From Thiohalomonadaceae bacterium (GTDB lineage Bacteria > Pseudomonadota > Gammaproteobacteria > Thiohalomonadales > Thiohalomonadaceae): 64,000 bases of DNA. The stretch is from NCBI GenBank assembly GCA_050302275.1, contig JBNLAT010000003.1, forward strand, positions 37,877 through 101,876. Direction: 5' to 3'. The stretch's first letter is position 1; each line of letters begins with the position of its first letter. Under the pieces are notes generated by a model, which saw nothing but the letters and a program-made list of their open reading frames with translations, had not been told where the DNA came from and did no database searches. Made by a program: the position numbers and the translations under genes. Shown piece by piece: positions 1 to 64,000 of the stretch.

Positions 1-18
1 TTTCACATTTCACCGAGC

Positions 19-47
19 AAAAAAAAAACGGCCCACTAAGGGCCGTT
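19..47 (-). terminator. Rho-independent terminator downstream of guaB
   Basis: GC stem ACGGCCC/GGGCCGT (28-34/40-46) with a 5-nt loop. On the minus strand it is followed by a U-run (A-run 19-27 on +). It lies just past the guaB stop. Confidence 0.65.
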
Positions 48-73
48 TTCTCAAAACATCGATTAACTAACGG

Positions 74-1534
74 TTAGAGCCGGTAGTTAGGTGCTTCCTT
101 TGTGATCTGCACGTCATGGACGTGGGACTCGGAAAGCCCGGAGTTAGTGATACGGACAAACTCAGGCTTGGTGCGCATCTCATCAATGGTACGGCAACCT
201 GTATAGCCCATGGATGAGCGCATGCCGCCCAGCAGTTGGTGTACCACAGGCTGCATCGAGCCTTTGAAGGGCACACGACCTTCGATACCTTCCGGTACCA
301 GCTTCTCCTGCTCGGTACTCTCCTGGAAGTAACGATCCGAGGAACCCTGCGAACCACCCATGGCGCCGATCGAACCCATGCCACGGTAGGATTTGTAGGA
401 ACGTCCCTGGAACAACTCGACCTCGCCGGGTGCCTCTTCGGTACCGGCGAACATCGAACCCATCATCACCGAGTAGGCACCAGCGACGATCGCCTTGGCC
501 ATATCACCGGAGAAACGCACACCGCCGTCGGCGATCAGCGGAATACCGCTCTTCTTCAGTGCTTCGGCGACGTTGGAGATGGCTGAAATCTGTGGCACAC
601 CCACACCCGCAACGATACGGGTGGTACAGATAGAACCGGGACCAATACCGACCTTGACCGCATCGGCCCCCGCCTTCACCAGCGCCAGCGCAGCATCAGC
701 GGTGGCGATATTGCCACCAATCACCTGTACATCGGGGAAGTGTTTCTTCACCCAGGCAACCCGATCGAGGACGCCCTGGGAATGGCCGTGAGCGGTATCG
801 ACCACAATCACGTCAACCCCGGCGCCAACCAGCGCTTCGACACGCTCGTCAGTCCCTTCGCCAACGCCCACCGCCGCGCCAACGCGCAGACGACCCTGAT
901 CGTCCTTACAGGCATTCGGCTTGTCGGTTGCCTTCTGAATATCTTTCACGGTCACCATGCCGCGCAGACGGAAGTTGTCATCGACCACCAGCACCTTCTC
1001 GATGCGGTACTCGTGCAGCAATGCTTTCACCTTCTCCCGATCAGTCCCCTCCTTGACCGTCACCAGTTTCTCCTTGGAAGTCATAATGGTGGAAACGGGC
1101 TGATCGAAACGGGTCTCGAAACGCATGTCACGGCTGGTCACGATACCGACCAGCTCTTCGCCGTCGACCACGGGCACGCCAGAGATCTTCTCGGCACGGG
1201 TCAGATCGACCAGTTCGCCGATGGTCATGCTGGGGGAAACGGTGATCGGGTCCTTGATCACACCGCTTTCGAATTTCTTCACCGAGCGGACTTCACTGGC
1301 CTGCTGCTCAATGGTCATGTTCTTGTGGATGATACCGATACCGCCTTCCTGGGCCAGGGCAATGGCCAGACGGGCTTCAGTGACCGTATCCATCGCGGCA
1401 GACACCAGGGGAATATTGAGTTTGATCTCGCGGGTCAGGTGGGTAGTCAGGTCCACATCACGGGGCAGTACTGTGGAATGGGCGGGCACCAGCAAAACAT
1501 CATCAAAAGTAAGGGCTTCCTGAACTATTCTCAT
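74..1534 (-). CDS. guaB: IMP dehydrogenase
   Basis: 486 aa. Starts [17 protein letters not shown], has a CBS-pair insert and the catalytic loop [11 protein letters not shown]. Full-length ORF. Confidence 0.97.
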
Positions 1535-1718
1535 ATAACTATCCGCGCTCTCTGTCCAATTCCGAGGGTAAGCGCGTAATTATAGAGTTTGACGTCTCCC
1601 CGGTAAACTGGATAGTCTTGCGACTTCACCCTGAAGGGTGGGAAAAACAAGTTGTTGGCTATAATCACCACACGGAGTGTCTAACTCCGGAAAAAGACTG
1701 CCATTTTGGAGGATATCC

Positions 1719-2024
1719 ATGATTAGAATGCTTCTTGCAGCACTTTTCGTTGCTTTGCTGGCTGGCTGCAATGGAGTCAAAAGCTCCCCCAGCTACACTC
1801 TTATCGATTCAAAGCGGGTAATCCGTGAGGCGGAAACCGCCATCGCCAAGGTCGACAAAGTCGGCTACGAATGGCGTGATACCTCAGCTATGCTGGCTGA
1901 TGCCAAGGCTGCCGAAAAAGCGGGCGATTACAACAAAGCCGTTGCCCTGGCTGGCCAGGCGGAACGTCAGGCGCAAAATGCCCTTGCGCAGTACCACACA
2001 GAGATGCAGGTATTCAAAAACTAA
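1719..2024 (+). CDS. small lipoprotein, unknown function
   Basis: Internal ATG at 1719 is preceded by GGAGG (1708-1712). Signal peptide with lipobox LLAGC, helical Ala/Lys/Glu-rich body, and a terminator follows. The track ORF begins at 1677, but 1719 fits the SD better. Confidence 0.6.
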   Translation: MIRMLLAALFVALLAGCNGVKSSPSYTLIDSKRVIREAETAIAKVDKVGYEWRDTSAMLADAKAAEKAGDYNKAVALAGQAERQAQNALAQYHTEMQVFKN

Positions 2025-2046
2025 GCCTCAACTCTGTGAACAAAAA

Positions 2047-2071
2047 CCGCCACAAACGTGGCGGTTTTTTT
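2047..2071 (+). terminator. Rho-independent terminator
   Basis: Stem CCGCCAC/GTGGCGG (2047-2053/2058-2064), loop AAAC, then T7 (2065-2071). Confidence 0.7.
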
Positions 2072-2111
2072 ATGGGCGCAACCGGGCAATGGCTTCTGGT
2101 AGACTGTTCCC

Positions 2112-3470
2112 ATGAGTGAAGTTTCGACCCAGCCAAACACACCTCAGCGCGACATCTACAGCGTCTCGCGACTTAACCGCGAGGCCCGTGCCTTGCTCGA
2201 GGGGAATTTCCCCCTGCTCTGGGTGGAAGGCGAAATCTCCAACCTGGCGCGGCCCCGTTCCGGGCATATCTATTTCTCCCTGAAAGACGAATTCGCCCAG
2301 GTGCGCTGCGCCATGTTCCGCATGCGCGCCAGCAACCTCCGCTTCACCCCGCAGGAGGGCATGCAGGTCACCGCACGGGTCAAGGTCGGCCTCTACGAAC
2401 CCCGCGGCGATTACCAGCTCCAGGTCGAGCACATGGAAGAGTCGGGAGACGGCGCCCTGCGCCGTGCCTTCGAGGCACTGAAGCAGCGCCTCGATCAGGA
2501 GGGACTGTTCGACAGCGCACGCAAACGCCCACTGCCTCTGCTGCCCAAATCCATCGGCGTCATCACCTCACCCAGCGGTGCGGCAATCCGCGACATCCTC
2601 ACCGTGCTGCGCCGCCGTTTCCCCGCCATCCCGGTGGTTATCTACCCCACGGCAGTACAGGGTGAAGGGGCAGCCAACGAAATCGCGGCACAGATCCGAC
2701 TGGCAGCAAAGCGCAAGGAGTGCGAGGTGCTTATCGTCGGCCGCGGCGGCGGTTCGCTGGAAGATCTGTGGGCCTTCAACGAAGAGGTAGTCGCCCGCGC
2801 CATCGTCGACTCTCCCATGCCGGTGGTCAGCGCAGTCGGTCACGAGGTGGACATTACCATCAGCGATTTTGTCGCCGATGTTCGCGCCCCAACGCCTTCT
2901 GCTGCTGCGGAACTGTTGAGTCCCAACCGCGCCGACTGGCTGAGCAGCCTGCAACGCATCACCCTTCGTCTACAGCGAAGCCTGCAACAGCAACTTCGAC
3001 TTCAGCGGCAATATCTCGACGGACTGCAAAAGCGACTGCGCGATCCAGCCCAGCAACTCCAGCAACGAGCACAGCGACTGGATGAGCTGGAACTGCGTCT
3101 GCAAACCGCACAGCGCAACCAGCTGCGCCACCTGCAAGCACGCCTCAATACCCACACCGCGCAGCTGCAACGCCACAATCCGATGGCCCGTCTGCTGCAG
3201 CATCAACAGAAACAGCAACAACTGACTCTGCGTCTCCACCAGGCACAACGCCAGCAGCTGAAAGCTCTGCAATTGCGCCTCGCCGCCCAGGCCCACGCGC
3301 TGGAGGCGATCAGCCCGCTGGCCACCCTCGGTCGCGGCTACGCTATTGTCCAGGCTGCCGACAGCGACCATGTCATCCGCGATAGTGCGGAGGTCAAAAA
3401 CGGTGCCCAGGTACGCACCCGACTGCATCGGGGGGAACTGCTCTGCAGGGTCGAGGAGGTAAAAGCATAA
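2112..3470 (+). CDS. xseA: exodeoxyribonuclease VII large subunit
   Basis: 452 aa. N-terminal OB-fold region VSRLNREARALLEGNFPLLWVEGEISN...SGHIYFSLKD resembles E. coli XseA. Long Gln/Leu/Arg-rich C-terminal coiled coil. Confidence 0.93.
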   Translation: MSEVSTQPNTPQRDIYSVSRLNREARALLEGNFPLLWVEGEISNLARPRSGHIYFSLKDEFAQVRCAMFRMRASNLRFTPQEGMQVTARVKVGLYEPRGDYQLQVEHMEESGDGALRRAFEALKQRLDQEGLFDSARKRPLPLLPKSIGVITSPSGAAIRDILTVLRRRFPAIPVVIYPTAVQGEGAANEIAAQIRLAAKRKECEVLIVGRGGGSLEDLWAFNEEVVARAIVDSPMPVVSAVGHEVDITISDFVADVRAPTPSAAAELLSPNRADWLSSLQRITLRLQRSLQQQLRLQRQYLDGLQKRLRDPAQQLQQRAQRLDELELRLQTAQRNQLRHLQARLNTHTAQLQRHNPMARLLQHQQKQQQLTLRLHQAQRQQLKALQLRLAAQAHALEAISPLATLGRGYAIVQAADSDHVIRDSAEVKNGAQVRTRLHRGELLCRVEEVKA

Positions 3471-4321
3471 TGCGTCACTGGCTGTTACTCGGCATCCTGT
3501 TCTTCAGCTTCAGCGCCCAGGCGGCTCAACTACCGCGTCCGCTGGCCGTACCGGGTGGCGTCGCCATCGTCGAACTGGGCGATTCCAATGACAAGCCCGA
3601 GGCCTATTACGGTCGTAAAAAGATCATGGTGAAACGCGAAGGCCAACAGTGGCTGGCACTGGTCGGCCTGACCCTCTCCACCAAACCGGGTACTCACACC
3701 CTGCGGGTGTTCCACGGTAAGGGCAAGGAGAGCACCGTGACCTTCAAGGTGAAGGACAAAAAATATGAAGAGCAGCACATCACCCTGAAAAACAAACGTA
3801 TGGTCAATCCCACCGCAGAAGACCTCAAGCGCATTCGCGGCGAGCAGTCACGTTCGCGCAAGGCCTTTGCCAGTTGGGACCAGGCTCGCAGTGCACAACT
3901 TGGATTCATCCTGCCGGTCAGCGGACGCCTCAGCGGCACCTTCGGCAAGAAACGCTTCTTCAACGAACAGCCGCGCAAACCCCACAGTGGTCTCGATATC
4001 GCCGCCGCCAGGGGCACGCCGGTGCAGGCGCCTGCCGCAGGAAAAGTGATCGAAACTGGCAACTACTTCTTCAACGGCAACACCGTATTCATCGACCACG
4101 GTGAAGGGCTGATCACCATGTACTGTCATCTCGACAGCATCGCGGTGAAAAAAGGCGACGTGGTGCGGCAGGGCGATGTGATCGCCCGGGTCGGCATGAC
4201 CGGTCGGGTCACCGGCCCACACCTGCACTGGAGCGTGAGCATGAACAACAGCCGTATCGACCCTGCGCTGTTCCTCAGCCGTGAGGTGATGGCCATGCTG
4301 GATGCCCCGAACCATCAATGA
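3470..4321 (+). CDS. M23 family metallopeptidase (exported)
   Basis: 283 aa with a signal peptide (FSFSAQA/AQ). M23 motifs HSGLDIAA and GPHLHWSV. Start overlaps the xseA stop (TAATG). Confidence 0.9.
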   Translation: MRHWLLLGILFFSFSAQAAQLPRPLAVPGGVAIVELGDSNDKPEAYYGRKKIMVKREGQQWLALVGLTLSTKPGTHTLRVFHGKGKESTVTFKVKDKKYEEQHITLKNKRMVNPTAEDLKRIRGEQSRSRKAFASWDQARSAQLGFILPVSGRLSGTFGKKRFFNEQPRKPHSGLDIAAARGTPVQAPAAGKVIETGNYFFNGNTVFIDHGEGLITMYCHLDSIAVKKGDVVRQGDVIARVGMTGRVTGPHLHWSVSMNNSRIDPALFLSREVMAMLDAPNHQ

Positions 4322-4551
4322 AACGCATCCCTCGCCGCTACGCGCCAAAACTGCTGGCGTTTTTCACTTCGTTGATTATGTCCTTCATCATGTCGATGGT
4401 GATCACATTCCTCAACCTCGGCCTGGTAGACAATTTTTTACTGCTGTGGATGCGTGCCTGGTTGAGCGCCTTCCTTATAGGCTTTCCCACCATCCTGCTG
4501 GTCCTCCCCATCGCACGACACATCGTCGAACTCATCACGTATGAAAACTAG
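4318..4551 (+). CDS. DUF2798-like small membrane protein
   Basis: 77 aa with two hydrophobic helices. ATGA overlap with the M23 gene stop. N-terminus MKRIPRRYAPKLLAFF is typical of DUF2798. Confidence 0.7.
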   Translation: MKRIPRRYAPKLLAFFTSLIMSFIMSMVITFLNLGLVDNFLLLWMRAWLSAFLIGFPTILLVLPIARHIVELITYEN

Positions 4552-4650
4552 GGGTATTACACGATTTTTACCCTTTAAGATTTGTTTAATCCTCTGCCTC
4601 TAATTTGCGCGTACCTAAACATAAAAATATAACCACAGGTACCACAGCAA

Positions 4651-5142
4651 ATGAGAACCCTACTACTACGTCTGATACTGGCGTTAGGCGTGTTATGTGC
4701 GCCAGCAGCACACGCAGCGCCATCCGCCGCCGCGGACTTTACCCTCAACGGTACTAATGGGACTGTCGAACTGGCAAAGCTCAAGGGTCAGGTTGTCTAT
4801 CTGGACTTCTGGGCCTCATGGTGCACACCCTGCCGTGCCTCATTCCCCTGGATGAACGAGATGCAGCAGCGTTACGCCGACAGGGGACTGAAGATCGTCG
4901 CCGTCAATCTCGATAGCGAGAATGACAAAGCTCGCGAGTTCATCAGCGCCACCCACCCCAACTTCACCATCGCTTTCGACCCTGAAGGCAAGGTCGCCGA
5001 GCAGTACGAAGTCATGGGCATGCCCAGTTCCTACCTCATCGACCGTCACGGCAAACTGCACAGCTCACACATCGGTTTCCGCACCAGAGACCGCGCAGAG
5101 CTGGAAAAGAGCATTGTCGAAATGCTCGGCAGTAAGGAGTAA
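4651..5142 (+). CDS. TlpA/ResA-like periplasmic thiol:disulfide oxidoreductase
   Basis: 163 aa with a signal peptide (AAHA/AP), thioredoxin-fold motif WASWCTPC, and redoxin-like GMPSSYLIDRHG. Confidence 0.88.
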   Translation: MRTLLLRLILALGVLCAPAAHAAPSAAADFTLNGTNGTVELAKLKGQVVYLDFWASWCTPCRASFPWMNEMQQRYADRGLKIVAVNLDSENDKAREFISATHPNFTIAFDPEGKVAEQYEVMGMPSSYLIDRHGKLHSSHIGFRTRDRAELEKSIVEMLGSKE

Positions 5143-5144
5143 CC

Positions 5145-5360
5145 ATGAAAAAGATCACTCTCTGTCTGCTGTGTCTCCTGCCGCTGGCAGGTTGCAGCAT
5201 TGACCCAATCAAACCCTGGGAGCGCGACCTGCTGGCCCAGGAGAAGATGCAACTGGTACCCGATTCCCTGGAGAACACCCTGGATGAGCACATTTACTTC
5301 AGTAAAGAATCCGCCTTTGGCGGCCAAGGCGTAGGCGGAGGTGGCTGCGGATGCAACTGA
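5145..5360 (+). CDS. DUF4266-like small lipoprotein
   Basis: 71 aa with lipobox PLAGC and C-terminus GGQGVGGGGCGCN. An AAGGAG SD overlaps the end of the preceding gene. Confidence 0.75.
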   Translation: MKKITLCLLCLLPLAGCSIDPIKPWERDLLAQEKMQLVPDSLENTLDEHIYFSKESAFGGQGVGGGGCGCN

Positions 5361-6625
5361 AAAAACGCCCCGTTTCGATCCGCGGCGCCCTGGCGGCCGC
5401 GACCTGTAGCGTACTCTCTCAACCCCTGCATGCATCCGATGCTCCGGTAAGCGATGAGTGGGATGTCAAAACCGGCCTGCTGAGTTACAGCGAAAGTGGC
5501 CGGATCAATGTCGTCGAGCCGATCGCCTCGGCAACCAAGACCACCAAGTCCGGTGCGATCCTGACCCTGCGTGCGCTGTTCGACTCAATCACCGGCTCCT
5601 CGCCAAACGGTGCGACCCCGACAGATGTGGCGCAGACATTCACCTCGCCCTCCGGCAATAACACCTACACCACCCAACCAGGCGATCTGCCGATGCGCGA
5701 TATGCGTGACGTTCGCTATGCCTTCGGTATCGACTACGAACATGAGCTATCGCGTTTCTACACAAACACCATCACCGCCGACATCTCCAGCGAAACCGAC
5801 TACCTCTCGCTGGGCGTCTCCGACACGGTGAAGCGTGATTTCAACAACAAGCTGACTACTCTCTCTGCCGGTCTCGGCTTTACCGCGGACACCATCGCGC
5901 CGGGCGGTGGCGCACCTGTGGAAATGGCGCTCCTCAGCGCCCCCGCCCCGACAGGTGAAAGCGAGGAGAAAAGTAAAAACAGCGTAAGCCTGATGGTCGG
6001 TCTGACTCAGATCCTGAGCCGTCGTGCACTGACTCAGGTCAACCTCAGCTACAACACCAGTTCGGGCTATCTGACTGAACCCTACAAGTTCCTCAGTGTG
6101 GTGGACGACACAGCTGGACCAACCCTGGGCTCGACCATAGACTACCGTTACGAAAAACGCCCAGACACTCGCACCAGCACGGCGCTGTTCTGGAAGTGGC
6201 AATATCACCTTCCCAAAGATGTGGTCTACGTCAGCTACCGTTACTTTACCGACGACTGGGGCATCAACGCCCACACCGCCGACGTGAAGTACCGTTATGA
6301 GCTGGGCAGCGGCAAGTACCTGCAACCGCACCTGCGTCTCTATCAGCAGACCGCAGCTGACTTCTTCCAGCACTTCCTGGTCGATGGCGACCCACTGCCG
6401 CAGAACGCCAGTGCCGACCTGCGCCTGGGCGAGATGACCGGTCGCACCATCGGTGTGAAGTACGGGATGCCGCTGATGGGTGGCGAGTTCACTGCACGTC
6501 TGGAACAGATGACCCAGGAGGGTAACAGCAACCCTTCCGAGGCCATCGGTGACCTGCAGAACTATGATCTCTACCCGACCCTGACAGCGACTATCTTCCA
6601 GCTGGGATATCGCTTCAAATTCTGA
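5351..6625 (+). CDS. DUF3570-like exported protein, probable outer-membrane beta-barrel
   Basis: 424 aa with a signal peptide (PLHA/SD). Alternating-pattern strands and C-terminal ...FQLGYRFKF (terminal Phe) are typical of OMPs. Overlaps the DUF4266 gene by 10 nt. Confidence 0.72.
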   Translation: MQLKKRPVSIRGALAAATCSVLSQPLHASDAPVSDEWDVKTGLLSYSESGRINVVEPIASATKTTKSGAILTLRALFDSITGSSPNGATPTDVAQTFTSPSGNNTYTTQPGDLPMRDMRDVRYAFGIDYEHELSRFYTNTITADISSETDYLSLGVSDTVKRDFNNKLTTLSAGLGFTADTIAPGGGAPVEMALLSAPAPTGESEEKSKNSVSLMVGLTQILSRRALTQVNLSYNTSSGYLTEPYKFLSVVDDTAGPTLGSTIDYRYEKRPDTRTSTALFWKWQYHLPKDVVYVSYRYFTDDWGINAHTADVKYRYELGSGKYLQPHLRLYQQTAADFFQHFLVDGDPLPQNASADLRLGEMTGRTIGVKYGMPLMGGEFTARLEQMTQEGNSNPSEAIGDLQNYDLYPTLTATIFQLGYRFKF

Positions 6626-6637
6626 TATCACTGCGCC

Positions 6638-7546
6638 ATGGACGGCGATAACAAAATGAAAACCACTCTGGAACGCAGCCCCTCCGACGACTACTGGATC
6701 GGCCGTTTCCAGGCCATGGCCAGCCCCTGTGAGCTGTTCCTGGAGATCGATGAACGGGAAACCGCCGCCACGTTACTACAAGACGTGGCGGCGGAGACCT
6801 GGCGCATCGAGGCCAAGTTCAGCCGCTACCGCCAGGACAATATCGTCCACACCATCAACAATGCCAACGGCAACCCCGTCGAGGTCGACAACGAAACCGC
6901 CCTGCTGCTCGGCTTCGCCGACCAGTGCCACCAACTCAGCGAAGGCCTGTTCGACATCACCGCCGGTGTGCTGCGCAAGGTGTGGGATTTCCGCCCCGGC
7001 GCCCGCCTCCCCGATTCGGACAAAGTCAGCGCCTGCCTGCAACAGATCGGCTGGGACAGAGTCGACTGGCAACCGCCGCTCATCACCCTGCCTGCAGGGA
7101 TGGAGATCGACCTCGGAGGTATCGGCAAGGAGTACGCCGTGGACAAGGCGGCACAGCTGCTGAGCCAGCAGACCGAGGCCTCTTTCATCGTCAACTTCGG
7201 CGGCGACCTCTTCATCAACAAACCCCGGCGCAACGGCCAAGCGTGGCGCATCGGCATCGACGACCCAAAAGCGACCGGGCAAAAGGCCATCGGCCAGCTC
7301 GACGTCGCCCAGGGCGGCGTGGCTACCAGCGGCGACGCGAGGCGCTTCCTGCTGCACCAGGGCAAGCGCTACGGCCACATCCTCAACCCCAAAACCGGCT
7401 GGCCGGTAGAGGGCGGCCCCCACTCAGTCACCGTAGTCGCCGGCACCTGTATGGAAGCGGGCATGCTCGCCACTTTTGCCATGCTGCAGGGTGCGGGGGC
7501 GAAGGAATTCCTGGAAAATCAACAGGCCCATTACTGGCTAGGCTGA
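6638..7546 (+). CDS. apbE: FAD:protein FMN transferase (ApbE family)
   Basis: 302 aa. ApbE-like blocks (FDITAG, IDLGGIGKEYAVD, ATSGD..R) are recognised by eye. No N-terminal hydrophobic signal sequence is visible. Confidence 0.85.
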   Translation: MDGDNKMKTTLERSPSDDYWIGRFQAMASPCELFLEIDERETAATLLQDVAAETWRIEAKFSRYRQDNIVHTINNANGNPVEVDNETALLLGFADQCHQLSEGLFDITAGVLRKVWDFRPGARLPDSDKVSACLQQIGWDRVDWQPPLITLPAGMEIDLGGIGKEYAVDKAAQLLSQQTEASFIVNFGGDLFINKPRRNGQAWRIGIDDPKATGQKAIGQLDVAQGGVATSGDARRFLLHQGKRYGHILNPKTGWPVEGGPHSVTVVAGTCMEAGMLATFAMLQGAGAKEFLENQQAHYWLG

Positions 7547-7555
7547 CAAGAAGCC

Positions 7556-7685
7556 CTCTCAAAACCGCTCTCGCCTCCCTGATCCTGTGTTGCAAAGCCT
7601 GCTGCGGTGCTCATTTACTGCGTGTAAACTGCGCTCCTCGCAGACTCTGCGCCTTGTCTCAGGGCACGATCCCCGATTTTGAGCG
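7556..7685 (-). repeat. Copy A of a ~130-bp imperfect-palindrome intergenic repeat
   Basis: The reverse complement aligns by hand to 18412-18540 at roughly 84% identity. Termini are CTCAAAA.../...ATTTTGAG and the core is AGTTTAC-N5-GTAAATGAGCAC. Lies between apbE and slyD. Confidence 0.85.
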
Positions 7686-7760
7686 AGCTTCAGGAATTCA
7701 CATTGCAGGCCCATCCGCGTACACTGCGCCTGTTACTCACGAACAACTCAAGGATTTTCC

Positions 7761-8243
7761 ATGCAAATCTCCGCCGATAAGGTCGTTTCTATCGACTACA
7801 CCCTCACCAATACCGACGGCCAGGTGATCGACAGCTCTGAAGGCCGTGGTCCACTGGCCTACCTGCAAGGCCACAACAACATCATCCCTGGCCTGGAAGA
7901 CGCGCTGGAAGGCAAGGCCGCTGGCGACAAAATGAATGTCGTGGTTGAAGCGAAAGACGGTTACGGCGAGCGCCTCGACGAACTGACCCACTCCGTACCA
8001 CGTAACATGTTCGAAGACGGCACCGAGATCGAAGTCGGTATGCAGTTCCAGACCATGACCGAACACGGTCCGCACATCGTCACCGTGATCGGCATTGACG
8101 ACGAAAACGTCACCGTCGACGCCAACCACCCGCTGGCTGGCCAGACCCTCAACTTCGACGTCTCCGTTGTTGAAGTACGCGACGCCACTGCCGAAGAACT
8201 TGAGCACGGCCATGTGCACGGCCCTGAAGGTCACGACCACTGA
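7761..8243 (+). CDS. slyD: FKBP-type peptidyl-prolyl cis-trans isomerase
   Basis: 160 aa. Starts MQISADKVVSIDYTLT, has FKBP plus insert-in-flap architecture, and a short His-rich tail HGHVHGPEGHDH. Confidence 0.9.
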   Translation: MQISADKVVSIDYTLTNTDGQVIDSSEGRGPLAYLQGHNNIIPGLEDALEGKAAGDKMNVVVEAKDGYGERLDELTHSVPRNMFEDGTEIEVGMQFQTMTEHGPHIVTVIGIDDENVTVDANHPLAGQTLNFDVSVVEVRDATAEELEHGHVHGPEGHDH

Positions 8244-8265
8244 TCTTCATGGCAGTCGCATGAAA

Positions 8266-8293
8266 TAAAAAAGGCCCGCAAGGGCCTTTTTTT
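8266..8293. terminator. bidirectional Rho-independent terminator
   Basis: Stem GGCCC/GGGCC (8273-8277/8282-8286), loop GCAA, flanked by an A-run upstream and T7 downstream. Confidence 0.7.
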
Positions 8294-8326
8294 ATCTGCT
8301 GTGCAACATGCTTACTGACATCACTA

Positions 8327-8611
8327 TTAGGACAACGCTTGTGTTACCAGGACGACAACACTCAAAACAGCAAAGCTAATGACCAGAGCAATCACATCTT
8401 CCTTTAGCTGTTGAATGGGATCGCGCTTTCGCGAGGAAGAGGTCGGCGCAGGATGACCGAATCCCTGCAGCGCATTCATAACCATATGGAAATATGCAGC
8501 GGCAATAAACGATGATATTGCAGCACCAACAAAATAAAACTTAATAGATAGAAAAAGTGCCCCAGAAAGTATCAACAGGGGAACAATAATTAAGAGCACC
8601 AATAATTCCAT
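8327..8611 (-). CDS. hypothetical small membrane protein
   Basis: 94 aa with three hydrophobic segments. Good SD (AAGGTGG 4 nt upstream). AT-rich compared with its surroundings. No family recognised. Confidence 0.5.
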   Translation of the reverse strand: MELLVLLIIVPLLILSGALFLSIKFYFVGAAISSFIAAAYFHMVMNALQGFGHPAPTSSSRKRDPIQQLKEDVIALVISFAVLSVVVLVTQALS

Positions 8612-8767
8612 TTTCCACCTTTCTCCGTGTCACGCTTGAGGAATCACTTTAGCACATCAGTCTCACAGGATAAGCACGAAGGACAGCGTCCATTGTGGAC
8701 TTCGCAAAGTAGCCTACCACGGGTCGTGCCACCCACATTCAAAATCAATCCGTCGCATAGCGACACA

Positions 8768-8793
8768 AACAAAAAGGCCCCGAAGGGCCTTTT
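8768..8793 (-). terminator. Rho-independent terminator after the DUF2892 gene
   Basis: Stem GGCCC/GGGCC (8776-8780/8785-8789), loop CGAA. A T-run follows on the minus strand. Confidence 0.6.
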
Positions 8794-8817
8794 CATCTAA
8801 TCACTTCAAATCAACAC

Positions 8818-9036
8818 TCAACTAAACGCCTGACCCGGCTTGGCGCCAACCGCCTTGAGGATCAGTGCCAACGGGCAGAAACCGGTGAACGCTGACTGGA
8901 ACAGGTTGATGCCGACGAAGGCAGTGAAGAAGAGCCAGTATTCGTGATGGAACAGCGGGCTGATGGACATACCCAGCGCCAGGCTCAGCATGATGAAAAA
9001 ACCGGCGACGGCGAAGACGATACGATCGATACTCAT
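8818..9036 (-). CDS. DUF2892 (YgaP-like transmembrane domain) protein
   Basis: 72 aa. [10 protein letters not shown]...L is typical of the DUF2892 N-terminus. Two TM helices and conserved FTGFCP. Confidence 0.7.
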
Positions 9037-9125
9037 GTTTATCCCTCTTAAGTCGATTTATTGAATGGTGCGATTATACGCAAACATATTAGTATTCGCT
9101 AATATTTGGTCTGGCGAAGACAATA

Positions 9126-10547
9126 TCAATCCTTTTTCTTCCTCGCCTTCTTTTTCTCTTTCTTCTTAATGAACTGCACCATCCGCTGCTTACGCGCTAC
9201 CTGGCGTTTGCTGAGGGTGTTCTTCTTGTCGGCATAGGGGTTGGTGCCGCCCTTGAATTCGATACGGATCGGCGTACCGTCCAGCTTGAGGTGCTGGCGA
9301 AAGCCGTTTTCCAGGTAACGACGGTAGCTACCGGGAATAGAACTAACCTGATTACCGTGAATGATGATCAACGGTGGATTCTTGCCGCCCTGGTGGGCAT
9401 AGCGCAGCTTGATGCGGCGACCGTTAACCAGCGGTGGCTGGTGAGCCATCAGCAAAGACTCCAGCAGCTTGGTCAGCTCCGGGGTAGAGAGTTTACGCAT
9501 CGCCGAGTCGTAGGCCTTGTTCACCGAGGCATAGAGTTCACCCACGCCGGTACCGTGCAGCGCAGAGATGGTGTGGATACGGGCGAAATCGAGGAACGGT
9601 AGTTTCACCTCCAGTTCCCGACGAATCTTCTCTTTCTGCTCCTGCTCCAGACCATCCCACTTATTAATGGCGATGACCAGTGCACGCCCCGCTTCCAGCA
9701 CATGCCCCAGCAGATGGGCGTCCTGTTCACTAATTCCTTCGCGGGCATCGAGCACCATCACTACCACATTGGCATCGGTGATCGCCTGCAGGGTTTTAAT
9801 GATGCTGAATTTCTCAATCGCTTCGTTAACCCGGGCACGGCGACGTACCCCGGCGGTATCGATCAGGGTGTAGGTCTGGCCGTCACGCTCGAAGGGAATG
9901 TAGATACTGTCGCGGGTGGTGCCGGGCATATCGAAGACCACCACACGCTCTTCACCGAGAATGCGGTTAACCAAGGTCGACTTGCCGACGTTGGGACGAC
10001 CAACAATCGCGACGCGAATACCTTTATCTTCCGCCTCCTCCTCCGATTCTTCTTCGAAGGGAAACTGCTCCAGGACTTCGCCGATCAGGCTGGAGACGCC
10101 GCGGCCGTGGGCAGCGGCAATGGGTTTCGGATCGCCCAATCCCATTTCATGGAATTCGAGCGAGGCGCTATCGGCATCAATGCCGTCGGTCTTGTTCAGT
10201 ACCAGAGTGACAGGCTTGCCGCACTGGCGTAGATAAGCGGCGATGTTCTGATCCGCAGCGCTGAGGCCATCGCGGGCATCGACGATAAACAGCACCGCAT
10301 CGCCTTCGCCAATGGCCTGACGCACCTGCGACGCCATGTGGCTATCGATACCCTGCTCATTGCCGCTAAGGCCGCCGGTGTCGACCACCAGATAGGGACG
10401 ATCACCCATCCGTCCGACACCGTATTGACGATCGCGGGTCAACCCGGCGAAGTCGGCCACCAGCGCATCCCGTGAGCGGGTGAGCTTGTTAAACAGGGTG
10501 GATTTACCCACATTGGGCCGTCCGACCAGGACGATAACCGGTTTCAT
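9126..10547 (-). CDS. der: ribosome-associated GTPase Der/EngA
   Basis: 473 aa. Two tandem GTPase domains with P-loops GRPNVGKST (twice), a KH-like C-terminal domain, and a Lys-rich tail. Confidence 0.96.
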
Positions 10548-10550
10548 AAA

Positions 10551-11756
10551 TTACTTCTCAGCAGGAGAGAGACGAAAGACGTCGAGCACACCGCGGCGAT
10601 CCAGACCGAACACCTCGGTACCTTTGATCGCGGGTGGTGCCTGTACCGCACGGTCTTCCTTGTAGAAAGCGGTGAATTCATCACTCTCATCGGGGACCGG
10701 CCAGTAGGCTTTCCAGTCATTGATACGGGTACGGGCGACGATATGACCATCCTCTTTCGCCAACCAGTGCAGGTAACCGTCGTAATCACCAACCAGCAGG
10801 TATTCCCCCTGCTCCACCGGCGCACTCAATCGGCGCGCATGCAGTGCGGTCTGTTTCCACATCACACCACCGTTACGCCGTGACAGGGCCAGCACATCGC
10901 CATTCAGATCAGTGACGTAAAGATTCTGACGGTCGAGGGCAATCGGATTGACGGTGGCAATACCGCGACTCCAGATCAACTGCCCGGTGTTAGCCACCAG
11001 CGCTACCAGATTATCCTGATAGCTGGAGGCGTAGATCACCCCATCACCGAAGACAGGCGGTGCATCGACATCGACCAGACGCTCCAGTTCGGTGTGGCCA
11101 CGCGGCTCAGAAACAATGCTCTCCCACAACAGGCGACCATCCTCCATCGACAGGGCAATCACCTTGCCGTTAGCGGTACCGGCAAACACGCCGCCACCAA
11201 CCAGCAGCGGCTCGCCACAACCGCGCAAACTGAGACCCGGCACGGTTTCGTGATACTGCCAGCGGTGTTTGCCATCACTGGCATTGAGCGCAATGATGTT
11301 ACCGTCGACACTATGCACAACCACGGTATTGCCGCTGCGTTGCGGAATACTCAACACTTCACTGCTGGCAGGACTCTCCCAGCGTTTGGCGCCGTCTTTC
11401 TTGTCGATGGCGATTACGCCACTATCGGTGGAGAACAGCAACAGATCCTCACCCTCTCCCGGTCCGGCATTGATCGGCATGCCCAGTTCAATTTGCCACA
11501 GGCGTTTACCGCTATCGGTGGCAAAAGCCGCGACCTTGCCCGCGCCATTAGCAACAAAAATTCGCTCGCCGTCGACCAGCGGCACCAGCTTGGGATTAAT
11601 CACACCCAGGCCATCGACGCGCTTGCTCCAGAGATGATTCGGCTGCAATCCCGGCGACACGATAGGCGTCAGCGGTGCTGGCGCTTCAATCGGATCGGGA
11701 GATGAACCACAGCCCGCCAACAGCAGCAGCGGGATTAACAGATAAAGAGATTTCAC
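10551..11756 (-). CDS. bamB: outer membrane protein assembly factor BamB
   Basis: 401 aa with lipobox LLAGC and PQQ-like beta-propeller repeats. Sits in the conserved position between der and yfgM. Confidence 0.9.
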   Translation of the reverse strand: MKSLYLLIPLLLLAGCGSSPDPIEAPAPLTPIVSPGLQPNHLWSKRVDGLGVINPKLVPLVDGERIFVANGAGKVAAFATDSGKRLWQIELGMPINAGPGEGEDLLLFSTDSGVIAIDKKDGAKRWESPASSEVLSIPQRSGNTVVVHSVDGNIIALNASDGKHRWQYHETVPGLSLRGCGEPLLVGGGVFAGTANGKVIALSMEDGRLLWESIVSEPRGHTELERLVDVDAPPVFGDGVIYASSYQDNLVALVANTGQLIWSRGIATVNPIALDRQNLYVTDLNGDVLALSRRNGGVMWKQTALHARRLSAPVEQGEYLLVGDYDGYLHWLAKEDGHIVARTRINDWKAYWPVPDESDEFTAFYKEDRAVQAPPAIKGTEVFGLDRRGVLDVFRLSPAEK

Positions 11757-12391
11757 TCGCCAACACGCTCCGCAAGATCATCAAGTTTCAGCTGCACCAG
11801 CTCTTTCTTTTCCGCTGAATCGCGGAAACCGGTCAGGGCATTGGTGTAGGCATCACGGGCTTCTGTCTGCTTGCCCTGGGCCAGAAGGATATCGCCACGC
11901 AGTTCGTCGTAAGCGGCCTGCATTGAACCGGCCTGACCGCTCAGCAGCTGACGCAGTGCATCATCGGTTTTGCCCTGTGCCAGTAGCACGCGGGAAAGAT
12001 TCAGACGCGCCAGTTGTTGCAGCTCAGGCTCTTTCGCCTCCTGCAACGCCGCCTGTAGATGGGCAGCAGCGCCATCGAGATCGCCTTTATCTACCGCGGC
12101 GCGGGCCATACCCAGCGAGGCGATGGCGGCGTAGACACTGTCCGGATCGTCAGCGGTGAGCTTGCGACCCGCTTCGATGGCGGCATCCGGATTGGATTGC
12201 AGTGCATCCATCACCTGTTGCAGTTCCATGGAGGCGTTTTCCGCCTGGCTACGCTGATTCTTTTGCCAGGTTTGCCAGCCAAACACACTCAGCAGTACCA
12301 CGACGATAGCGATGATCACCGAAGTGCCGTTTTTATCCCACCACGCCTTGAGCGCTTCGACCTGTTCTTCTTCAGAATTGTACAGTTCCAC
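11753..12391 (-). CDS. yfgM: YfgM-like TPR membrane-anchored protein
   Basis: 212 aa. N-terminus EEQVEALKAWWDKNG followed by one TM helix and a TPR-like body. ATGA-type overlap with bamB. Confidence 0.8.
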   Translation of the reverse strand: MELYNSEEEQVEALKAWWDKNGTSVIIAIVVVLLSVFGWQTWQKNQRSQAENASMELQQVMDALQSNPDAAIEAGRKLTADDPDSVYAAIASLGMARAAVDKGDLDGAAAHLQAALQEAKEPELQQLARLNLSRVLLAQGKTDDALRQLLSGQAGSMQAAYDELRGDILLAQGKQTEARDAYTNALTGFRDSAEKKELVQLKLDDLAERVGE

Positions 12392-12423
12392 CCTGGACTC
12401 CTAACTTTTTGTCTCTATGTGCT

Positions 12424-13707
12424 TTACTCGGACTCGCCCAACCTGGCGGCCAGAAAATCGATAGCTTGATCAATCGGCAGCAGTTTCTGCTCCGACTCCT
12501 CGCGCAGGAATTTAATTCCCAATGTACCGTTGGCCACCTCCTCGTCTCCGAGGATCAGCGCCAACGAAGCGCCGCTCTTGTCAGCCTTCTTGAACTGGCT
12601 TTTGAAACTGCCGCCACCACAGTGACTCTCCAGTCGCAACAGCGGCAGAGCATCACGCAACTTCTCAGCCAGCAACATACCGCTGCGCTGCGCCGCTTCA
12701 CCCACCTGCACCAGGTAGGCGTGGGGTTGATAGCGTGAGAGCGACAGTGATTGCTCTTCGATCAGACTGACCAGTCGCTCAACCCCCATGGCGAAACCCA
12801 CCGCCGGGGTCGGTTTGCCACCTAGCTGTTCCACCAGGCCGTCGAAACGACCGCCGGCGCAGACCGTACCCTGAGCACCGAGCTTGTTGGTGACCCACTC
12901 GAACACGGTCTTGCCGTAGTAATCAAGACCGCGCACCAGACAGGGATTGATGGTGTACTTCAACCCGGCCTCGTCGAGGATCGCGCACAGAGTAGCAAAA
13001 TGTTCGCGGGATTCCTCATCCAGGTGCTGATCCAGTTTGGGCGCTGCCTCAACGATGGCGCGCATCTCCGGATTTTTGCTGTCGAGAATACGCAGCGGGT
13101 TGCTCTCCAGTCTGCGCTTGCTGTCTTCGTCAAGCTGATCTTCATGCTTGCGCAAGTACTCCACCAGCAGTTCACGGTATGCGGCACGGGATGCTGAAGT
13201 ACCGAGGGAGTTAAGCTGCAACTCTACCGAGTCATCCAGTCCCAGCATGCGCCACAGGCGAGCGGTCATCAGGATATGTTCGGCATCGACATCCGGCCCT
13301 TCCAGACCGAAGACCTCCACACCGATTTGATTGAACTGGCGGTAACGCCCCTTCTGAGGACGCTCGTGGCGGAACATCGGCCCCTGATACCAGAGGCGCT
13401 GCACCTGATTGTGTAACAGACCATTTTCGATCCCGGCACGCACACAACCGGCAGTGCCCTCGGGACGCAGGGTCAGCAGGTCACCGTTGCGATCCTCAAA
13501 GGTATACATCTCCTTCTCGACAATGTCGGTCACCTCGCCGATGGAGCGTTTGAACAGATCGGTCATCTCTACCAGCGGCATGCGGATCTCGCGATAACCA
13601 TAGGCATCAAGCAACTGGCGTACCGTGTCTTCCAGATAACGCCAGACGGGGGTCTGCTCAGGCAGGATATCGTTCATGCCGCGCACGGCCTGAATGTTCT
13701 TACTCAA
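12424..13707 (-). CDS. hisS: histidine--tRNA ligase
   Basis: 427 aa. Class II aaRS motifs ([22 protein letters not shown]) and a C-terminal anticodon-binding domain. Confidence 0.96.
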
Positions 13708-14798
13708 CTCTCTTTCTCCGCTGCACGCCGTTCCAGTTCGGCGCGGATCTGTTTTTCCAGTTCGTCGACCAGTTGTTCGTTATCGATCTTGTGGTTCGGC
13801 TTGCCGTCGAGGTAGATCAGGTTGGGCTGTCCACCGGTCACCGCGACATCCGCCTCTTTGGCTTCGCCCGGACCGTTCACCACACAACCGATCACCGCCA
13901 CATCGAGTGGTTCCAGAATATCCTCTAGCCGCTCTTCCAGGGCATTGACCGTGGCGATCACATCGAAGTTCTGTCGTGAACAGGAGGGACACGCCACCAG
14001 GTTGATACCCTTGCTGCGCAGGTGCAGGCTCTTGAGGATATCGAAACCAACCTTAATCTCCTGAACCGGGTCGGCGGCAAGGGAGACGCGAATGGTGTCG
14101 CCGATGCCGTCGGCCAGCAGCATACCAAGACCGATGGCGGATTTTACCGTACCGGAGCGCAGTCCGCCCGCTTCGGTGATCCCCAGATGGAGTGGCTGTT
14201 CGATCTGCTCGGAAAGTTTGCGATAGGCCGCGACGGTCATAAAGATCTCCGAGGCCTTGAGGCTGACCTTGAAGTCCTGAAAATCGAGCTTGTCGAGAAT
14301 ATCGATGTGGCGCAGCGCCGACTCCACCAATGCCTCGGCAGTCGGCTCGCCATATTTTTTCTGCAGCTCTTTTTCCAGCGAACCGGCGTTAACCCCGATG
14401 CGGATCGGTACGTTTTTGTCCCGCGCTGCGTTGACCACGGCACGCACCCGATCATCCTTGCCGATGTTGCCTGGATTAATACGCAGACAATCAACGCCCA
14501 GCTCCAGCACGCGCAGGGCGATACGATGGTCGAAGTGGATATCAGAGATCAGCGGCACACTGACCTGTTTACGAATCTCGCCGAAGGCCTCTGCCGCATC
14601 GAGGGTGGGCACCGAGACGCGCACGATATCGGCACCGGCTTTTTCAAGCGCATGGATCTGCGCCACGGTAGCGACGACATCGGTGGTTTCGGTGTTGGTC
14701 ATGCTCTGTACCGAAATCGGCGCATCACCGCCGACCGGTACATTGCCCACCATAATCTGGCGCGTCTTACGACGCACCACGGGAGTTTCATGTTGCAT
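13704..14798 (-). CDS. ispG: 4-hydroxy-3-methylbut-2-en-1-yl diphosphate synthase
   Basis: 364 aa with cluster cysteines in ACPSCSRQ and GCVVNGPGE. Overlaps the hisS start. Confidence 0.96.
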
Positions 14799-14801
14799 GG
14801 T

Positions 14802-15845
14802 TCACCGGGAGCCGAGCTGATTGTCTTCCGCCCGTCCGACACGGAAACGGGCAATTTCTCCACGCTGGAAAGCGGAATGATCAAACAACGCGTTGTTGTA
14901 ATGGATCACGACTCCCTCAGCAAAACCGAGGAAGACCTTGAACGGCGCTTCGCCCTTAAGTTCAAGCGTTTGCCCAGCACGCATCAAGCCATAGACCAGA
15001 CGTCTGCCCGCATTGTCGTCCACCTCGGTCCAGCTATCCTGCTGGTATTCCAGCACCAGTTTCGAGCGTGGCATATCAGCGGTCAGTGGCGGCGGCGCAG
15101 GGATCGTCTCCTCTTCAACATTGGTGGTGGCCGAACTCTCATCGGCAACGACGCGGGGAGGCATCACGCTCGGCGGTGCCGCTGGATCCTGTTGAATTTG
15201 TTGCGCAGGCTTCGCTTCTATCGACACCGGCTCAGCAACCTTATCCGCTACCACGGCTTCCGCCTCTGGCGCTGCAGCTGCATCCGTATTGGCGGTGAGC
15301 GCATCGTCCTGTTTGACGTCCGCTGTCTCAAGCTGAGGTGCTTCTTCCTCGGTAACTGCCGCAGAGATTGCTGCCTGATTCGTCGCTTCCTGCGGCATCA
15401 TTGCCGTATCAGTAGCCGTCGTGCCTTTTTCGCGCTGACCGATCCACCACATACCCAGTGAGATGATCACGACGACGATGATCACATAGGTGACCATACG
15501 CACAGGCAGATCCATGCTGCTGGCCTGTTTGTCCTTACCAAAACTGGGCGCCAATGTTGGCGGTGTCTGCGTGGTGCTCACAGGACGAACAAAATCGGCC
15601 TCGGACAGCCCCAGCGCCTTGGCATAACTGCGCAGATAACCCGAGACAAAGGTTTCAGAGGGAAAGAGTTCGTAATTGTCCTCTTCCAGCGCCTGAATCT
15701 TGCGTTCAGAAAGTCGCAAGTGCAATGCGATCTCACCACGGGAAAGTCCCGCCGCTTCACGCGCCTTGCGTAGTCGCTCGCCTAGCGATTCCTGAGATAG
15801 AAACTGCGGCTGCTCGTTATGTTCTTCTGTTGTGTTGTCAGTCAT
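14802..15845 (-). CDS. rodZ: cytoskeleton protein RodZ-like (HTH + TM + periplasmic domain)
   Basis: N-terminal XRE-type HTH (LGERLRKAREAAGLSRGEIA), a single TM, and a low-complexity linker. I prefer the ATG at 15845 (MTDNTT) over the track start 15896, which overlaps pilW by 41 nt. Confidence 0.8.
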   Translation of the reverse strand: MTDNTTEEHNEQPQFLSQESLGERLRKAREAAGLSRGEIALHLRLSERKIQALEEDNYELFPSETFVSGYLRSYAKALGLSEADFVRPVSTTQTPPTLAPSFGKDKQASSMDLPVRMVTYVIIVVVIISLGMWWIGQREKGTTATDTAMMPQEATNQAAISAAVTEEEAPQLETADVKQDDALTANTDAAAAPEAEAVVADKVAEPVSIEAKPAQQIQQDPAAPPSVMPPRVVADESSATTNVEEETIPAPPPLTADMPRSKLVLEYQQDSWTEVDDNAGRRLVYGLMRAGQTLELKGEAPFKVFLGFAEGVVIHYNNALFDHSAFQRGEIARFRVGRAEDNQLGSR

Positions 15846-15855
15846 GGTTAGCCCG

Positions 15856-16614
15856 TTATCTGAGCGATTCCAGATAGAGTTTGGTTTCCGGCGCATCGGG
15901 GAAACGTCCTTTCAGGGCCAATCCATAGCTGGCGAGGGCATCCTTGTCACCGAGAACACGTTCCACCCGAATCCCAAGCCAGAGACTCTCTGGAGTATGC
16001 TTGCCTACGGACTGGTAACGTTGCAGGTAAGCACGAGCGGACATGTAATTCTTCTCCTCGAAGGAGACCTTGGCCAGTGCCAGCAGTGCACCGGGCAGAC
16101 GCGGATTAATCTGCACCGCCTGGCGCAGATACTCCTCTGCCTTTTTCAAGTCGGGTTTGCGCAACATGCACAGCCCCATATTTTCAAAAACCTGATCACG
16201 GCGAGGATAGACCGGGTTCTCCAGCACCTTGCGGAACTGGCGCTCCCCCTCACTAATGCGATCCTGACTGCAGAGGAAGGCGCCGTAGTTGTTGTACAGC
16301 AAAGAGTCTTCGGTTTCGCTGTAGCGCAGCGCATACTCGTAGTGATCTTCCGCATCGGCTGGACGCCCCAGACGACGATACAGTTCAGCAATGTAGTGAT
16401 GCGCCGGTGCGTAGGTGTCGTCATAGGCAAGGGCACGTTTGAGTTTTTTCATCGCCACTTCATTGTTGCCCTGGATCATGTAACGCAATCCCAGTTCAGC
16501 GTTAGCCTTTGCAGCTTTTTCTGTATCCACACCATCCGTTTTAACCGGGGAACTGCTGCACCCAGTCAGTACCAACATCCAAGCCATTACAACCCACAAA
16601 CCGAAACGTCTCAT
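15856..16614 (-). CDS. pilW: type IV pilus biogenesis/stability lipoprotein PilW (PilF-type TPR)
   Basis: 252 aa with lipobox LTGC and TPR repeats. Conserved rlmN-pilW-rodZ-ispG synteny. Confidence 0.8.
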
Positions 16615-17720
16615 GATGCAATCTTCTCCTCCACGATGGGGAACCGCCCACTACGACGGGTACGGTCCGCTACCTTACCGGCCAGTTGACCGCAGGCAGC
16701 ATCGATATCGTCACCGCGTGTCTTGCGGGTGACGGCGATAATTCCGGCTTCCATGACCACATCACGGAAGGCGTTAATCGTATCCAGTGAAGGACACTCA
16801 TAGGGCGAATCCGGGAACGGGTTAAAGGGAATCAGATTAACTTTGGCAGGTACACCACGCAGGATTTTCACCAGCTGTTTGGCGTCTGCCACACTATCGT
16901 TCACCCCGGCGAGCATCACGTACTCAAAGGTCACACGATGGTGAGGCTTGTCGGCCACATAACGTTTGCATGCGGCGAGTAATTCTTTGATCGGGTATTT
17001 CTTGTTCAGCGGTACCAGTTGATCGCGCAGCTCATCATTCGGTGCGTGCAGTGAAACGGCAAGGCTGATATCACTACGTTCACGCAGTTCGTCGATACCT
17101 GGCACCACACCGGCGGTGCTAAGGGTCACACGACGCTTGGAAATACCGAAGGCGAGATCGTCCTTCATCAAATCCATCGCCGGTACCACGTTATCCAGAT
17201 TCAGCAGCGGCTCACCCATGCCCATCAACACCACGTTGGTGATCACCCGCTCGCCCTTATTTTCCGGCAGACCGATGATACGCGTTGCCAGCGCCACCTG
17301 ACCGACGATTTCAGCGGTAGTCAGATTACGATTGAAACCCTGACGGGCGGTGGAACAGAAACTACAGGCCAGGGTACAGCCCACCTGCGAGGAGACACAA
17401 AGGGTGGCGCGGTCCTTGTCAGGGATGTAGACCATCTCGATATGATTAACTTCGTCGACCCGCAACAACCACTTGCGGGTACCGTCAGACGCAGGCATAT
17501 CCTTCACCACCTCGGGCAGGCGGATCTCAGCGATCGCTTTCAGCTTTTCACGCAGTGCCTTGCTCAGGTTGGTCATCTGTTCGAAGTCGTCGACCCCAAA
17601 CTGGTAGATCCATTTCATTACCTGAGAAGCGCGGAAGGCCTTCTCCCCCAAATTGGTGAAGAAGGCCTCCATATCCTGGCGTGTCAGGCCAAGCAGATTT
17701 GTCCTGACGGACTCACTCAT
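16611..17720 (-). CDS. rlmN: 23S rRNA/tRNA adenine-C2 methyltransferase (radical SAM)
   Basis: 369 aa with radical-SAM motif CTLACSFC. Typical RlmN N-terminus ([11 protein letters not shown]). Confidence 0.95.
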
Positions 17721-17762
17721 AAAGTGCTCGACTCATCATAGGCGCAAGAGCGCCGCGCCCGA

Positions 17763-18194
17763 TTAACGGGTGCGCGGGCAAAGCTCTTCCGGCTTAAAGA
17801 AGAAATCGATTTCACGCGCAGCGGTTTCCGGTGCATCGGAACCGTGTACTGCGTTTTGATCGATGGACTCAGCGAAGTCGGCACGGATAGTACCGGGAGC
17901 GGCCTCTTTCGGGTTAGTGGCACCCATCACTTCGCGGTTCTTGGCAATGGCATTCTCGCCTTCCAGTACCTGCACCATCACCGGGCCAGAGGTCATGAAC
18001 TCAACCAGATCAGCGTAAAACGGACGCTCTTTGTGTACATCGTAGAAAGCGCCAGCCTGTTCTTTCGACAGGTGGATCATGCGCGCAGCAATGATCTTCA
18101 GGCCCGCCTTCTCGAAACGAGCATAGATCTCGCCGATGACGTTTTTAGCTACTGCGTCGGGTTTGATAATGGAAATGGTGCGTTCGATTGCCAT
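17763..18194 (-). CDS. ndk: nucleoside-diphosphate kinase
   Basis: 143 aa. Starts [15 protein letters not shown], with the active-site His in NAVHGSD. Confidence 0.97.
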
Positions 18195-18411
18195 CTAAAA
18201 TTTTCTCCGTGGGAATTGGCCAAAACAGCCTGTTGCAACAAACCCGCGATTATACGCGGGCTTGACGGGCCATTCCAGCAGTTCCCAGCTTAACTGAATG
18301 AAAAATCAGGGCTTTGACCGGCGTCACAGGGGAGAGTTCGGCCGGATATGACAGACTGACTAACTGGCACAAAACTTCGCACAGCTGAGAAGGCCAAAGA
18401 ATTTAGAAATC

Positions 18412-18540
18412 TTCTCAAAATGAGGGATCGTGCCCCGAGGCAAGGCGCGAAGTTTGCGAGGAGCGCAGTTTACAGGTAGTAAATGAGCACCGTAGCAAGC
18501 TTTGCAACACAGGATCGGGGTGCGAGAACCATTTTGAGGA
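18412..18540 (+). repeat. Copy B of the ~130-bp imperfect-palindrome intergenic repeat
   Basis: See copy A. The two 60-nt arms are partially self-complementary (CTCAAAATG...ATTTTGAG ends, GCGAAGTTTGC vs GCAAAGCTTGC, TTTAC/GTAAA core). Lies directly 3' of the iscX stop and upstream of ndk. Confidence 0.85.
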
Positions 18541-18545
18541 GATTT

Positions 18546-18746
18546 CTAGTCGCGTTCCTCGATCCAGTTCATTTGTATCGCTTCGAGGATCTTTTCGTTG
18601 GAGTTTTCCGGATCATCGTCAAACTCCTCCAGTGCACAGACCCACTGGTGCAGGTCGGTAAAACGGACGTACTGCGGATCGACGTCCGGGTGGGCTTCAT
18701 CGAGCTGGATGGCGATCTCCAGGCTATCGGTCCATTTCAGGCTCAT
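18546..18746 (-). CDS. iscX: Fe-S assembly protein IscX
   Basis: 66 aa. [36 protein letters not shown] closely resembles E. coli IscX. Confidence 0.9.
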
Positions 18747-18755
18747 GGCATGCTC

Positions 18756-19094
18756 CTAGTGAGATTCGGAAACCATGTTGATGGTGTACTTGGGGATCTC
18801 GATAACCAGATCCTCGTCACCAACCACCGCCTGGCAGGAGAGACGTGAATCGGGCTCCAGTCCCCAGGCCTTGTCCAGCATGTCCTCTTCCGTTTCGCTC
18901 GCCTCGGGCAGGCTGTCGTAGCCCTCGCGCACGATAACGTGGCAGGTGGTGCAGGCGCAGGACTTCTCGCAAGCGTGCTCGATTTCAATGCCGTTGGCCA
19001 GCGCTGCATCGCAGATGCTGGTGCCCTTCTCGGCCTGGATCACCGCGCCTTCCGGGCAGATCTCCTCGTGGGGCAGAAAAATCAGTTGCGGCAT
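18756..19094 (-). CDS. fdx: ISC-type [2Fe-2S] ferredoxin
   Basis: Start set at MPQLIFLPHEEICPEG by analogy to E. coli Fdx. Contains IEIEHACEKSCACTTCH. The track ORF extends to 19151 from an upstream start I consider unlikely. Confidence 0.93.
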   Translation of the reverse strand: MPQLIFLPHEEICPEGAVIQAEKGTSICDAALANGIEIEHACEKSCACTTCHVIVREGYDSLPEASETEEDMLDKAWGLEPDSRLSCQAVVGDEDLVIEIPKYTINMVSESH

Positions 19095-19153
19095 CTCGTT
19101 AACTCCAAATCCTGTTATGCATTCAATAGGCCCACAGGCCAGTAAACACAAGT

Positions 19154-21028
19154 TTACTCCAGTGAATCCAGCTCTCTTCCGGCTAATGCCTTGCGAATCC
19201 CGTCATCCATCCGTCGAGCGGCGAATTCGCCTGAATCGTCGTTAAGCTTTTCGATGGCCTGCTTGATCGCTTTTTCGTCACTGCCCTGCTTCAGTTCACG
19301 CAGCTGGGCCATGCCCTGCTCCAGCGCCCCGCGCTCCTCGGCTGATAGCAGGCGTTCGCCGTCGGCGGCCAGCGCTGCTTCCAGCGCCTCCAGCACCCGA
19401 TCCGCCTCTACCTGTTGTTCACGCAGATTACGTGCGTCCATGTCGTCGCGGGCATGGGCCATGGAATCACGCAACATGGTGGAGATCTCGGTATCGGAAA
19501 GACCGTATGAAGGTTTGACCTGAATACTACTCTCTACTCCGGTGGTCTGTTCACGGGCACTGACCGAAAGCAGGCCGTCGGCATCGACCTGGAAGGTGAC
19601 GCGGATTCGCGCTGCCCCAGCCGCCATCGGCGGGATGCCACGTAGTTCGAAACGGGCCAGGGAGCGGCAGTCGCTGACCATCTCGCGCTCACCCTGTACC
19701 ACATGGATCGCCATCGCCGTCTGGCCGTCCTTGTAGGTAGTGAAATCCTGGGCACGGGCCACGGGAATGGTGGTATTGCGTGGAATCACCTTCTCCGCCA
19801 GACCGCCCATGGTCTCCAGTCCCAACGACAGAGGGATCACGTCGAGCAGCAGCATCTCCGCGTCGGGCTTATTGCCCACCAGTACATCGGCCTGCATCGC
19901 TGCGCCGATGGCCACCACCTCGTCCGGGTCGATATCAACCTTGGGCGCACGACCGAAGAATTCGCCCACCAGTTCGCGTACCCGTGGTACGCGGGTGGAA
20001 CCGCCGACCATGACCACATCGAGGATATCAGCTGCATCGACCCCAGCGTCCTTCAGGGCGCGACGGCAGGAGAGCAGGCTCTTGCGGATCAGCGGGTCGA
20101 TCAGTTTGTTCATCTGCTCGCGGTCGAGCCCCCCTTCCCAGTGCGAACCATCGGCCAGTTCCAGTTTCAGTTCGGTGCTATCGGCATCGGTCAGCGCCTC
20201 TTTGGCGGCGCAGGCATCGCGCATCAGTCGGCGCATCTGGTGATGATCGGCGTCGTCGGCAACCTTGGCCTCGACCATCATCCACTGGGCGATGGCGCGG
20301 TCCATATCGTCACCGCCGAGGGCTGAGTCGCCACCGGTGGCGAGCACTTCAAACACGCCCTTGTTCAGACGCAGGATGGATATATCGAAGGTACCGCCGC
20401 CCAGGTCGTAGACCGCGATCACCCCTTCCGAACCCTGGTCCAGACCGTAGGCGACCGCTGCAGCAGTCGGCTCGTTGAGTAGACGCAATACGTTCAAGCC
20501 GGCGAGACGCGCCGCATCCTTGGTCGCCTGACGCTGAGCATCGTCGAAATAGGCCGGAACGGTGATCACCACACCGGTGAGTTCGTCACCCAGGCTGGCC
20601 TCGGCGCGATCACGCAGGCTACGCAGGATATCGGCGGAGACCTCCACCGGACTGAAATCTCCAGCGACGGTATGAATGCGCGGCATACCGGAATCGGACT
20701 CGACAAATTCATAAGGCAGACGGCTACCCAGGCCTTTGATGTCGGCAAGGCCGCGGCCCATAAAGCGTTTAACCGAGATAATGGTGTTCAGAGGGTCCTG
20801 CGCCGCAGCCAGCTTTGCCTCTTTACCCACCACGCGACTGCCATCGGCCAGATAGCGCACCACCGATGGCAACAGGTGTTCACCATTGTCGTCGGCCAGG
20901 GTCTCGGCCGAGCCGCTCCGCACGGTCGCAACCAGAGAGTTGGTAGTGCCAAGGTCGATCCCCGCTGCCAATCGGTGCTGGTGGGGGGCGGCAGATTGTC
21001 CGGGTTCGCTGATTTGCAGAAGTGCCAT
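19154..21028 (-). CDS. hscA: Fe-S cluster assembly chaperone HscA (Hsp70)
   Basis: 624 aa with Hsp70 motifs [12 protein letters not shown] and DLGGGTFD. Confidence 0.96.
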
Positions 21029-21046
21029 GGGAACTCTTTGGTTTTT

Positions 21047-21589
21047 TTAACTAGCTTCGTGGACCAGATTCTCTTCCAGTTCGTCCAACTCATTAAGCAG
21101 ACGCTGCATGAACTGCATGCGACGCACCAGATCCTTGCCCTTCTCCAGTTCCTCACCCACCGAGAACAGCTGCTGTAACGATTCGACCAGTTGTCGCTCG
21201 TTGCTCTCGACGCGATCGCGGAGTTTGTTCAGTTCGGTGAAGGGGTCGTCCTTGCCACGTATTTCACTCAACTCCTCGCGCAACTCCATCTGCTCCATCA
21301 GGAACATCGGATCCATCGCGGTATCGTTATCGTCGAGGATAATATCGTTGAGTTGCAGCAGGTAGCGTGCCCGCGGCAGAGGTGACTTGAGGGTCTGAAA
21401 GGCTTCGTTAATCAGTGCCGTCTGCTGCAGAGAGAGACGTTTTTCCAGCTCACTGGCGTTGGCGAAACGATCAGGGTGGACGGTACGCTGCAGGTCGCGA
21501 TAGCGCAGCGAGAGATCTTCCAGATCGATCTCGAAAGCTACGGGCAGACCAAACAGTTCGAAGTAGTTTTTTCCTGTTACGGGCGCCAT
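21047..21589 (-). CDS. hscB: co-chaperone HscB
   Basis: 180 aa with a J-domain HPD motif (VHPDRF) and a helical C-terminal domain. Confidence 0.9.
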   Translation of the reverse strand: MAPVTGKNYFELFGLPVAFEIDLEDLSLRYRDLQRTVHPDRFANASELEKRLSLQQTALINEAFQTLKSPLPRARYLLQLNDIILDDNDTAMDPMFLMEQMELREELSEIRGKDDPFTELNKLRDRVESNERQLVESLQQLFSVGEELEKGKDLVRRMQFMQRLLNELDELEENLVHEAS

Positions 21590-21603
21590 CGCAAGGTACA
21601 GGA

Positions 21604-21927
21604 TTAGACGTTAAAGCTTTCGCCGCAGCCGCAGGAATCCTTGACGTTAGGATTATTGAACTTGAAGCCTTCGTTCAGTCCCTCCTTGGCGAAGTCGACT
21701 TCGGTACCGTCGAGATAGACCATGCTCTTTTCGTCGATGATCACCTTGACGCCGTTGCTCTCGAACACCTGATCGTCGTCGTTAACCTCGTCGGCAAACT
21801 CCAGCACATAGGCCATGCCGGAACAGCCGGAGGTACGCACACCCAGGCGCAGACCGGCGCCCTTGCCACGGTTGGCGAGGAAGTTCTTAACCCGTTCTGC
21901 TGCATTGTCAGTAAGAGTGATTGCCAT
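21604..21927 (-). CDS. iscA: iron-sulfur cluster insertion protein IscA
   Basis: 107 aa, A-type carrier. Cys in SGCSG and C-terminal CGCGESF. Confidence 0.93.
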
Positions 21928-21941
21928 GACCGCCTCCGGAA

Positions 21942-22325
21942 TTACTTTTCCTGCTTGGTTTTGTAATCGGTAATGGCGGCGCGAATCGCGTCTTCAGCCA
22001 GTACCGAGCAGTGAACCTTGACCGGCGGCAACGCCAGCTCTTCGGCTATGTCACTGTTCTTGATCTCTGCCGCCTCATCCAGGGTCTTGCCCTTGAGCCA
22101 TTCGGTCACCAGGGAACTGGAGGCGATGGCGGAGCCACAACCGTAAGTTTTAAACCGCGCATCTTCGATCACACCGTTGTCATCGACCTTGATCTGCAGG
22201 CGCATCACGTCGCCGCAGGCAGGTGCGCCGACCATACCAGTACCCACGCCTTTGTCGTCCTTATCCAGGTTGCCGACATTACGCGGGTTTTCGTAGTGTT
22301 CCATCAGCTTGTCGCTGTATGACAT
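21942..22325 (-). CDS. iscU: Fe-S cluster scaffold IscU
   Basis: 127 aa with [28 protein letters not shown]. Confidence 0.96.
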
Positions 22326-22388
22326 CTTCAGTTTTCCTCACTTCGATCCGTGCCGCAGCGCGGCCTCTGGGGGGTGAGCAATTTTATC

Positions 22389-23606
22389 CTAATGCGCGCT
22401 CCACTGCACGGTAGAGAGGTCAATCCCCTCCTTGTACATATCCCACAACGGGGAAAGCTCACGCAGTTTGTTGATCTTCTGGTGAATCAGCTCCACGGTG
22501 CGGTCGATATCGGCCTCGGTGGTGAAGCGACCGATGCTGAAACGCAGCGAGCTATGCGCCAGTTCGTCGGGGCGACCAATGGCGCGCAGCACATAGGAGG
22601 GCTCAAGGCTGGCGGAGGTACAGGCCGAACCGGAAGAGACCGCCAGTTCAGAGAGCGCCATCATCAGCGATTCGCCTTCGACGTAGTTGAAGCTGATATT
22701 GAGGTTATGCGGCACCCGTTGCTGCAGATTGCCGTTGATATAAACCTCTTCAATATCCTTAAGCCCATCGAGCAGACGGTCGCGCAGTTTGATGATGCGC
22801 GCGTTCTCTTCGGCCATCTCCTCTTTCGCCAGGCGGAAGGCTTCCCCCATGCCGACGATCTGGTGCGTTGCCAGGGTACCGGAACGCATCCCACGTTCGT
22901 GACCGCCGCCGTGCATCTGTGCTTCGATACGGATACGCGGCTTGCGACGGACATAGAGGGCACCGATACCCTTGGGACCGTAAATCTTGTGTGCCGAGAG
23001 CGACATCAGATCGACGTTCATCTTGTCGACATCGATGGCAACCTTGCCGGCGCTCTGCGCGGCATCGACATGGAACAGAATCTTTTTGCTACGGCAGAGT
23101 TTGCCGATCGCTTCGATATCCTGAATTACGCCGATCTCGTTGTTCACGTGCATGATGGAGACGAGGATGGTGTCATCGCGCATCGCCGCTTCCAGTTTAC
23201 CGAGGTCGATCAGGCCGTCCTCTTCAGGGTCGAGGTAGGTCACCTCAAAGCCTTCGCGCTCCAGTTGGCGACAGGTATCCAGTACCGCCTTGTGTTCGGT
23301 CTTGCTGGTGATGATGTGCTTGCCTTTCTTGGCGTGGAAGTGGGCCACACCCTTGATCGCCAGGTTGTCCGACTCGGTCGCGCCAGAGGTCCAGACGATC
23401 TCCTTGGCATCGGCAGCGAGCAGATCCGCGACCTGCTGGCGAGCAAGTTCCACTGCCTCTTCCGCGCTCCAGCCATATTTGTGCGAGCGCGAAGCGGCGT
23501 TACCGAACAGGCCGTGCTCCATAGTGAGATACTTGCACATGAGTTCGGCCACACGTGGGTCAACAGGGGTGGTGGCCGAATAGTCGAGATAGATCGGGTT
23601 GTTCAT
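22389..23606 (-). CDS. iscS: cysteine desulfurase IscS
   Basis: 405 aa. PLP lysine in [12 protein letters not shown], catalytic loop [19 protein letters not shown], long C-terminal region. Confidence 0.96.
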
Positions 23607-23637
23607 GCGTCATGCGCTCCAGTCATTTCGTTCCCCC

Positions 23638-24786
23638 TCACCAGCCGGTGTTGGCGGCCATTCTGCGTAGCTGCCCCACCTGCGACTCCAGCGCACCGAT
23701 GAGTAGATCCATATCCTTCGCTGTGTTGTCCTTCCCCAGGCTGATGCGGATAGCGCCCAACGCGATTTCCCGCGTCACACCCATCGCCTTCAGCACCGGG
23801 CTCGGCTCACTGTGTTCACTACCACAGGCGGAACCGCTTGAAACCTCAATACCGATCCGGTCCAGCGCCATGATCAGCGTCTGTCCTTCCAGTCCCGGTA
23901 TCGACATAAACACCGTGTTGCCTAAACGCTCTGCGTCTTCGGCGAAAATCACCGCTTCAGGCAACACCTGGCGCAGACGATTTTCAAAATAATGCTTCAG
24001 TTCTTCAAAGTGGCGACGGCGCTCAGCCAATTCAATACGCGCCAGTTCTGCCGCTTTACCAAAACCGACAATGGCCGCCAGATTTTCGGTGCCACCGCGA
24101 CGGTCACGCTCCTGTCCACCACCGTGGAGCAACGGTTCCAGGTCCACTGCCTTATCGACGATCAAGGCACCGACACCCTTCGGCCCGTAGAGCTTGTGCG
24201 CCGAGAGGCTCATCAGGTGGGCACCGCTGGCAGGGAAACTAACCTCCAGCTTACCCGCCGCCTGCACCGCATCTGTGTGAAACAGTACACCCCGTTCGCG
24301 ACACAGTTGCGCCAGCTCTGGCACCGGCTGAATGGCACCGGTCTCGTTGTTGGCCCACATCACCGAGGCGAGGCGAGTTTTCTGTGACAGGCATTCATCT
24401 AAGGCCGCAGCCTGACAGACACCATTCTCATCCACCGCCGCCATATCGACCGACCAGCCTAAACGCTTGAGCGCTTCGGCAGACGCACGCACCGAGGCAT
24501 GCTCGATAGCGCTGATCACGACTTGACCCGGGGAGGAACGGAAGGCAACACCCTTGAGCGCGGCGTTGTTCGCTTCGGTACCGCCGCTGGTGAAAATCAC
24601 CTGACCTGGGTAGGCCGACACCAACTGCGCCACCTGCTCACGTGCGTTATCCAGCGCGGCACGCGCCTGGCGTCCGCTGCTATGTACGCTGGAGGGATTG
24701 CCGAAACCGGTTTGTAGCCAGGGCAGCATCGCCTCCACCACCCGTTCATCCACGGGCGTGGTGGCGTTATGGTCCAGATAGACCAC
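23638..24786 (-). CDS. second, shorter NifS/IscS-like class I cysteine desulfurase
   Basis: 382 aa. PLP lysine in SLSAHKLYGPKG and catalytic Cys in SSGSACGS. Lacks the C-terminal extension of the adjacent IscS. Located between iscR and iscS. Confidence 0.88.
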   Translation of the reverse strand: MVYLDHNATTPVDERVVEAMLPWLQTGFGNPSSVHSSGRQARAALDNAREQVAQLVSAYPGQVIFTSGGTEANNAALKGVAFRSSPGQVVISAIEHASVRASAEALKRLGWSVDMAAVDENGVCQAAALDECLSQKTRLASVMWANNETGAIQPVPELAQLCRERGVLFHTDAVQAAGKLEVSFPASGAHLMSLSAHKLYGPKGVGALIVDKAVDLEPLLHGGGQERDRRGGTENLAAIVGFGKAAELARIELAERRRHFEELKHYFENRLRQVLPEAVIFAEDAERLGNTVFMSIPGLEGQTLIMALDRIGIEVSSGSACGSEHSEPSPVLKAMGVTREIALGAIRISLGKDNTAKDMDLLIGALESQVGQLRRMAANTGW

Positions 24787-24800
24787 AGTGTGGAACCAGC

Positions 24801-25277
24801 TTAAACGGTGACGCCGGTTTCCAGACTGCTGCTGGCGCCGAGCTTGCTGTCCTGGCGCGCGGCCACGTCCTGCACACCCTTGCGCTCAACCAGTTGCTCC
24901 AGATCGATACCCTTGAGGAAGTTAAGGATCTGATCGCTCAGGTCGCACCACAGTTCGTGAGTCAGACACGGCCCGTTGTCCTGGCAGTTGCCCTTACCGT
25001 CGCAACGCATCGCGTCAACCTTTTCGTCCACCGCAGTGATCACATCGGCTACGCAAATCTCGGCAGCGTTACGGCTCAGACGATAGCCACCACCCGGACC
25101 ACGGGCGCTGTCTACCAGACCGTTCTTACGCAGCCGGGAAAAAAGTTGCTCCAGATACGACAGGGAAATCCCCTGGCGCTTGGAGATATCAGCAAGTGTG
25201 ATCGGACCGCTCTTGTAGTGGATAGCAAGATCGAGCATGGCAGTTACTGCATATCGGCCCTTGGTTGTGAGTCTCAT
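24801..25277 (-). CDS. iscR: Fe-S cluster assembly transcriptional regulator IscR (Rrf2 family)
   Basis: 158 aa. Starts [18 protein letters not shown], with cluster ligands spaced C-x5-C-x5-C ([13 protein letters not shown]). Confidence 0.93.
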
Positions 25278-25336
25278 TGCCTTCTCCCATTAATCCCAGT
25301 AATATTATGTGGCTTTAGCACGGTGGCTAAAGTATC

Positions 25337-25361
25337 AAAACCTAGTAATTCAGTCAACTAT
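25337..25361 (-). promoter_or_regulatory. candidate IscR type-1 operator overlapping a -35 element
   Basis: Minus strand reads ATAGTTGACTGAATTACTAGGTTTT. From memory this closely resembles the E. coli iscR-promoter type-1 site ATAGTTGACCAATTTACTCGGGAAT. It lies ~60-85 nt upstream of the iscR ATG and overlaps the cysE stop. Confidence 0.45.
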
Positions 25362-26166
25362 AATCCTGCGTATTTTCTCCGGTTTCCAACCGCTCACCGC
25401 TCAGGTCATCCTCCTCCCCTGAACTGATGCCGCACGGGCCCAGCGTCGGCAGGTCTACATCGCCCAATTCCGCGCCCAGACTCTTGATCGCACCACACAT
25501 GGTCTCCATCTTGCCGTCCATCGCATGGATGTGGTCGAGCATACAGTTGATGGCATGGGCCACCGGGTCGGGCATGTCAGCGGTGGTGCCGTAGGCGTCG
25601 AAACCGATCTTTTCGGCGGTCGCCTGGCGCTGTTCCTGCTTTTCGTCGCTCACGGGTCGCTTAACGATGCGGCCCGGTACACCCACCACGGTGGTCCCGT
25701 CGGGGACCCCTTTGACCACCACGGCATTGGAGCCGATACGGGCATCATTGCCGATCAGGATCGGCCCCAGTACCTTGGCTCCTGCCCCGACCACCACATT
25801 GTTACCCAGGGTCGGGTGACGCTTACCTTTGTTCCAGCTGGTACCACCGAGAGTGACGCCATGGTAGATGGTGCAATCGTCACCAATAATTGCCGTCTCA
25901 CCGATCACCACACCCATGCCATGGTCAATAAAGAAGCGCTGACCGATCTGGGCACCCGGGTGGATCTCGATGCCTGTCAGCCAGCGAGCCAGACCCGAAA
26001 GCACCCGCGCCAGCCACTTCCAGCCTGCGTTCCAGAGGCGGTGGGAAAGGCGATGAAACAACACCGCGTGCAGGCCGGGATAGGCAGTCAGGACCTCAAA
26101 AGTCGTGCGTGCCGCAGGGTCGCGCTGGAAAATTACATCGATGTCTTCGCGCAGGCGATTAAACAT
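25354..26166 (-). CDS. cysE: serine O-acetyltransferase
   Basis: 270 aa with left-handed beta-helix hexapeptide repeats ([34 protein letters not shown]). Sits upstream of iscR as in Azotobacter-type isc loci. Confidence 0.9.
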
Positions 26167-26252
26167 GGTTAAACGGTAATACCTGATAAGAGTGAAGGGC
26201 CTTATTCTTGCACAGCGAGCGGGGCATTGCGAGCGTGGCAGGATTGCCGGGC

Positions 26253-27017
26253 TTAATCCGATTTTTTCAGCCGTTTCATCACACTGGTGAGGATACCGCG
26301 CAGGATATTGACCTCCGCCTTCTCCATTTCAGCCCGGTTGAACAGTCGCCGCAGACGGCGCATCAACAGGCGTGGATTTTCCGGGTCGAGAAAATCGAGC
26401 GCAACCAGGGTCTGCTCAAGATGAGTGAAGAACCCTTCCACCTCATCCGCCGAAGCAGGTAAGTCGGCCTTGTTAGACGTTGTCCCCTGCCATTCGCCCA
26501 GCCGCGCCATGTGGAACTCGTAGCTAATCACCTGAATCGCCGCGGCAATATTAAGCGAGCTGAAATCGGGGTTGGTGGGAATGTGCACCAGATAATTACA
26601 CAGCTCCAGTTCCTCATTCGTTAGCCCAGAATCCTCCCGGCCAAACAGCACCGCTATCTCATCGCCCTCCTCTCTCGCGGCGACCAGCTCGGCACAACCC
26701 CGCACATCCACCTGTGGCCAGGGGATAGTGCGCAGACTACGGGCACTGGCACCAAAAACCAGCGAGCACCCTTCCAGGGCCTCGGTCAGGCTGTCGCAGA
26801 CCACCGCTTTGTCTAATAGATCTTCCGCGCCGGAGGCACGCGAGGTCGCTTCGCGGTGGGGAAAGAGAACGGGATTGACCAGATAGAGTCGATCCAGCGC
26901 CATGTTTTTCATCGCCCGCGCCGCGCCGCCGATGTTGCCGGGATGAGAAGTCTCGACCATCACGATACGAATACGGGGAAATTTCTTCGCTTGCGTACTA
27001 ATGCTTTTATCCACCAT
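26253..27017 (-). CDS. trmJ: tRNA (cytidine/uridine-2'-O)-methyltransferase TrmJ (SpoU family)
   Basis: 254 aa with SPOUT motifs ([22 protein letters not shown]). Conserved position beside suhB. Confidence 0.9.
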
Positions 27018-27075
27018 TTTGTTTAGAATGCGTCCCGCTATGATGCTAGCTAACTAGCATGTGGCCTGTACTCGA

Positions 27076-27201
27076 GTCAAAATTAGCGAGCGCAGGTGAG
27101 ACAAGGCAAAAATGAACGAAAAAGCGGAGTTTACGTATCAAGTAAATGAGCATTTTGAGTTCATTTTTAACGCCGTATCACCAAGCACAGCAATTTTGAC
27201 T
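27076..27201 (+). repeat. Copy C (divergent) of the imperfect-palindrome intergenic repeat
   Basis: Shares termini GTCAAAAT.../...ATTTTGAC, the block TGAGACAAGGC, and the core GAGTTTAC-N7-AGTAAATGAGCA with copies A and B. Its arms differ in sequence but remain self-complementary (AAAAATGAAC / GTTCATTTTT). Confidence 0.7.
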
Positions 27202-27228
27202 GCTATTTAATAATTTGGAGGCTGTCCC

Positions 27229-28026
27229 ATGCATCCCATGCTGAACATTGCCGTGCGCGCTGCACGACAAGCCGGCAACATTATCGCCCGTTCCTTCCCT
27301 CATGTGGATAGCCTCAGCGTCGATACCAAATCACGCAACGATTTTGTCAGTGATGTCGATCGCCTCGCCGAGCAGGAGATCATCAATACCATCCACAAGG
27401 CCTACCCCGACCATGCCATTCTCGCTGAAGAGAGCGGCAGCAGCGGCGACAGTGAATATGTGTGGATTATCGACCCCCTCGACGGCACCACCAACTTCCT
27501 TCATGGCTTCCCGCAATTTGCGGTCTCCATCGCCCTGAGTTTCCGCGGCAAGCTGGATCAGGCTGTCGTCTACGACCCGATTAGCCAGGATCTCTACACC
27601 GCCAGCCGCGGTGCCGGCGCGCAACTTAACGGCCGCCGCATCCGCGTTGCCAGCCGCAAGACCCTGGATGGTGCCCTGCTCGGCACCGGCTTCCCATTCA
27701 AGGATAACGGCCTGCTCGACACCTATCTGGACACCTTTAAGGCGCTGTTCGGTGACACCGCCGGTATTCGCCGTCCCGGCTCTGCCGCGCTGGATCTGGC
27801 CTACGTGGCCGCTGGCCGCATCGATGGTTTCTGGGAGTTTGCCCTCAACCCGTGGGATATGGCCGCCGGTGCGCTGCTGATCCAGGAAGCGGGTGGCAAG
27901 GTCGGTGACTTTGCCGGTGGAGACGAGTTCCTCGAAAGCGGCAACGTGATCGCCGGAAACCTGAAGGTGTACGACGCCATGCTTAAGCGTATCCGTCCCT
28001 GCCTGCCACCGGAAATCACCAAGTAA
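27229..28026 (+). CDS. suhB: inositol monophosphatase family protein
   Basis: 265 aa with motifs EESG, WIIDPLDGTTNF, WDMAAG. Confidence 0.93.
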   Translation: MHPMLNIAVRAARQAGNIIARSFPHVDSLSVDTKSRNDFVSDVDRLAEQEIINTIHKAYPDHAILAEESGSSGDSEYVWIIDPLDGTTNFLHGFPQFAVSIALSFRGKLDQAVVYDPISQDLYTASRGAGAQLNGRRIRVASRKTLDGALLGTGFPFKDNGLLDTYLDTFKALFGDTAGIRRPGSAALDLAYVAAGRIDGFWEFALNPWDMAAGALLIQEAGGKVGDFAGGDEFLESGNVIAGNLKVYDAMLKRIRPCLPPEITK

Positions 28027-28089
28027 CAACCATTAAAGTTTATTGCCGCAGGACCGTTAACCCTCATATCGGGATCGGGATATGGGGCA

Positions 28090-28338
28090 ATGGCGGAACA
28101 TCAGATCAATCAGAAGCTGGCACTGGAGATGACCATGCAGGAAGTGCTTGGCAATCTGGAGGAGCTGGCCCTCGACTTCGGCTACCGTGATGGTGAGGAT
28201 TGCTTCGAGATCCTCTCTATCGAGACGCCCGAAGCGACGGAAACCACTGCGCAGACAGATAGCGGCAGCCGTATACGTTCCCCACTGGAACGAACGCCCA
28301 CATCTATCACACAACAAAAGCAACGCCGTGTTGCCTGA
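28090..28338 (+). CDS. hypothetical acidic small protein
   Basis: 82-aa ORF followed immediately by a strong terminator. Weak SD and no recognisable family. Confidence 0.4.
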   Translation: MAEHQINQKLALEMTMQEVLGNLEELALDFGYRDGEDCFEILSIETPEATETTAQTDSGSRIRSPLERTPTSITQQKQRRVA

Positions 28339-28340
28339 TC

Positions 28341-28368
28341 AAAAAAGCCCGCTGTAGCGGGATTTTTT
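28341..28368. terminator. bidirectional Rho-independent terminator
   Basis: A6-GCCCGC-TGTA-GCGGG-A-T6. Lies between convergent genes. Confidence 0.7.
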
Positions 28369-28386
28369 ATCGAATCTATCACCAAC

Positions 28387-29220
28387 TCAACCAGCACAGC
28401 TCAGGCGGAAACTATCGTCCAGATCCAGCGGCAAGATTAAGGTCTTGAACTGGCGATTGAGGGAATCGGTACACAATGCCTGACGCCTACTGGCATCGGT
28501 GACATAAACAGAACGGTATTCGATATTGAAAACCGGTTTACCCTGTGCGACAAACGGTGCCAGCAGATCGCACTCGTTATATTCAAAGCACTGTTCGTTA
28601 ACAGCAAAGTCAAAATCGGTAGCCAGATCGGCGACCTGATCCAGATCGTTTTTCAATCCGACGGAAAGGCCACGGTTATGCGCCTCGCGGGCGAGCATGC
28701 GATTGTAGGCTAGCTGATCCGCCGCACTTAAGTTAAATCCAGAATTATTGCTATAACCATCGACGTTATCCGGGTCGACACCATCGCATCCCTTCTGCAC
28801 CGCCAGGTCCATCCGTGCCTGCATAATCGTCACTACCGCAGCAGAGCGAACATCGAGCCAGCGCTCCCCTGGCCAACCGGAAAGATTATTTCCCAAATCG
28901 ACTGCCGCAAACAGATCCGCATCGGGACGCCAGTTTTCATAGGAACCGGCGGAGAAGTAACAAATCACTTTTCTTCCCGTCGCCTGTATCGAGGCAATTT
29001 GATCGGTTGAGGAGTCGAACAGGTCGATATCGTAGATACTCACTGGATAACTTGAATTAATCGTCCCGGTCAGTTGAATCTGCCAATCGGTGGAAAGTGG
29101 AGGCTGATACCAGACACCGGCTGCTGCCTGACTGCCAGCTTGTGTGGAATCAGGAACCGTACTCATCGACTCACAGGCAGAGAGGAATACAAATGAAAGA
29201 AGAACAATATATCGAATCAT
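28387..29220 (-). CDS. GH114-like endo-alpha-1,4-polygalactosaminidase family lipoprotein
   Basis: Start placed at MIRYIVLLSFVFLSAC (lipobox). TIM-barrel-like blocks VICYFSAGSYENWRPD, GCDGVDPDNVD and GLKND resemble GH114 / PelA-hydrolase-type enzymes. Confidence 0.7.
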   Translation of the reverse strand: MIRYIVLLSFVFLSACESMSTVPDSTQAGSQAAAGVWYQPPLSTDWQIQLTGTINSSYPVSIYDIDLFDSSTDQIASIQATGRKVICYFSAGSYENWRPDADLFAAVDLGNNLSGWPGERWLDVRSAAVVTIMQARMDLAVQKGCDGVDPDNVDGYSNNSGFNLSAADQLAYNRMLAREAHNRGLSVGLKNDLDQVADLATDFDFAVNEQCFEYNECDLLAPFVAQGKPVFNIEYRSVYVTDASRRQALCTDSLNRQFKTLILPLDLDDSFRLSCAG

Positions 29221-29401
29221 GGCCGCTACCCATCCTTGCACACGTTGCTACGTAGCCGAATAGGAGCGTAGAAAGGAGACGACCTGCTCACTGTGAGGCA
29301 GGTAACACTTATATCTTTATTTATGTGACTGGTGACTCACTACGCGCAGTTTGGTGTTATGAACATCACTACACTTTGACTGGCCTTCACAATTCTGCAA
29401 C

Positions 29402-29424
29402 AAAAAAGCCCGCAAAAGCGGGCT
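29402..29424 (-). terminator. Rho-independent terminator after secF
   Basis: Stem AGCCCGC/GCGGGCT (29407-29413/29418-29424), loop AAAA. T6 follows on the minus strand. Confidence 0.7.
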
Positions 29425-29451
29425 TCTTTAATATTGCAGGATACCGGTATC

Positions 29452-30387
29452 TCAGGGCAGGTCATCCAGATTGGCGCCCTCTTTCTCTACCGGCATCAGG
29501 TCTTCCTTGCTCACACCCAGGGCCAGAGCAGCGGCGCTGGCAACATAGATGGAAGAGTAAGTACCGACGAAGATACCGAGCAGTAGCGCAGTGGCAAAAC
29601 CGTGAATCGACTCACCACCGAAGAAAAACAGCGCAAGCAATACCAGGATGGTAGTAAACGAGGTCATCAAGGTACGTGACAGGGTCTGGTTGAGTGAAGC
29701 GTTGACGATATCCTCAGGCGAACCTTTACGCATCTTGCGGAAGTTTTCGCGGATACGGTCAAACACAACGATAGTATCGTTGAGTGAGTAACCGATCACC
29801 GCCAGTACCGCAGCGAGAACGGTGAGGTCGAAATCGAGTTGCAACAACGAGAATACGCCAAGGGTGATAATGACGTCGTGCACCAACGCGGCGACGGAAC
29901 CGACTGCGAAACGATACTCAAAACGCAGCGCAACGTAGACCAGGATACCAATCAGCGCATAGATCATCGCCAGGCCGCCGTCGTTGGTCAGCTCTTCACC
30001 GACCTGTGGGCCAACAAATTCAACACGGCGCATCTGCACCTCGTTATCCTGCCCTTTGAGCGCAGCAAAGATCCGATCACTCAACTCTGCACTGGTGACG
30101 CCTTCACGCGGTGCGATACGAATCATCACATCGGTTGCGGCACCGAAGTGCTGCACAATCGCATCACCATAGCCCTGCTTGGCCAGCACATCGCGAATCT
30201 GGTCCAGCTCGGCATTTTTAGTGTAGCCCACTTCGATGATGGTACCGCCGGTAAAGTCGATACCGAAATTAAAGCCGCGAGTCACCATTGAAGCGATGGA
30301 GATAACGATAAGTACCAGCGACAAAACCATCGCAAGCTTGCGCTTGCCGAGAAAGTCGATGGAGGTCTCTTTTTTCAAAATCTGCAT
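29452..30387 (-). CDS. secF: protein translocase subunit SecF
   Basis: 311 aa with typical SecF N-terminus (IDFLGKRK) and six TM segments. Confidence 0.95.
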   Translation of the reverse strand: MQILKKETSIDFLGKRKLAMVLSLVLIVISIASMVTRGFNFGIDFTGGTIIEVGYTKNAELDQIRDVLAKQGYGDAIVQHFGAATDVMIRIAPREGVTSAELSDRIFAALKGQDNEVQMRRVEFVGPQVGEELTNDGGLAMIYALIGILVYVALRFEYRFAVGSVAALVHDVIITLGVFSLLQLDFDLTVLAAVLAVIGYSLNDTIVVFDRIRENFRKMRKGSPEDIVNASLNQTLSRTLMTSFTTILVLLALFFFGGESIHGFATALLLGIFVGTYSSIYVASAAALALGVSKEDLMPVEKEGANLDDLP

Positions 30388-30400
30388 ACTAACGTCCTCC

Positions 30401-32257
30401 TTAAATCGACAGACTGGAGATGCGTTTACCCCCCAGTACCAGATTAATCACCGCACGTGTCACCATAATCGCGGTGAACATGGAGGTGACGATACCGATG
30501 GAAAGCGTGATGGCAAAACCCTTGATCGGGCCGGTACCAAAACTGAACAGCACCACCGCTGCGATCAGGGTAGTAATGTTGGCGTCGGCAATGGTGGAGA
30601 AGGCTTTTTCATAACCGGCATGGATCGCCGCATGCGGTGTATTACCAAGCCGCAACTCTTCACGAATCCGCTCAAAGATAAGCACATTGGCATCCACCGC
30701 CATACCCACAGTCAACACGATACCGGCGATACCGGGCAGGGTCAGGGTTGCCTGTAACAGCGAGAGCACGGCAACGATGAACACCAGGTTCAGCGCCAGT
30801 GCCAGATTGGCGACCATACCGAAGCTTCGATACCAGAGCGCCATAAAGCCGAGTACCGCGACAAAACCAATCACCACCGAGGCGAGGCCCTTGTCGATGT
30901 TTTCCTGCCCCATGCTTGGGCCGATGGTACGCTCTTCGACGATCTCCATCGGCGCTGCCAGTGCACCGGCACGCAACAGCAAGGCGAGATTGTGCGCTTC
31001 GTCAGGACTGTCGAGACCGGTGGTCTGGAAACGTTTGCTGAACACACCGCGAATAGTAGCGAGACTGATCACCTCTTCGATGCGGTTCGTCACCCGTTGT
31101 TGCTTACCGTTGATTGTGCGGGTTTCGGTCTTGGTTTCGATATAGACCACCGCCATCCGTTTGCCGACATTTTCACGGGTGTTGTCGAGCATCTTGCGTG
31201 CGCCTTTCGAATCGAGGGTCACGCTAACTTCGGGCTGGCCGGTCTGCTGCTCGATACCGGCCGCAGCGTCGATGATCTGGTCACCAGTGACGATCACCTC
31301 TTTCTTCAGCAACACAGGTCGTCCGTCACGCTGTTTGTAGAGACGAGAGTTGTAAGGCACACGTCCGGCAAGGGCATCGTTCACATCATGCTCCTCGTCT
31401 TCCATGTGGTATTCGAGGGTAGCTGTGGCACCAATAACATCCTTGGCACGGGCGGTATCCTGCACACCTGGCAGTTGCACCACGATGCGCTCCTGTCCCT
31501 GCTGCTGGATCACCGGCTCGGCCACACCCAACTCATTCACCCGCTTACGCAGAGTGGTGATGTTCTGTTTAACCGCAAACTTCTTTGTCTCCAGCAGCTC
31601 TTTCTCACTCAAGCTGGCATAGAGGTATTCGCTACCGTCGCGTGGTTCTTCGTTGAGTACCAGATCGCGGTACTCTTTGCGAATCAGCTCATTGGCTTTA
31701 TTGCGTTCCTCTGCGTCGCGGAATTTGATCTCGACGCGTCCCTTGTCGGCGACGATAGTTAAGTAACGCACCTTGTTATCACGCATCAGACTACGCAGGT
31801 CGCTGACATAACGTTCCAGTGCCTGCTCCACCGCGGCGTTCATATCCACTTCCATCAGGAAGTGCACGCCACCGCGCAGGTCGAGACCGAGGTACATAGG
31901 CAAGGCATTGAGGCCACTTAACCACTGAGGTGTTGCCGGGGCCAGATTCATCGCCGTGGTATAGCTATCGCCCAGCGCCTCACGCACAGGCTGATAGGCC
32001 TTCAGCTGCGCATCGGTATCGGCGAAGCGCACCAACATGGAGTTGGGTTTTACTTCGAGGGATTTGTAACTGAGCTTTTCCTTTTCCAGAACGCCGATCA
32101 CCTTGTCACGGGTGGCGTTGTTAACCTCGGCCATACGATTGGCAGAGATCTGCAGCGCCGGGTCGTCGCCGTAAAGGTTGGGCAGGGCGTAGATTGTGCC
32201 AATGACCATCAGCACAACGATCAGAAGGTACTTCCAGAATGGGTAACGGTTAATCAT
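30401..32257 (-). CDS. secD: protein translocase subunit SecD
   Basis: 618 aa. Starts MINRYPFWKY, with a large periplasmic domain and an RND-like TM bundle. Confidence 0.95.
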   Translation of the reverse strand: MINRYPFWKYLLIVVLMVIGTIYALPNLYGDDPALQISANRMAEVNNATRDKVIGVLEKEKLSYKSLEVKPNSMLVRFADTDAQLKAYQPVREALGDSYTTAMNLAPATPQWLSGLNALPMYLGLDLRGGVHFLMEVDMNAAVEQALERYVSDLRSLMRDNKVRYLTIVADKGRVEIKFRDAEERNKANELIRKEYRDLVLNEEPRDGSEYLYASLSEKELLETKKFAVKQNITTLRKRVNELGVAEPVIQQQGQERIVVQLPGVQDTARAKDVIGATATLEYHMEDEEHDVNDALAGRVPYNSRLYKQRDGRPVLLKKEVIVTGDQIIDAAAGIEQQTGQPEVSVTLDSKGARKMLDNTRENVGKRMAVVYIETKTETRTINGKQQRVTNRIEEVISLATIRGVFSKRFQTTGLDSPDEAHNLALLLRAGALAAPMEIVEERTIGPSMGQENIDKGLASVVIGFVAVLGFMALWYRSFGMVANLALALNLVFIVAVLSLLQATLTLPGIAGIVLTVGMAVDANVLIFERIREELRLGNTPHAAIHAGYEKAFSTIADANITTLIAAVVLFSFGTGPIKGFAITLSIGIVTSMFTAIMVTRAVINLVLGGKRISSLSI

Positions 32258-32273
32258 GATGACACCAGATACA

Positions 32274-32299
32274 GTAACCGGCGCATTGGCGCCGGTTAC
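32274..32299 (-). other. perfect 11-bp-stem hairpin between yajC and secD
   Basis: GTAACCGGCGC-ATTG-GCGCCGGTTAC with no adjacent U-run. Intercistronic stem-loop of unknown role. Confidence 0.5.
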
Positions 32300-32320
32300 T
32301 CAATTGTTGTTGTTTCAGCT

Positions 32321-32659
32321 TTAGAGATTCTTGATGGTCCCTTTGGGCAACAGGCTGGAGACCGCTTCACGCTGCAACTTCATCTGCACATTGTCGGCCA
32401 CTTCCACAACGATGTGGGTTTCGCCCACTTCGGAAATACGTCCGTAGATGCCACCGCTGGTCAGCACCTCATCACCCTTGGAGAGGGCTTCGACCATCTT
32501 CTTGTGCTCTTTGGCGCGACGTGACTGCGGGCGAATCAGCAGGAAGTAGAAGACGACGAAGAGAATGATGAAGGGGAACAGCGCCTCCAGCATACCGGGT
32601 TGCTGCTGTGCAGCCGCCGGGGCAGCCTCGGCCAGGGCATCGGAGATAAAGAAGCTCAT
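32321..32659 (-). CDS. yajC: preprotein translocase subunit YajC
   Basis: 112 aa with a single TM and the conserved FYFLLIRPQ.RR.KEH motif. Confidence 0.93.
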   Translation of the reverse strand: MSFFISDALAEAAPAAAQQQPGMLEALFPFIILFVVFYFLLIRPQSRRAKEHKKMVEALSKGDEVLTSGGIYGRISEVGETHIVVEVADNVQMKLQREAVSSLLPKGTIKNL

Positions 32660-32709
32660 GTGTTATTCCTTAGGCTCGGTTTTGGTAGATGTCTAAAAAC
32701 TGGCGCCCA

Positions 32710-34862
<2,153 letters not shown>

Positions 34863-34960
34863 AGGGCGCGGATGATAACAAAGGTGGCAGGTAACAGGTA
34901 TCCGGCAACAGGTGGAAAATGACACTCATTGATTTTCCTGCCACCGATTGCCTGAGACCT

Positions 34961-34989
34961 TTCATCTTTTGCCTTTTACCTTTTATAAT
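34961..34989 (+). promoter_or_regulatory. candidate sigma70 promoter of tRNA-Leu
   Basis: TTCATC (34961-34966), 17-nt spacer, TATAAT (34984-34989), then the GC-rich discriminator GCGCCTCC, 10 nt before the mature tRNA 5' end. Confidence 0.45.
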
Positions 34990-34999
34990 GCGCCTCCTT

Positions 35000-35086
35000 G
35001 CCGGGGTGGCGAAATTGGTAGACGCAGGGGATTCAAAATCCCCCGGTGGCAACACCTTGTCGGTTCGAGTCCGACCCTCGGTACCA
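35000..35086 (+). tRNA. tRNA-Leu (anticodon CAA)
   Basis: Hand-folded, 87 nt. Acceptor GCCGGGG/CCTCGGT, D-arm GCGAAATTGGTAGACGC, anticodon stem-loop GGGGA-TTCAAAA-TCCCC, long variable arm, T-arm GTCGG-TTCGAGT-CCGAC, encoded CCA. Confidence 0.9.
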
Positions 35087-35207
35087 GATTAGTGTTTGAT
35101 GTGCTGTGGTTCAGTGACAGTCGACTTGCCGGTTGACGCGGTACTTCCCTGTACCGCGCCCTACAGGCGTACTGAAGTGCGTCCCCATCGGCACTCCTGC
35201 CGATGGG

Positions 35208-35289
35208 TCGAGTCCGACCCTCGGTACCAGTTTTATTTATGTTTAATGGGTGGGGAGCTATCCCCTTGTCGGTGACGCGGTACTTCCCT
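35208..35289 (+). repeat. degenerate second copy of the tRNA-Leu 3' end plus its downstream flank
   Basis: The 23-bp TCGAGTCCGACCCTCGGTACCAG is identical at 35065-35087 and 35208-35230. The 16-bp GACGCGGTACTTCCCT is identical at 35135-35150 and 35274-35289. Period is ~140 bp. Confidence 0.85.
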
Positions 35290-35416
35290 TCGCTATCACC
35301 CCATTATTACGTCCGTATGGCAAAAACTCCTTTTACGACAAGGAGATCGCGTCTTGTCCCATCGGGGAAAAACCGCTAGCCTTTTGTGGATTCATTAACT
35401 GTTTAAGGATTGCCAC

Positions 35417-36271
35417 TTGTCACTTAAGCGGCTGCCATCCCTGATGGCTCTACTCCTCGCAGGCGCACTGACCACCGCCTGCTCCTCCATGCTCACTTCC
35501 GGACTGGGTGACAGCCTTTCCAGCGCTATCGCCAATCAGGATGATCCAGCGACTGTACGTGCCGGTGCGCCCTCTTTCATGCTGCTTATCGACGGCATGA
35601 TTAACAGCAATCCCGACGATACCGAACTGCTGGTGGCAGGTTCCCGCCTCAATAGCGCCTACGCCGCGGTATTTGTGACCGACCCGGAGCGGGCGAAAAA
35701 GATGGCCGACCGCGCCTATCGCTACGCGGAACATGCCCTGTGCCAGGATTACGAACGCATCTGCGCCCTGAACAAAGGCCCCTATCTGGATTTACTGCCA
35801 GCCATTAAAGAAATCGACGAAGACGATATCGCCACCCTCTACGCCTATGCCCTCGCCTGGGCGTTGCGTATCCAGACTCACAGCAGCGACTGGGGCGCTG
35901 TCGCCGACCTGCCCAAGGTCGAAGCGCTACTGGAACAGGTGATTGCCCTGAACAATCAATATGAACAGGGCGAACCCTGGCTCTATCTCGGGATCATCCG
36001 TAGCCAGGTGCCACCGGCCCTCGGCGGCAAGCCGGAAAAAGGCCGCGAGGCGTTCGAACAGGCCATCGCCCTCTCCGGCGGACGCAACCTGGCCGCCAAA
36101 GTGGCCTACGCACAAAACTATGCACGCCTGGTGTTCGACCGCGAACTGCATGACCGCCTGCTCAACGAAGTACTGGATGCCGAGGTAGAGGTACCCGGAT
36201 ATACCCTGAGCAACACCCTCGCCCAGCGTCAGGCGAAAGAATTGCTGCAATCGGCAGCAGATTATTTCTAG
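35417..36271 (+). CDS. TatT-family TPR lipoprotein (TRAP-transporter accessory)
   Basis: 284 aa. TTG start with AAGGAT SD (alternative ATG at 35444) and lipobox LTTAC. All-helical TPR-like body. Conserved position directly upstream of the DctP/Q/M genes, as in T. pallidum TatT. Confidence 0.7.
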   Translation: MSLKRLPSLMALLLAGALTTACSSMLTSGLGDSLSSAIANQDDPATVRAGAPSFMLLIDGMINSNPDDTELLVAGSRLNSAYAAVFVTDPERAKKMADRAYRYAEHALCQDYERICALNKGPYLDLLPAIKEIDEDDIATLYAYALAWALRIQTHSSDWGAVADLPKVEALLEQVIALNNQYEQGEPWLYLGIIRSQVPPALGGKPEKGREAFEQAIALSGGRNLAAKVAYAQNYARLVFDRELHDRLLNEVLDAEVEVPGYTLSNTLAQRQAKELLQSAADYF

Positions 36272-36279
36272 GAGAAACG

Positions 36280-37284
36280 ATGAAACGCCTCATTACCACC
36301 GTCCTGCTGCTCGCCGCTGTCGCCACCGCGCAGGCCACCACTTTCAAGATCGCCACGATTGCCCCTGACGGCACCAGCTGGATGAACGAGATGCGTGCGG
36401 GCGCGGCGGAGATCAAAAAGCTCACCGCTGGCCGGGTGGAATTCCGCTTCTATCCCGGCGGCATCATGGGCAATGACAACAGCGTACTGCGCAAGATCCG
36501 CGTCGGTCAGCTGCAGGGCGGCGCGATCACCGGCGGTGGCCTGGCCGACATCCTGCCCGAAGCGCAGGTCTACAGCCTGCCCTTCACCTTCCGCGACTAC
36601 GCCGAAGTCGATTACGTGCGTAAACAGATGGACCCGGTTTTGATGCAGGAACTGGAGAAAGAGGGTTACGTTGGTTTCGGCATCAGTGAGGGCGGCTTTG
36701 CCTATATGATGTCCGATACACCGGTCGCCGGCGTCTCGGCACTGAAGGGCCACAAAATCTGGGTACCCGAAGGCGACGTGATCAGTCGCACCGCATTTGA
36801 ATCCACCGGTGTTTCACCAATCCCGCTGCCGCTGACCGACGTCTTAACCGGCCTGCAAACCGGCCTGGTCGATACCGTAGCGGCAACACCCACCGGTGCC
36901 ATCGCCCTGCAGTGGCATACACGGGTGCACAACCTGACCGACATCCCGCTGATGTATATCTACGGCACCATGGTAGTGAAACGCAGTGCCTTCCAACGCC
37001 TCAGCAACGACGATCAAAAAATCGTACGTGAGGTGATGGGCGATATCTTCATCCGTCTCAACCGGCAGAATCGCGAAGACAATACCAGCGCACTAGCGGC
37101 ATTGAAGTCACAGGGCATCAGCTTCGTCGAGAGTAACGTGGTGGAACAACGCGAATGGCAGGGACTGGTCAACAACGCCATGGACAAACTGATCGCCAAC
37201 AAACTGTTCGACCCGGCGATTCACCAACGTCTGCTCGGCTACCGCGACACCTATCGTTCGCAGGCGATCAACGAGAAGCACTGA
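36280..37284 (+). CDS. TRAP transporter substrate-binding protein (DctP family)
   Basis: 334 aa with a signal peptide (ATAQA/TT). Starts FKIATIAPDGTSW, DctP-type fold. Confidence 0.88.
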   Translation: MKRLITTVLLLAAVATAQATTFKIATIAPDGTSWMNEMRAGAAEIKKLTAGRVEFRFYPGGIMGNDNSVLRKIRVGQLQGGAITGGGLADILPEAQVYSLPFTFRDYAEVDYVRKQMDPVLMQELEKEGYVGFGISEGGFAYMMSDTPVAGVSALKGHKIWVPEGDVISRTAFESTGVSPIPLPLTDVLTGLQTGLVDTVAATPTGAIALQWHTRVHNLTDIPLMYIYGTMVVKRSAFQRLSNDDQKIVREVMGDIFIRLNRQNREDNTSALAALKSQGISFVESNVVEQREWQGLVNNAMDKLIANKLFDPAIHQRLLGYRDTYRSQAINEKH

Positions 37285-37291
37285 CCGGCTA

Positions 37292-37768
37292 ATGCTTCTC
37301 CGCCTGCAGCACATCCTGCGCCGAGCCGAAGAGGGTTTTGTCCTTCTGCTGCTGAGCCTGATGGTACTGCTGGCAGGCAGCCAGATCGTACTGCGCAACC
37401 TCTTCGAAAGCGGCATCGCCTGGGGTGATCCGCTCCTGCGCGTGTTGGTGCTGTGGCTCGGTATGCTCGGCGCGATGCTCGCCAGCCGCAGCAATCAACA
37501 TATTCGCATCGACATTCTCTCCCGCTACCTGCCCTCAAGCTGGAAGCGTTACAACAATGCCCTGACCAATCTGTTCAGTACCGTGATCGCCTGTCTGCTC
37601 GCCTGGCACAGCGGACGCTTCGTCTACTTTGAATGGCAGGATGGAATGGAATTATTTGCCGGGCTTCCCGCCTGGCTAGCGGAAAGCATTCTGCCGGTTG
37701 GTTTTACCGTCATCGCCATACGCTTTGCCATTCTGAGCGTACAGTCGCTAATGGGTAATAAAGCGTGA
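37292..37768 (+). CDS. TRAP transporter small permease (DctQ)
   Basis: 158 aa with four TM segments. Lies between the dctP-like and dctM-like genes. Confidence 0.85.
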   Translation: MLLRLQHILRRAEEGFVLLLLSLMVLLAGSQIVLRNLFESGIAWGDPLLRVLVLWLGMLGAMLASRSNQHIRIDILSRYLPSSWKRYNNALTNLFSTVIACLLAWHSGRFVYFEWQDGMELFAGLPAWLAESILPVGFTVIAIRFAILSVQSLMGNKA

Positions 37769-39045
37769 GTGTGCTGCTGACACTGCTACTGATCCTGCTG
37801 GCGCTACTCGGTGCGCCGCTGTTTGTGATCATTGCCGCCAGCGCCATGCTCGGTTTCTACACCACCGATGTCGACCTTTCCGTCGTGGCGATCGAGTTTT
37901 ACCGCCTCGCCGAAATGCCGATCCTGCTGGCGATCCCACTATTCACCTTTGCTGGCTACCTGCTCAGCGAAAGCCGTGCACCTACCCGTCTGGTTAACCT
38001 AACCCAGGCTCTACTCGGCTGGATGCCCGGCGGACTGGCGATCGTCGCGCTGAGTGCCTGTGCTCTGTTCACTGCCTTCACCGGTGCATCGGGCGTCACC
38101 ATCGTCGCCCTCGGCGCCCTGCTCTATCCGGCAATGAGTAAAGCTGGCTATAGCGACAACTTCAGTCTGGGACTCATCACCACCTCGGGCAGCCTCGGCC
38201 TGCTATTCGCACCGTCGCTGCCGTTGATCCTCTACGGCATCATCGTGCAACAGCTGGGCGTTGGTGCCAGCCTGACCATCGACGAACTGTTTCTCGCCGG
38301 TCTGCTTCCTGGCCTGCTGATGCTGGTGGTGTTATCGGGCTGGAGTATGTGGACCAATCGCGGACGCGACCTACACGCCTGTTGCTGGAGCGATATCGGT
38401 GTTGCCCTACGCGAAGCGGCGTGGGAGTTACCACTACCTTTAATCATTCTTGGCGGGATCTACAGCGGTTATTTTGCCGTCTCGGAAGCAGCGGCGGTAA
38501 CTGTGATCTATGTCTTTATCGTAGAGGTGCTGATTCATCGAGAGATACCGTGGCGACGACTGCCGCGGGTAGTGCGCGAAGCGATGATTATGGTCGGCGC
38601 GGTACTGGTGATACTCGGTGTCTCGCTAGCATCGACCAATTATCTGATCGACGCACAGATCCCCACCAAGCTGTTTGAATTTATCCGCAGCAACATTTCG
38701 GACAAACTGACCTTCCTGATCCTGCTGAATATCTTCCTGTTAATCCTCGGCACCATGCTCGATATTTTCTCAGCGCTGGTGATTATGGTGCCGCTGTTAC
38801 TACCTATCGCTGTCGGTTATGGTATCGACCCGATCCACCTCGGGATCATCTTCCTCGCCAACATGCAGATCGGTTACTTCACACCGCCGGTCGGGATGAA
38901 CCTGTTTATCGCCAGTTTCCGCTTTAACCGGCCGGTAACCCAGCTCTATCGCTCAACCCTGCCATTCTTCTTCCTGCTGCTGCTCACCGTGCTTATCATC
39001 ACCTACTGGCCGCAGCTCTCTCTGTGGCTGCCGGGCAGAATGTAA
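37765..39045 (+). CDS. TRAP transporter large permease (DctM)
   Basis: 426 aa, polytopic. Overlaps the dctQ stop (GTGA). Confidence 0.9.
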   Translation: MSVLLTLLLILLALLGAPLFVIIAASAMLGFYTTDVDLSVVAIEFYRLAEMPILLAIPLFTFAGYLLSESRAPTRLVNLTQALLGWMPGGLAIVALSACALFTAFTGASGVTIVALGALLYPAMSKAGYSDNFSLGLITTSGSLGLLFAPSLPLILYGIIVQQLGVGASLTIDELFLAGLLPGLLMLVVLSGWSMWTNRGRDLHACCWSDIGVALREAAWELPLPLIILGGIYSGYFAVSEAAAVTVIYVFIVEVLIHREIPWRRLPRVVREAMIMVGAVLVILGVSLASTNYLIDAQIPTKLFEFIRSNISDKLTFLILLNIFLLILGTMLDIFSALVIMVPLLLPIAVGYGIDPIHLGIIFLANMQIGYFTPPVGMNLFIASFRFNRPVTQLYRSTLPFFFLLLLTVLIITYWPQLSLWLPGRM

Positions 39046-39052
39046 GTCTTAC

Positions 39053-40573
39053 TTAGCGAGCAAATACCGCCGTACCAGCAACAAGACCGTCACTCACATC
39101 CAGAATGAAACCACTAATGGCTCCTTCAGCCTGTGAACCGACAAAACGTCCACTGATCGAACCAGTGACGGGAATAGTCGCAACAGTACCATTCAGAGTA
39201 ATACCGTTACCGTAAAACGCAGAGATATTCTGGTTAGCTGCGGTATAGGATGCAGGTGTACCAAAAACATCGGTGACTAACGTCACATCCATCTGTGCCG
39301 TACCAAAATCAACCGTCAAATTGCTCCCTGCCAGCAATTGCTGACCTGAGCCACCAACATAATCATATTGATACGAACCGATTGTTGGTAAATCCGCAGT
39401 ACTAACAACTACGTTAGTAGCATTGATATAGTTAACGAAATCAGTACTACCAATCGGAATAGTAGTATTAGTTTGATCCGTTAATTGAATCTGCAATCCA
39501 CCAAACTGTCCCCAGTTAATCGTACTATTACCCGCTGTTGCACTACCTGTATTCTGTGGAACAGGCGGAGCAGCAACCACTACAGTGCCATAGCTACTAA
39601 TCCCACCAGACCCTCCTGTAGCATTCTGCAGATCTCCATAAGTGGCGCCAACAGTCACTGGATTACTGAAAAAGTCACCTTGATAGGGATTGATTCCATT
39701 TCCCGTCGAAATTACATTTGAAATGCCATAAGGTCCTGGTGAAACCGTTGCTTCACTGGTACCACTCGACATCAAAATTTGTGCAGCTGATACGTCAGCC
39801 ATAAACGAATAAATACTATTGCTATCCCGCTGGCTGACCGCCGTCCTTGAATAGCTATCGCTTCCATCTGCAGTCTTCGGTCGATCCTGCTCTTCAAATG
39901 CCGCGAACTCGACAAAGATCGCTTCCAGGTCAGGACGCAGTTCAGGCGGCGCATCGACAAACGGAACATAGCCGATTTCACCCGGACCGAGCAGCAGTTC
40001 GCCCGTCGGCGTTGAAAGCAGCACCTGTCCCTCCAGCACCATCACATAGGTACCCGGTGCCATACCAGGAAGCTCAGGCAAGCCTTCAGGCGGAATAACA
40101 ATGGTGTCGAACACGGTGCCACGAATACCGATGGTAGCCACCGGGGTACGGTATTTCACCGCTTCCGGTTTTTCGTGGCCGATAGCACCAGTAATCGCAC
40201 GCAGGCCGCCGCGCAACAGTTCGCCAACCTGACTCCCTTCACCCGGCGCCTTTTCATTGTAATCCTGGGCTTCGATGCGATAGACCGTGCCAGCCTTGAG
40301 CGCGATCATTGCGCCGTCACTCATACGCAGTTGTGCGCTACTGGCTACGCCAGTACGAATGGTGTCGCCAACCTGCAACACATCACCACGCTTTGCCGCA
40401 CGGGACTCTGCTTCGACGCTGGTGATCTGCACTTCCCCACGGGCGAATAACAGGCGTCCCGCAGAATCCGCCGCATGAACGTTGAGGCTGAAAAACAGGG
40501 CCAGCATCAGCAGGCCAAGTTGCAGTAAAAAAGTTGTCTGGTATGTAGCCCTGGCTGTGATATTCCGTGACAT
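39053..40573 (-). CDS. exported FecR-domain protein with a low-complexity linker and a TbpB/fHbp-like C-terminal beta-barrel signature
   Basis: 506 aa. Signal peptide cleaved near VHA/AD, with no lipobox Cys. FecR-domain pattern (GEVQIT...GDVLQVGDTIRTG..SSAQLRMSDGAMIALKAGT...IRGT). C-terminus LTVDFGTAQMDVTL...GSISGRFVGSQAEGAISGF...AGTAVFAR matches the L.VDF....G.L ... G.F.G..A.E..G.F......G.F.A.R pattern of TbpB-type barrels. The GGAGG SD overlaps the upstream gene's stop. Confidence 0.85.
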   Translation of the reverse strand: MSRNITARATYQTTFLLQLGLLMLALFFSLNVHAADSAGRLLFARGEVQITSVEAESRAAKRGDVLQVGDTIRTGVASSAQLRMSDGAMIALKAGTVYRIEAQDYNEKAPGEGSQVGELLRGGLRAITGAIGHEKPEAVKYRTPVATIGIRGTVFDTIVIPPEGLPELPGMAPGTYVMVLEGQVLLSTPTGELLLGPGEIGYVPFVDAPPELRPDLEAIFVEFAAFEEQDRPKTADGSDSYSRTAVSQRDSNSIYSFMADVSAAQILMSSGTSEATVSPGPYGISNVISTGNGINPYQGDFFSNPVTVGATYGDLQNATGGSGGISSYGTVVVAAPPVPQNTGSATAGNSTINWGQFGGLQIQLTDQTNTTIPIGSTDFVNYINATNVVVSTADLPTIGSYQYDYVGGSGQQLLAGSNLTVDFGTAQMDVTLVTDVFGTPASYTAANQNISAFYGNGITLNGTVATIPVTGSISGRFVGSQAEGAISGFILDVSDGLVAGTAVFAR

Positions 40574-40583
40574 CTCAGTCCTC

Positions 40584-41933
40584 CTAGAAATACCGCAGTG
40601 CGGTCAGTTGTGCCGTCCAGCGATCGTTCTCATAGAACCGCACGGTCGATGTCTGTTTTCGATAATCAAGATCCGCTTCCAGTTGCCAGTTACGGGCAAT
40701 GCTGCGACGCCATTGCAGATTGATATCCACCGCGTCATCGATGCGATCTCGTGTTGTGGTACCCGGATTGTAGAGTGGATGCGGCGCATAGCTGTCAGCG
40801 TAGTCGGTACGACTGAGATTCAATGCGGTTGAAAGCTGATGCCCACCGGCGAGAACGAAATCGAATCGGCCACCCAGGACATAACGCAGCGCATCACCGC
40901 CGTTGCGATCATTACTCGCACTCTCCTGTTCGAGATCGAGTGTCAGCGCACCACGCATTTGCGGGTTCCAGGTTTTATTCAGCTCGCCACTCAGGGCGGT
41001 CATGTTGTAATCGTAAGTATCGGGGTCAAAACGATAGCTGTGCAGCTTGAGTCCCAACCGTCCCTGCATGCCTGCGTCGAGACGACGTTCCCAGAAAGCG
41101 CTAGCGCCGATGTGATCGCGGAAGCTGCTGTTATCCAGCCACAGTTTGTTGGCCTGCAGCCCGAGATCGTAGCTATTGCTTGCATCCAGTTTGCTCTTCA
41201 GCAACACACCGGCATGTAGCAATCCCAGATTGAACTGGGTTGCATCACTATCCTGATAGTTACGAATCTGGGCGTGGAAGGTTGTCTGTAGCTGTCTGTC
41301 ATCACTCAGCTTGTAGGGTTGCCACCAGGTACCGCGCAACAGGCTGAAAGCGCTTTCCATAGGCGAAACAGTGAGTAGCAGCCCGCCAAGGTCCAGGCCC
41401 ATATCGGGATAACTGCCGACATTGCTGTCGTAGCCGACACTCAATCCCAGCAAACGCACGGGACGTGGAGTACCGGAGAGTCGGGGCCGAAGAATGTCCT
41501 GAAAACGCGCCATGCTCTCTTGCGCCGCAGGTGGCGGATTTTGGGTCTTGAGAATATCGAGCTGTTCCTGGGCCTGCTGGTCCATACCGAGTTGCACATA
41601 GGCACCGACCAGTTCCATCCGCGCCGCGGCATAGTTAGGCTGTGTCTGTACAACACGTTCCAGTGCAAATACTGCCTGGGCTGGCTTGCCTGCACGCATG
41701 GCGGCGATGCCCAGCAGATAATCGAATTCAGGATCGCCCGCCTCATCCATCGAGGCTTTTTCCAGCAGTTCATAGGCCTGCTGGTATTTCTCCGCTGCAA
41801 GTAATTTTTTTGCCTGTGACTGGGCAGCACTTTCAGCCTGCACCTGGAGAGGTAGGACGAAGCTTAGTAAGAACAGTGCGGAGATGATACCGCGACAGAC
41901 AGACAAGAAAGGTGTCGATGATGAGATAGTCAT
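40584..41933 (-). CDS. TPR + C-terminal beta-barrel outer-membrane protein, Slam/DUF560 (type XI secretion)-like
   Basis: Start chosen at MTISSST (GAGGGAA SD); the track ORF starts at 41984. Signal peptide (VQA/ES), about 100 aa of TPR, then alternating beta-strands from GYDSNV to the C-terminal ...TAQLTALRYF. Its size (~450 aa) and architecture match Slam/NilB-type proteins. The family call itself is uncertain (about 0.55). Confidence 0.8.
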   Translation of the reverse strand: MTISSSTPFLSVCRGIISALFLLSFVLPLQVQAESAAQSQAKKLLAAEKYQQAYELLEKASMDEAGDPEFDYLLGIAAMRAGKPAQAVFALERVVQTQPNYAAARMELVGAYVQLGMDQQAQEQLDILKTQNPPPAAQESMARFQDILRPRLSGTPRPVRLLGLSVGYDSNVGSYPDMGLDLGGLLLTVSPMESAFSLLRGTWWQPYKLSDDRQLQTTFHAQIRNYQDSDATQFNLGLLHAGVLLKSKLDASNSYDLGLQANKLWLDNSSFRDHIGASAFWERRLDAGMQGRLGLKLHSYRFDPDTYDYNMTALSGELNKTWNPQMRGALTLDLEQESASNDRNGGDALRYVLGGRFDFVLAGGHQLSTALNLSRTDYADSYAPHPLYNPGTTTRDRIDDAVDINLQWRRSIARNWQLEADLDYRKQTSTVRFYENDRWTAQLTALRYF

Positions 41934-42045
41934 CGGTGTTCCCTCATTTTTCCCCAACCCTGCGCTGCTTACCTGGAGCAGCACTATATAACTGCTATTC
42001 TAAGGTTCCCGTTTGTGTGATGTCCATCACAATGATGAGGGAATG

Positions 42046-44271
42046 CTATTTCTCGCTGCGAACGTAGACACCATGCCATTCTTCTCCCAGAGACTGCTCA
42101 CGTAACTCTGCAATTCGCTGGCGGAAAAGGCTATATAACACCAATTCTGGCTGGCGTTCCTGCAGTGTCGCAAACAGTTCATCGGCCTCATCCCAGCGAC
42201 GACCGCGGTATGCCGCCTGCGCCTGATCGAGCAGTTCGATCTCCTGTAATAGCGCGGCACCGCCCTTGTTGCGATGACAAACGGGCTGATAGATATGCAC
42301 CGCCTGGGCTTTACCCTTCACCTGAATCAGATCCAGATCTCGGTAGAGGAAAACATCCCCGGCCAGTTCGCGAGTACGCTCACCGATCACCAGCCCAACA
42401 CCATAATATTTGGTGGTGGCTTCCAGGCGTGACCCCAGATTGACCGAGTCGCCCAACACGGTATAGCTACGGCGATACTCGGACCCCATGTCACCGACGC
42501 TCATCATGCCGCTATTGATACCAATGCCGATATTGGCGGGTGGCCAGCCAAGGGCGGCAAACTCGTGCTTGAGCTGCTCTACTTCGATCTGCATCTGTAA
42601 TGCCGCCTCAATCGCGTGCACCGCATGTTGCGAATCGTCTACTGGGGCGCCCCAAAAGGCCATCACCATATCGCCGACGTATTTATCGATCGTGCCCTGA
42701 TGATTAAAGATGATGCGGGTCATCGGGGTGAAGAAGCGGTTGAGATAACGCTTCAACTCATCCGCCTGGAGCGATTCCGAAATAGTGGTAAAACTACGAA
42801 TATCAGAAAAGAGAACGGTCAATTCCCGCGCCCGTCCCTCGGTATCATATTCATCGGGACGCTCGCTCATCTCCTCAACCAATTGCGAAGGCACGTACTG
42901 GCCGAAGATACCTTTCAAACGCAACTTGGTTAGTGATTCGAAGAAGAAACCCCAGGCGAGATTACCCATGACCAACAACGTTATTAACAGCAATGGCCCG
43001 GCAAGATTGAGTACCAGGCCCTGACTACTCCAGAACCATTCGGTTACGCCGATTACCATCGCCGCGCTGAGCGTGCTCAAGGCCAGCAGTCCGGCGATCG
43101 GCACGCGAGGTAGCGCAAAGATCAACAACAAACCCGGAAACAGGCTCAATAGTAGATTGGCGCCACGGGACCAGGATGGCACTACCAGATAGCGGTTATC
43201 GAGCATCGACGAAATCAGATTGGCGTGAACCTCTACCCCTGGATAACTCGGGGCAATCGGCGTAGCGCGTAGATCAAACAGACCTGCCGCCGTGGTACCG
43301 ATCAAAACGATGGTGCCAGCCAATTGCTCGGGGGAAGCCTCATCACGTAAAACCGTGGCCGCGGAGACATAGGGAAAACTGCCTTGCGGTCCACGATAAG
43401 GAATCAACATATTCCCGATCCCATCAAGCGGAACCGACAACGCCTCACCAAAACGGAGAAACTCGATATTCTCGTTATCACGTATGGGTTTACTTACCAA
43501 CGTCGCCTCTTGCAGAAACATAAAGCGACGAACAGCTGCCAGCGCCAGAGAGGGATAGATTTGATCCTGATAACGATTGATCAATGGTACCCGGCGCACC
43601 ACCCCATCGATATCGGGGAACAGACTGAAGAAACCACCGCTACTTGTCGCCTGCTGCAACACGGGTACCGAACCGGTATAACCAGCCATCGGTTTGAGTT
43701 TGAGCAGTCTAACAATTTCTGGATTCGTTAATGGCAGAGGATTAGGAAGCTGACCGGCTGTCTCTTTGCGCGAGGGATCGAACACAAAACCTAACACCAC
43801 CTCACTATCGCGTAACGCCTCTGCCAGCACAGCATCAGCATCAAGCATCGGTGCTAACGTAGACAGCTCCTGTTTAACACCCGCGAACTGTTGCTCGCCG
43901 GGAAGACGCTGAACCAGTTCACGCGCAGGATTTCGCTCGGGTTCCGCTAACAACATATCCAGCGCGATCACCACCGCACCGGCTTCGTGTAATTTGGTGA
44001 TCAGTTCACCGATGGTGCGACGACTCCAGGGCCAGCGGCCGATCTGGTGCAGGGAGGTTTCGTCGATATCAACGATGACGATGCGCGGATCGACTTCGAC
44101 CTTTTCAGGCACATGGGCCTGCATCCGCTGGTTGTAGACAAACAACTCGAGACGCTGGAACAGCTCCTCCATCCCCGGAATGGAACCGTATTCCAGTGCC
44201 AGCACAAACAGCGTTAGCACTACGCCAAGACCTGTGGCCATGCGTCTGGATTGTTTGTGACTTAATGCCAT
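42046..44271 (-). CDS. CHASE2 sensor domain-containing class III adenylate/guanylate cyclase
   Basis: 741 aa. N-terminal TM; CHASE2 signature (IVIVDIDETSL...GRWPWSRR...VIALDMLLAEP); three TM helices; cyclase homology domain (LTVLFSDIRSFTTISE...GDMVMAFWGAP...GSRLE); TPR-like tail. Confidence 0.92.
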   Translation of the reverse strand: MALSHKQSRRMATGLGVVLTLFVLALEYGSIPGMEELFQRLELFVYNQRMQAHVPEKVEVDPRIVIVDIDETSLHQIGRWPWSRRTIGELITKLHEAGAVVIALDMLLAEPERNPARELVQRLPGEQQFAGVKQELSTLAPMLDADAVLAEALRDSEVVLGFVFDPSRKETAGQLPNPLPLTNPEIVRLLKLKPMAGYTGSVPVLQQATSSGGFFSLFPDIDGVVRRVPLINRYQDQIYPSLALAAVRRFMFLQEATLVSKPIRDNENIEFLRFGEALSVPLDGIGNMLIPYRGPQGSFPYVSAATVLRDEASPEQLAGTIVLIGTTAAGLFDLRATPIAPSYPGVEVHANLISSMLDNRYLVVPSWSRGANLLLSLFPGLLLIFALPRVPIAGLLALSTLSAAMVIGVTEWFWSSQGLVLNLAGPLLLITLLVMGNLAWGFFFESLTKLRLKGIFGQYVPSQLVEEMSERPDEYDTEGRARELTVLFSDIRSFTTISESLQADELKRYLNRFFTPMTRIIFNHQGTIDKYVGDMVMAFWGAPVDDSQHAVHAIEAALQMQIEVEQLKHEFAALGWPPANIGIGINSGMMSVGDMGSEYRRSYTVLGDSVNLGSRLEATTKYYGVGLVIGERTRELAGDVFLYRDLDLIQVKGKAQAVHIYQPVCHRNKGGAALLQEIELLDQAQAAYRGRRWDEADELFATLQERQPELVLYSLFRQRIAELREQSLGEEWHGVYVRSEK

Positions 44272-44326
44272 TCAGGCTTTCCGCATCGAGGGGTCATACG
44301 GGCATTCTACTGTGCCCGTATCGGTT

Positions 44327-45808
44327 TTAGCCAATGCTGGCGTTGCTGCGGGAATATTTGCTGGCCAACTGACGTAGCCGGGAGGTTAATTCCGGTGTGA
44401 CTGCGTTCCAGTCGAAACGCCAGCGCCAGTTGCCCTGTGGCACACCGGGAACATTCATACGATCTTCGCTGCCGAGAGATAGAATATCCTGCATAGGAAT
44501 AATCGCCTGACGCGCCACTGAAGCATAGGCCGTTTCGATCAACGGCCAGGGCATTGGCTCACTGGGAAAACCGAGAGACTCCATCACCTTGTGCTGCTGC
44601 CAGTCGGCCAGCGAATTAAACCAGCCGACAGTGGTATCGTTATCATGCGTACCAGTGTAGACCACGCTATCTACCGTGTGATGATGTGGCAGGTAAGGAT
44701 TGTCTTCCTGTCCATCGAAGGCGAACTGCAGGATCAACATACCGGGGAAATAGAATTTACGCCTTAGTGCGGTGACTTCGGGAGTAATAATACCCAGATC
44801 TTCCGCGAGGATCGGTAACTCACCGAAGTGATTCAGCAGCGAAGTAAACAGCGCTTCGCCGGGCACCTTGATCCAGCGACCATTAATCGCCGTTTCCTCG
44901 TGAACAGGGATCTCCCACGACGCCTCAAAACCGCGAAAGTGGTCGACGCGGAACATGTCGAACAGCTCCAGATGTTGCGCCACCCGTTTTTTCCACCAGC
45001 CGAAATCATCGGCTTCCATCCACTCCCAATCGTAGTAAGGATTTCCCCAGCGCTGACCGGTTTCGGAAAAATAGTCGGGGGGCACACCGGTGACGACGGT
45101 CGGCTTACCCTGATCATCAAGCAGAAAAGCACAACGCTGTGCCCAGACATCGGCACTGTCATAGGCAACAAAAATCGGCATGTCGCCGAGGATCGCAATG
45201 CCAGATGCGTTGGCATAGTCACGAATACGGTGCCACTGCCGATAGAAGAAGAACTGCATAAAACGATGCAGATCAACTTGCTCGCCTTCTGTGCGACGCA
45301 CTGCGGCCAATGCCTCGGTATGTCGATCACGAAATTCGACCGGCCACTCATCCCAACGCTGATCGTCAAAACGCTGCTTTAGTACCCGGAACATGGCGTA
45401 ATCATCGAGCCAATGTCCCTGCTGTGCACAGAATGCCCTGAACTGTTCGGAAAAACGCCCCGCAGTGCGGTAGAGATGATAGTGCAGTGTCACCAGTTCC
45501 ATGCGCGACATATGGTGATGCCGCTCATCGTGCATCTCCTGCGGCAGTTCTTCCATTAACCACTGACGTCCCACCAGTTCGGGATTACCGGCAAAAGCGG
45601 ATAGCGCCTGATAGGGAGAAAGATCCTCGTGCACCGGACCGAGCGGTAACATCTGCCAGATACGTTGTCCGGCATCGGCAAGAAAATCGACAAAGCGCAG
45701 GGCCTCGTCACCCAGTTCGCCAAAATCGCCATCGCCGGGGAGAGAGGTTGGATGTAACAAAACCCCGGCGCCACGTTGCGCCAGGGTGAAAACGTTCTTA
45801 TCAGCCAT
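44327..45808 (-). CDS. malQ: 4-alpha-glucanotransferase (GH77)
   Basis: GAGVLLHPTSLPG N-terminal motif and GH77 blocks. Start placed at MADKN (ATGGCTGA overlap with the GH57 stop). The track ORF starts at 45832. Confidence 0.92.
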   Translation of the reverse strand: MADKNVFTLAQRGAGVLLHPTSLPGDGDFGELGDEALRFVDFLADAGQRIWQMLPLGPVHEDLSPYQALSAFAGNPELVGRQWLMEELPQEMHDERHHHMSRMELVTLHYHLYRTAGRFSEQFRAFCAQQGHWLDDYAMFRVLKQRFDDQRWDEWPVEFRDRHTEALAAVRRTEGEQVDLHRFMQFFFYRQWHRIRDYANASGIAILGDMPIFVAYDSADVWAQRCAFLLDDQGKPTVVTGVPPDYFSETGQRWGNPYYDWEWMEADDFGWWKKRVAQHLELFDMFRVDHFRGFEASWEIPVHEETAINGRWIKVPGEALFTSLLNHFGELPILAEDLGIITPEVTALRRKFYFPGMLILQFAFDGQEDNPYLPHHHTVDSVVYTGTHDNDTTVGWFNSLADWQQHKVMESLGFPSEPMPWPLIETAYASVARQAIIPMQDILSLGSEDRMNVPGVPQGNWRWRFDWNAVTPELTSRLRQLASKYSRSNASIG

Positions 45809-47510
45809 GCTGCTCATGCAGTTCCTGTCCACGACGCATCACACCGCCGGCCTCGGCTTCACCACCACCGAGGGAGATCACCTTTTGCAATGAGGCAGGG
45901 GACGTTTCACCCAGACATTGATACAACGCGTGGAGTTGATGTCGATAAAGCTTGTCGAACTCCTGTACCGAGTCGGCAGGGTTATAGTCACCAAACCACC
46001 AGAACCAGTCTGAAGCTTCGCAAATACCCAGTTGCCGTTCAGCAAGCAGGCGCTGTTCCTCACTTAAGCTCCCTTCCGCCATCACCCGGTCATAAACCTG
46101 CTTGGCTTCCATTAGCAGTTCCCAACCACGATTCTTGTCCTTACTGCCAATCCAGGTGGAGAAGGTACCGTAGACCCAGCTGCCCGCTACCAGATGTGGC
46201 AAATGCTGAGGCTGCACGCCCTGTTGCAGACAATCGCTGAAGGTGGTCAGTTCAATCTCGGGGGATTCGCTCAAGCGGGCATAGAGCGTAGTCAGAAAGT
46301 GATAGCCATTTTCCGGGTAGTACTCCCAGGCGTTCTCGCCATCCATGATGATCGACACCACACGGTTAGGATCATCGGCACAGGCCGTGGCGATATTTTG
46401 CAGGTGATGAATCAAATTATTCACCGCGTCGCGGCTATGCCAGTCGGCGAAGGTGAAGCCGATCAGATCGGAGAGGCCATCGTCGCGGAAGAAACAGGTG
46501 ATCGGCGCGCCGTCAAAACTGAAAGGATGGTGTATACAACCCTCTGCTGACACGCCACTCTGCTTCAAACTGTTGCGCATCACCGACTCGCCACTGGCGG
46601 TCCAGTGAAAACCTGACTCGGCCAACAATTTGAGTGTCTCGTTGCTCAGCGCACCCTCGGATGGCCAGCAACCCTTTGGCCGAAAGCCGAAGTGATTTTC
46701 AAACACCCGCAAGCCTTCTTCGATATGCCAATGCACCCGCTCCTCACCACCGGGATAGGATGCATTTGTTGGCAAAGGCGCATCGGGCATCGCCTGATGG
46801 GTAGTATTCATATCCAGCAATAGCGGCATGATCGGATGACCATAGGGAGTCAGCGTGAGTTCGACTCGCCCCTCCTGCGCCAGATAACGGTAACGCTCCA
46901 GTGTCTCACCCAGCAGTTCACCGATAATCGCCAGCAGCTCATGGCGATCTTTTTCGTTGTAGTCACGCTGCTTCTGCAATAGCGCTTTAACTCGTGATTC
47001 GTGCAGTCGCACGGTTTCACCCAACCAGGCAAGGTGATACCAGACCAACAGATCGATCAGGAACTGCTCACTGCAATAGCGCACCGATTCAGGTTGCTTC
47101 AGCAGTTGATTAGCAAGATTGGCAAGGTGGTGAAAAGCGCTAAAGCGATTGATCATCCGTTTAGCATTGGCCCGCAGGCAACGTTTGATCAATTCCAGTT
47201 TGTGCGCCTCTTCGATGCTGGAGAGATCGCCAACTAACGCCGCCAACAGGGCATCGCGCAAAGGCGTACCCTGCTGACGATATGCGCTGATCTGATCGGC
47301 GTAGTCGTCGATTTGCTCCAGCAGAGTGGGTGAAAAATTGACCACCGCCCGCGCCGCCGGATTGGCCTCCAGCAGTGCGGCCATGTCGACGTAATCTTTA
47401 ATACCGTGGAGATAGGTCCAGGGTTGCTGATACTCGCCGCTGATCGCATCGCGGTAATCGGGCTGGTGCATATGCCACAGCAGGACAACCTTCAATCGGT
47501 TAGCGGACAC
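45801..47510 (-). CDS. glycoside hydrolase family 57 protein (alpha-glucan active)
   Basis: 569 aa with N-terminal [13 protein letters not shown], typical of GH57. Overlaps the glgC stop by 11 nt. Confidence 0.85.
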
Positions 47511-48768
47511 GGTGCAGATCCTGACCCAACATTTCGGGAGTCACGAGCACCACGCCATTTGCGGTCACATGAAAACGTTTTTCGTCGGCCTCACGATCAA
47601 CGCCGATTTCTGTCCCATCTTCGATCAGACACTGTTCATCGATAATCGCTTTTCGAATGCGACAGTTTTTACCGATGGTCACGTTGGGCAGAACCACCGA
47701 ATCCTTGATCGAGCTGTAGGCATGCACCTCGACATTGGAAAACAGCAATGAGTGACGAACCAGCGCGCCAGAGATAATACAGCCCCCGGAAACCATCGAA
47801 TCCACGGCCATGCCGCGACGATCATCGTCGTCAAAAACGAACTTGGCCGGCGGCAGTTGCTCCTGATAGGTCCAGATAGGCCAGTCACGATTGTAGAGAT
47901 TCAGTTCCGGGGTAACACCGATCAACTCCATATTGGCCGTCCAGTAGGCGTCCACGGTCCCCACATCGCGCCAGTAGCGTTTGCTACCCGTTTTGGGATC
48001 GCGGAAGGGATAGGCATAGACCCGACTTTCCCTGATCGCCTGGGGAATGATGTCCTTACCGAAATCGTGGGCTGAATCGCTCTGTGCGGCATCGCTGATC
48101 AGCGCATCGTAAAGAAACTCGGTATTAAAGATGTAGATCCCCATCGAGGCAAGTGAGGTTTCAGGGTTGCCCGGAATCGTCGAGGGCTCGGCCGGTTTTT
48201 CGGCAAAATCGGTCACCCGTAGCTGGTCATCCACCTGCATCACCCCGAAGGAACGGGCTTCATCCACCGGAACCTCGAAGCAGCCGATGGTCATGTCCGC
48301 TTCGGTTTCCGCGTGGGCGGCCAACATCGGACCATAGTCCATCTGGTAGATATGATCCCCGGCAAGGATCAGTACATATTCCGGACGATGGGTATGGATA
48401 ATATCCATATTCTGGTAGAGCGCATCAGCGGTTCCCGCATACCACTGCTCCCCGACCCGCTGCTGCGCAGGCAACAATTCGATGAACTCACCCAGTTCAC
48501 CACGCAGGAAACTCCAGCCCAGTTGCACATGGCGAATCAGCGAGTGGGCCTTATACTGGGTCAGGATACCGATGCGGCGAATACCTGAGTTGATACAGTT
48601 AGAGAGAGGGAAATCGACAATGCGGAATTTGCCGCCAAATGGGACAGCGGGTTTGGAACGCCATGAGGTCAGTCCCATCAATCGAGTCCCCGCCCCTCCG
48701 GCGAGAATGAGCGCAAGCGTCTCTCTTGTCAGACGGCTGACAAAACGCGGTGTGTTCGTCTGTGGCAT
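47500..48768 (-). CDS. glgC: glucose-1-phosphate adenylyltransferase
   Basis: 422 aa with [21 protein letters not shown] and a C-terminal LbH domain. Confidence 0.96.
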
Positions 48769-48896
48769 AGATTCCCCGAAAGAGTCACAAAATAATTGCT
48801 ACCACATGGTAGGCTTTAGCCATCCATGAGCCTCTATCCCTGTAGTCACTCTAAGCATAGACTAGGTTTATCAGAACGCAGCAATATGAACTTCTT

Positions 48897-51062
48897 ATGA
48901 CTAATTTTGTGGAAGGAATCCAGCGCCTGCTCGAAGGCCGTCATCACGACCCGTTCGAAGTACTGGGCAGGCATTCAGTAGACAAAGGTGAGGTTATCCG
49001 TGTCTACCTCCCGCGCGCTGCCTCGGTAGAGGTGGTCTGTGGTGACAAACGTCTGCCGATGGAGCGCTACCGCCAGACCGATCTTTTTCAGTGGCAGGGC
49101 AACAACTGCCCCCACGCTAAGTCGTACCAGATCTGCTGGTACGACGGCGCCGGTAACGAACACATGCAGTATGACCCCTATCGCTACCCTCCCATGCTCA
49201 CCGACTGGGATCTGGTCCGTTTCCGCGATGGACAGCACTCTCACGCGGGGAAAATGCTCGGTGCTCACCCCAGCCACCATGAAGGTGTGGATGGCGTACG
49301 CTTCGCCGTCTGGGCACCTAACGCCACACGGGTCAGCGTAGTGGGTGACTTCAACCACTGGGACGGTCGCTGCCATCCGATGCGTAATCGAGGCAGCAGC
49401 GGGATCTGGGAGCTGTTTATCCCCGAGCTTCCCCTCGGCAGTCTCTACAAATTCGAACTGCGCGACCAGCAGGGGCGTATCCACGTCAAAACCGATCCCT
49501 ATGGCCGACGTTTCGAACACCGTCCGGCCACCGCCGCCATCGTCGAGGAATCGCAACATCAATGGGCGGATGGCGAATGGATGGCACAACGCAAGCGAGC
49601 CGAATGGCAGCATCGACCGATGTCGATCTACGAGGTTCACGCAGGTTCCTGGCAACGCCATGCCGACGGCGGCTTTCTCAGTTACCGTGAACTGGCTGAG
49701 GGATTAATCCCTCATGTGAAAGGGCTGGGATTCACCCATATCGAGTTGCTGCCGGTCAGCGAGCATCCGCTGGATGCCTCCTGGGGTTACCAGACCACCG
49801 GCTACTTCGCCCCCAGCAGTCGTTTTGGCTCACCGGATGATCTGCGCTATTTGATCGACCTCTGCCATCAAAACGACATCGGTGTGATCCTCGACTGGGT
49901 CCCGGCACACTTTCCCAAAGACGATTGGGCACTCGCCCGTTTCGACGGCACCACCCTCTACGAACACGAAGACCCGCGCCGTGGTGAACATCGCGACTGG
50001 GGCACGCTGATCTTCAACTACGGCCGCAATGAGGTGAAAAATTTCCTCCTCTCCAGCGCCCTCTACTGGCTGGAAGAGTTTCACATGGACGGCCTGCGGG
50101 TCGATGCCGTCGCCTCCATGCTCTATCTCGACTATTCGCGCCAGGCCAATGACTGGGTACCGAACATTCACGGCGGTAATGAAAACCTGGAGGCGATCCA
50201 GTTCCTGCGTGAACTGAATATCCTGCTCCATCAGGAACATCCTGGGGCACTCTCCATGGCCGAGGAGTCGACCGCCTGGCCGATGGTTTCGCGCCCCGTC
50301 GATATGGGTGGCCTTGGTTTTTCGATGAAGTGGAATATGGGCTGGATGCACGACACCCTCAACTACATGCACAAGGACCCGGTCTACCGCAAACACCACC
50401 AGAATAACCTGACCTTTGGCATGCTCTACGCCTTCAGTGAGAACTTCATCCTGCCCTTCTCTCACGATGAAGTGGTGCACATGAAACGCTCGATGCTAGA
50501 GAAGATGCCGGGCGATGACTGGCAACGTTTTGCCAACCTGCGTGCGCTCTACACTTACATGTACGCCTCACCCGGCAAGAAGTTGCTGTTTATGGGCAGC
50601 GAGTTCGCTCAGGCAAAAGAGTGGGACCATGACAGTGCACTGGAGTGGCATCTCTACGACTATCCGCAACATCACGGCATTCACAAATTGTTGGCAGATC
50701 TGAATCGACTCTACACTTCGCATCCTGCCCTGTACTACAACGACTTCGAAGCGCAGGGTTTTCAGTGGCTCGACTGCAACGATAGTGAACACTCCATCAT
50801 CAGCTTCCTGCGCCACGGCGACGGCAAAAGCGTTGCGGTGATCTTCAATTTCACCCCAATACCTTATGACGGTTATCGCCTGGGTGTCCCTGCCGAAGGT
50901 AATTACCGTCTGCTATTTAACAGCGATGCCGGTGAGTATGGCGGCAGCGATATGGGGCAGATCCCGCGCTTCGAGAGTGAAGCCAAACCAGGGATGGGAC
51001 AACCGCACTCGATCGTCATCACCTTGCCGCCCCTGGCAGGGCTGGTGATCGAGCGAGAATAA
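48897..51062 (+). CDS. glgB: 1,4-alpha-glucan branching enzyme
   Basis: 721 aa. GH13 catalytic blocks ([37 protein letters not shown]). Confidence 0.96.
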
Positions 51063-51209
51063 TTGCAACAAATGTAAAAAGTCTGCACAGCATCGATTAA
51101 TTCCCAAATAGCACTGCACGATGAAGTGACATTTTTTACCTGCTTAGGTAGGCTGAAACACGTCGGATAACTTGACTCATCCACTGGACACCAATACGAG
51201 GTTACCAAG

Positions 51210-51554
51210 ATGATTAAAGGACTATTCAAGGCAATCGACGATAAAAACGCGGCCTCTTTCGCCAAGTTCCTCTCTCACGACTGTACCTTCCGCTTCGGCA
51301 ACGGTGCGCCCGTCGCGGGCAAAGAAAACATCAGAAACTATGTTTCCGGATTCTTTGACTCCATCGACGGACTCTCCCACAACATTACTGACACCTGGGA
51401 TCTACCCGATGGTAAGGTTTGTCATGGCACGGTTACCTATACGCGCAAGGACAGTTCAAAACTGAGTGTACCGTTCTCGACGATCGTTAAAGGCGGTGAC
51501 AGGGGAATTAGCGAATATCTGATCTTCGCCGATATCTCACAACTATATAACTAA
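51210..51554 (+). CDS. NTF2/SnoaL-like fold small protein
   Basis: 114 aa. The pattern FLSHDCTFRFGNG...G...I..Y is typical of SnoaL-like/NTF2 proteins. Function unknown. Confidence 0.6.
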   Translation: MIKGLFKAIDDKNAASFAKFLSHDCTFRFGNGAPVAGKENIRNYVSGFFDSIDGLSHNITDTWDLPDGKVCHGTVTYTRKDSSKLSVPFSTIVKGGDRGISEYLIFADISQLYN

Positions 51555-51560
51555 CCCGAC

Positions 51561-51589
51561 GGGCCGGAGTCCTGTTACGACTCCGGCCC
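51561..51589. terminator. hairpin between convergent genes (possible bidirectional terminator)
   Basis: GGGCCGGAGTC-CTGTTAC-GACTCCGGCCC: 11-bp perfect stem with weak or absent U-tracts. Confidence 0.45.
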
Positions 51590-51596
51590 GCCTCGG

Positions 51597-53255
51597 TTAT
51601 TCATTACGATTCTTTTTGTAGTAGTTGATCAAACCGTTAGTCGAGGCATCGTGATCCTTGACCGGTTTGTCGTCATCCAGTTTCGGCAGAATATTTTTCG
51701 CCAGAATCTTACCCAGCTCCACACCCCACTGATCGAATGAATTGAGCCGCCAGATAATGCCCTCAACGAATATCTTGTGTTCATAGAGGGCAATCAATGA
51801 ACCGAGGGTATGGGGATTGAGTTTATGGAACAGAATCGAGTTACTCGGTTTGTTACCGGTAAAGATCGCATGCGGTAATAATTTTTCTAACGCCTTGCCT
51901 TTGTGGCCTGCTGCCTTCAACTGCTCCCGTGATTCATCTTCATTGCGTCCCAGCATCAATGCCTTGCTCTGAGCAAAGAAATTCGCCAACAGAATAGTGT
52001 GATGGTCGCCCAGAGGATTATGGGTTTCCACCGGCGCCATAAAGTCGATGGGGATCAGGTGTGTACCCTGATGGATAAGCTGGTAGAAAGCGTGTTGACC
52101 GTTAGTACCCGACTCACCCCAGATAATCGGCCCGGTCCTGTAACCGATGACATTACCATCGCGATCGATGCGCTTGCCGTTACTCTCCATATCCGCCTGT
52201 TGCAGGTAGGCGGTAAATCGATGCAGATATTGATCGTAGGGGAGTATTGCGTGCGTCTCGGCGCCAAAGAAGGAGCTGTACCAGACACCGAGCAGTCCCA
52301 TAATTATCGGCAGGTTGTGCTCCATAGGTGTGTGCAGAAAATGGCGATCCATTTCGTGGGCACCGTCCAGCAACTCTTCAAAGTTATCCATCCCCAGATA
52401 GAGGGCGATGGAGAGTCCAATCGCTGACCAGAGCGAATAGCGGCCGCCGACCCAATCCCAGAACTCGAACATATTCACGGGATCGATACCGAATTTTTTC
52501 ACCTCTTCGGTATTAGTCGAGACCGCGACAAAGTGTTTCGCCACCGCCGTCTCATCACGCAGATTTTCCACCAGCCAACGACGTGCAGTCTGCGCATTGG
52601 TCAGGGTCTCCTGGGTAGTGAAGGTTTTGGAGGAGACGATAAACAGGGTGGTCTCAGGATCGAGCTTACGAATCTGTTCGGCAACGTGCGTGCCATCCAC
52701 ATTGGAAACAAAGTGCACCTCAATATCGTCACGGGCATAGGGCTTGAGCGCCTCGGTCACCATGTACGGTCCCAGGTCGGAACCACCGATACCTATATTC
52801 ACCACGTCGGTAATCCGTTTACCGGTATGACCTTTCCATATCCCGGTATGCACCTTGATACAGAAGTGGCGCATCTGATCCAGCACCCGTCTGACCTCGG
52901 GCATCACATCTTTGCCATCCACCATAATCGGAATGTCGTCACGATTACGCAGCGCCATATGCAGCACCGCACGATCTTCGGTGAAGTTGATGTGCTCACC
53001 ACAGGACATGCGTGTCGCCCAACCGGCGACATCGGCCTCACGCGCCAGGTCGAAGAGCAGCTGCATGGTCTCTTCGCTAATGCGGTTCTTGGAATAATCG
53101 AGCAGAATATCGTTGAAGTGCGCCGAGAAACGTTCGAATCGCTGAGGATCGTTGGCAAACAGATCGCGCATGTGCACATCGCGCATCTTCTCGTAATGCG
53201 CCTGCAGGGCCTTCCAGGCCGGTGTCCTATCTGCCGTCTCCATGCTCTTACTCAT
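51597..53255 (-). CDS. pgi: glucose-6-phosphate isomerase
   Basis: 552 aa with PGI family blocks ([32 protein letters not shown]). Confidence 0.96.
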
Positions 53256-53349
53256 TCCTGCTCCACCTTTGATTTCGACGCATTTAGTTAGCTATTAACG
53301 AATTTTTTGCGCAGCGCGCATCATACCGTGTGAATCGCAGAGGTCCAGT

Positions 53350-54831
53350 TTACTCGTCCAGTATCTCCGGACTATTACGCCAGTACTGGTCTTCACGATC
53401 GAATAATCGATTCGATGCCTCCGGTCCCCAGCTACCTGCACTGTAGGTATGGATAAACTCCCGCTCGGTCGACCAGACCTGAAGAATCGGGTCGACTACC
53501 TTCCACGCCCAGGAGACCTCATCGGCACGCAGGAACAGCGAACTGTCGCCTTCGATTACATCGAGTAATAACGCCTCATAGGCATCCAGATTGAGATAGG
53601 GAATCCCCGTAGTTGTTGCATCGAGGGCAGTTGTCTGGGTGCGCATCTCCAGCCCGGGCACCTTCACCTGCATCTCCGCACGCAGACATTCATCGGGCTG
53701 AATCCCAAGCACCAACCAGTTAGGCTTAATCTGATCCAGCTGGGTTTCACGAAACAGTTGCTGTGGCGGATGCTTGAAGCGAATACAGATCATCGAGCTG
53801 TTACGCTTCATCCGCTTACCAGTGCGAATATAGAACGGCACATTGCGCCAGCGCCAGTTATCGATATAGAGCTTGAGCGCGGCATAGGTTTCCGTCGTGC
53901 TATTGGAGGCGACATACTCCTCTTCCAGATAGCCGGGCACTGTTTTGCCATCGATCATTCCTGCCTTGTACTGGGCACGAAAAGCCTGTGCATGGACCGC
54001 GCTATGCGGAATCGGACGAATCGATTTCAGCACCTTTACTTTTTCATCGCGTAGCGAATCGGCATCGAGTCGTGCAGGCGGCTCCATAGCCACCATGGTC
54101 AGCATCTGTAATAGATGGCTTTGCAACATATCGCGTAAGGCACCTGCGCTGTCGTAATACTTAGCGCGCAGCTCGATACCCTGATCTTCAGCATGGGTGA
54201 TCTGTACGTGATCGATATAATTGCGATTCCACAACGGCTCCATCATCAGGTTGGCAAAACGAAACACCAGCACATTCTGTACCGTGCCCTTGCCCAGGTA
54301 GTGATCAATACGGAATAACTGCTCTTCACGGAAACTGCGATGCAGTTGCTGCTCCAGCATCTGCGCACTCTCCAGGTCATAACCGAAAGGTTTCTCGATT
54401 ACCACCCGACTCCAGCCATGCTCTTCCTGATTGAGCCCGGCCGCCGTCAGCTGCGCCGCGACCTCACCAAATTCTGCAGGGCTGATCGCCAGATAGAAGA
54501 TGTGATTGGGATGGTACTGTTCCTGTTCGAGAAAAGTCGCCAGACGTGTATAGGATTCCGGTTTATCCAGATCGCCTTTAAAGTAATCGAGACGTTTGGC
54601 AAAACGATCGAACACATCCTGATCCAGACCATTACGCGCCTTGGGCGAAAGAAACTTGGCCACCTCCTGACGCAACTTCTCGTTGTCCCAGTCGCGACGG
54701 GCCACACCGATAATGCGTACCGATTCATGCAAATGGCCCGCCTGCTCCAGATGGTAGAGTGCGGGAAAGAGTTTGTTGCGCGACAGATTGCCGGTCACGC
54801 CGAAGATGACAAAAGTACAGGGGTCGCTCAT
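53350..54831 (-). CDS. zwf: glucose-6-phosphate 1-dehydrogenase
   Basis: 493 aa with [12 protein letters not shown] (NADP site) and the RIDHYLGK active-site motif. Confidence 0.96.
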
Positions 54832-54847
54832 TCGTTGTCTTTCCTTG

Positions 54848-55759
54848 TTACTTCTTCTTAATCACAGCATGACCACCGAAGGCGTTGCGCATCACCGAAA
54901 GCAGGCGCGCCTGATAACCTTCACTATCCTGACTGGCGAAACGCGCCTGCAACGCCAGGGTAATCACCGGCAGGGAAACTCCCTGCTCCACCGCCTCAAG
55001 TACCGTCCAGCGACCTTCGCCCGAGTCGGGAACGACAGGGGCGATGGCATCCATGTCCGGCTGCTCGGCCAATGACTCGGCGATCAGATCCAGCAACCAA
55101 CTGCGTACCACCGAACCGTAACGCCATATTTCGGACACCGTTGCCAGATCGAGATCGAACTCCTGTTTGCTACGCAACAGATCGAAACCCTCGGCAAAGG
55201 CCTGCATCATGCCGTACTCGATACCGTTGTGGACCATCTTGGTGAAGTGCCCCGAACCGATCGGCCCCATTCGTGCCCAACCTTTATCTTCGGCTGGCGC
55301 CAATGCTTTGAGTACCGGCTCCAGTTTGCCCACATCCGCTTCGCTGCCGCCGACCATCATGCAGTAGCCATTGTCCAGACCCCACACCCCGCCCGAGGTT
55401 CCGGCATCAATAAAACCGATGTTGTGAGTCGCCAGTTCCCTACCACGGCGCTGACTGTCCTGATAGTTGGCATTACCGCCATCGACCACGATGTCACCGG
55501 CATCAAGCATGGGGATCAATTCATGCAGGGACGACTCGGTGGCACTACCGGCAGGCAGCATCAACCAGACGATGCGTGGTGTCGGCAGTTGCTTCACCGC
55601 ATCAGCCAACGAGGTCGCGCCAAGCATGCCCTCCTCGCCTTTGAGAGTTTCGACAATTTCAGGCGAACGGTTGTAACCGACTACCTCTATCCCCTTGCGT
55701 AACAGACGACGAGCCATGTTGCCGCCCATTTTTCCCAGGCCAATGATGGCGATACGCAT
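54848..55759 (-). CDS. gnd: 6-phosphogluconate dehydrogenase, decarboxylating (short GndA-like form)
   Basis: 303 aa with Rossmann motif [11 protein letters not shown] and [14 protein letters not shown]. Confidence 0.9.
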
Positions 55760-55963
55760 CGAATCCCTCCCTAAAACTAGTTAATTAGTGGTAATAGCAT
55801 GCACCCTTGAATACCTGCTCTACCATAGGCATTTCAGCTATGAGGTAATAACTGCTTATACGGAAACAGTTACAACTTTAGCTGTTTGTCACCAACATGC
55901 ATTAGTGTCACTATCGCGCGCTATTGTTTCAAACATGATGAATCGGCAACTCAAACACGCAAT

Positions 55964-57421
55964 ATGACCCGTATCCTCTTCGCCAGCAGTGAAGCTGCGC
56001 CGCTGATCAAGACAGGAGGCCTGGCCGACGTCAGCGGCAGCCTGCCTGCGGCCCTGCACGGGCTGGGCGAGGACATTCGCCTGCTCCTGCCCGCTTACCC
56101 GCAGGCGCTGGAGCGAGTCGGCAAAACCCGAGTTGCCGCCCGTTTCCGTATCGACGGTAATCCATTGCGCCTGCTTGAGGGCCAGATGCCCGACAGTGGC
56201 GTGACCGTCTGGTTACTCGACTCGCCCGGACACTTTGACCGTGAAGGCAACCCCTACGTCGAAGCAAAGGGCAAGGACTGGCCCGATAACGCCGAACGTT
56301 TCATTCTCTTCTCCAAAGCGGTCGCCGGGATCGCCATGGGCCAGGGGCGCCTCGACTGGCGACCCGATGTGGTTCACTGCAACGACTGGCAGACCGGTTT
56401 GGTCGCCGCCCTGCTGGATGGAAAGGCAGATCGGCCTGCGACTATCTTCTCCATCCACAACCTTGCCTATCAGGGCCGCTTCCCCGCCAAAGCCTTCGAC
56501 CAGGCAAAGCTGCCGACACGACTCTGGGACTACACCGGCCTGGAATACTTTGGCGACCTGTCACTAATCAAGGGTGGTCTGGCCTACGCCGACCGTATCA
56601 CCACCGTCAGCCCCACCTATGCCAGCGAGATCTGCACGCCGCTGGGCGGGCATGGCATGGACAGCCTGCTCAGCTACCGTCGTGGACGGCTCAGCGGCAT
56701 CCTTAACGGCGTCGACTACACCATCTGGGACCCGAGCGTCGACTCACTGCTACCCGCCAACTACAGCGCCAGCAAACCCGCAGGCAAAAAGGCTAACAAA
56801 GATACCCTGCAGAAACGGCTGCACCTGCCGCAACAGCCAGACGTACCACTATTTGGTTTAGTGAGTCGGTTTGCCGAACAGAAGGGTATTGATCTGGTAC
56901 TGGAGGCGGTGCCTGCACTACTCAAGCATGATGTACAAATTGTGTTGCTTGGTAGCGGCGACAGTGAACTGGAGCAGGCGGCGCGGACATTGGCAAAGAA
57001 ATTCCCGCAACAGGTGGCGGCCAACATTGGCTACGACGAAGGACTGGCCCATCTAATCGAAGCGGGCTCCGACTTCTTTCTCATGCCCTCCCGCTTCGAA
57101 CCCTGTGGCCTCAACCAGCTCTACAGCCTGCGTTATGGCACCCTGCCCATCGTACGACGGACCGGTGGACTGGCCGATACCGTGGTCCACAGCGATAAGC
57201 AGAGCCTGGCAAACGGCAGCGCCACCGGCTTTGTCTTCGAATACCCCACCGCCGACGGCCTGCTCTGGGCCTGCGAACAGGCACTCGCCTGCTATGCTAA
57301 AACCTCCTGCCGTAACAAGGTGATGAAAAATGCCATGGCGCAGGACTTCAGCTGGGACAGGAGCGCCCAACAATACCTGGAGGTTTACCGCCAGGCCATA
57401 CAGGACGCCCACCCCGCCTGA
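55964..57421 (+). CDS. glgA: glycogen synthase (ADP-glucose type, GT5)
   Basis: Start at MTRILFASSEAAPLIKTGGLADV (KTGGL motif). The track ORF begins upstream at 55886. Confidence 0.95.
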   Translation: MTRILFASSEAAPLIKTGGLADVSGSLPAALHGLGEDIRLLLPAYPQALERVGKTRVAARFRIDGNPLRLLEGQMPDSGVTVWLLDSPGHFDREGNPYVEAKGKDWPDNAERFILFSKAVAGIAMGQGRLDWRPDVVHCNDWQTGLVAALLDGKADRPATIFSIHNLAYQGRFPAKAFDQAKLPTRLWDYTGLEYFGDLSLIKGGLAYADRITTVSPTYASEICTPLGGHGMDSLLSYRRGRLSGILNGVDYTIWDPSVDSLLPANYSASKPAGKKANKDTLQKRLHLPQQPDVPLFGLVSRFAEQKGIDLVLEAVPALLKHDVQIVLLGSGDSELEQAARTLAKKFPQQVAANIGYDEGLAHLIEAGSDFFLMPSRFEPCGLNQLYSLRYGTLPIVRRTGGLADTVVHSDKQSLANGSATGFVFEYPTADGLLWACEQALACYAKTSCRNKVMKNAMAQDFSWDRSAQQYLEVYRQAIQDAHPA

Positions 57422-57423
57422 CG

Positions 57424-57453
57424 TTCGCAGCGCGGCCTCAAGCAAGGTATAAT
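57424..57453 (+). promoter_or_regulatory. candidate sigma70 promoter of ppc
   Basis: TTCGCA (57424-57429), 18-nt spacer, TATAAT (57448-57453), ~85 nt upstream of the ppc ATG. Confidence 0.35.
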
Positions 57454-57536
57454 GCGCCGCTTTGTGTGAACCGGCTCACATAAAATATAACTAGAGTCGG
57501 CATCTAACTAACTGAATTCCAAGGTGTAATTCTCGT

Positions 57537-60329
57537 ATGGCGGTAATCGGCGACAAGACGCTACGTGCGCGGGTCAAACTCTTCGGCAACCTGCTGGGCG
57601 AGGTCATTCGTGACCAGGCTGGCGGCAATATTCTTGATGCCGTGGAGACCCTGCGCCGTGGTTACATCAGCCTGCGCAAAAAGGACAATCCGGCCAAGCG
57701 CCGCCGCCTGACCCGTTTCATCGAAGAACTGGACGCCGATACCCTCAACCACGTGGTGCGCGCCTTCAGCCTCTACTTCAGCCTGGTCAATATCGCCGAG
57801 GAATCCTTCCAGCACCGCCAGCGTCGTGTACTGGTCCGAAGCGGCGGCCCGCTCTGGACAGGTTCGTTCGACTCAGTACTACGCGAGTTCCATCAGCAGG
57901 GCGTCGGCCCGGATCGCATCGGTGAAGTGCTTGAGCAGATGGCCTTTATCCCGGTGCTTACCGCCCACCCCACCGAGGCAAAACGCCGCACCGTGATGGA
58001 GAACCAGCGGCGCATCTTCATCACAGCTGAACAGCTCAATGACCCACGCCTCGGCCGTGAGGAGCGGGAGATCCTCATCGATCAGCTACGCAGCGAGATC
58101 CAGATCCTCTGGCGCACCGATGAAGTCCGTGCGGTACGCCCCTCGGTACGTGACGAGATCAAGAACGGCCTGTTCTACTTCCGCGAGAGCCTGTTCGAGG
58201 CGGTACCGCAGGTCTATCGCAATGCGGAAAAGGCGATTCATCGCATCTACGGCAGCGATGTGGAGATCACCTCCCCGCCCTTCATCAAATTCGGTTCATG
58301 GATCGGTGGTGACCGTGACGGCAATCCCTTTGTCACCCCGGAAACTACCGCAATGGCGATACGCCTGCAGCACCGTGAAGTGCTGCGCGAATACCTGCGC
58401 AAAGTCACCGACCTGGGCCATGTCCTGACCCATTCATCGCGACTCTATCAGCCCAGCGAGGCCTTTAGTGCTGGACTGGAGCGCGATGAGGCCGCCTACC
58501 CCGATGCCTTCGTCGACAAGGCCGAGCGCTTCCGCACCGAACCCTATCGGCGCAAGCTCTACTTCATGCGCTACCGCCTGCGGGAGAACCTGCGTTTGGT
58601 CGAGGCCAACATGGCGGGCAAGGACAACAGCCTGTTCCCTGCCGCCTATCGCACCGAGCAGGAGTTTCTCACCGACCTGCTGCAGATCCGCCAGTCGCTG
58701 ATCGGCCACGGTGACAGTGCTATCGCCCATAGTGCACTGCAGGATCTGATCTGGCAGGTGGAGACCTTCGGCTTCTATTTGATGAAACTCGATCTGCGCC
58801 AGGAGTCGACACGCCACAGCGAAGCGGTAGCCGAGATCCTCGCCTCGCTGGAAGAACCGCTCAGCTATAACGAACTCAGCGAAGAGCAACGCCTGACCCT
58901 GCTGGCCGACCTGATTGGCCGCAGCGAACCACTGCCCATCGATCGCAGCGCCATCGGCGAGCGCACCCGCGAAACCCTCGAGGTGTTCGAGGTGATGGCG
59001 CGGATGCGTAAGGAGATCAGCGTCAACGCCTTCGGCAACTACGTCATCTCCATGACCCACGCCGCCAGCCATATCCTTGAGGTCATGCTGCTGGCGCGTC
59101 AGGCGGCACTGATCGGACGTATCGGCGACCAGTGGTATTGCGATATCAGCATCAGCCCGCTGTTCGAGACCATCGAAGATCTGGAACACATCGCCCCGGT
59201 GATGACCCAGCTACTCGACACCCCGATCTACAAAACCCTGCTCGAGGTTTCCGGCAACACCCAGGAGGTGATGCTGGGCTACTCCGACTCGTGCAAGGAC
59301 GGCGGCATCCTCGCCTCCTCCTGGAATCTCTATCAGGCACAGAAACAGATCGCCGACCTGGCTGCCCATCGAGGCGTCAACCTGCGCCTGTTCCACGGCC
59401 GCGGTGGCACCATCGGCCGTGGCGGCGGCCCGACCCATGAGGCGATCCTGTCCCAGCCAGAAGGCACCGTACACGGCCAGATCAAATTCACCGAACAGGG
59501 TGAAGTGCTGTCCAATAAGTACAGCAACCTGGAAACTGCGGTCTACGAACTGACCATGGGCGTCTCCGGTCTGCTCAAGGCGAGCCGTAGTCTGATCATC
59601 CCGCCGGGCAAGGATAACGAGGAGTACCTCGGCATCATGCAGCAGCTGGCGACGAACGGTGAGCAGGTCTACCGCGAGCTGACCGACAACACCCCCGGCT
59701 TCCTCGACTACTTCTACGAGGCGACACCGGTTAGCGAGATCGCGCTGATGAATATCGGCTCCCGCCCCTCCCATCGCAAGAAGGGCGATCGCTCCAAATC
59801 CTCGGTGCGGGCCATCGCCTGGGTCTTCGGCTGGGCGCAGTCGCGCCACACCATTCCCGCCTGGTACGGCATCGGCAGTGCGTTGAAGTTATGGCTGGAC
59901 GGAAAACCCGATGGGATGAAGAAGCTGCAGGAGATGTACCGCGCCTGGCCCTTCTTCCGCGCCCTGCTGAGCAACACCCAGATGTCCCTGTTCAAGGCAG
60001 AGATGGGTATTGCCGAGGAGTACGCCGAACTGGCGCACAACCAGCAACAGGCACAGGTGGTCTATAAACGCATCAGCAACGAGCACCGCGACACCACCGA
60101 TAACGTACTCGAAGTGGCGCAACTGGGCAGCCTGCTGGAGGAGACCCCGGTACTGGCCCTGTCGCTGACCCGCCGCAATCCCTATCTGGACCCGCTCAAC
60201 CACGTCCAGATCACCCTGCTCAAGCGTTATCGCAATGAGGGGCTGGATGAGGAAACCCGACAACTCTGGCTGGAACCGCTGTTGCGCTCGATTAATGCGA
60301 TTGCCACAGGGATGCGTAACACGGGTTAA
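57537..60329 (+). CDS. ppc: phosphoenolpyruvate carboxylase
   Basis: 930 aa with VLTAHPTE, VMLGYSDSCKDGG, FHGRGGTIGRGGGP and the canonical C-terminus TGMRNTG. Confidence 0.97.
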   Translation: MAVIGDKTLRARVKLFGNLLGEVIRDQAGGNILDAVETLRRGYISLRKKDNPAKRRRLTRFIEELDADTLNHVVRAFSLYFSLVNIAEESFQHRQRRVLVRSGGPLWTGSFDSVLREFHQQGVGPDRIGEVLEQMAFIPVLTAHPTEAKRRTVMENQRRIFITAEQLNDPRLGREEREILIDQLRSEIQILWRTDEVRAVRPSVRDEIKNGLFYFRESLFEAVPQVYRNAEKAIHRIYGSDVEITSPPFIKFGSWIGGDRDGNPFVTPETTAMAIRLQHREVLREYLRKVTDLGHVLTHSSRLYQPSEAFSAGLERDEAAYPDAFVDKAERFRTEPYRRKLYFMRYRLRENLRLVEANMAGKDNSLFPAAYRTEQEFLTDLLQIRQSLIGHGDSAIAHSALQDLIWQVETFGFYLMKLDLRQESTRHSEAVAEILASLEEPLSYNELSEEQRLTLLADLIGRSEPLPIDRSAIGERTRETLEVFEVMARMRKEISVNAFGNYVISMTHAASHILEVMLLARQAALIGRIGDQWYCDISISPLFETIEDLEHIAPVMTQLLDTPIYKTLLEVSGNTQEVMLGYSDSCKDGGILASSWNLYQAQKQIADLAAHRGVNLRLFHGRGGTIGRGGGPTHEAILSQPEGTVHGQIKFTEQGEVLSNKYSNLETAVYELTMGVSGLLKASRSLIIPPGKDNEEYLGIMQQLATNGEQVYRELTDNTPGFLDYFYEATPVSEIALMNIGSRPSHRKKGDRSKSSVRAIAWVFGWAQSRHTIPAWYGIGSALKLWLDGKPDGMKKLQEMYRAWPFFRALLSNTQMSLFKAEMGIAEEYAELAHNQQQAQVVYKRISNEHRDTTDNVLEVAQLGSLLEETPVLALSLTRRNPYLDPLNHVQITLLKRYRNEGLDEETRQLWLEPLLRSINAIATGMRNTG

Positions 60330-60424
60330 AAAAAGGTCACGAATCGTCTCTGGAAAAGCCCAAGGAGCGGACTATATTTTTATTCGTCCAGTGGGTCGGG
60401 TAATCACCGTAGACGAGGAAAACC

Positions 60425-60628
60425 ATGCATATCCAGACTATTCGCAGCATCGCCAAAGAGCGCGGCATCAAGGCCGGGCGTATGACCAAGGCGGAGATGA
60501 TCCGCACCATTCAGCGCACCGAGGGTAATTTCGACTGTTTTGGCAGTGCTGTCGATGGTTACTGTGACCAGCAGCAATGCAATTGGCGCGAAGACTGCCT
60601 CGGCAGCAGCACCAAAGCGAAGTCCTGA
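60425..60628 (+). CDS. small Rho_N/SAP-like helix-hairpin + 4-Cys protein
   Basis: 67 aa. N-terminus IRSIAKERGIKAGRMTKAEMIRTIQ resembles Rho-N/SAP motifs. C-terminal Cys spacing is C-x8-C-x4-C-x5-C. GAGGA SD, with a strong terminator downstream. Confidence 0.65.
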   Translation: MHIQTIRSIAKERGIKAGRMTKAEMIRTIQRTEGNFDCFGSAVDGYCDQQQCNWREDCLGSSTKAKS

Positions 60629-60633
60629 ACAAT

Positions 60634-60660
60634 AAAAAACCGGCCAATGGCCGGTTTTTT
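60634..60660. terminator. bidirectional Rho-independent terminator
   Basis: A6-CCGGCC-AAT-GGCCGG-T6, between the convergent small gene and panD. Confidence 0.7.
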
Positions 60661-60687
60661 ATCGTTAATTCAGCGTGTTACCTCTAA

Positions 60688-61068
60688 TCAGGCAGCCTGT
60701 ACCGGAATGGTATTGCCGGTACGAATCACCTCATTATTCTCACCCAGGTAGACCAGGGTCGGCTTGAAACGAGCCAGCTCCTGCTGATCCAGCGCCACAT
60801 AGGCACAGATGATGATCACGTCGCCGGGATTGGCCTTATGGGCCGCGGCGCCGTTCACCGAGATCACACCTGAACCCTCTTCGGCGCGAATCGCATAGGT
60901 GGTGAAACGCTCACCATTGGTGACATTGTAAATCTCGATCTGCTCGTATTCCCGAATCCCTGAGAGCTCCAGCAGCTTGCCGTCAATGGCGCAGGAACCC
61001 TCATACTCCAGTTCGGAGTGGGTGACCCGAGCGCGGTGCAGTTTGGCTTTCAGCATGGTGCAAAACAT
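60688..61068 (-). CDS. panD: aspartate 1-decarboxylase
   Basis: [30 protein letters not shown] aligns with the E. coli PanD N-terminus, including the Gly-Ser self-cleavage site. The track ORF starts 4 codons earlier. Confidence 0.94.
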
Positions 61069-61150
61069 GTCTGTCAGCATCCTCAGTGTTGTTACATCAG
61101 GTAATTATGCGTGCATCATCCCGCAGGATTCAATGCAGGCGCGAAGCTTA

Positions 61151-61999
61151 TCATAAATTGATCAACAAGTTATCAATCAATCTGGCACGTCCCAGCCACG
61201 CCGCAGCCAGAATCACCAGCGACACTTCTCCTCCCTGAGGTGGCAGCAAGTCATCGGCACGGCGTATCTCCAGATAATCGGGGCGGAAACCGGCCTTTTC
61301 CAGCGCCGCCGCGCCTTCGCGCTGCAGCAGTAAGTAGTCGCTCTCGCCAGCACGCAAGCGTTGCGCCATCTCCTGCAGGGTGCGGTAGAGCGCCGGGGCA
61401 CTCTCCCGTTCCGCCTCGGTCAGGTAGCCGTTGCGTGAACTCATTGCCAGACCATCAGACTCACGCATGGTCGGCACACCGATCATCTCCACCGGAATAT
61501 CCAACTCGTTCACCATGCGCCGCAACACCGCCAGTTGCTGGAAGTCCTTCTCGCCGAAACAGGCGACATCGGGCTGGACGATATTGAACAACTTACACAC
61601 CACGGTGGCGACACCGCGGAAATGGCCGGGGCGACTGGCACCGCAGAGCAGATCGGAGATCCCGGGCACCTCGACAAAGGTGAGCCCGTCACGACCACGG
61701 GGATAGATTTCCGCCTCTTCGGGCAGAAACAGCATATCCACGCCCGCCTCAACCAGATGAGCCGCATCCTCTTCCGGGGTGCGGGGATAGGCGGAGAGAT
61801 CCTCCCCAGCACTGAACTGCAACGGGTTGACGAAAATACTCACCACCACCCGATCGGCCAGTTCCCGGGCACGGGCTACCAGGCTCAGGTGCCCGGCATG
61901 CAGGTTGCCCATGGTGGGAACGAAGGCGACCCGCTCCCCGGCAAGCTGCCAGGCGCGAACCTGCTCACGTACGCCATTGATGGTGCGCTGGATCTGCAT
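61151..61999 (-). CDS. panC: pantoate--beta-alanine ligase
   Basis: 282 aa with the [13 protein letters not shown] motif. Confidence 0.96.
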
Positions 62000-62002
62000 G
62001 GT

Positions 62003-62800
62003 TTAGTCGAAGCTGTGGGACGGGGACGGGAAAGTGCCATTTTTGACCTGCTCGACGTAGGCAGCCAGTGCCTTCTCGACAGAACCGCTGTCGCCGAGGA
62101 AATCATGAACAAAGGAGGGACGTTTACCAGGGGTGATGCCGAGCATGTCGTAGAGCACCAGCACCTGACCATCGGTACCCGGTCCGGCACCGATACCGAT
62201 CACCGGCATCGAAACCGCCTCGCTGATCTGTTTGGCCAGCGTCTGGGGGACACACTCCAACACCAGCATGTCGGCGCCCGCCTCTTCCAGGGCACGGGCA
62301 TCGGCCAGGATCACCTCGGCATCGCTAGCCTCACGCCCCTGAATTTTGTAGCCACCGACCTTGTGCACAGACTGGGGTAACAGGCCCAGATGGGCACAGA
62401 CGGGTACGCTGAGAGCACTCAGTTGGCGCACCGTTTCCACCATCACTACGCCCCCTTCCAGCTTGACCATTTGCGCCCCGCCTTCCTTCATTAGACGGGC
62501 GGCAGTGGCAATCGCCAGCTCAGGCGTTGCATAGCTTAAAAATGGCATATCGGCGATGATAAACGCACGTTCACTGCCGTTAGTAACAATTTTCGTGTGA
62601 TAGACCATCTCATCCACGGAGACCGGAACGGTACTGTCACGTCCCTGTACCACGTTACCCAAAGAGTCGCCTACCAGCAGGACCTCAACCCCGGCATCTT
62701 CGATGCGACGGGCGAAACTGGCGTCATAGGCGGTCAGGACGGCGATCTTCTCACCTTCCTGTTTCATTCGGCGCAGGGTGCTCAGGCTGATTCGTGACAT
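62003..62800 (-). CDS. panB: 3-methyl-2-oxobutanoate hydroxymethyltransferase
   Basis: Start at MSRISLSTLRRMKQEGEKIAVLTAYD (ATG at 62800). The track ORF extends to 62893. Confidence 0.94.
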   Translation of the reverse strand: MSRISLSTLRRMKQEGEKIAVLTAYDASFARRIEDAGVEVLLVGDSLGNVVQGRDSTVPVSVDEMVYHTKIVTNGSERAFIIADMPFLSYATPELAIATAARLMKEGGAQMVKLEGGVVMVETVRQLSALSVPVCAHLGLLPQSVHKVGGYKIQGREASDAEVILADARALEEAGADMLVLECVPQTLAKQISEAVSMPVIGIGAGPGTDGQVLVLYDMLGITPGKRPSFVHDFLGDSGSVEKALAAYVEQVKNGTFPSPSHSFD

Positions 62801-62807
62801 GGCATTC

Positions 62808-63452
62808 TCACAACATGGAGGGTATCGGGTTGAAGTAGTGGCGACCGCGTTTAACGTTTCGGATCTGCTCCAGCAGCAGAATATAGTCGGCATCGCTCTC
62901 CGCCAGATCGATCTCGGCGGCGTTGACGATCAACAGCGGTGAGCCATTGTAATCGTAGAAGAAGCGGGCGTAGGCATCATTGACCCGGCTGAGGTAATCG
63001 AGCGCCATGCTCTCCTCACCCTTGCGTGCCCGCCGCATCACCCTCTGCATCAACACATCGACCGGTGCCTGCAGGTAGATCACCAAATCCGGCTGCGGCG
63101 CGTCGAGGGTCACCAGTTCGTAAGTCTGCTCGTAAAGCGCCAGTTCGTCCGGGTCCAGGGTCAACTCGGCAAAGAGTCGGTCTTTTTCCAGCATGAAATC
63201 GGCTACCCGCACCGGCTCAAACAGGTCGGCCTGACGGATCTGCTGCATTTGCCGCGCACGCTGAAACAGGAAGAACATCTGCGTCGGCAGGGCCGCATCG
63301 CGTGGACTTTGATAAAAGCGTTCGAGAAACGGGTTCTCTTCCGCTCCTTCCAGCAACAGTTCGCTGCCAAAGGTCTCCGCCAGACGGCGCGCCAGGGTGG
63401 TTTTGCCCACACCGATGGGGCCTTCGACGACGATAAACCTGGGGTCGCTCAC
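62808..63452 (-). CDS. deoxynucleoside kinase family protein
   Basis: 214 aa with P-loop EGPIGVGKTT and a dNK-like body. Sits between folK and panB. Confidence 0.8.
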   Translation of the reverse strand: MSDPRFIVVEGPIGVGKTTLARRLAETFGSELLLEGAEENPFLERFYQSPRDAALPTQMFFLFQRARQMQQIRQADLFEPVRVADFMLEKDRLFAELTLDPDELALYEQTYELVTLDAPQPDLVIYLQAPVDVLMQRVMRRARKGEESMALDYLSRVNDAYARFFYDYNGSPLLIVNAAEIDLAESDADYILLLEQIRNVKRGRHYFNPIPSML

Positions 63453-63498
63453 GTTACTCTTCCGTCCTGGCGGCAGTTAAAAGTTAGCGGAAAGAATA

Positions 63499-64000
63499 TC
63501 ACGCCGGGGAGGCATCGTCCTCACCCTGCGGCAACGGCTCGAGATCGTCAGTATTGATGGCGGCCAGTGCCTCGCGCAGGGTTTTCCCGTCAGGGAAAGT
63601 TAGCCCCGGAACCAGGTCAAACAGAGGCTGCAGGACAAAACTGCGCTGGGTGATGCCAGGGTGAGGGACTTGCAGCCGCGGCAGATCGATGACCTCGGGA
63701 CCATAGAGCAGCAGATCGAGATCCAGGGTTCGCGGACCCCAGTGCTCGCCCTCTCTGACCCGACCCTGCGCCTGCTCAATGGCCTGCAGCGCATCAAGCA
63801 ATTCCAGCGGCGCCAGACAGGTGTCGAACATCGCCACCGCATTAACGTAGTCGGGCTGATCGGCAGGGCCCATGGGCTTACTGCGATAGAAACGGGAGAC
63901 AGCGGTAAGGCGGGATTCTGGGATTTGCCGCAAACTTTCCAGCGCCTGCTGCAACTGTTGTTTGGGATCGTCCAGATTACTGCCGAGCCCGATATAGGCG
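63499..64000 (-). CDS. folK: 2-amino-4-hydroxy-6-hydroxymethyldihydropteridine diphosphokinase (5' end outside the window)
   Basis: The reading frame continues to the window edge (AYIGLGSNLDDPKQQL...). HPPK motifs GPRTLDLDLLLYG and LQVPHP are present. Confidence 0.9.
   Translation of the reverse strand, partial: AYIGLGSNLDDPKQQLQQALESLRQIPESRLTAVSRFYRSKPMGPADQPDYVNAVAMFDTCLAPLELLDALQAIEQAQGRVREGEHWGPRTLDLDLLLYGPEVIDLPRLQVPHPGITQRSFVLQPLFDLVPGLTFPDGKTLREALAAINTDDLEPLPQGEDDASPA

Follow-up and report, generated by a model that had tools for sequence, protein, structure and literature searches.

A Slam-like outer-membrane protein and its FecR-domain neighbour as a probable type XI secretion pair, with a possible link to a CHASE2 cyclase

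In a 64,000-nt stretch of DNA from a Thiohalomonadaceae bacterium (hereafter the window, with positions counted from its first letter), a CHASE2 cyclase gene is followed by genes for an outer-membrane protein (OMP) and a FecR-domain protein. Do the three belong together, and could the latter two inform the cyclase about the cell surface? The initial annotation had described three co-directional minus-strand genes here, and all three open reading frames (ORFs) were found where it had put them: the cyclase (42046-44271, 741 aa), the OMP (first listed as 40584-41984) and the FecR protein (39053-40573, 506 aa). All features given below lie on the minus strand. The start of the OMP gene was reassigned from an upstream GTG at 41984 to an ATG at 41933. 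GAGGGA lies ahead of this ATG, and the corrected product of 449 aa (40584-41933; signal peptide ending ...LQVQA before ES) agrees in length with the homologues (449–451 aa). The OMP stop codon and the FecR start codon are 10 nt apart, and the AGGAGG Shine-Dalgarno sequence of the FecR gene overlaps the stop (40574-40586; TTC TAG GAGGACTGAG ATG), just as first read; the two genes appear to be translationally coupled. The cyclase stop, by comparison, is separated from the OMP start by a 112-nt gap with a promoter-like site (TGGACA-18-TAGAAT, 10 of 12; 41997-42026), and because of these the co-transcription of cyclase and OMP genes is not assured. The site itself is only a lead, since the region contains fewer such sites than shuffled sequence.

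Pfam upheld the reading of the first gene as a CHASE2 protein with a class III cyclase. A CHASE2 sensor domain spans residues 23–380 (43132-44205; PF05226, 213.9 bits, 3.9e-63) and a Guanylate_cyc catalytic domain spans residues 481–656 (42304-42831; PF00211, 7.7e-20). The hydrophobic segments suggest a first transmembrane segment at about residues 11–33, a periplasmic CHASE2 region (~34–368), three transmembrane segments (~369–445) and then the cytoplasmic cyclase domain. The latter has FSDIR, DKYVGD and LGDSVNLGSRLE motifs, which we take to supply the metal-binding Asp pair, the Lys/Asp substrate pair, and the Asn and Arg of an adenylate-type enzyme. Judged by these motifs, the class III domain is probably of adenylate type, and its product would be cAMP.

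The OMP had been likened to Slam (DUF560) proteins. Its sequence ends in ...LRYF. A TPR region at about residues 36–153 (41475-41828) was recognized directly (Pfam TPR_19, 6e-14), whereas the SlipAM/DUF560 match that had been expected with it stayed below threshold (13.3 bits against a cutoff of 22, E 0.059), with an alignment that spans model positions 55–288 of 288. Because of this, the assignment to Slam required profile-level and structural evidence. The AlphaFold2 (AF2) model (mean pLDDT 92.4) has TPR helices at residues 37–154 (pLDDT >90) followed by 14 long strands that form a barrel (~159–448; 40590-41459), which is the strand number predicted beforehand. When the barrel was compared alone with PF04575-positive relatives by hhalign, the match was 99.5% (E 2.5e-22, 275 columns). 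SlipAM is present in 45 of 68 members of the OMP family, and relatives at E 1e-36 to 1e-21 have PF04575 and are named ‘surface lipoprotein assembly modifier’. The best Foldseek matches of the model are BcsC, CymA, PelBC, FadL and OmpG, the PDB holding no Slam structure; they fit a 14-stranded barrel, yet do not identify the family. The OMP is a divergent DUF560/Slam relative with TPR helices and a 14-stranded barrel.

The third protein begins with a Sec-type signal peptide (residues 1–34, ending ...NVHA before AD) that has no lipobox. The domain that follows (residues 37–205; 39959-40465) matches Pfam FecR (1e-8), and its Foldseek matches include the anti-sigma factor BDI_1681 (2.5e-5) and the PupR CCSSD (4.8e-5). 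In the family alignment Gly149, Arg151 and Gly152 are invariant (55/55) and Thr153 is kept in 54. The family profile also matches 5ix9, the N-terminal plug of MpIBP (E 1.9e-7), and NCBIfam retention_LapA (NF033682) is found in all 55 members (best 1.7e-16), the window domain itself falling under the model's cutoff (23.3 vs 50 bits). By these profile matches the FecR domain is a homologue of the LapA/MpIBP adhesins' periplasmic retention module, an assignment that is new here; the function of that module has been described (bioRxiv 10.1101/198937).

Beyond a linker predicted to be disordered (residues 226–272, pLDDT <50; 39758-39898), the AF2 model shows a beta-rich ‘handle’ (282–385, pLDDT ~90–97; 39419-39730) and an 8-stranded barrel (400–505, pLDDT ~96; 39059-39376), the fold anticipated for this end of the protein. 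The handle is specific to the window's clade, its HMM picking up just eight close relatives. Pfam TbpB_B_D, also expected by the initial annotation, gave no match to the protein, and for this reason the barrel likewise had to be assigned from profiles and structure. Foldseek returned TbpB (1e-6), as well as fHbp and hemophilin; the barrel profile matched LbpB (5.1e-8) and TbpB (1.3e-7) in the PDB, the best 23 matches all being cargo of the type XI secretion system (T11SS); NCBIfam slam_lipo was found in 18 of the 55 family members (best 2.1e-11), and HphA_C matched the window barrel domain itself at E 0.008. The TbpB/hemophilin-type barrel with handle was thereby recovered, and it is presumed to be the T11SS export signal.

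How constant is the pairing? In 80 species-level loci centred on the OMP, we looked no more than 400 nt from the OMP gene for a FecR ORF on its strand. One was present in 75, and in four of the five others the locus is truncated by a contig end; the barrel is present in 62 of the adjoining FecR ORFs. The tight OMP–cargo pairing proposed at the outset is borne out: the conserved core is the OMP–FecR pair, whose adjacency is near-obligate. The family counts 2,196 cluster representatives at E<=1e-30; the pair belongs to a large, uncharacterised and mainly environmental T11SS subfamily. Taken together, genes 2 and 3 are probably a T11SS OMP and its cargo.

The cyclase is a looser companion. Of the 80 OMP-centred loci, 10 have a CHASE2 cyclase gene within 10 kb. 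In the reverse survey, which covered 80 metagenome loci centred on the cyclase, the pair adjoins it in 6. As 70 pairs are without a nearby CHASE2 gene and 74 cyclases of this type are without the pair, neither partner needs the other; the core of the proposed three-gene module stands, but the triplet is not a conserved unit. The pair's co-localisation with CHASE2 cyclases is nevertheless recurrent, polyphyletic and independent of gene order, and the claim of a non-random link holds. Cyclase-linked OMPs occupy at least five positions of a neighbour-joining tree of OMPs, and the orders seen are cyclase>OMP>FecR, OMP>FecR>cyclase, convergent, OMP>FecR>GAF-HD_5>cyclase (the arrangement in the Roseateles loci) and OMP>FecR>Big_9>cyclase. 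In the window's own divergent OMP branch, 11 of 12 are cyclase-linked, the exception (L017) having no upstream sequence. The CHASE2 cyclase is an accessory partner that is the rule within this branch. Small FecR-only proteins adjoin CHASE2 cyclases in two further loci (L146 and L158), a FecR–CHASE2 link without T11SS. That the OMP–FecR pair is functionally coupled to the cyclase we hold to be somewhat more probable than that it is not. None of the findings named in advance as fatal was made: the OMP is not of another barrel family, the FecR C-terminus is not unlike TbpB, and the arrangement is kept in relatives.

We propose the following. The FecR protein would leave the cytoplasm via Sec, and the cognate TPR and 14-stranded OMP would recognise its C-terminal barrel and handle and pass them to the cell surface. 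The N-terminal FecR domain would most likely fold and remain periplasmic, at least temporarily, and the disordered linker would lie inside or close to the OMP lumen. The adjacent inner-membrane CHASE2 adenylate cyclase of the window's lineage would read the state of the periplasmic FecR domain (presence, tension, release or cleavage), so that cell-surface or secretion status would be converted to cAMP. Export, final topology, FecR–CHASE2 contact, signalling direction and cAMP as product are what we infer. As a whole, a T11SS pair with a periplasmic FecR end read by CHASE2 is the best explanation, held at slightly better than even confidence; the stalled, tethered topology of the cargo within the OMP is tentative. 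The initial annotation had the FecR domain exposed on the surface or released, and acting from there on CHASE2. This is topologically awkward for a periplasmic sensor and for a FecR end homologous to a periplasmic plug module; because of that homology to the LapA/MpIBP module, we prefer a stalled cargo whose periplasmic FecR end faces CHASE2 to one with that domain on the surface.

Four other explanations were weighed. The pair could be an ordinary T11SS, with the whole FecR protein displayed or released, its FecR domain an external binding or adhesin domain, and the cyclase co-regulated or sensing otherwise. Characterised T11SS cargo invariably ends up entirely extracellular (PMC8406197, PMC12282271), and the cargo here lacks a lipobox, as does hemophilin. 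Its middle part is highly variable and reaches ~1,300 aa in some relatives, like surface passengers. Two Leptospira FecR-domain models, by their NCBIfam names the surface adhesin Lsa33 and the lipoprotein LipL45, weakly match 53 and 49 of the 55 family members, and the commonest accessory gene encodes a TPR-GT41 glycosyltransferase, which is no sensor. We consider this reading unlikely, however. T11SS effector domains normally vary, whereas the FecR domain is kept at the N-terminus of every cargo in the subfamily; it is homologous to a module with a known periplasm-retained role, and the periplasm is also where anti-sigma factors have their FecR domains and where the FecR-only partners of CHASE2 proteins lie. 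The repeated CHASE2 linkage in many gene orders would also be left unexplained.

Alternatively, nothing is exported: the Slam-like OMP would be a surface receptor like NsrA of Sinorhizobium meliloti, and a periplasmic FecR adaptor would dock on it, through its own barrel or the TPR region of the OMP, and relay to CHASE2, by analogy with FecA–FecR. NsrA is needed upstream of the S. meliloti CHASE2 cyclases (PMC7529298, PMC13001267); FecR domains of the Fec, Fox and Pup systems bind periplasmic domains of OM transducers (PMC8144685), in keeping with the PupR match; and other OMP types adjoin FecR genes, namely ShlB in loci L009 and L010 and an autotransporter-type barrel next to the FecR–CHASE2 cyclase pair of L146. 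Yet the cargo barrel is a homologue of the T11SS export-signal domain, as is the OMP of T11SS secretins, and NsrA is far larger (~1,200 aa) and apparently unrelated, which makes this account improbable. It is very doubtful that the cyclase has nothing to do with the pair and stands beside it in the window through inherited synteny without functional meaning. The closest relatives do keep the same flanking glycogen and TRAP-transporter genes, which indicates that local order is vertically inherited, and the absence of CHASE2 near most pairs and the promoter-like site in the gap fit this too. But the combination recurs in both surveys across unrelated lineages, flanks and orders, locus L003 retains the triplet with different upstream genes, and FecR–CHASE2 adjacency has been documented independently (PMC5192318, PMC9239204). 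Finally, an exopolysaccharide export porin of BcsC/PgaA/PelB type, suggested by the top Foldseek matches (BcsC, 8e-12, and PelBC), the common TPR and barrel layout and the GT41 genes often nearby in other lineages, is extremely improbable and already disfavoured, given 14 rather than 16 strands (a distinction drawn in PMC8406197), homology to PF04575 proteins, an invariant neighbour with a T11SS-cargo barrel, and a lack of polysaccharide synthase genes both in the window locus and in the relatives syntenic with it.

The preferred reading, a T11SS pair with a periplasmic FecR end, shares features with several known systems. With T11SS (Slam1/Slam2, NilB, HrpB and the hemophilin secretors) it has in common the OMP architecture of N-terminal TPR and 14-stranded DUF560-type barrel and, with its cargo (TbpB, LbpB, fHbp, HpuA, NilC, hemophilin), the adjacent gene, the Sec signal and the 8-stranded barrel after a handle; like hemophilin, the window cargo is non-lipidated. 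Several differences are found. First, the window's OMP clade is too divergent for the SlipAM threshold. Second, the cargo N-terminus is a conserved FecR/retention-module fold, not a variable nutrient- or host-binding domain. Third, the pair comes from environmental Beta- and Gammaproteobacteria and is linked to CHASE2 cyclases or GT41 glycosyltransferases; a TonB-dependent receptor and a metal-uptake context are absent. Characterised T11SS cargo such as TbpB and hemophilin is fully surface-exposed or released, which speaks against stalling.

The LapA/MpIBP–LapE–LapG–LapD system also has a beta domain at the N-terminus, a homologue of the FecR domain here, and then a flexible stretch. In LapA this stretch sits in the OM pore, the module is left in the periplasm and is acted on by inner-membrane signalling proteins, and a nucleotide second messenger is involved. 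LapA, however, takes a T1SS/TolC-like route instead of Sec and a Slam-like barrel; RTX repeats, LapG and LapD are absent here, where retention is a proposal; and LapA signals inside-out from c-di-GMP, as opposed to presumably outside-in to cAMP. This module is a T1SS feature with no known T11SS example, a further observation against stalling. With FecA–FecR–FecI (also FoxR and PupR) the shared elements are a periplasmic domain of FecR fold (the Foldseek matches to BDI_1681 and the PupR CCSSD), a G-T dipeptide that is conserved where FecR and FoxR cleave themselves, and a similar logic of relaying outer-membrane events inward. The window protein has only a signal peptide and lacks both a TM anchor and a cytoplasmic anti-sigma domain; neither an ECF sigma factor nor a TonB-dependent transducer is encoded near the window genes, and the output would be a cyclase.

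In S. meliloti, NsrA is an OM beta-barrel genetically required for signal perception by the CHASE2 adenylate cyclases CyaD1, CyaD2 and CyaK. Its barrel occupies residues 600–1200 and is not evidently related to the window OMP; the NsrA gene has not been reported next to those of the cyclases, and no protein of the FecR-barrel type is described as a partner of NsrA. The BiofilmReg operon of Burkholderia (PA4035/PA4036 type) likewise places a gene for a secreted FecR-domain protein beside a CHASE2 sensor; there the FecR protein has LysM and no T11SS barrel, a Slam-like OMP is absent, and the output is a CHASE2 histidine kinase and a response regulator (PMC5192318). A further parallel is a Campylobacterota cluster, on record in 2022, of CHASE2 adenylate cyclase, FecR-domain and TPR-domain proteins (PMC9239204), sometimes with a cAMP phosphodiesterase, comparable to the GAF-HD_5 genes of the Roseateles loci and to a class-II PDE-like gene in other cyclase loci. 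That paper reports the clustering alone, the TPR protein not being called Slam-like nor the FecR protein T11SS cargo. The claim of novelty therefore narrows: FecR–CHASE2 clustering was already known, while a T11SS reading of such clusters was not found in the searchable literature. With that reading, the three genes suggest a route by which cell-surface events could control cAMP.

Three co-directional genes on the minus strand make up the locus, as had been read in the initial annotation and as the open reading frames of the window bear out: a CHASE2 class III cyclase (42046–44271, 741 aa), an outer-membrane protein (OMP; 40584–41984 as listed) and a FecR-domain protein (39053–40573, 506 aa). 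The GTG at 41984 was rejected as the OMP start, no ribosome-binding site being present there; the gene starts instead at the ATG of 41933, which has GAGGGA ahead of it and gives a protein of 449 aa, with homologues likewise of 449–451 aa. The junction with the FecR gene reads TTC-TAG-GAGGACTGAG-ATG, where the stop-to-ATG spacing of 10 nt and the AGGAGG overlapping the stop are as previously described. A gap of 112 nt separates the stop of the cyclase gene from the start of the OMP gene, and inside it lies a promoter-like TGGACA-18-TAGAAT that we treat as a lead only. The flanking genes on both sides are housekeeping genes that are syntenic in relatives, namely a TAtT/DctP/DctQ/DctM TRAP transporter (35417–39045), convergent with the FecR gene, and glycogen genes (GH77 MalQ, GH57 and GlgC; 44327–48768). 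No CRP-like cAMP receptor or phosphodiesterase gene was seen adjoining the locus. In the region 38500–40000, the GC content over the 3′ half of the FecR gene falls to 0.475–0.49, with the flanks at 0.54–0.61; this may be a composition effect, the region being apparently Ser/Thr/Asn/Gly-rich by look.

Two Pfam families that had been expected for the putative type XI (Slam-type) secretion system, T11SS, did not appear in the window proteins. SlipAM (DUF560, PF04575) scores only 13.3 bits (E 0.059) with the single OMP sequence, against a cutoff of 22, and the C-terminus of the FecR protein has no match to TbpB_B_D (PF01298). Because direct assignment failed for both, family-level profiles were used. 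For the OMP, in which Pfam does find TPR_19 (6e-14), a per-member scan of the aligned family detected SlipAM in 45 of 68 members at E≤0.01, the best value being 6e-16. Beyond the close family, which shares 47–92% identity, there are distant relatives (phmmer E 1e-36 to 1e-21, coverage up to 94%) that bear PF04575, some of them named ‘surface lipoprotein assembly modifier’ by NCBI. Since TPR repeats could drive full-length scores, barrel regions alone were compared, with the TPR part left out; hhalign then matched the window’s clade to the PF04575-positive relatives at 99.5% (E 2.5e-22, 275/295 columns). In pairwise BLAST, the OMP barrel matched a named Slam homologue weakly (47 residues, E 5e-5), and it was hhalign that resolved the relationship.

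The AlphaFold2 model of the OMP (pLDDT 92.4) shows helices over residues 37–154 and then 14 long strands over 160–449, as predicted, with the chain ending in ...LRYF. As the PDB contains no Slam structure, a Foldseek search of it could not place the OMP in a family; the matches returned, BcsC, CymA, PelBC, FadL and OmpG, are in keeping with a barrel of 14 strands. Likewise, phmmer of the single OMP against PDB sequences gave TPR matches only. The reading as a BcsC/PgaA-type EPS porin was rejected on account of the strand number and the sequence homology. Judged from profiles and model, the OMP belongs to the DUF560/Slam superfamily, as a divergent member lying below Pfam’s own threshold.

For the FecR protein, the AlphaFold2 model (overall pLDDT 85.1) upholds the C-terminal eight-stranded barrel with handle that had been proposed. 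A signal peptide (residues 1–34) is followed by a confident FecR beta domain (37–205; Pfam FecR 1e-8 over 70–158), a disordered stretch with pLDDT below 50 (226–272), a beta ‘handle’ (282–385) and eight strands with pLDDT of about 96 (400–505), and the Foldseek matches of the C-terminal half are TbpB (1e-6), fHbp and hemophilin. Searched alone, the window barrel hits only HphA_C (E 0.008). Against the PDB, the profile of the close-clade C-terminal domain finds hemophilin (0.0045), TbpB and GNA2132, and a profile built on 43 diverse barrels, taken from the survey described below, finds LbpB (5.1e-8) and TbpB (1.3e-7), its top 23 PDB matches being T11SS-cargo barrels without exception. Furthermore, 18 of 55 family members match the NCBIfam model NF041636 slam_lipo (‘Slam-dependent surface lipoprotein’; best 2.1e-11), and several homologues carry both FecR and TbpB_B_D in Pfam. 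By inspection only, the signal peptide consists of a charged n-region and hydrophobic residues 12–35, then NVHA/AD. The window protein has no lipobox, and the 9 lipobox-like matches among 76 relatives all sit inside ordinary-looking signal peptides. From its sequence, the protein looks like a non-lipidated T11SS cargo, as is hemophilin, which it resembles in being without a lipobox.

How far this arrangement is conserved was surveyed with HMMs built iteratively from the window’s own domains. In close relatives the order cyclase, OMP, FecR is kept, with the glycogen genes on one side and the TRAP transporter on the other; the upstream genes differ in one close relative (survey locus L003). The OMP family numbers 2,196 cluster representatives at E≤1e-30. 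An OMP relative is encoded by at least 565 species-representative genomes, the best 80 of which were analysed; hosts are mostly Burkholderiales, Gallionella, Sideroxyarcus, Sulfuricella and unclassified Gammaproteobacteria, and the nearest relatives of the window are Thiohalomonadaceae MAGs. A same-strand FecR ORF lies within 400 nt of the OMP gene in 75 of the 80 loci (73 downstream, 2 upstream), four of the other five loci being cut off by contig ends, and the barrel is present in 62 of these OMP-adjacent FecR ORFs. Since adjacency is found in nearly all surveyed OMP loci, the OMP-FecR pair is the core module. The CHASE2 cyclase lies within 10 kb in only 10 of the 80 and is optional, so the three genes can no longer be described as one conserved unit. 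The T11SS reading of the OMP and the FecR protein, as a divergent new cargo class, is well supported by homology and predicted fold.

The surveyed pairs vary in several respects. Some cargos keep the FecR head and the barrel tail but have about 900 extra mid-protein residues that match nothing in Pfam; those of L021, L032, L039, L045 and L072 reach about 1,280–1,315 aa. Tandem arrays also occur: L046 has three OMP-FecR pairs, and L084 and L088 have one OMP amid three FecR-barrel genes. A TPR and Glyco_transf_41 gene (GT41, OGT/HMW1C-family), absent from the window, is found in 19 of the 80 OMP-FecR loci (including L019, L022, L025, L026, L043, L051, L052, L058, L061, L074, L079 and L088), and in 12 of the 19 it immediately follows the FecR gene; as an accessory it is thus more frequent than the CHASE2 cyclase, and its presence suggests that some cargos are glycosylated. 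Because of these neighbours, N-x-S/T sequons were counted in the handle and barrel region of the window protein; the 7 observed versus 3.4 expected (p about 0.03) are too weak for use. FecR-fold proteins pair with two-partner secretion too: in L009 and L010 (5417–15467), a different, 488-aa FecR-domain protein, whose C-terminus ends in a Cys-containing motif and has no TbpB-like barrel, is encoded with a POTRA_2/ShlB TpsB transporter on one side and a TPS-domain giant exoprotein on the other.

The cyclase has the domains that were called initially, with CHASE2 (Pfam 3.9e-63) between TM segments at residues 11–33 and 369–445 and Guanylate_cyc (7.7e-20) after them. Its catalytic domain contains FSDIR, DKYVGD and LGDSVNLGSRLE, which we take to contain the two metal-binding Asp residues, the Lys/Asp pair that specifies adenine, and the Asn and Arg. 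As these motifs are adenylate-type, the expected product is cAMP, not cGMP. In the Roseateles homologues (L034, L059), an Arg takes the place of the substrate-defining Lys (LDRIVGD).

Six of the 10 cyclase-linked OMP-centred loci belong to the window’s clade. Elsewhere the layout differs: the order is OMP, FecR, GAF-HD_5 protein, cyclase in Roseateles L034 and L059, and OMP, FecR, Big_9/cadherin protein, cyclase in L050, and in L068 the cyclase is convergent with the pair. Viewed from the other side, of 80 metagenome loci with a cyclase of this type at the centre, 6 have the pair directly adjacent, in three gene orders, and other FecR ORFs lie close by in about 8 further loci, among them FecR-only proteins of 228–234 aa immediately beside the cyclase. 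The OMPs that are linked to a cyclase fall at no fewer than 5 separate positions on an NJ tree of the barrels, and on the divergent branch of the window 11 of 12 members are cyclase-linked, the exception, L017, being without upstream sequence. This pattern of tree and survey speaks for functional coupling in loci that have the cyclase, and shows the coupling to be optional; comparative genomics supports the link without making it obligatory.

CHASE2 genes have further neighbours. The gene between the FecR gene and the cyclase in L034 and L059 (about 13020–17100) encodes GAF and HD_5, an HD-GYP-type phosphohydrolase. In about 24 of the 80 cyclase-centred loci (including L097, L103, L109, L119, L121, L128 and L149), a second CHASE2 protein, a Ser/Thr protein kinase fusion of about 850 aa, is encoded about 1.7 kb upstream of the cyclase, with PP2C phosphatase and FHA-domain genes in between and a class-II-PDE-like metallo-beta-lactamase gene downstream. 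L146 (777–4932) has three genes in a row, for a small 234-aa FecR-only protein, a CHASE2 cyclase and a 361-aa autotransporter-beta-domain OMP, the last being yet another OMP type beside a FecR-CHASE2 pair. The CHASE2 partner is not always a cyclase, since in L005 (Leeia sp., 564–9726) a cluster of a bona fide SlipAM OMP, a FecR-barrel protein and GT41 lies about 4 kb from a CHASE2-PAS histidine kinase, in divergent orientation, and its response regulator.

The FecR-like domain was compared with two known types of protein. First, Foldseek places the N-terminal domain with the anti-sigma proteins BDI_1681 (2.5e-5) and PupR CCSSD (4.8e-5), and the fold is common to FecR anti-sigma factors. Those factors, however, have a cytoplasmic anti-sigma domain and a TM helix before FecR, whereas the window protein has only a 34-residue signal peptide, and around its gene, which has the OMP, the cyclase, glycogen genes and the TRAP transporter for neighbours, there is no ECF sigma factor or TonB-dependent transducer. 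Second, phmmer of the single protein gave a weak match to 5ix9, the N-terminal domain of a Marinomonas ice-binding RTX adhesin, which becomes the best PDB match with the family profile (E 1.9e-7) and which served as template of the LapA model (bioRxiv 10.1101/198937). All 55 aligned family members match NF033682, the NCBIfam LapA ‘retention module’ (best 1.7e-16), but the window protein by itself, at 23.3 bits, falls short of the cutoff of 50. Where LapA-like adhesins have a C-terminal T1SS signal or RTX repeats, though, the window protein has a TbpB-like barrel, and no ABC-MFP-TolC-like system or LapG/LapD genes flank the locus.

The retention module stalls secretion, such that the adhesin stays threaded in the pore of the outer membrane while the module remains periplasmic (bioRxiv 10.1101/198937). 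A stalled, tethered topology, with the FecR end facing the periplasmic CHASE2 domain, would fit the window protein as well, since a conserved domain at the N-terminus, a disordered linker and a presumed export signal at the C-terminus are all consistent with it. The initial annotation had the FecR domain exposed on the surface; from the homology to retention modules, we would revise this, the FecR end being probably retained in the periplasm.

We would also set out a fuller scheme, although we judge it unlikely. The FecR-barrel protein would be a sensor tether spanning the outer membrane: T11SS export would stall on the folded N-terminal FecR/retention domain, so that the linker, lying within the Slam-like barrel, would join the handle and barrel at the surface to a FecR domain in the periplasm, which would bind the CHASE2 domain directly as its ligand. 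This would constitute a new surface route to cAMP, and FecR-fold partners would generally be the input that has long been sought for CHASE2 sensors, be they cyclases, histidine kinases or Ser/Thr kinases. Self-cleavage at the conserved G152-T153 (window 40114–40119) might release the signal. In the family alignment, G149, R151 and G152 are invariant (55/55) and T153 is present in 54/55, within the motif T-I-G-I-R-G-T. The best hhalign local alignment puts G152-T153 over the G181-T182 self-cleavage motif of E. coli FecR; this alignment is non-significant (E 0.46), and the family HMM gave no significant alignment to E. coli FecR.

Published observations touch on parts of this picture. LysM-FecR proteins adjoin CHASE2 histidine kinases (PMC5192318). 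In Campylobacterota, a gene cluster joins a CHASE2 adenylate cyclase to FecR- and TPR-domain proteins (PMC9239204). The CHASE2 cyclases of S. meliloti require the OMP NsrA, which, at about 1,200 aa, is much larger than the window OMP and apparently unrelated, hence a functional analogue only. The published sequence-similarity network of DUF560 comprises 10 clusters. T11SS papers have analysed only DUF560 clusters 1 and 3 and describe the others as being without characterised members and, in published surveys, as water- and soil-associated. The supplement of a 2025 T11SS survey groups FecR with sigma-70 region domains and TonB_C in one co-occurrence list, which we read as classical FecI/FecR regulators and not as cargo; a literature search for DUF560 and FecR in one paper found none.

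Work on T11SS has so far dealt almost exclusively with host-associated bacteria whose cargo serves nutrient capture. The present locus gives a large environmental DUF560 subfamily, found in at least 565 species-level genomes, a defined and near-obligate cargo class. The cargo domain is related to both FecR signalling domains and adhesin retention plugs; therefore, T11SS could build proteins tethered in the outer membrane, beyond releasing or displaying them. In addition, the repeated genomic coupling of FecR and CHASE2, which recurs with or without the Slam module, makes FecR-fold proteins a concrete candidate input of CHASE2 domains.
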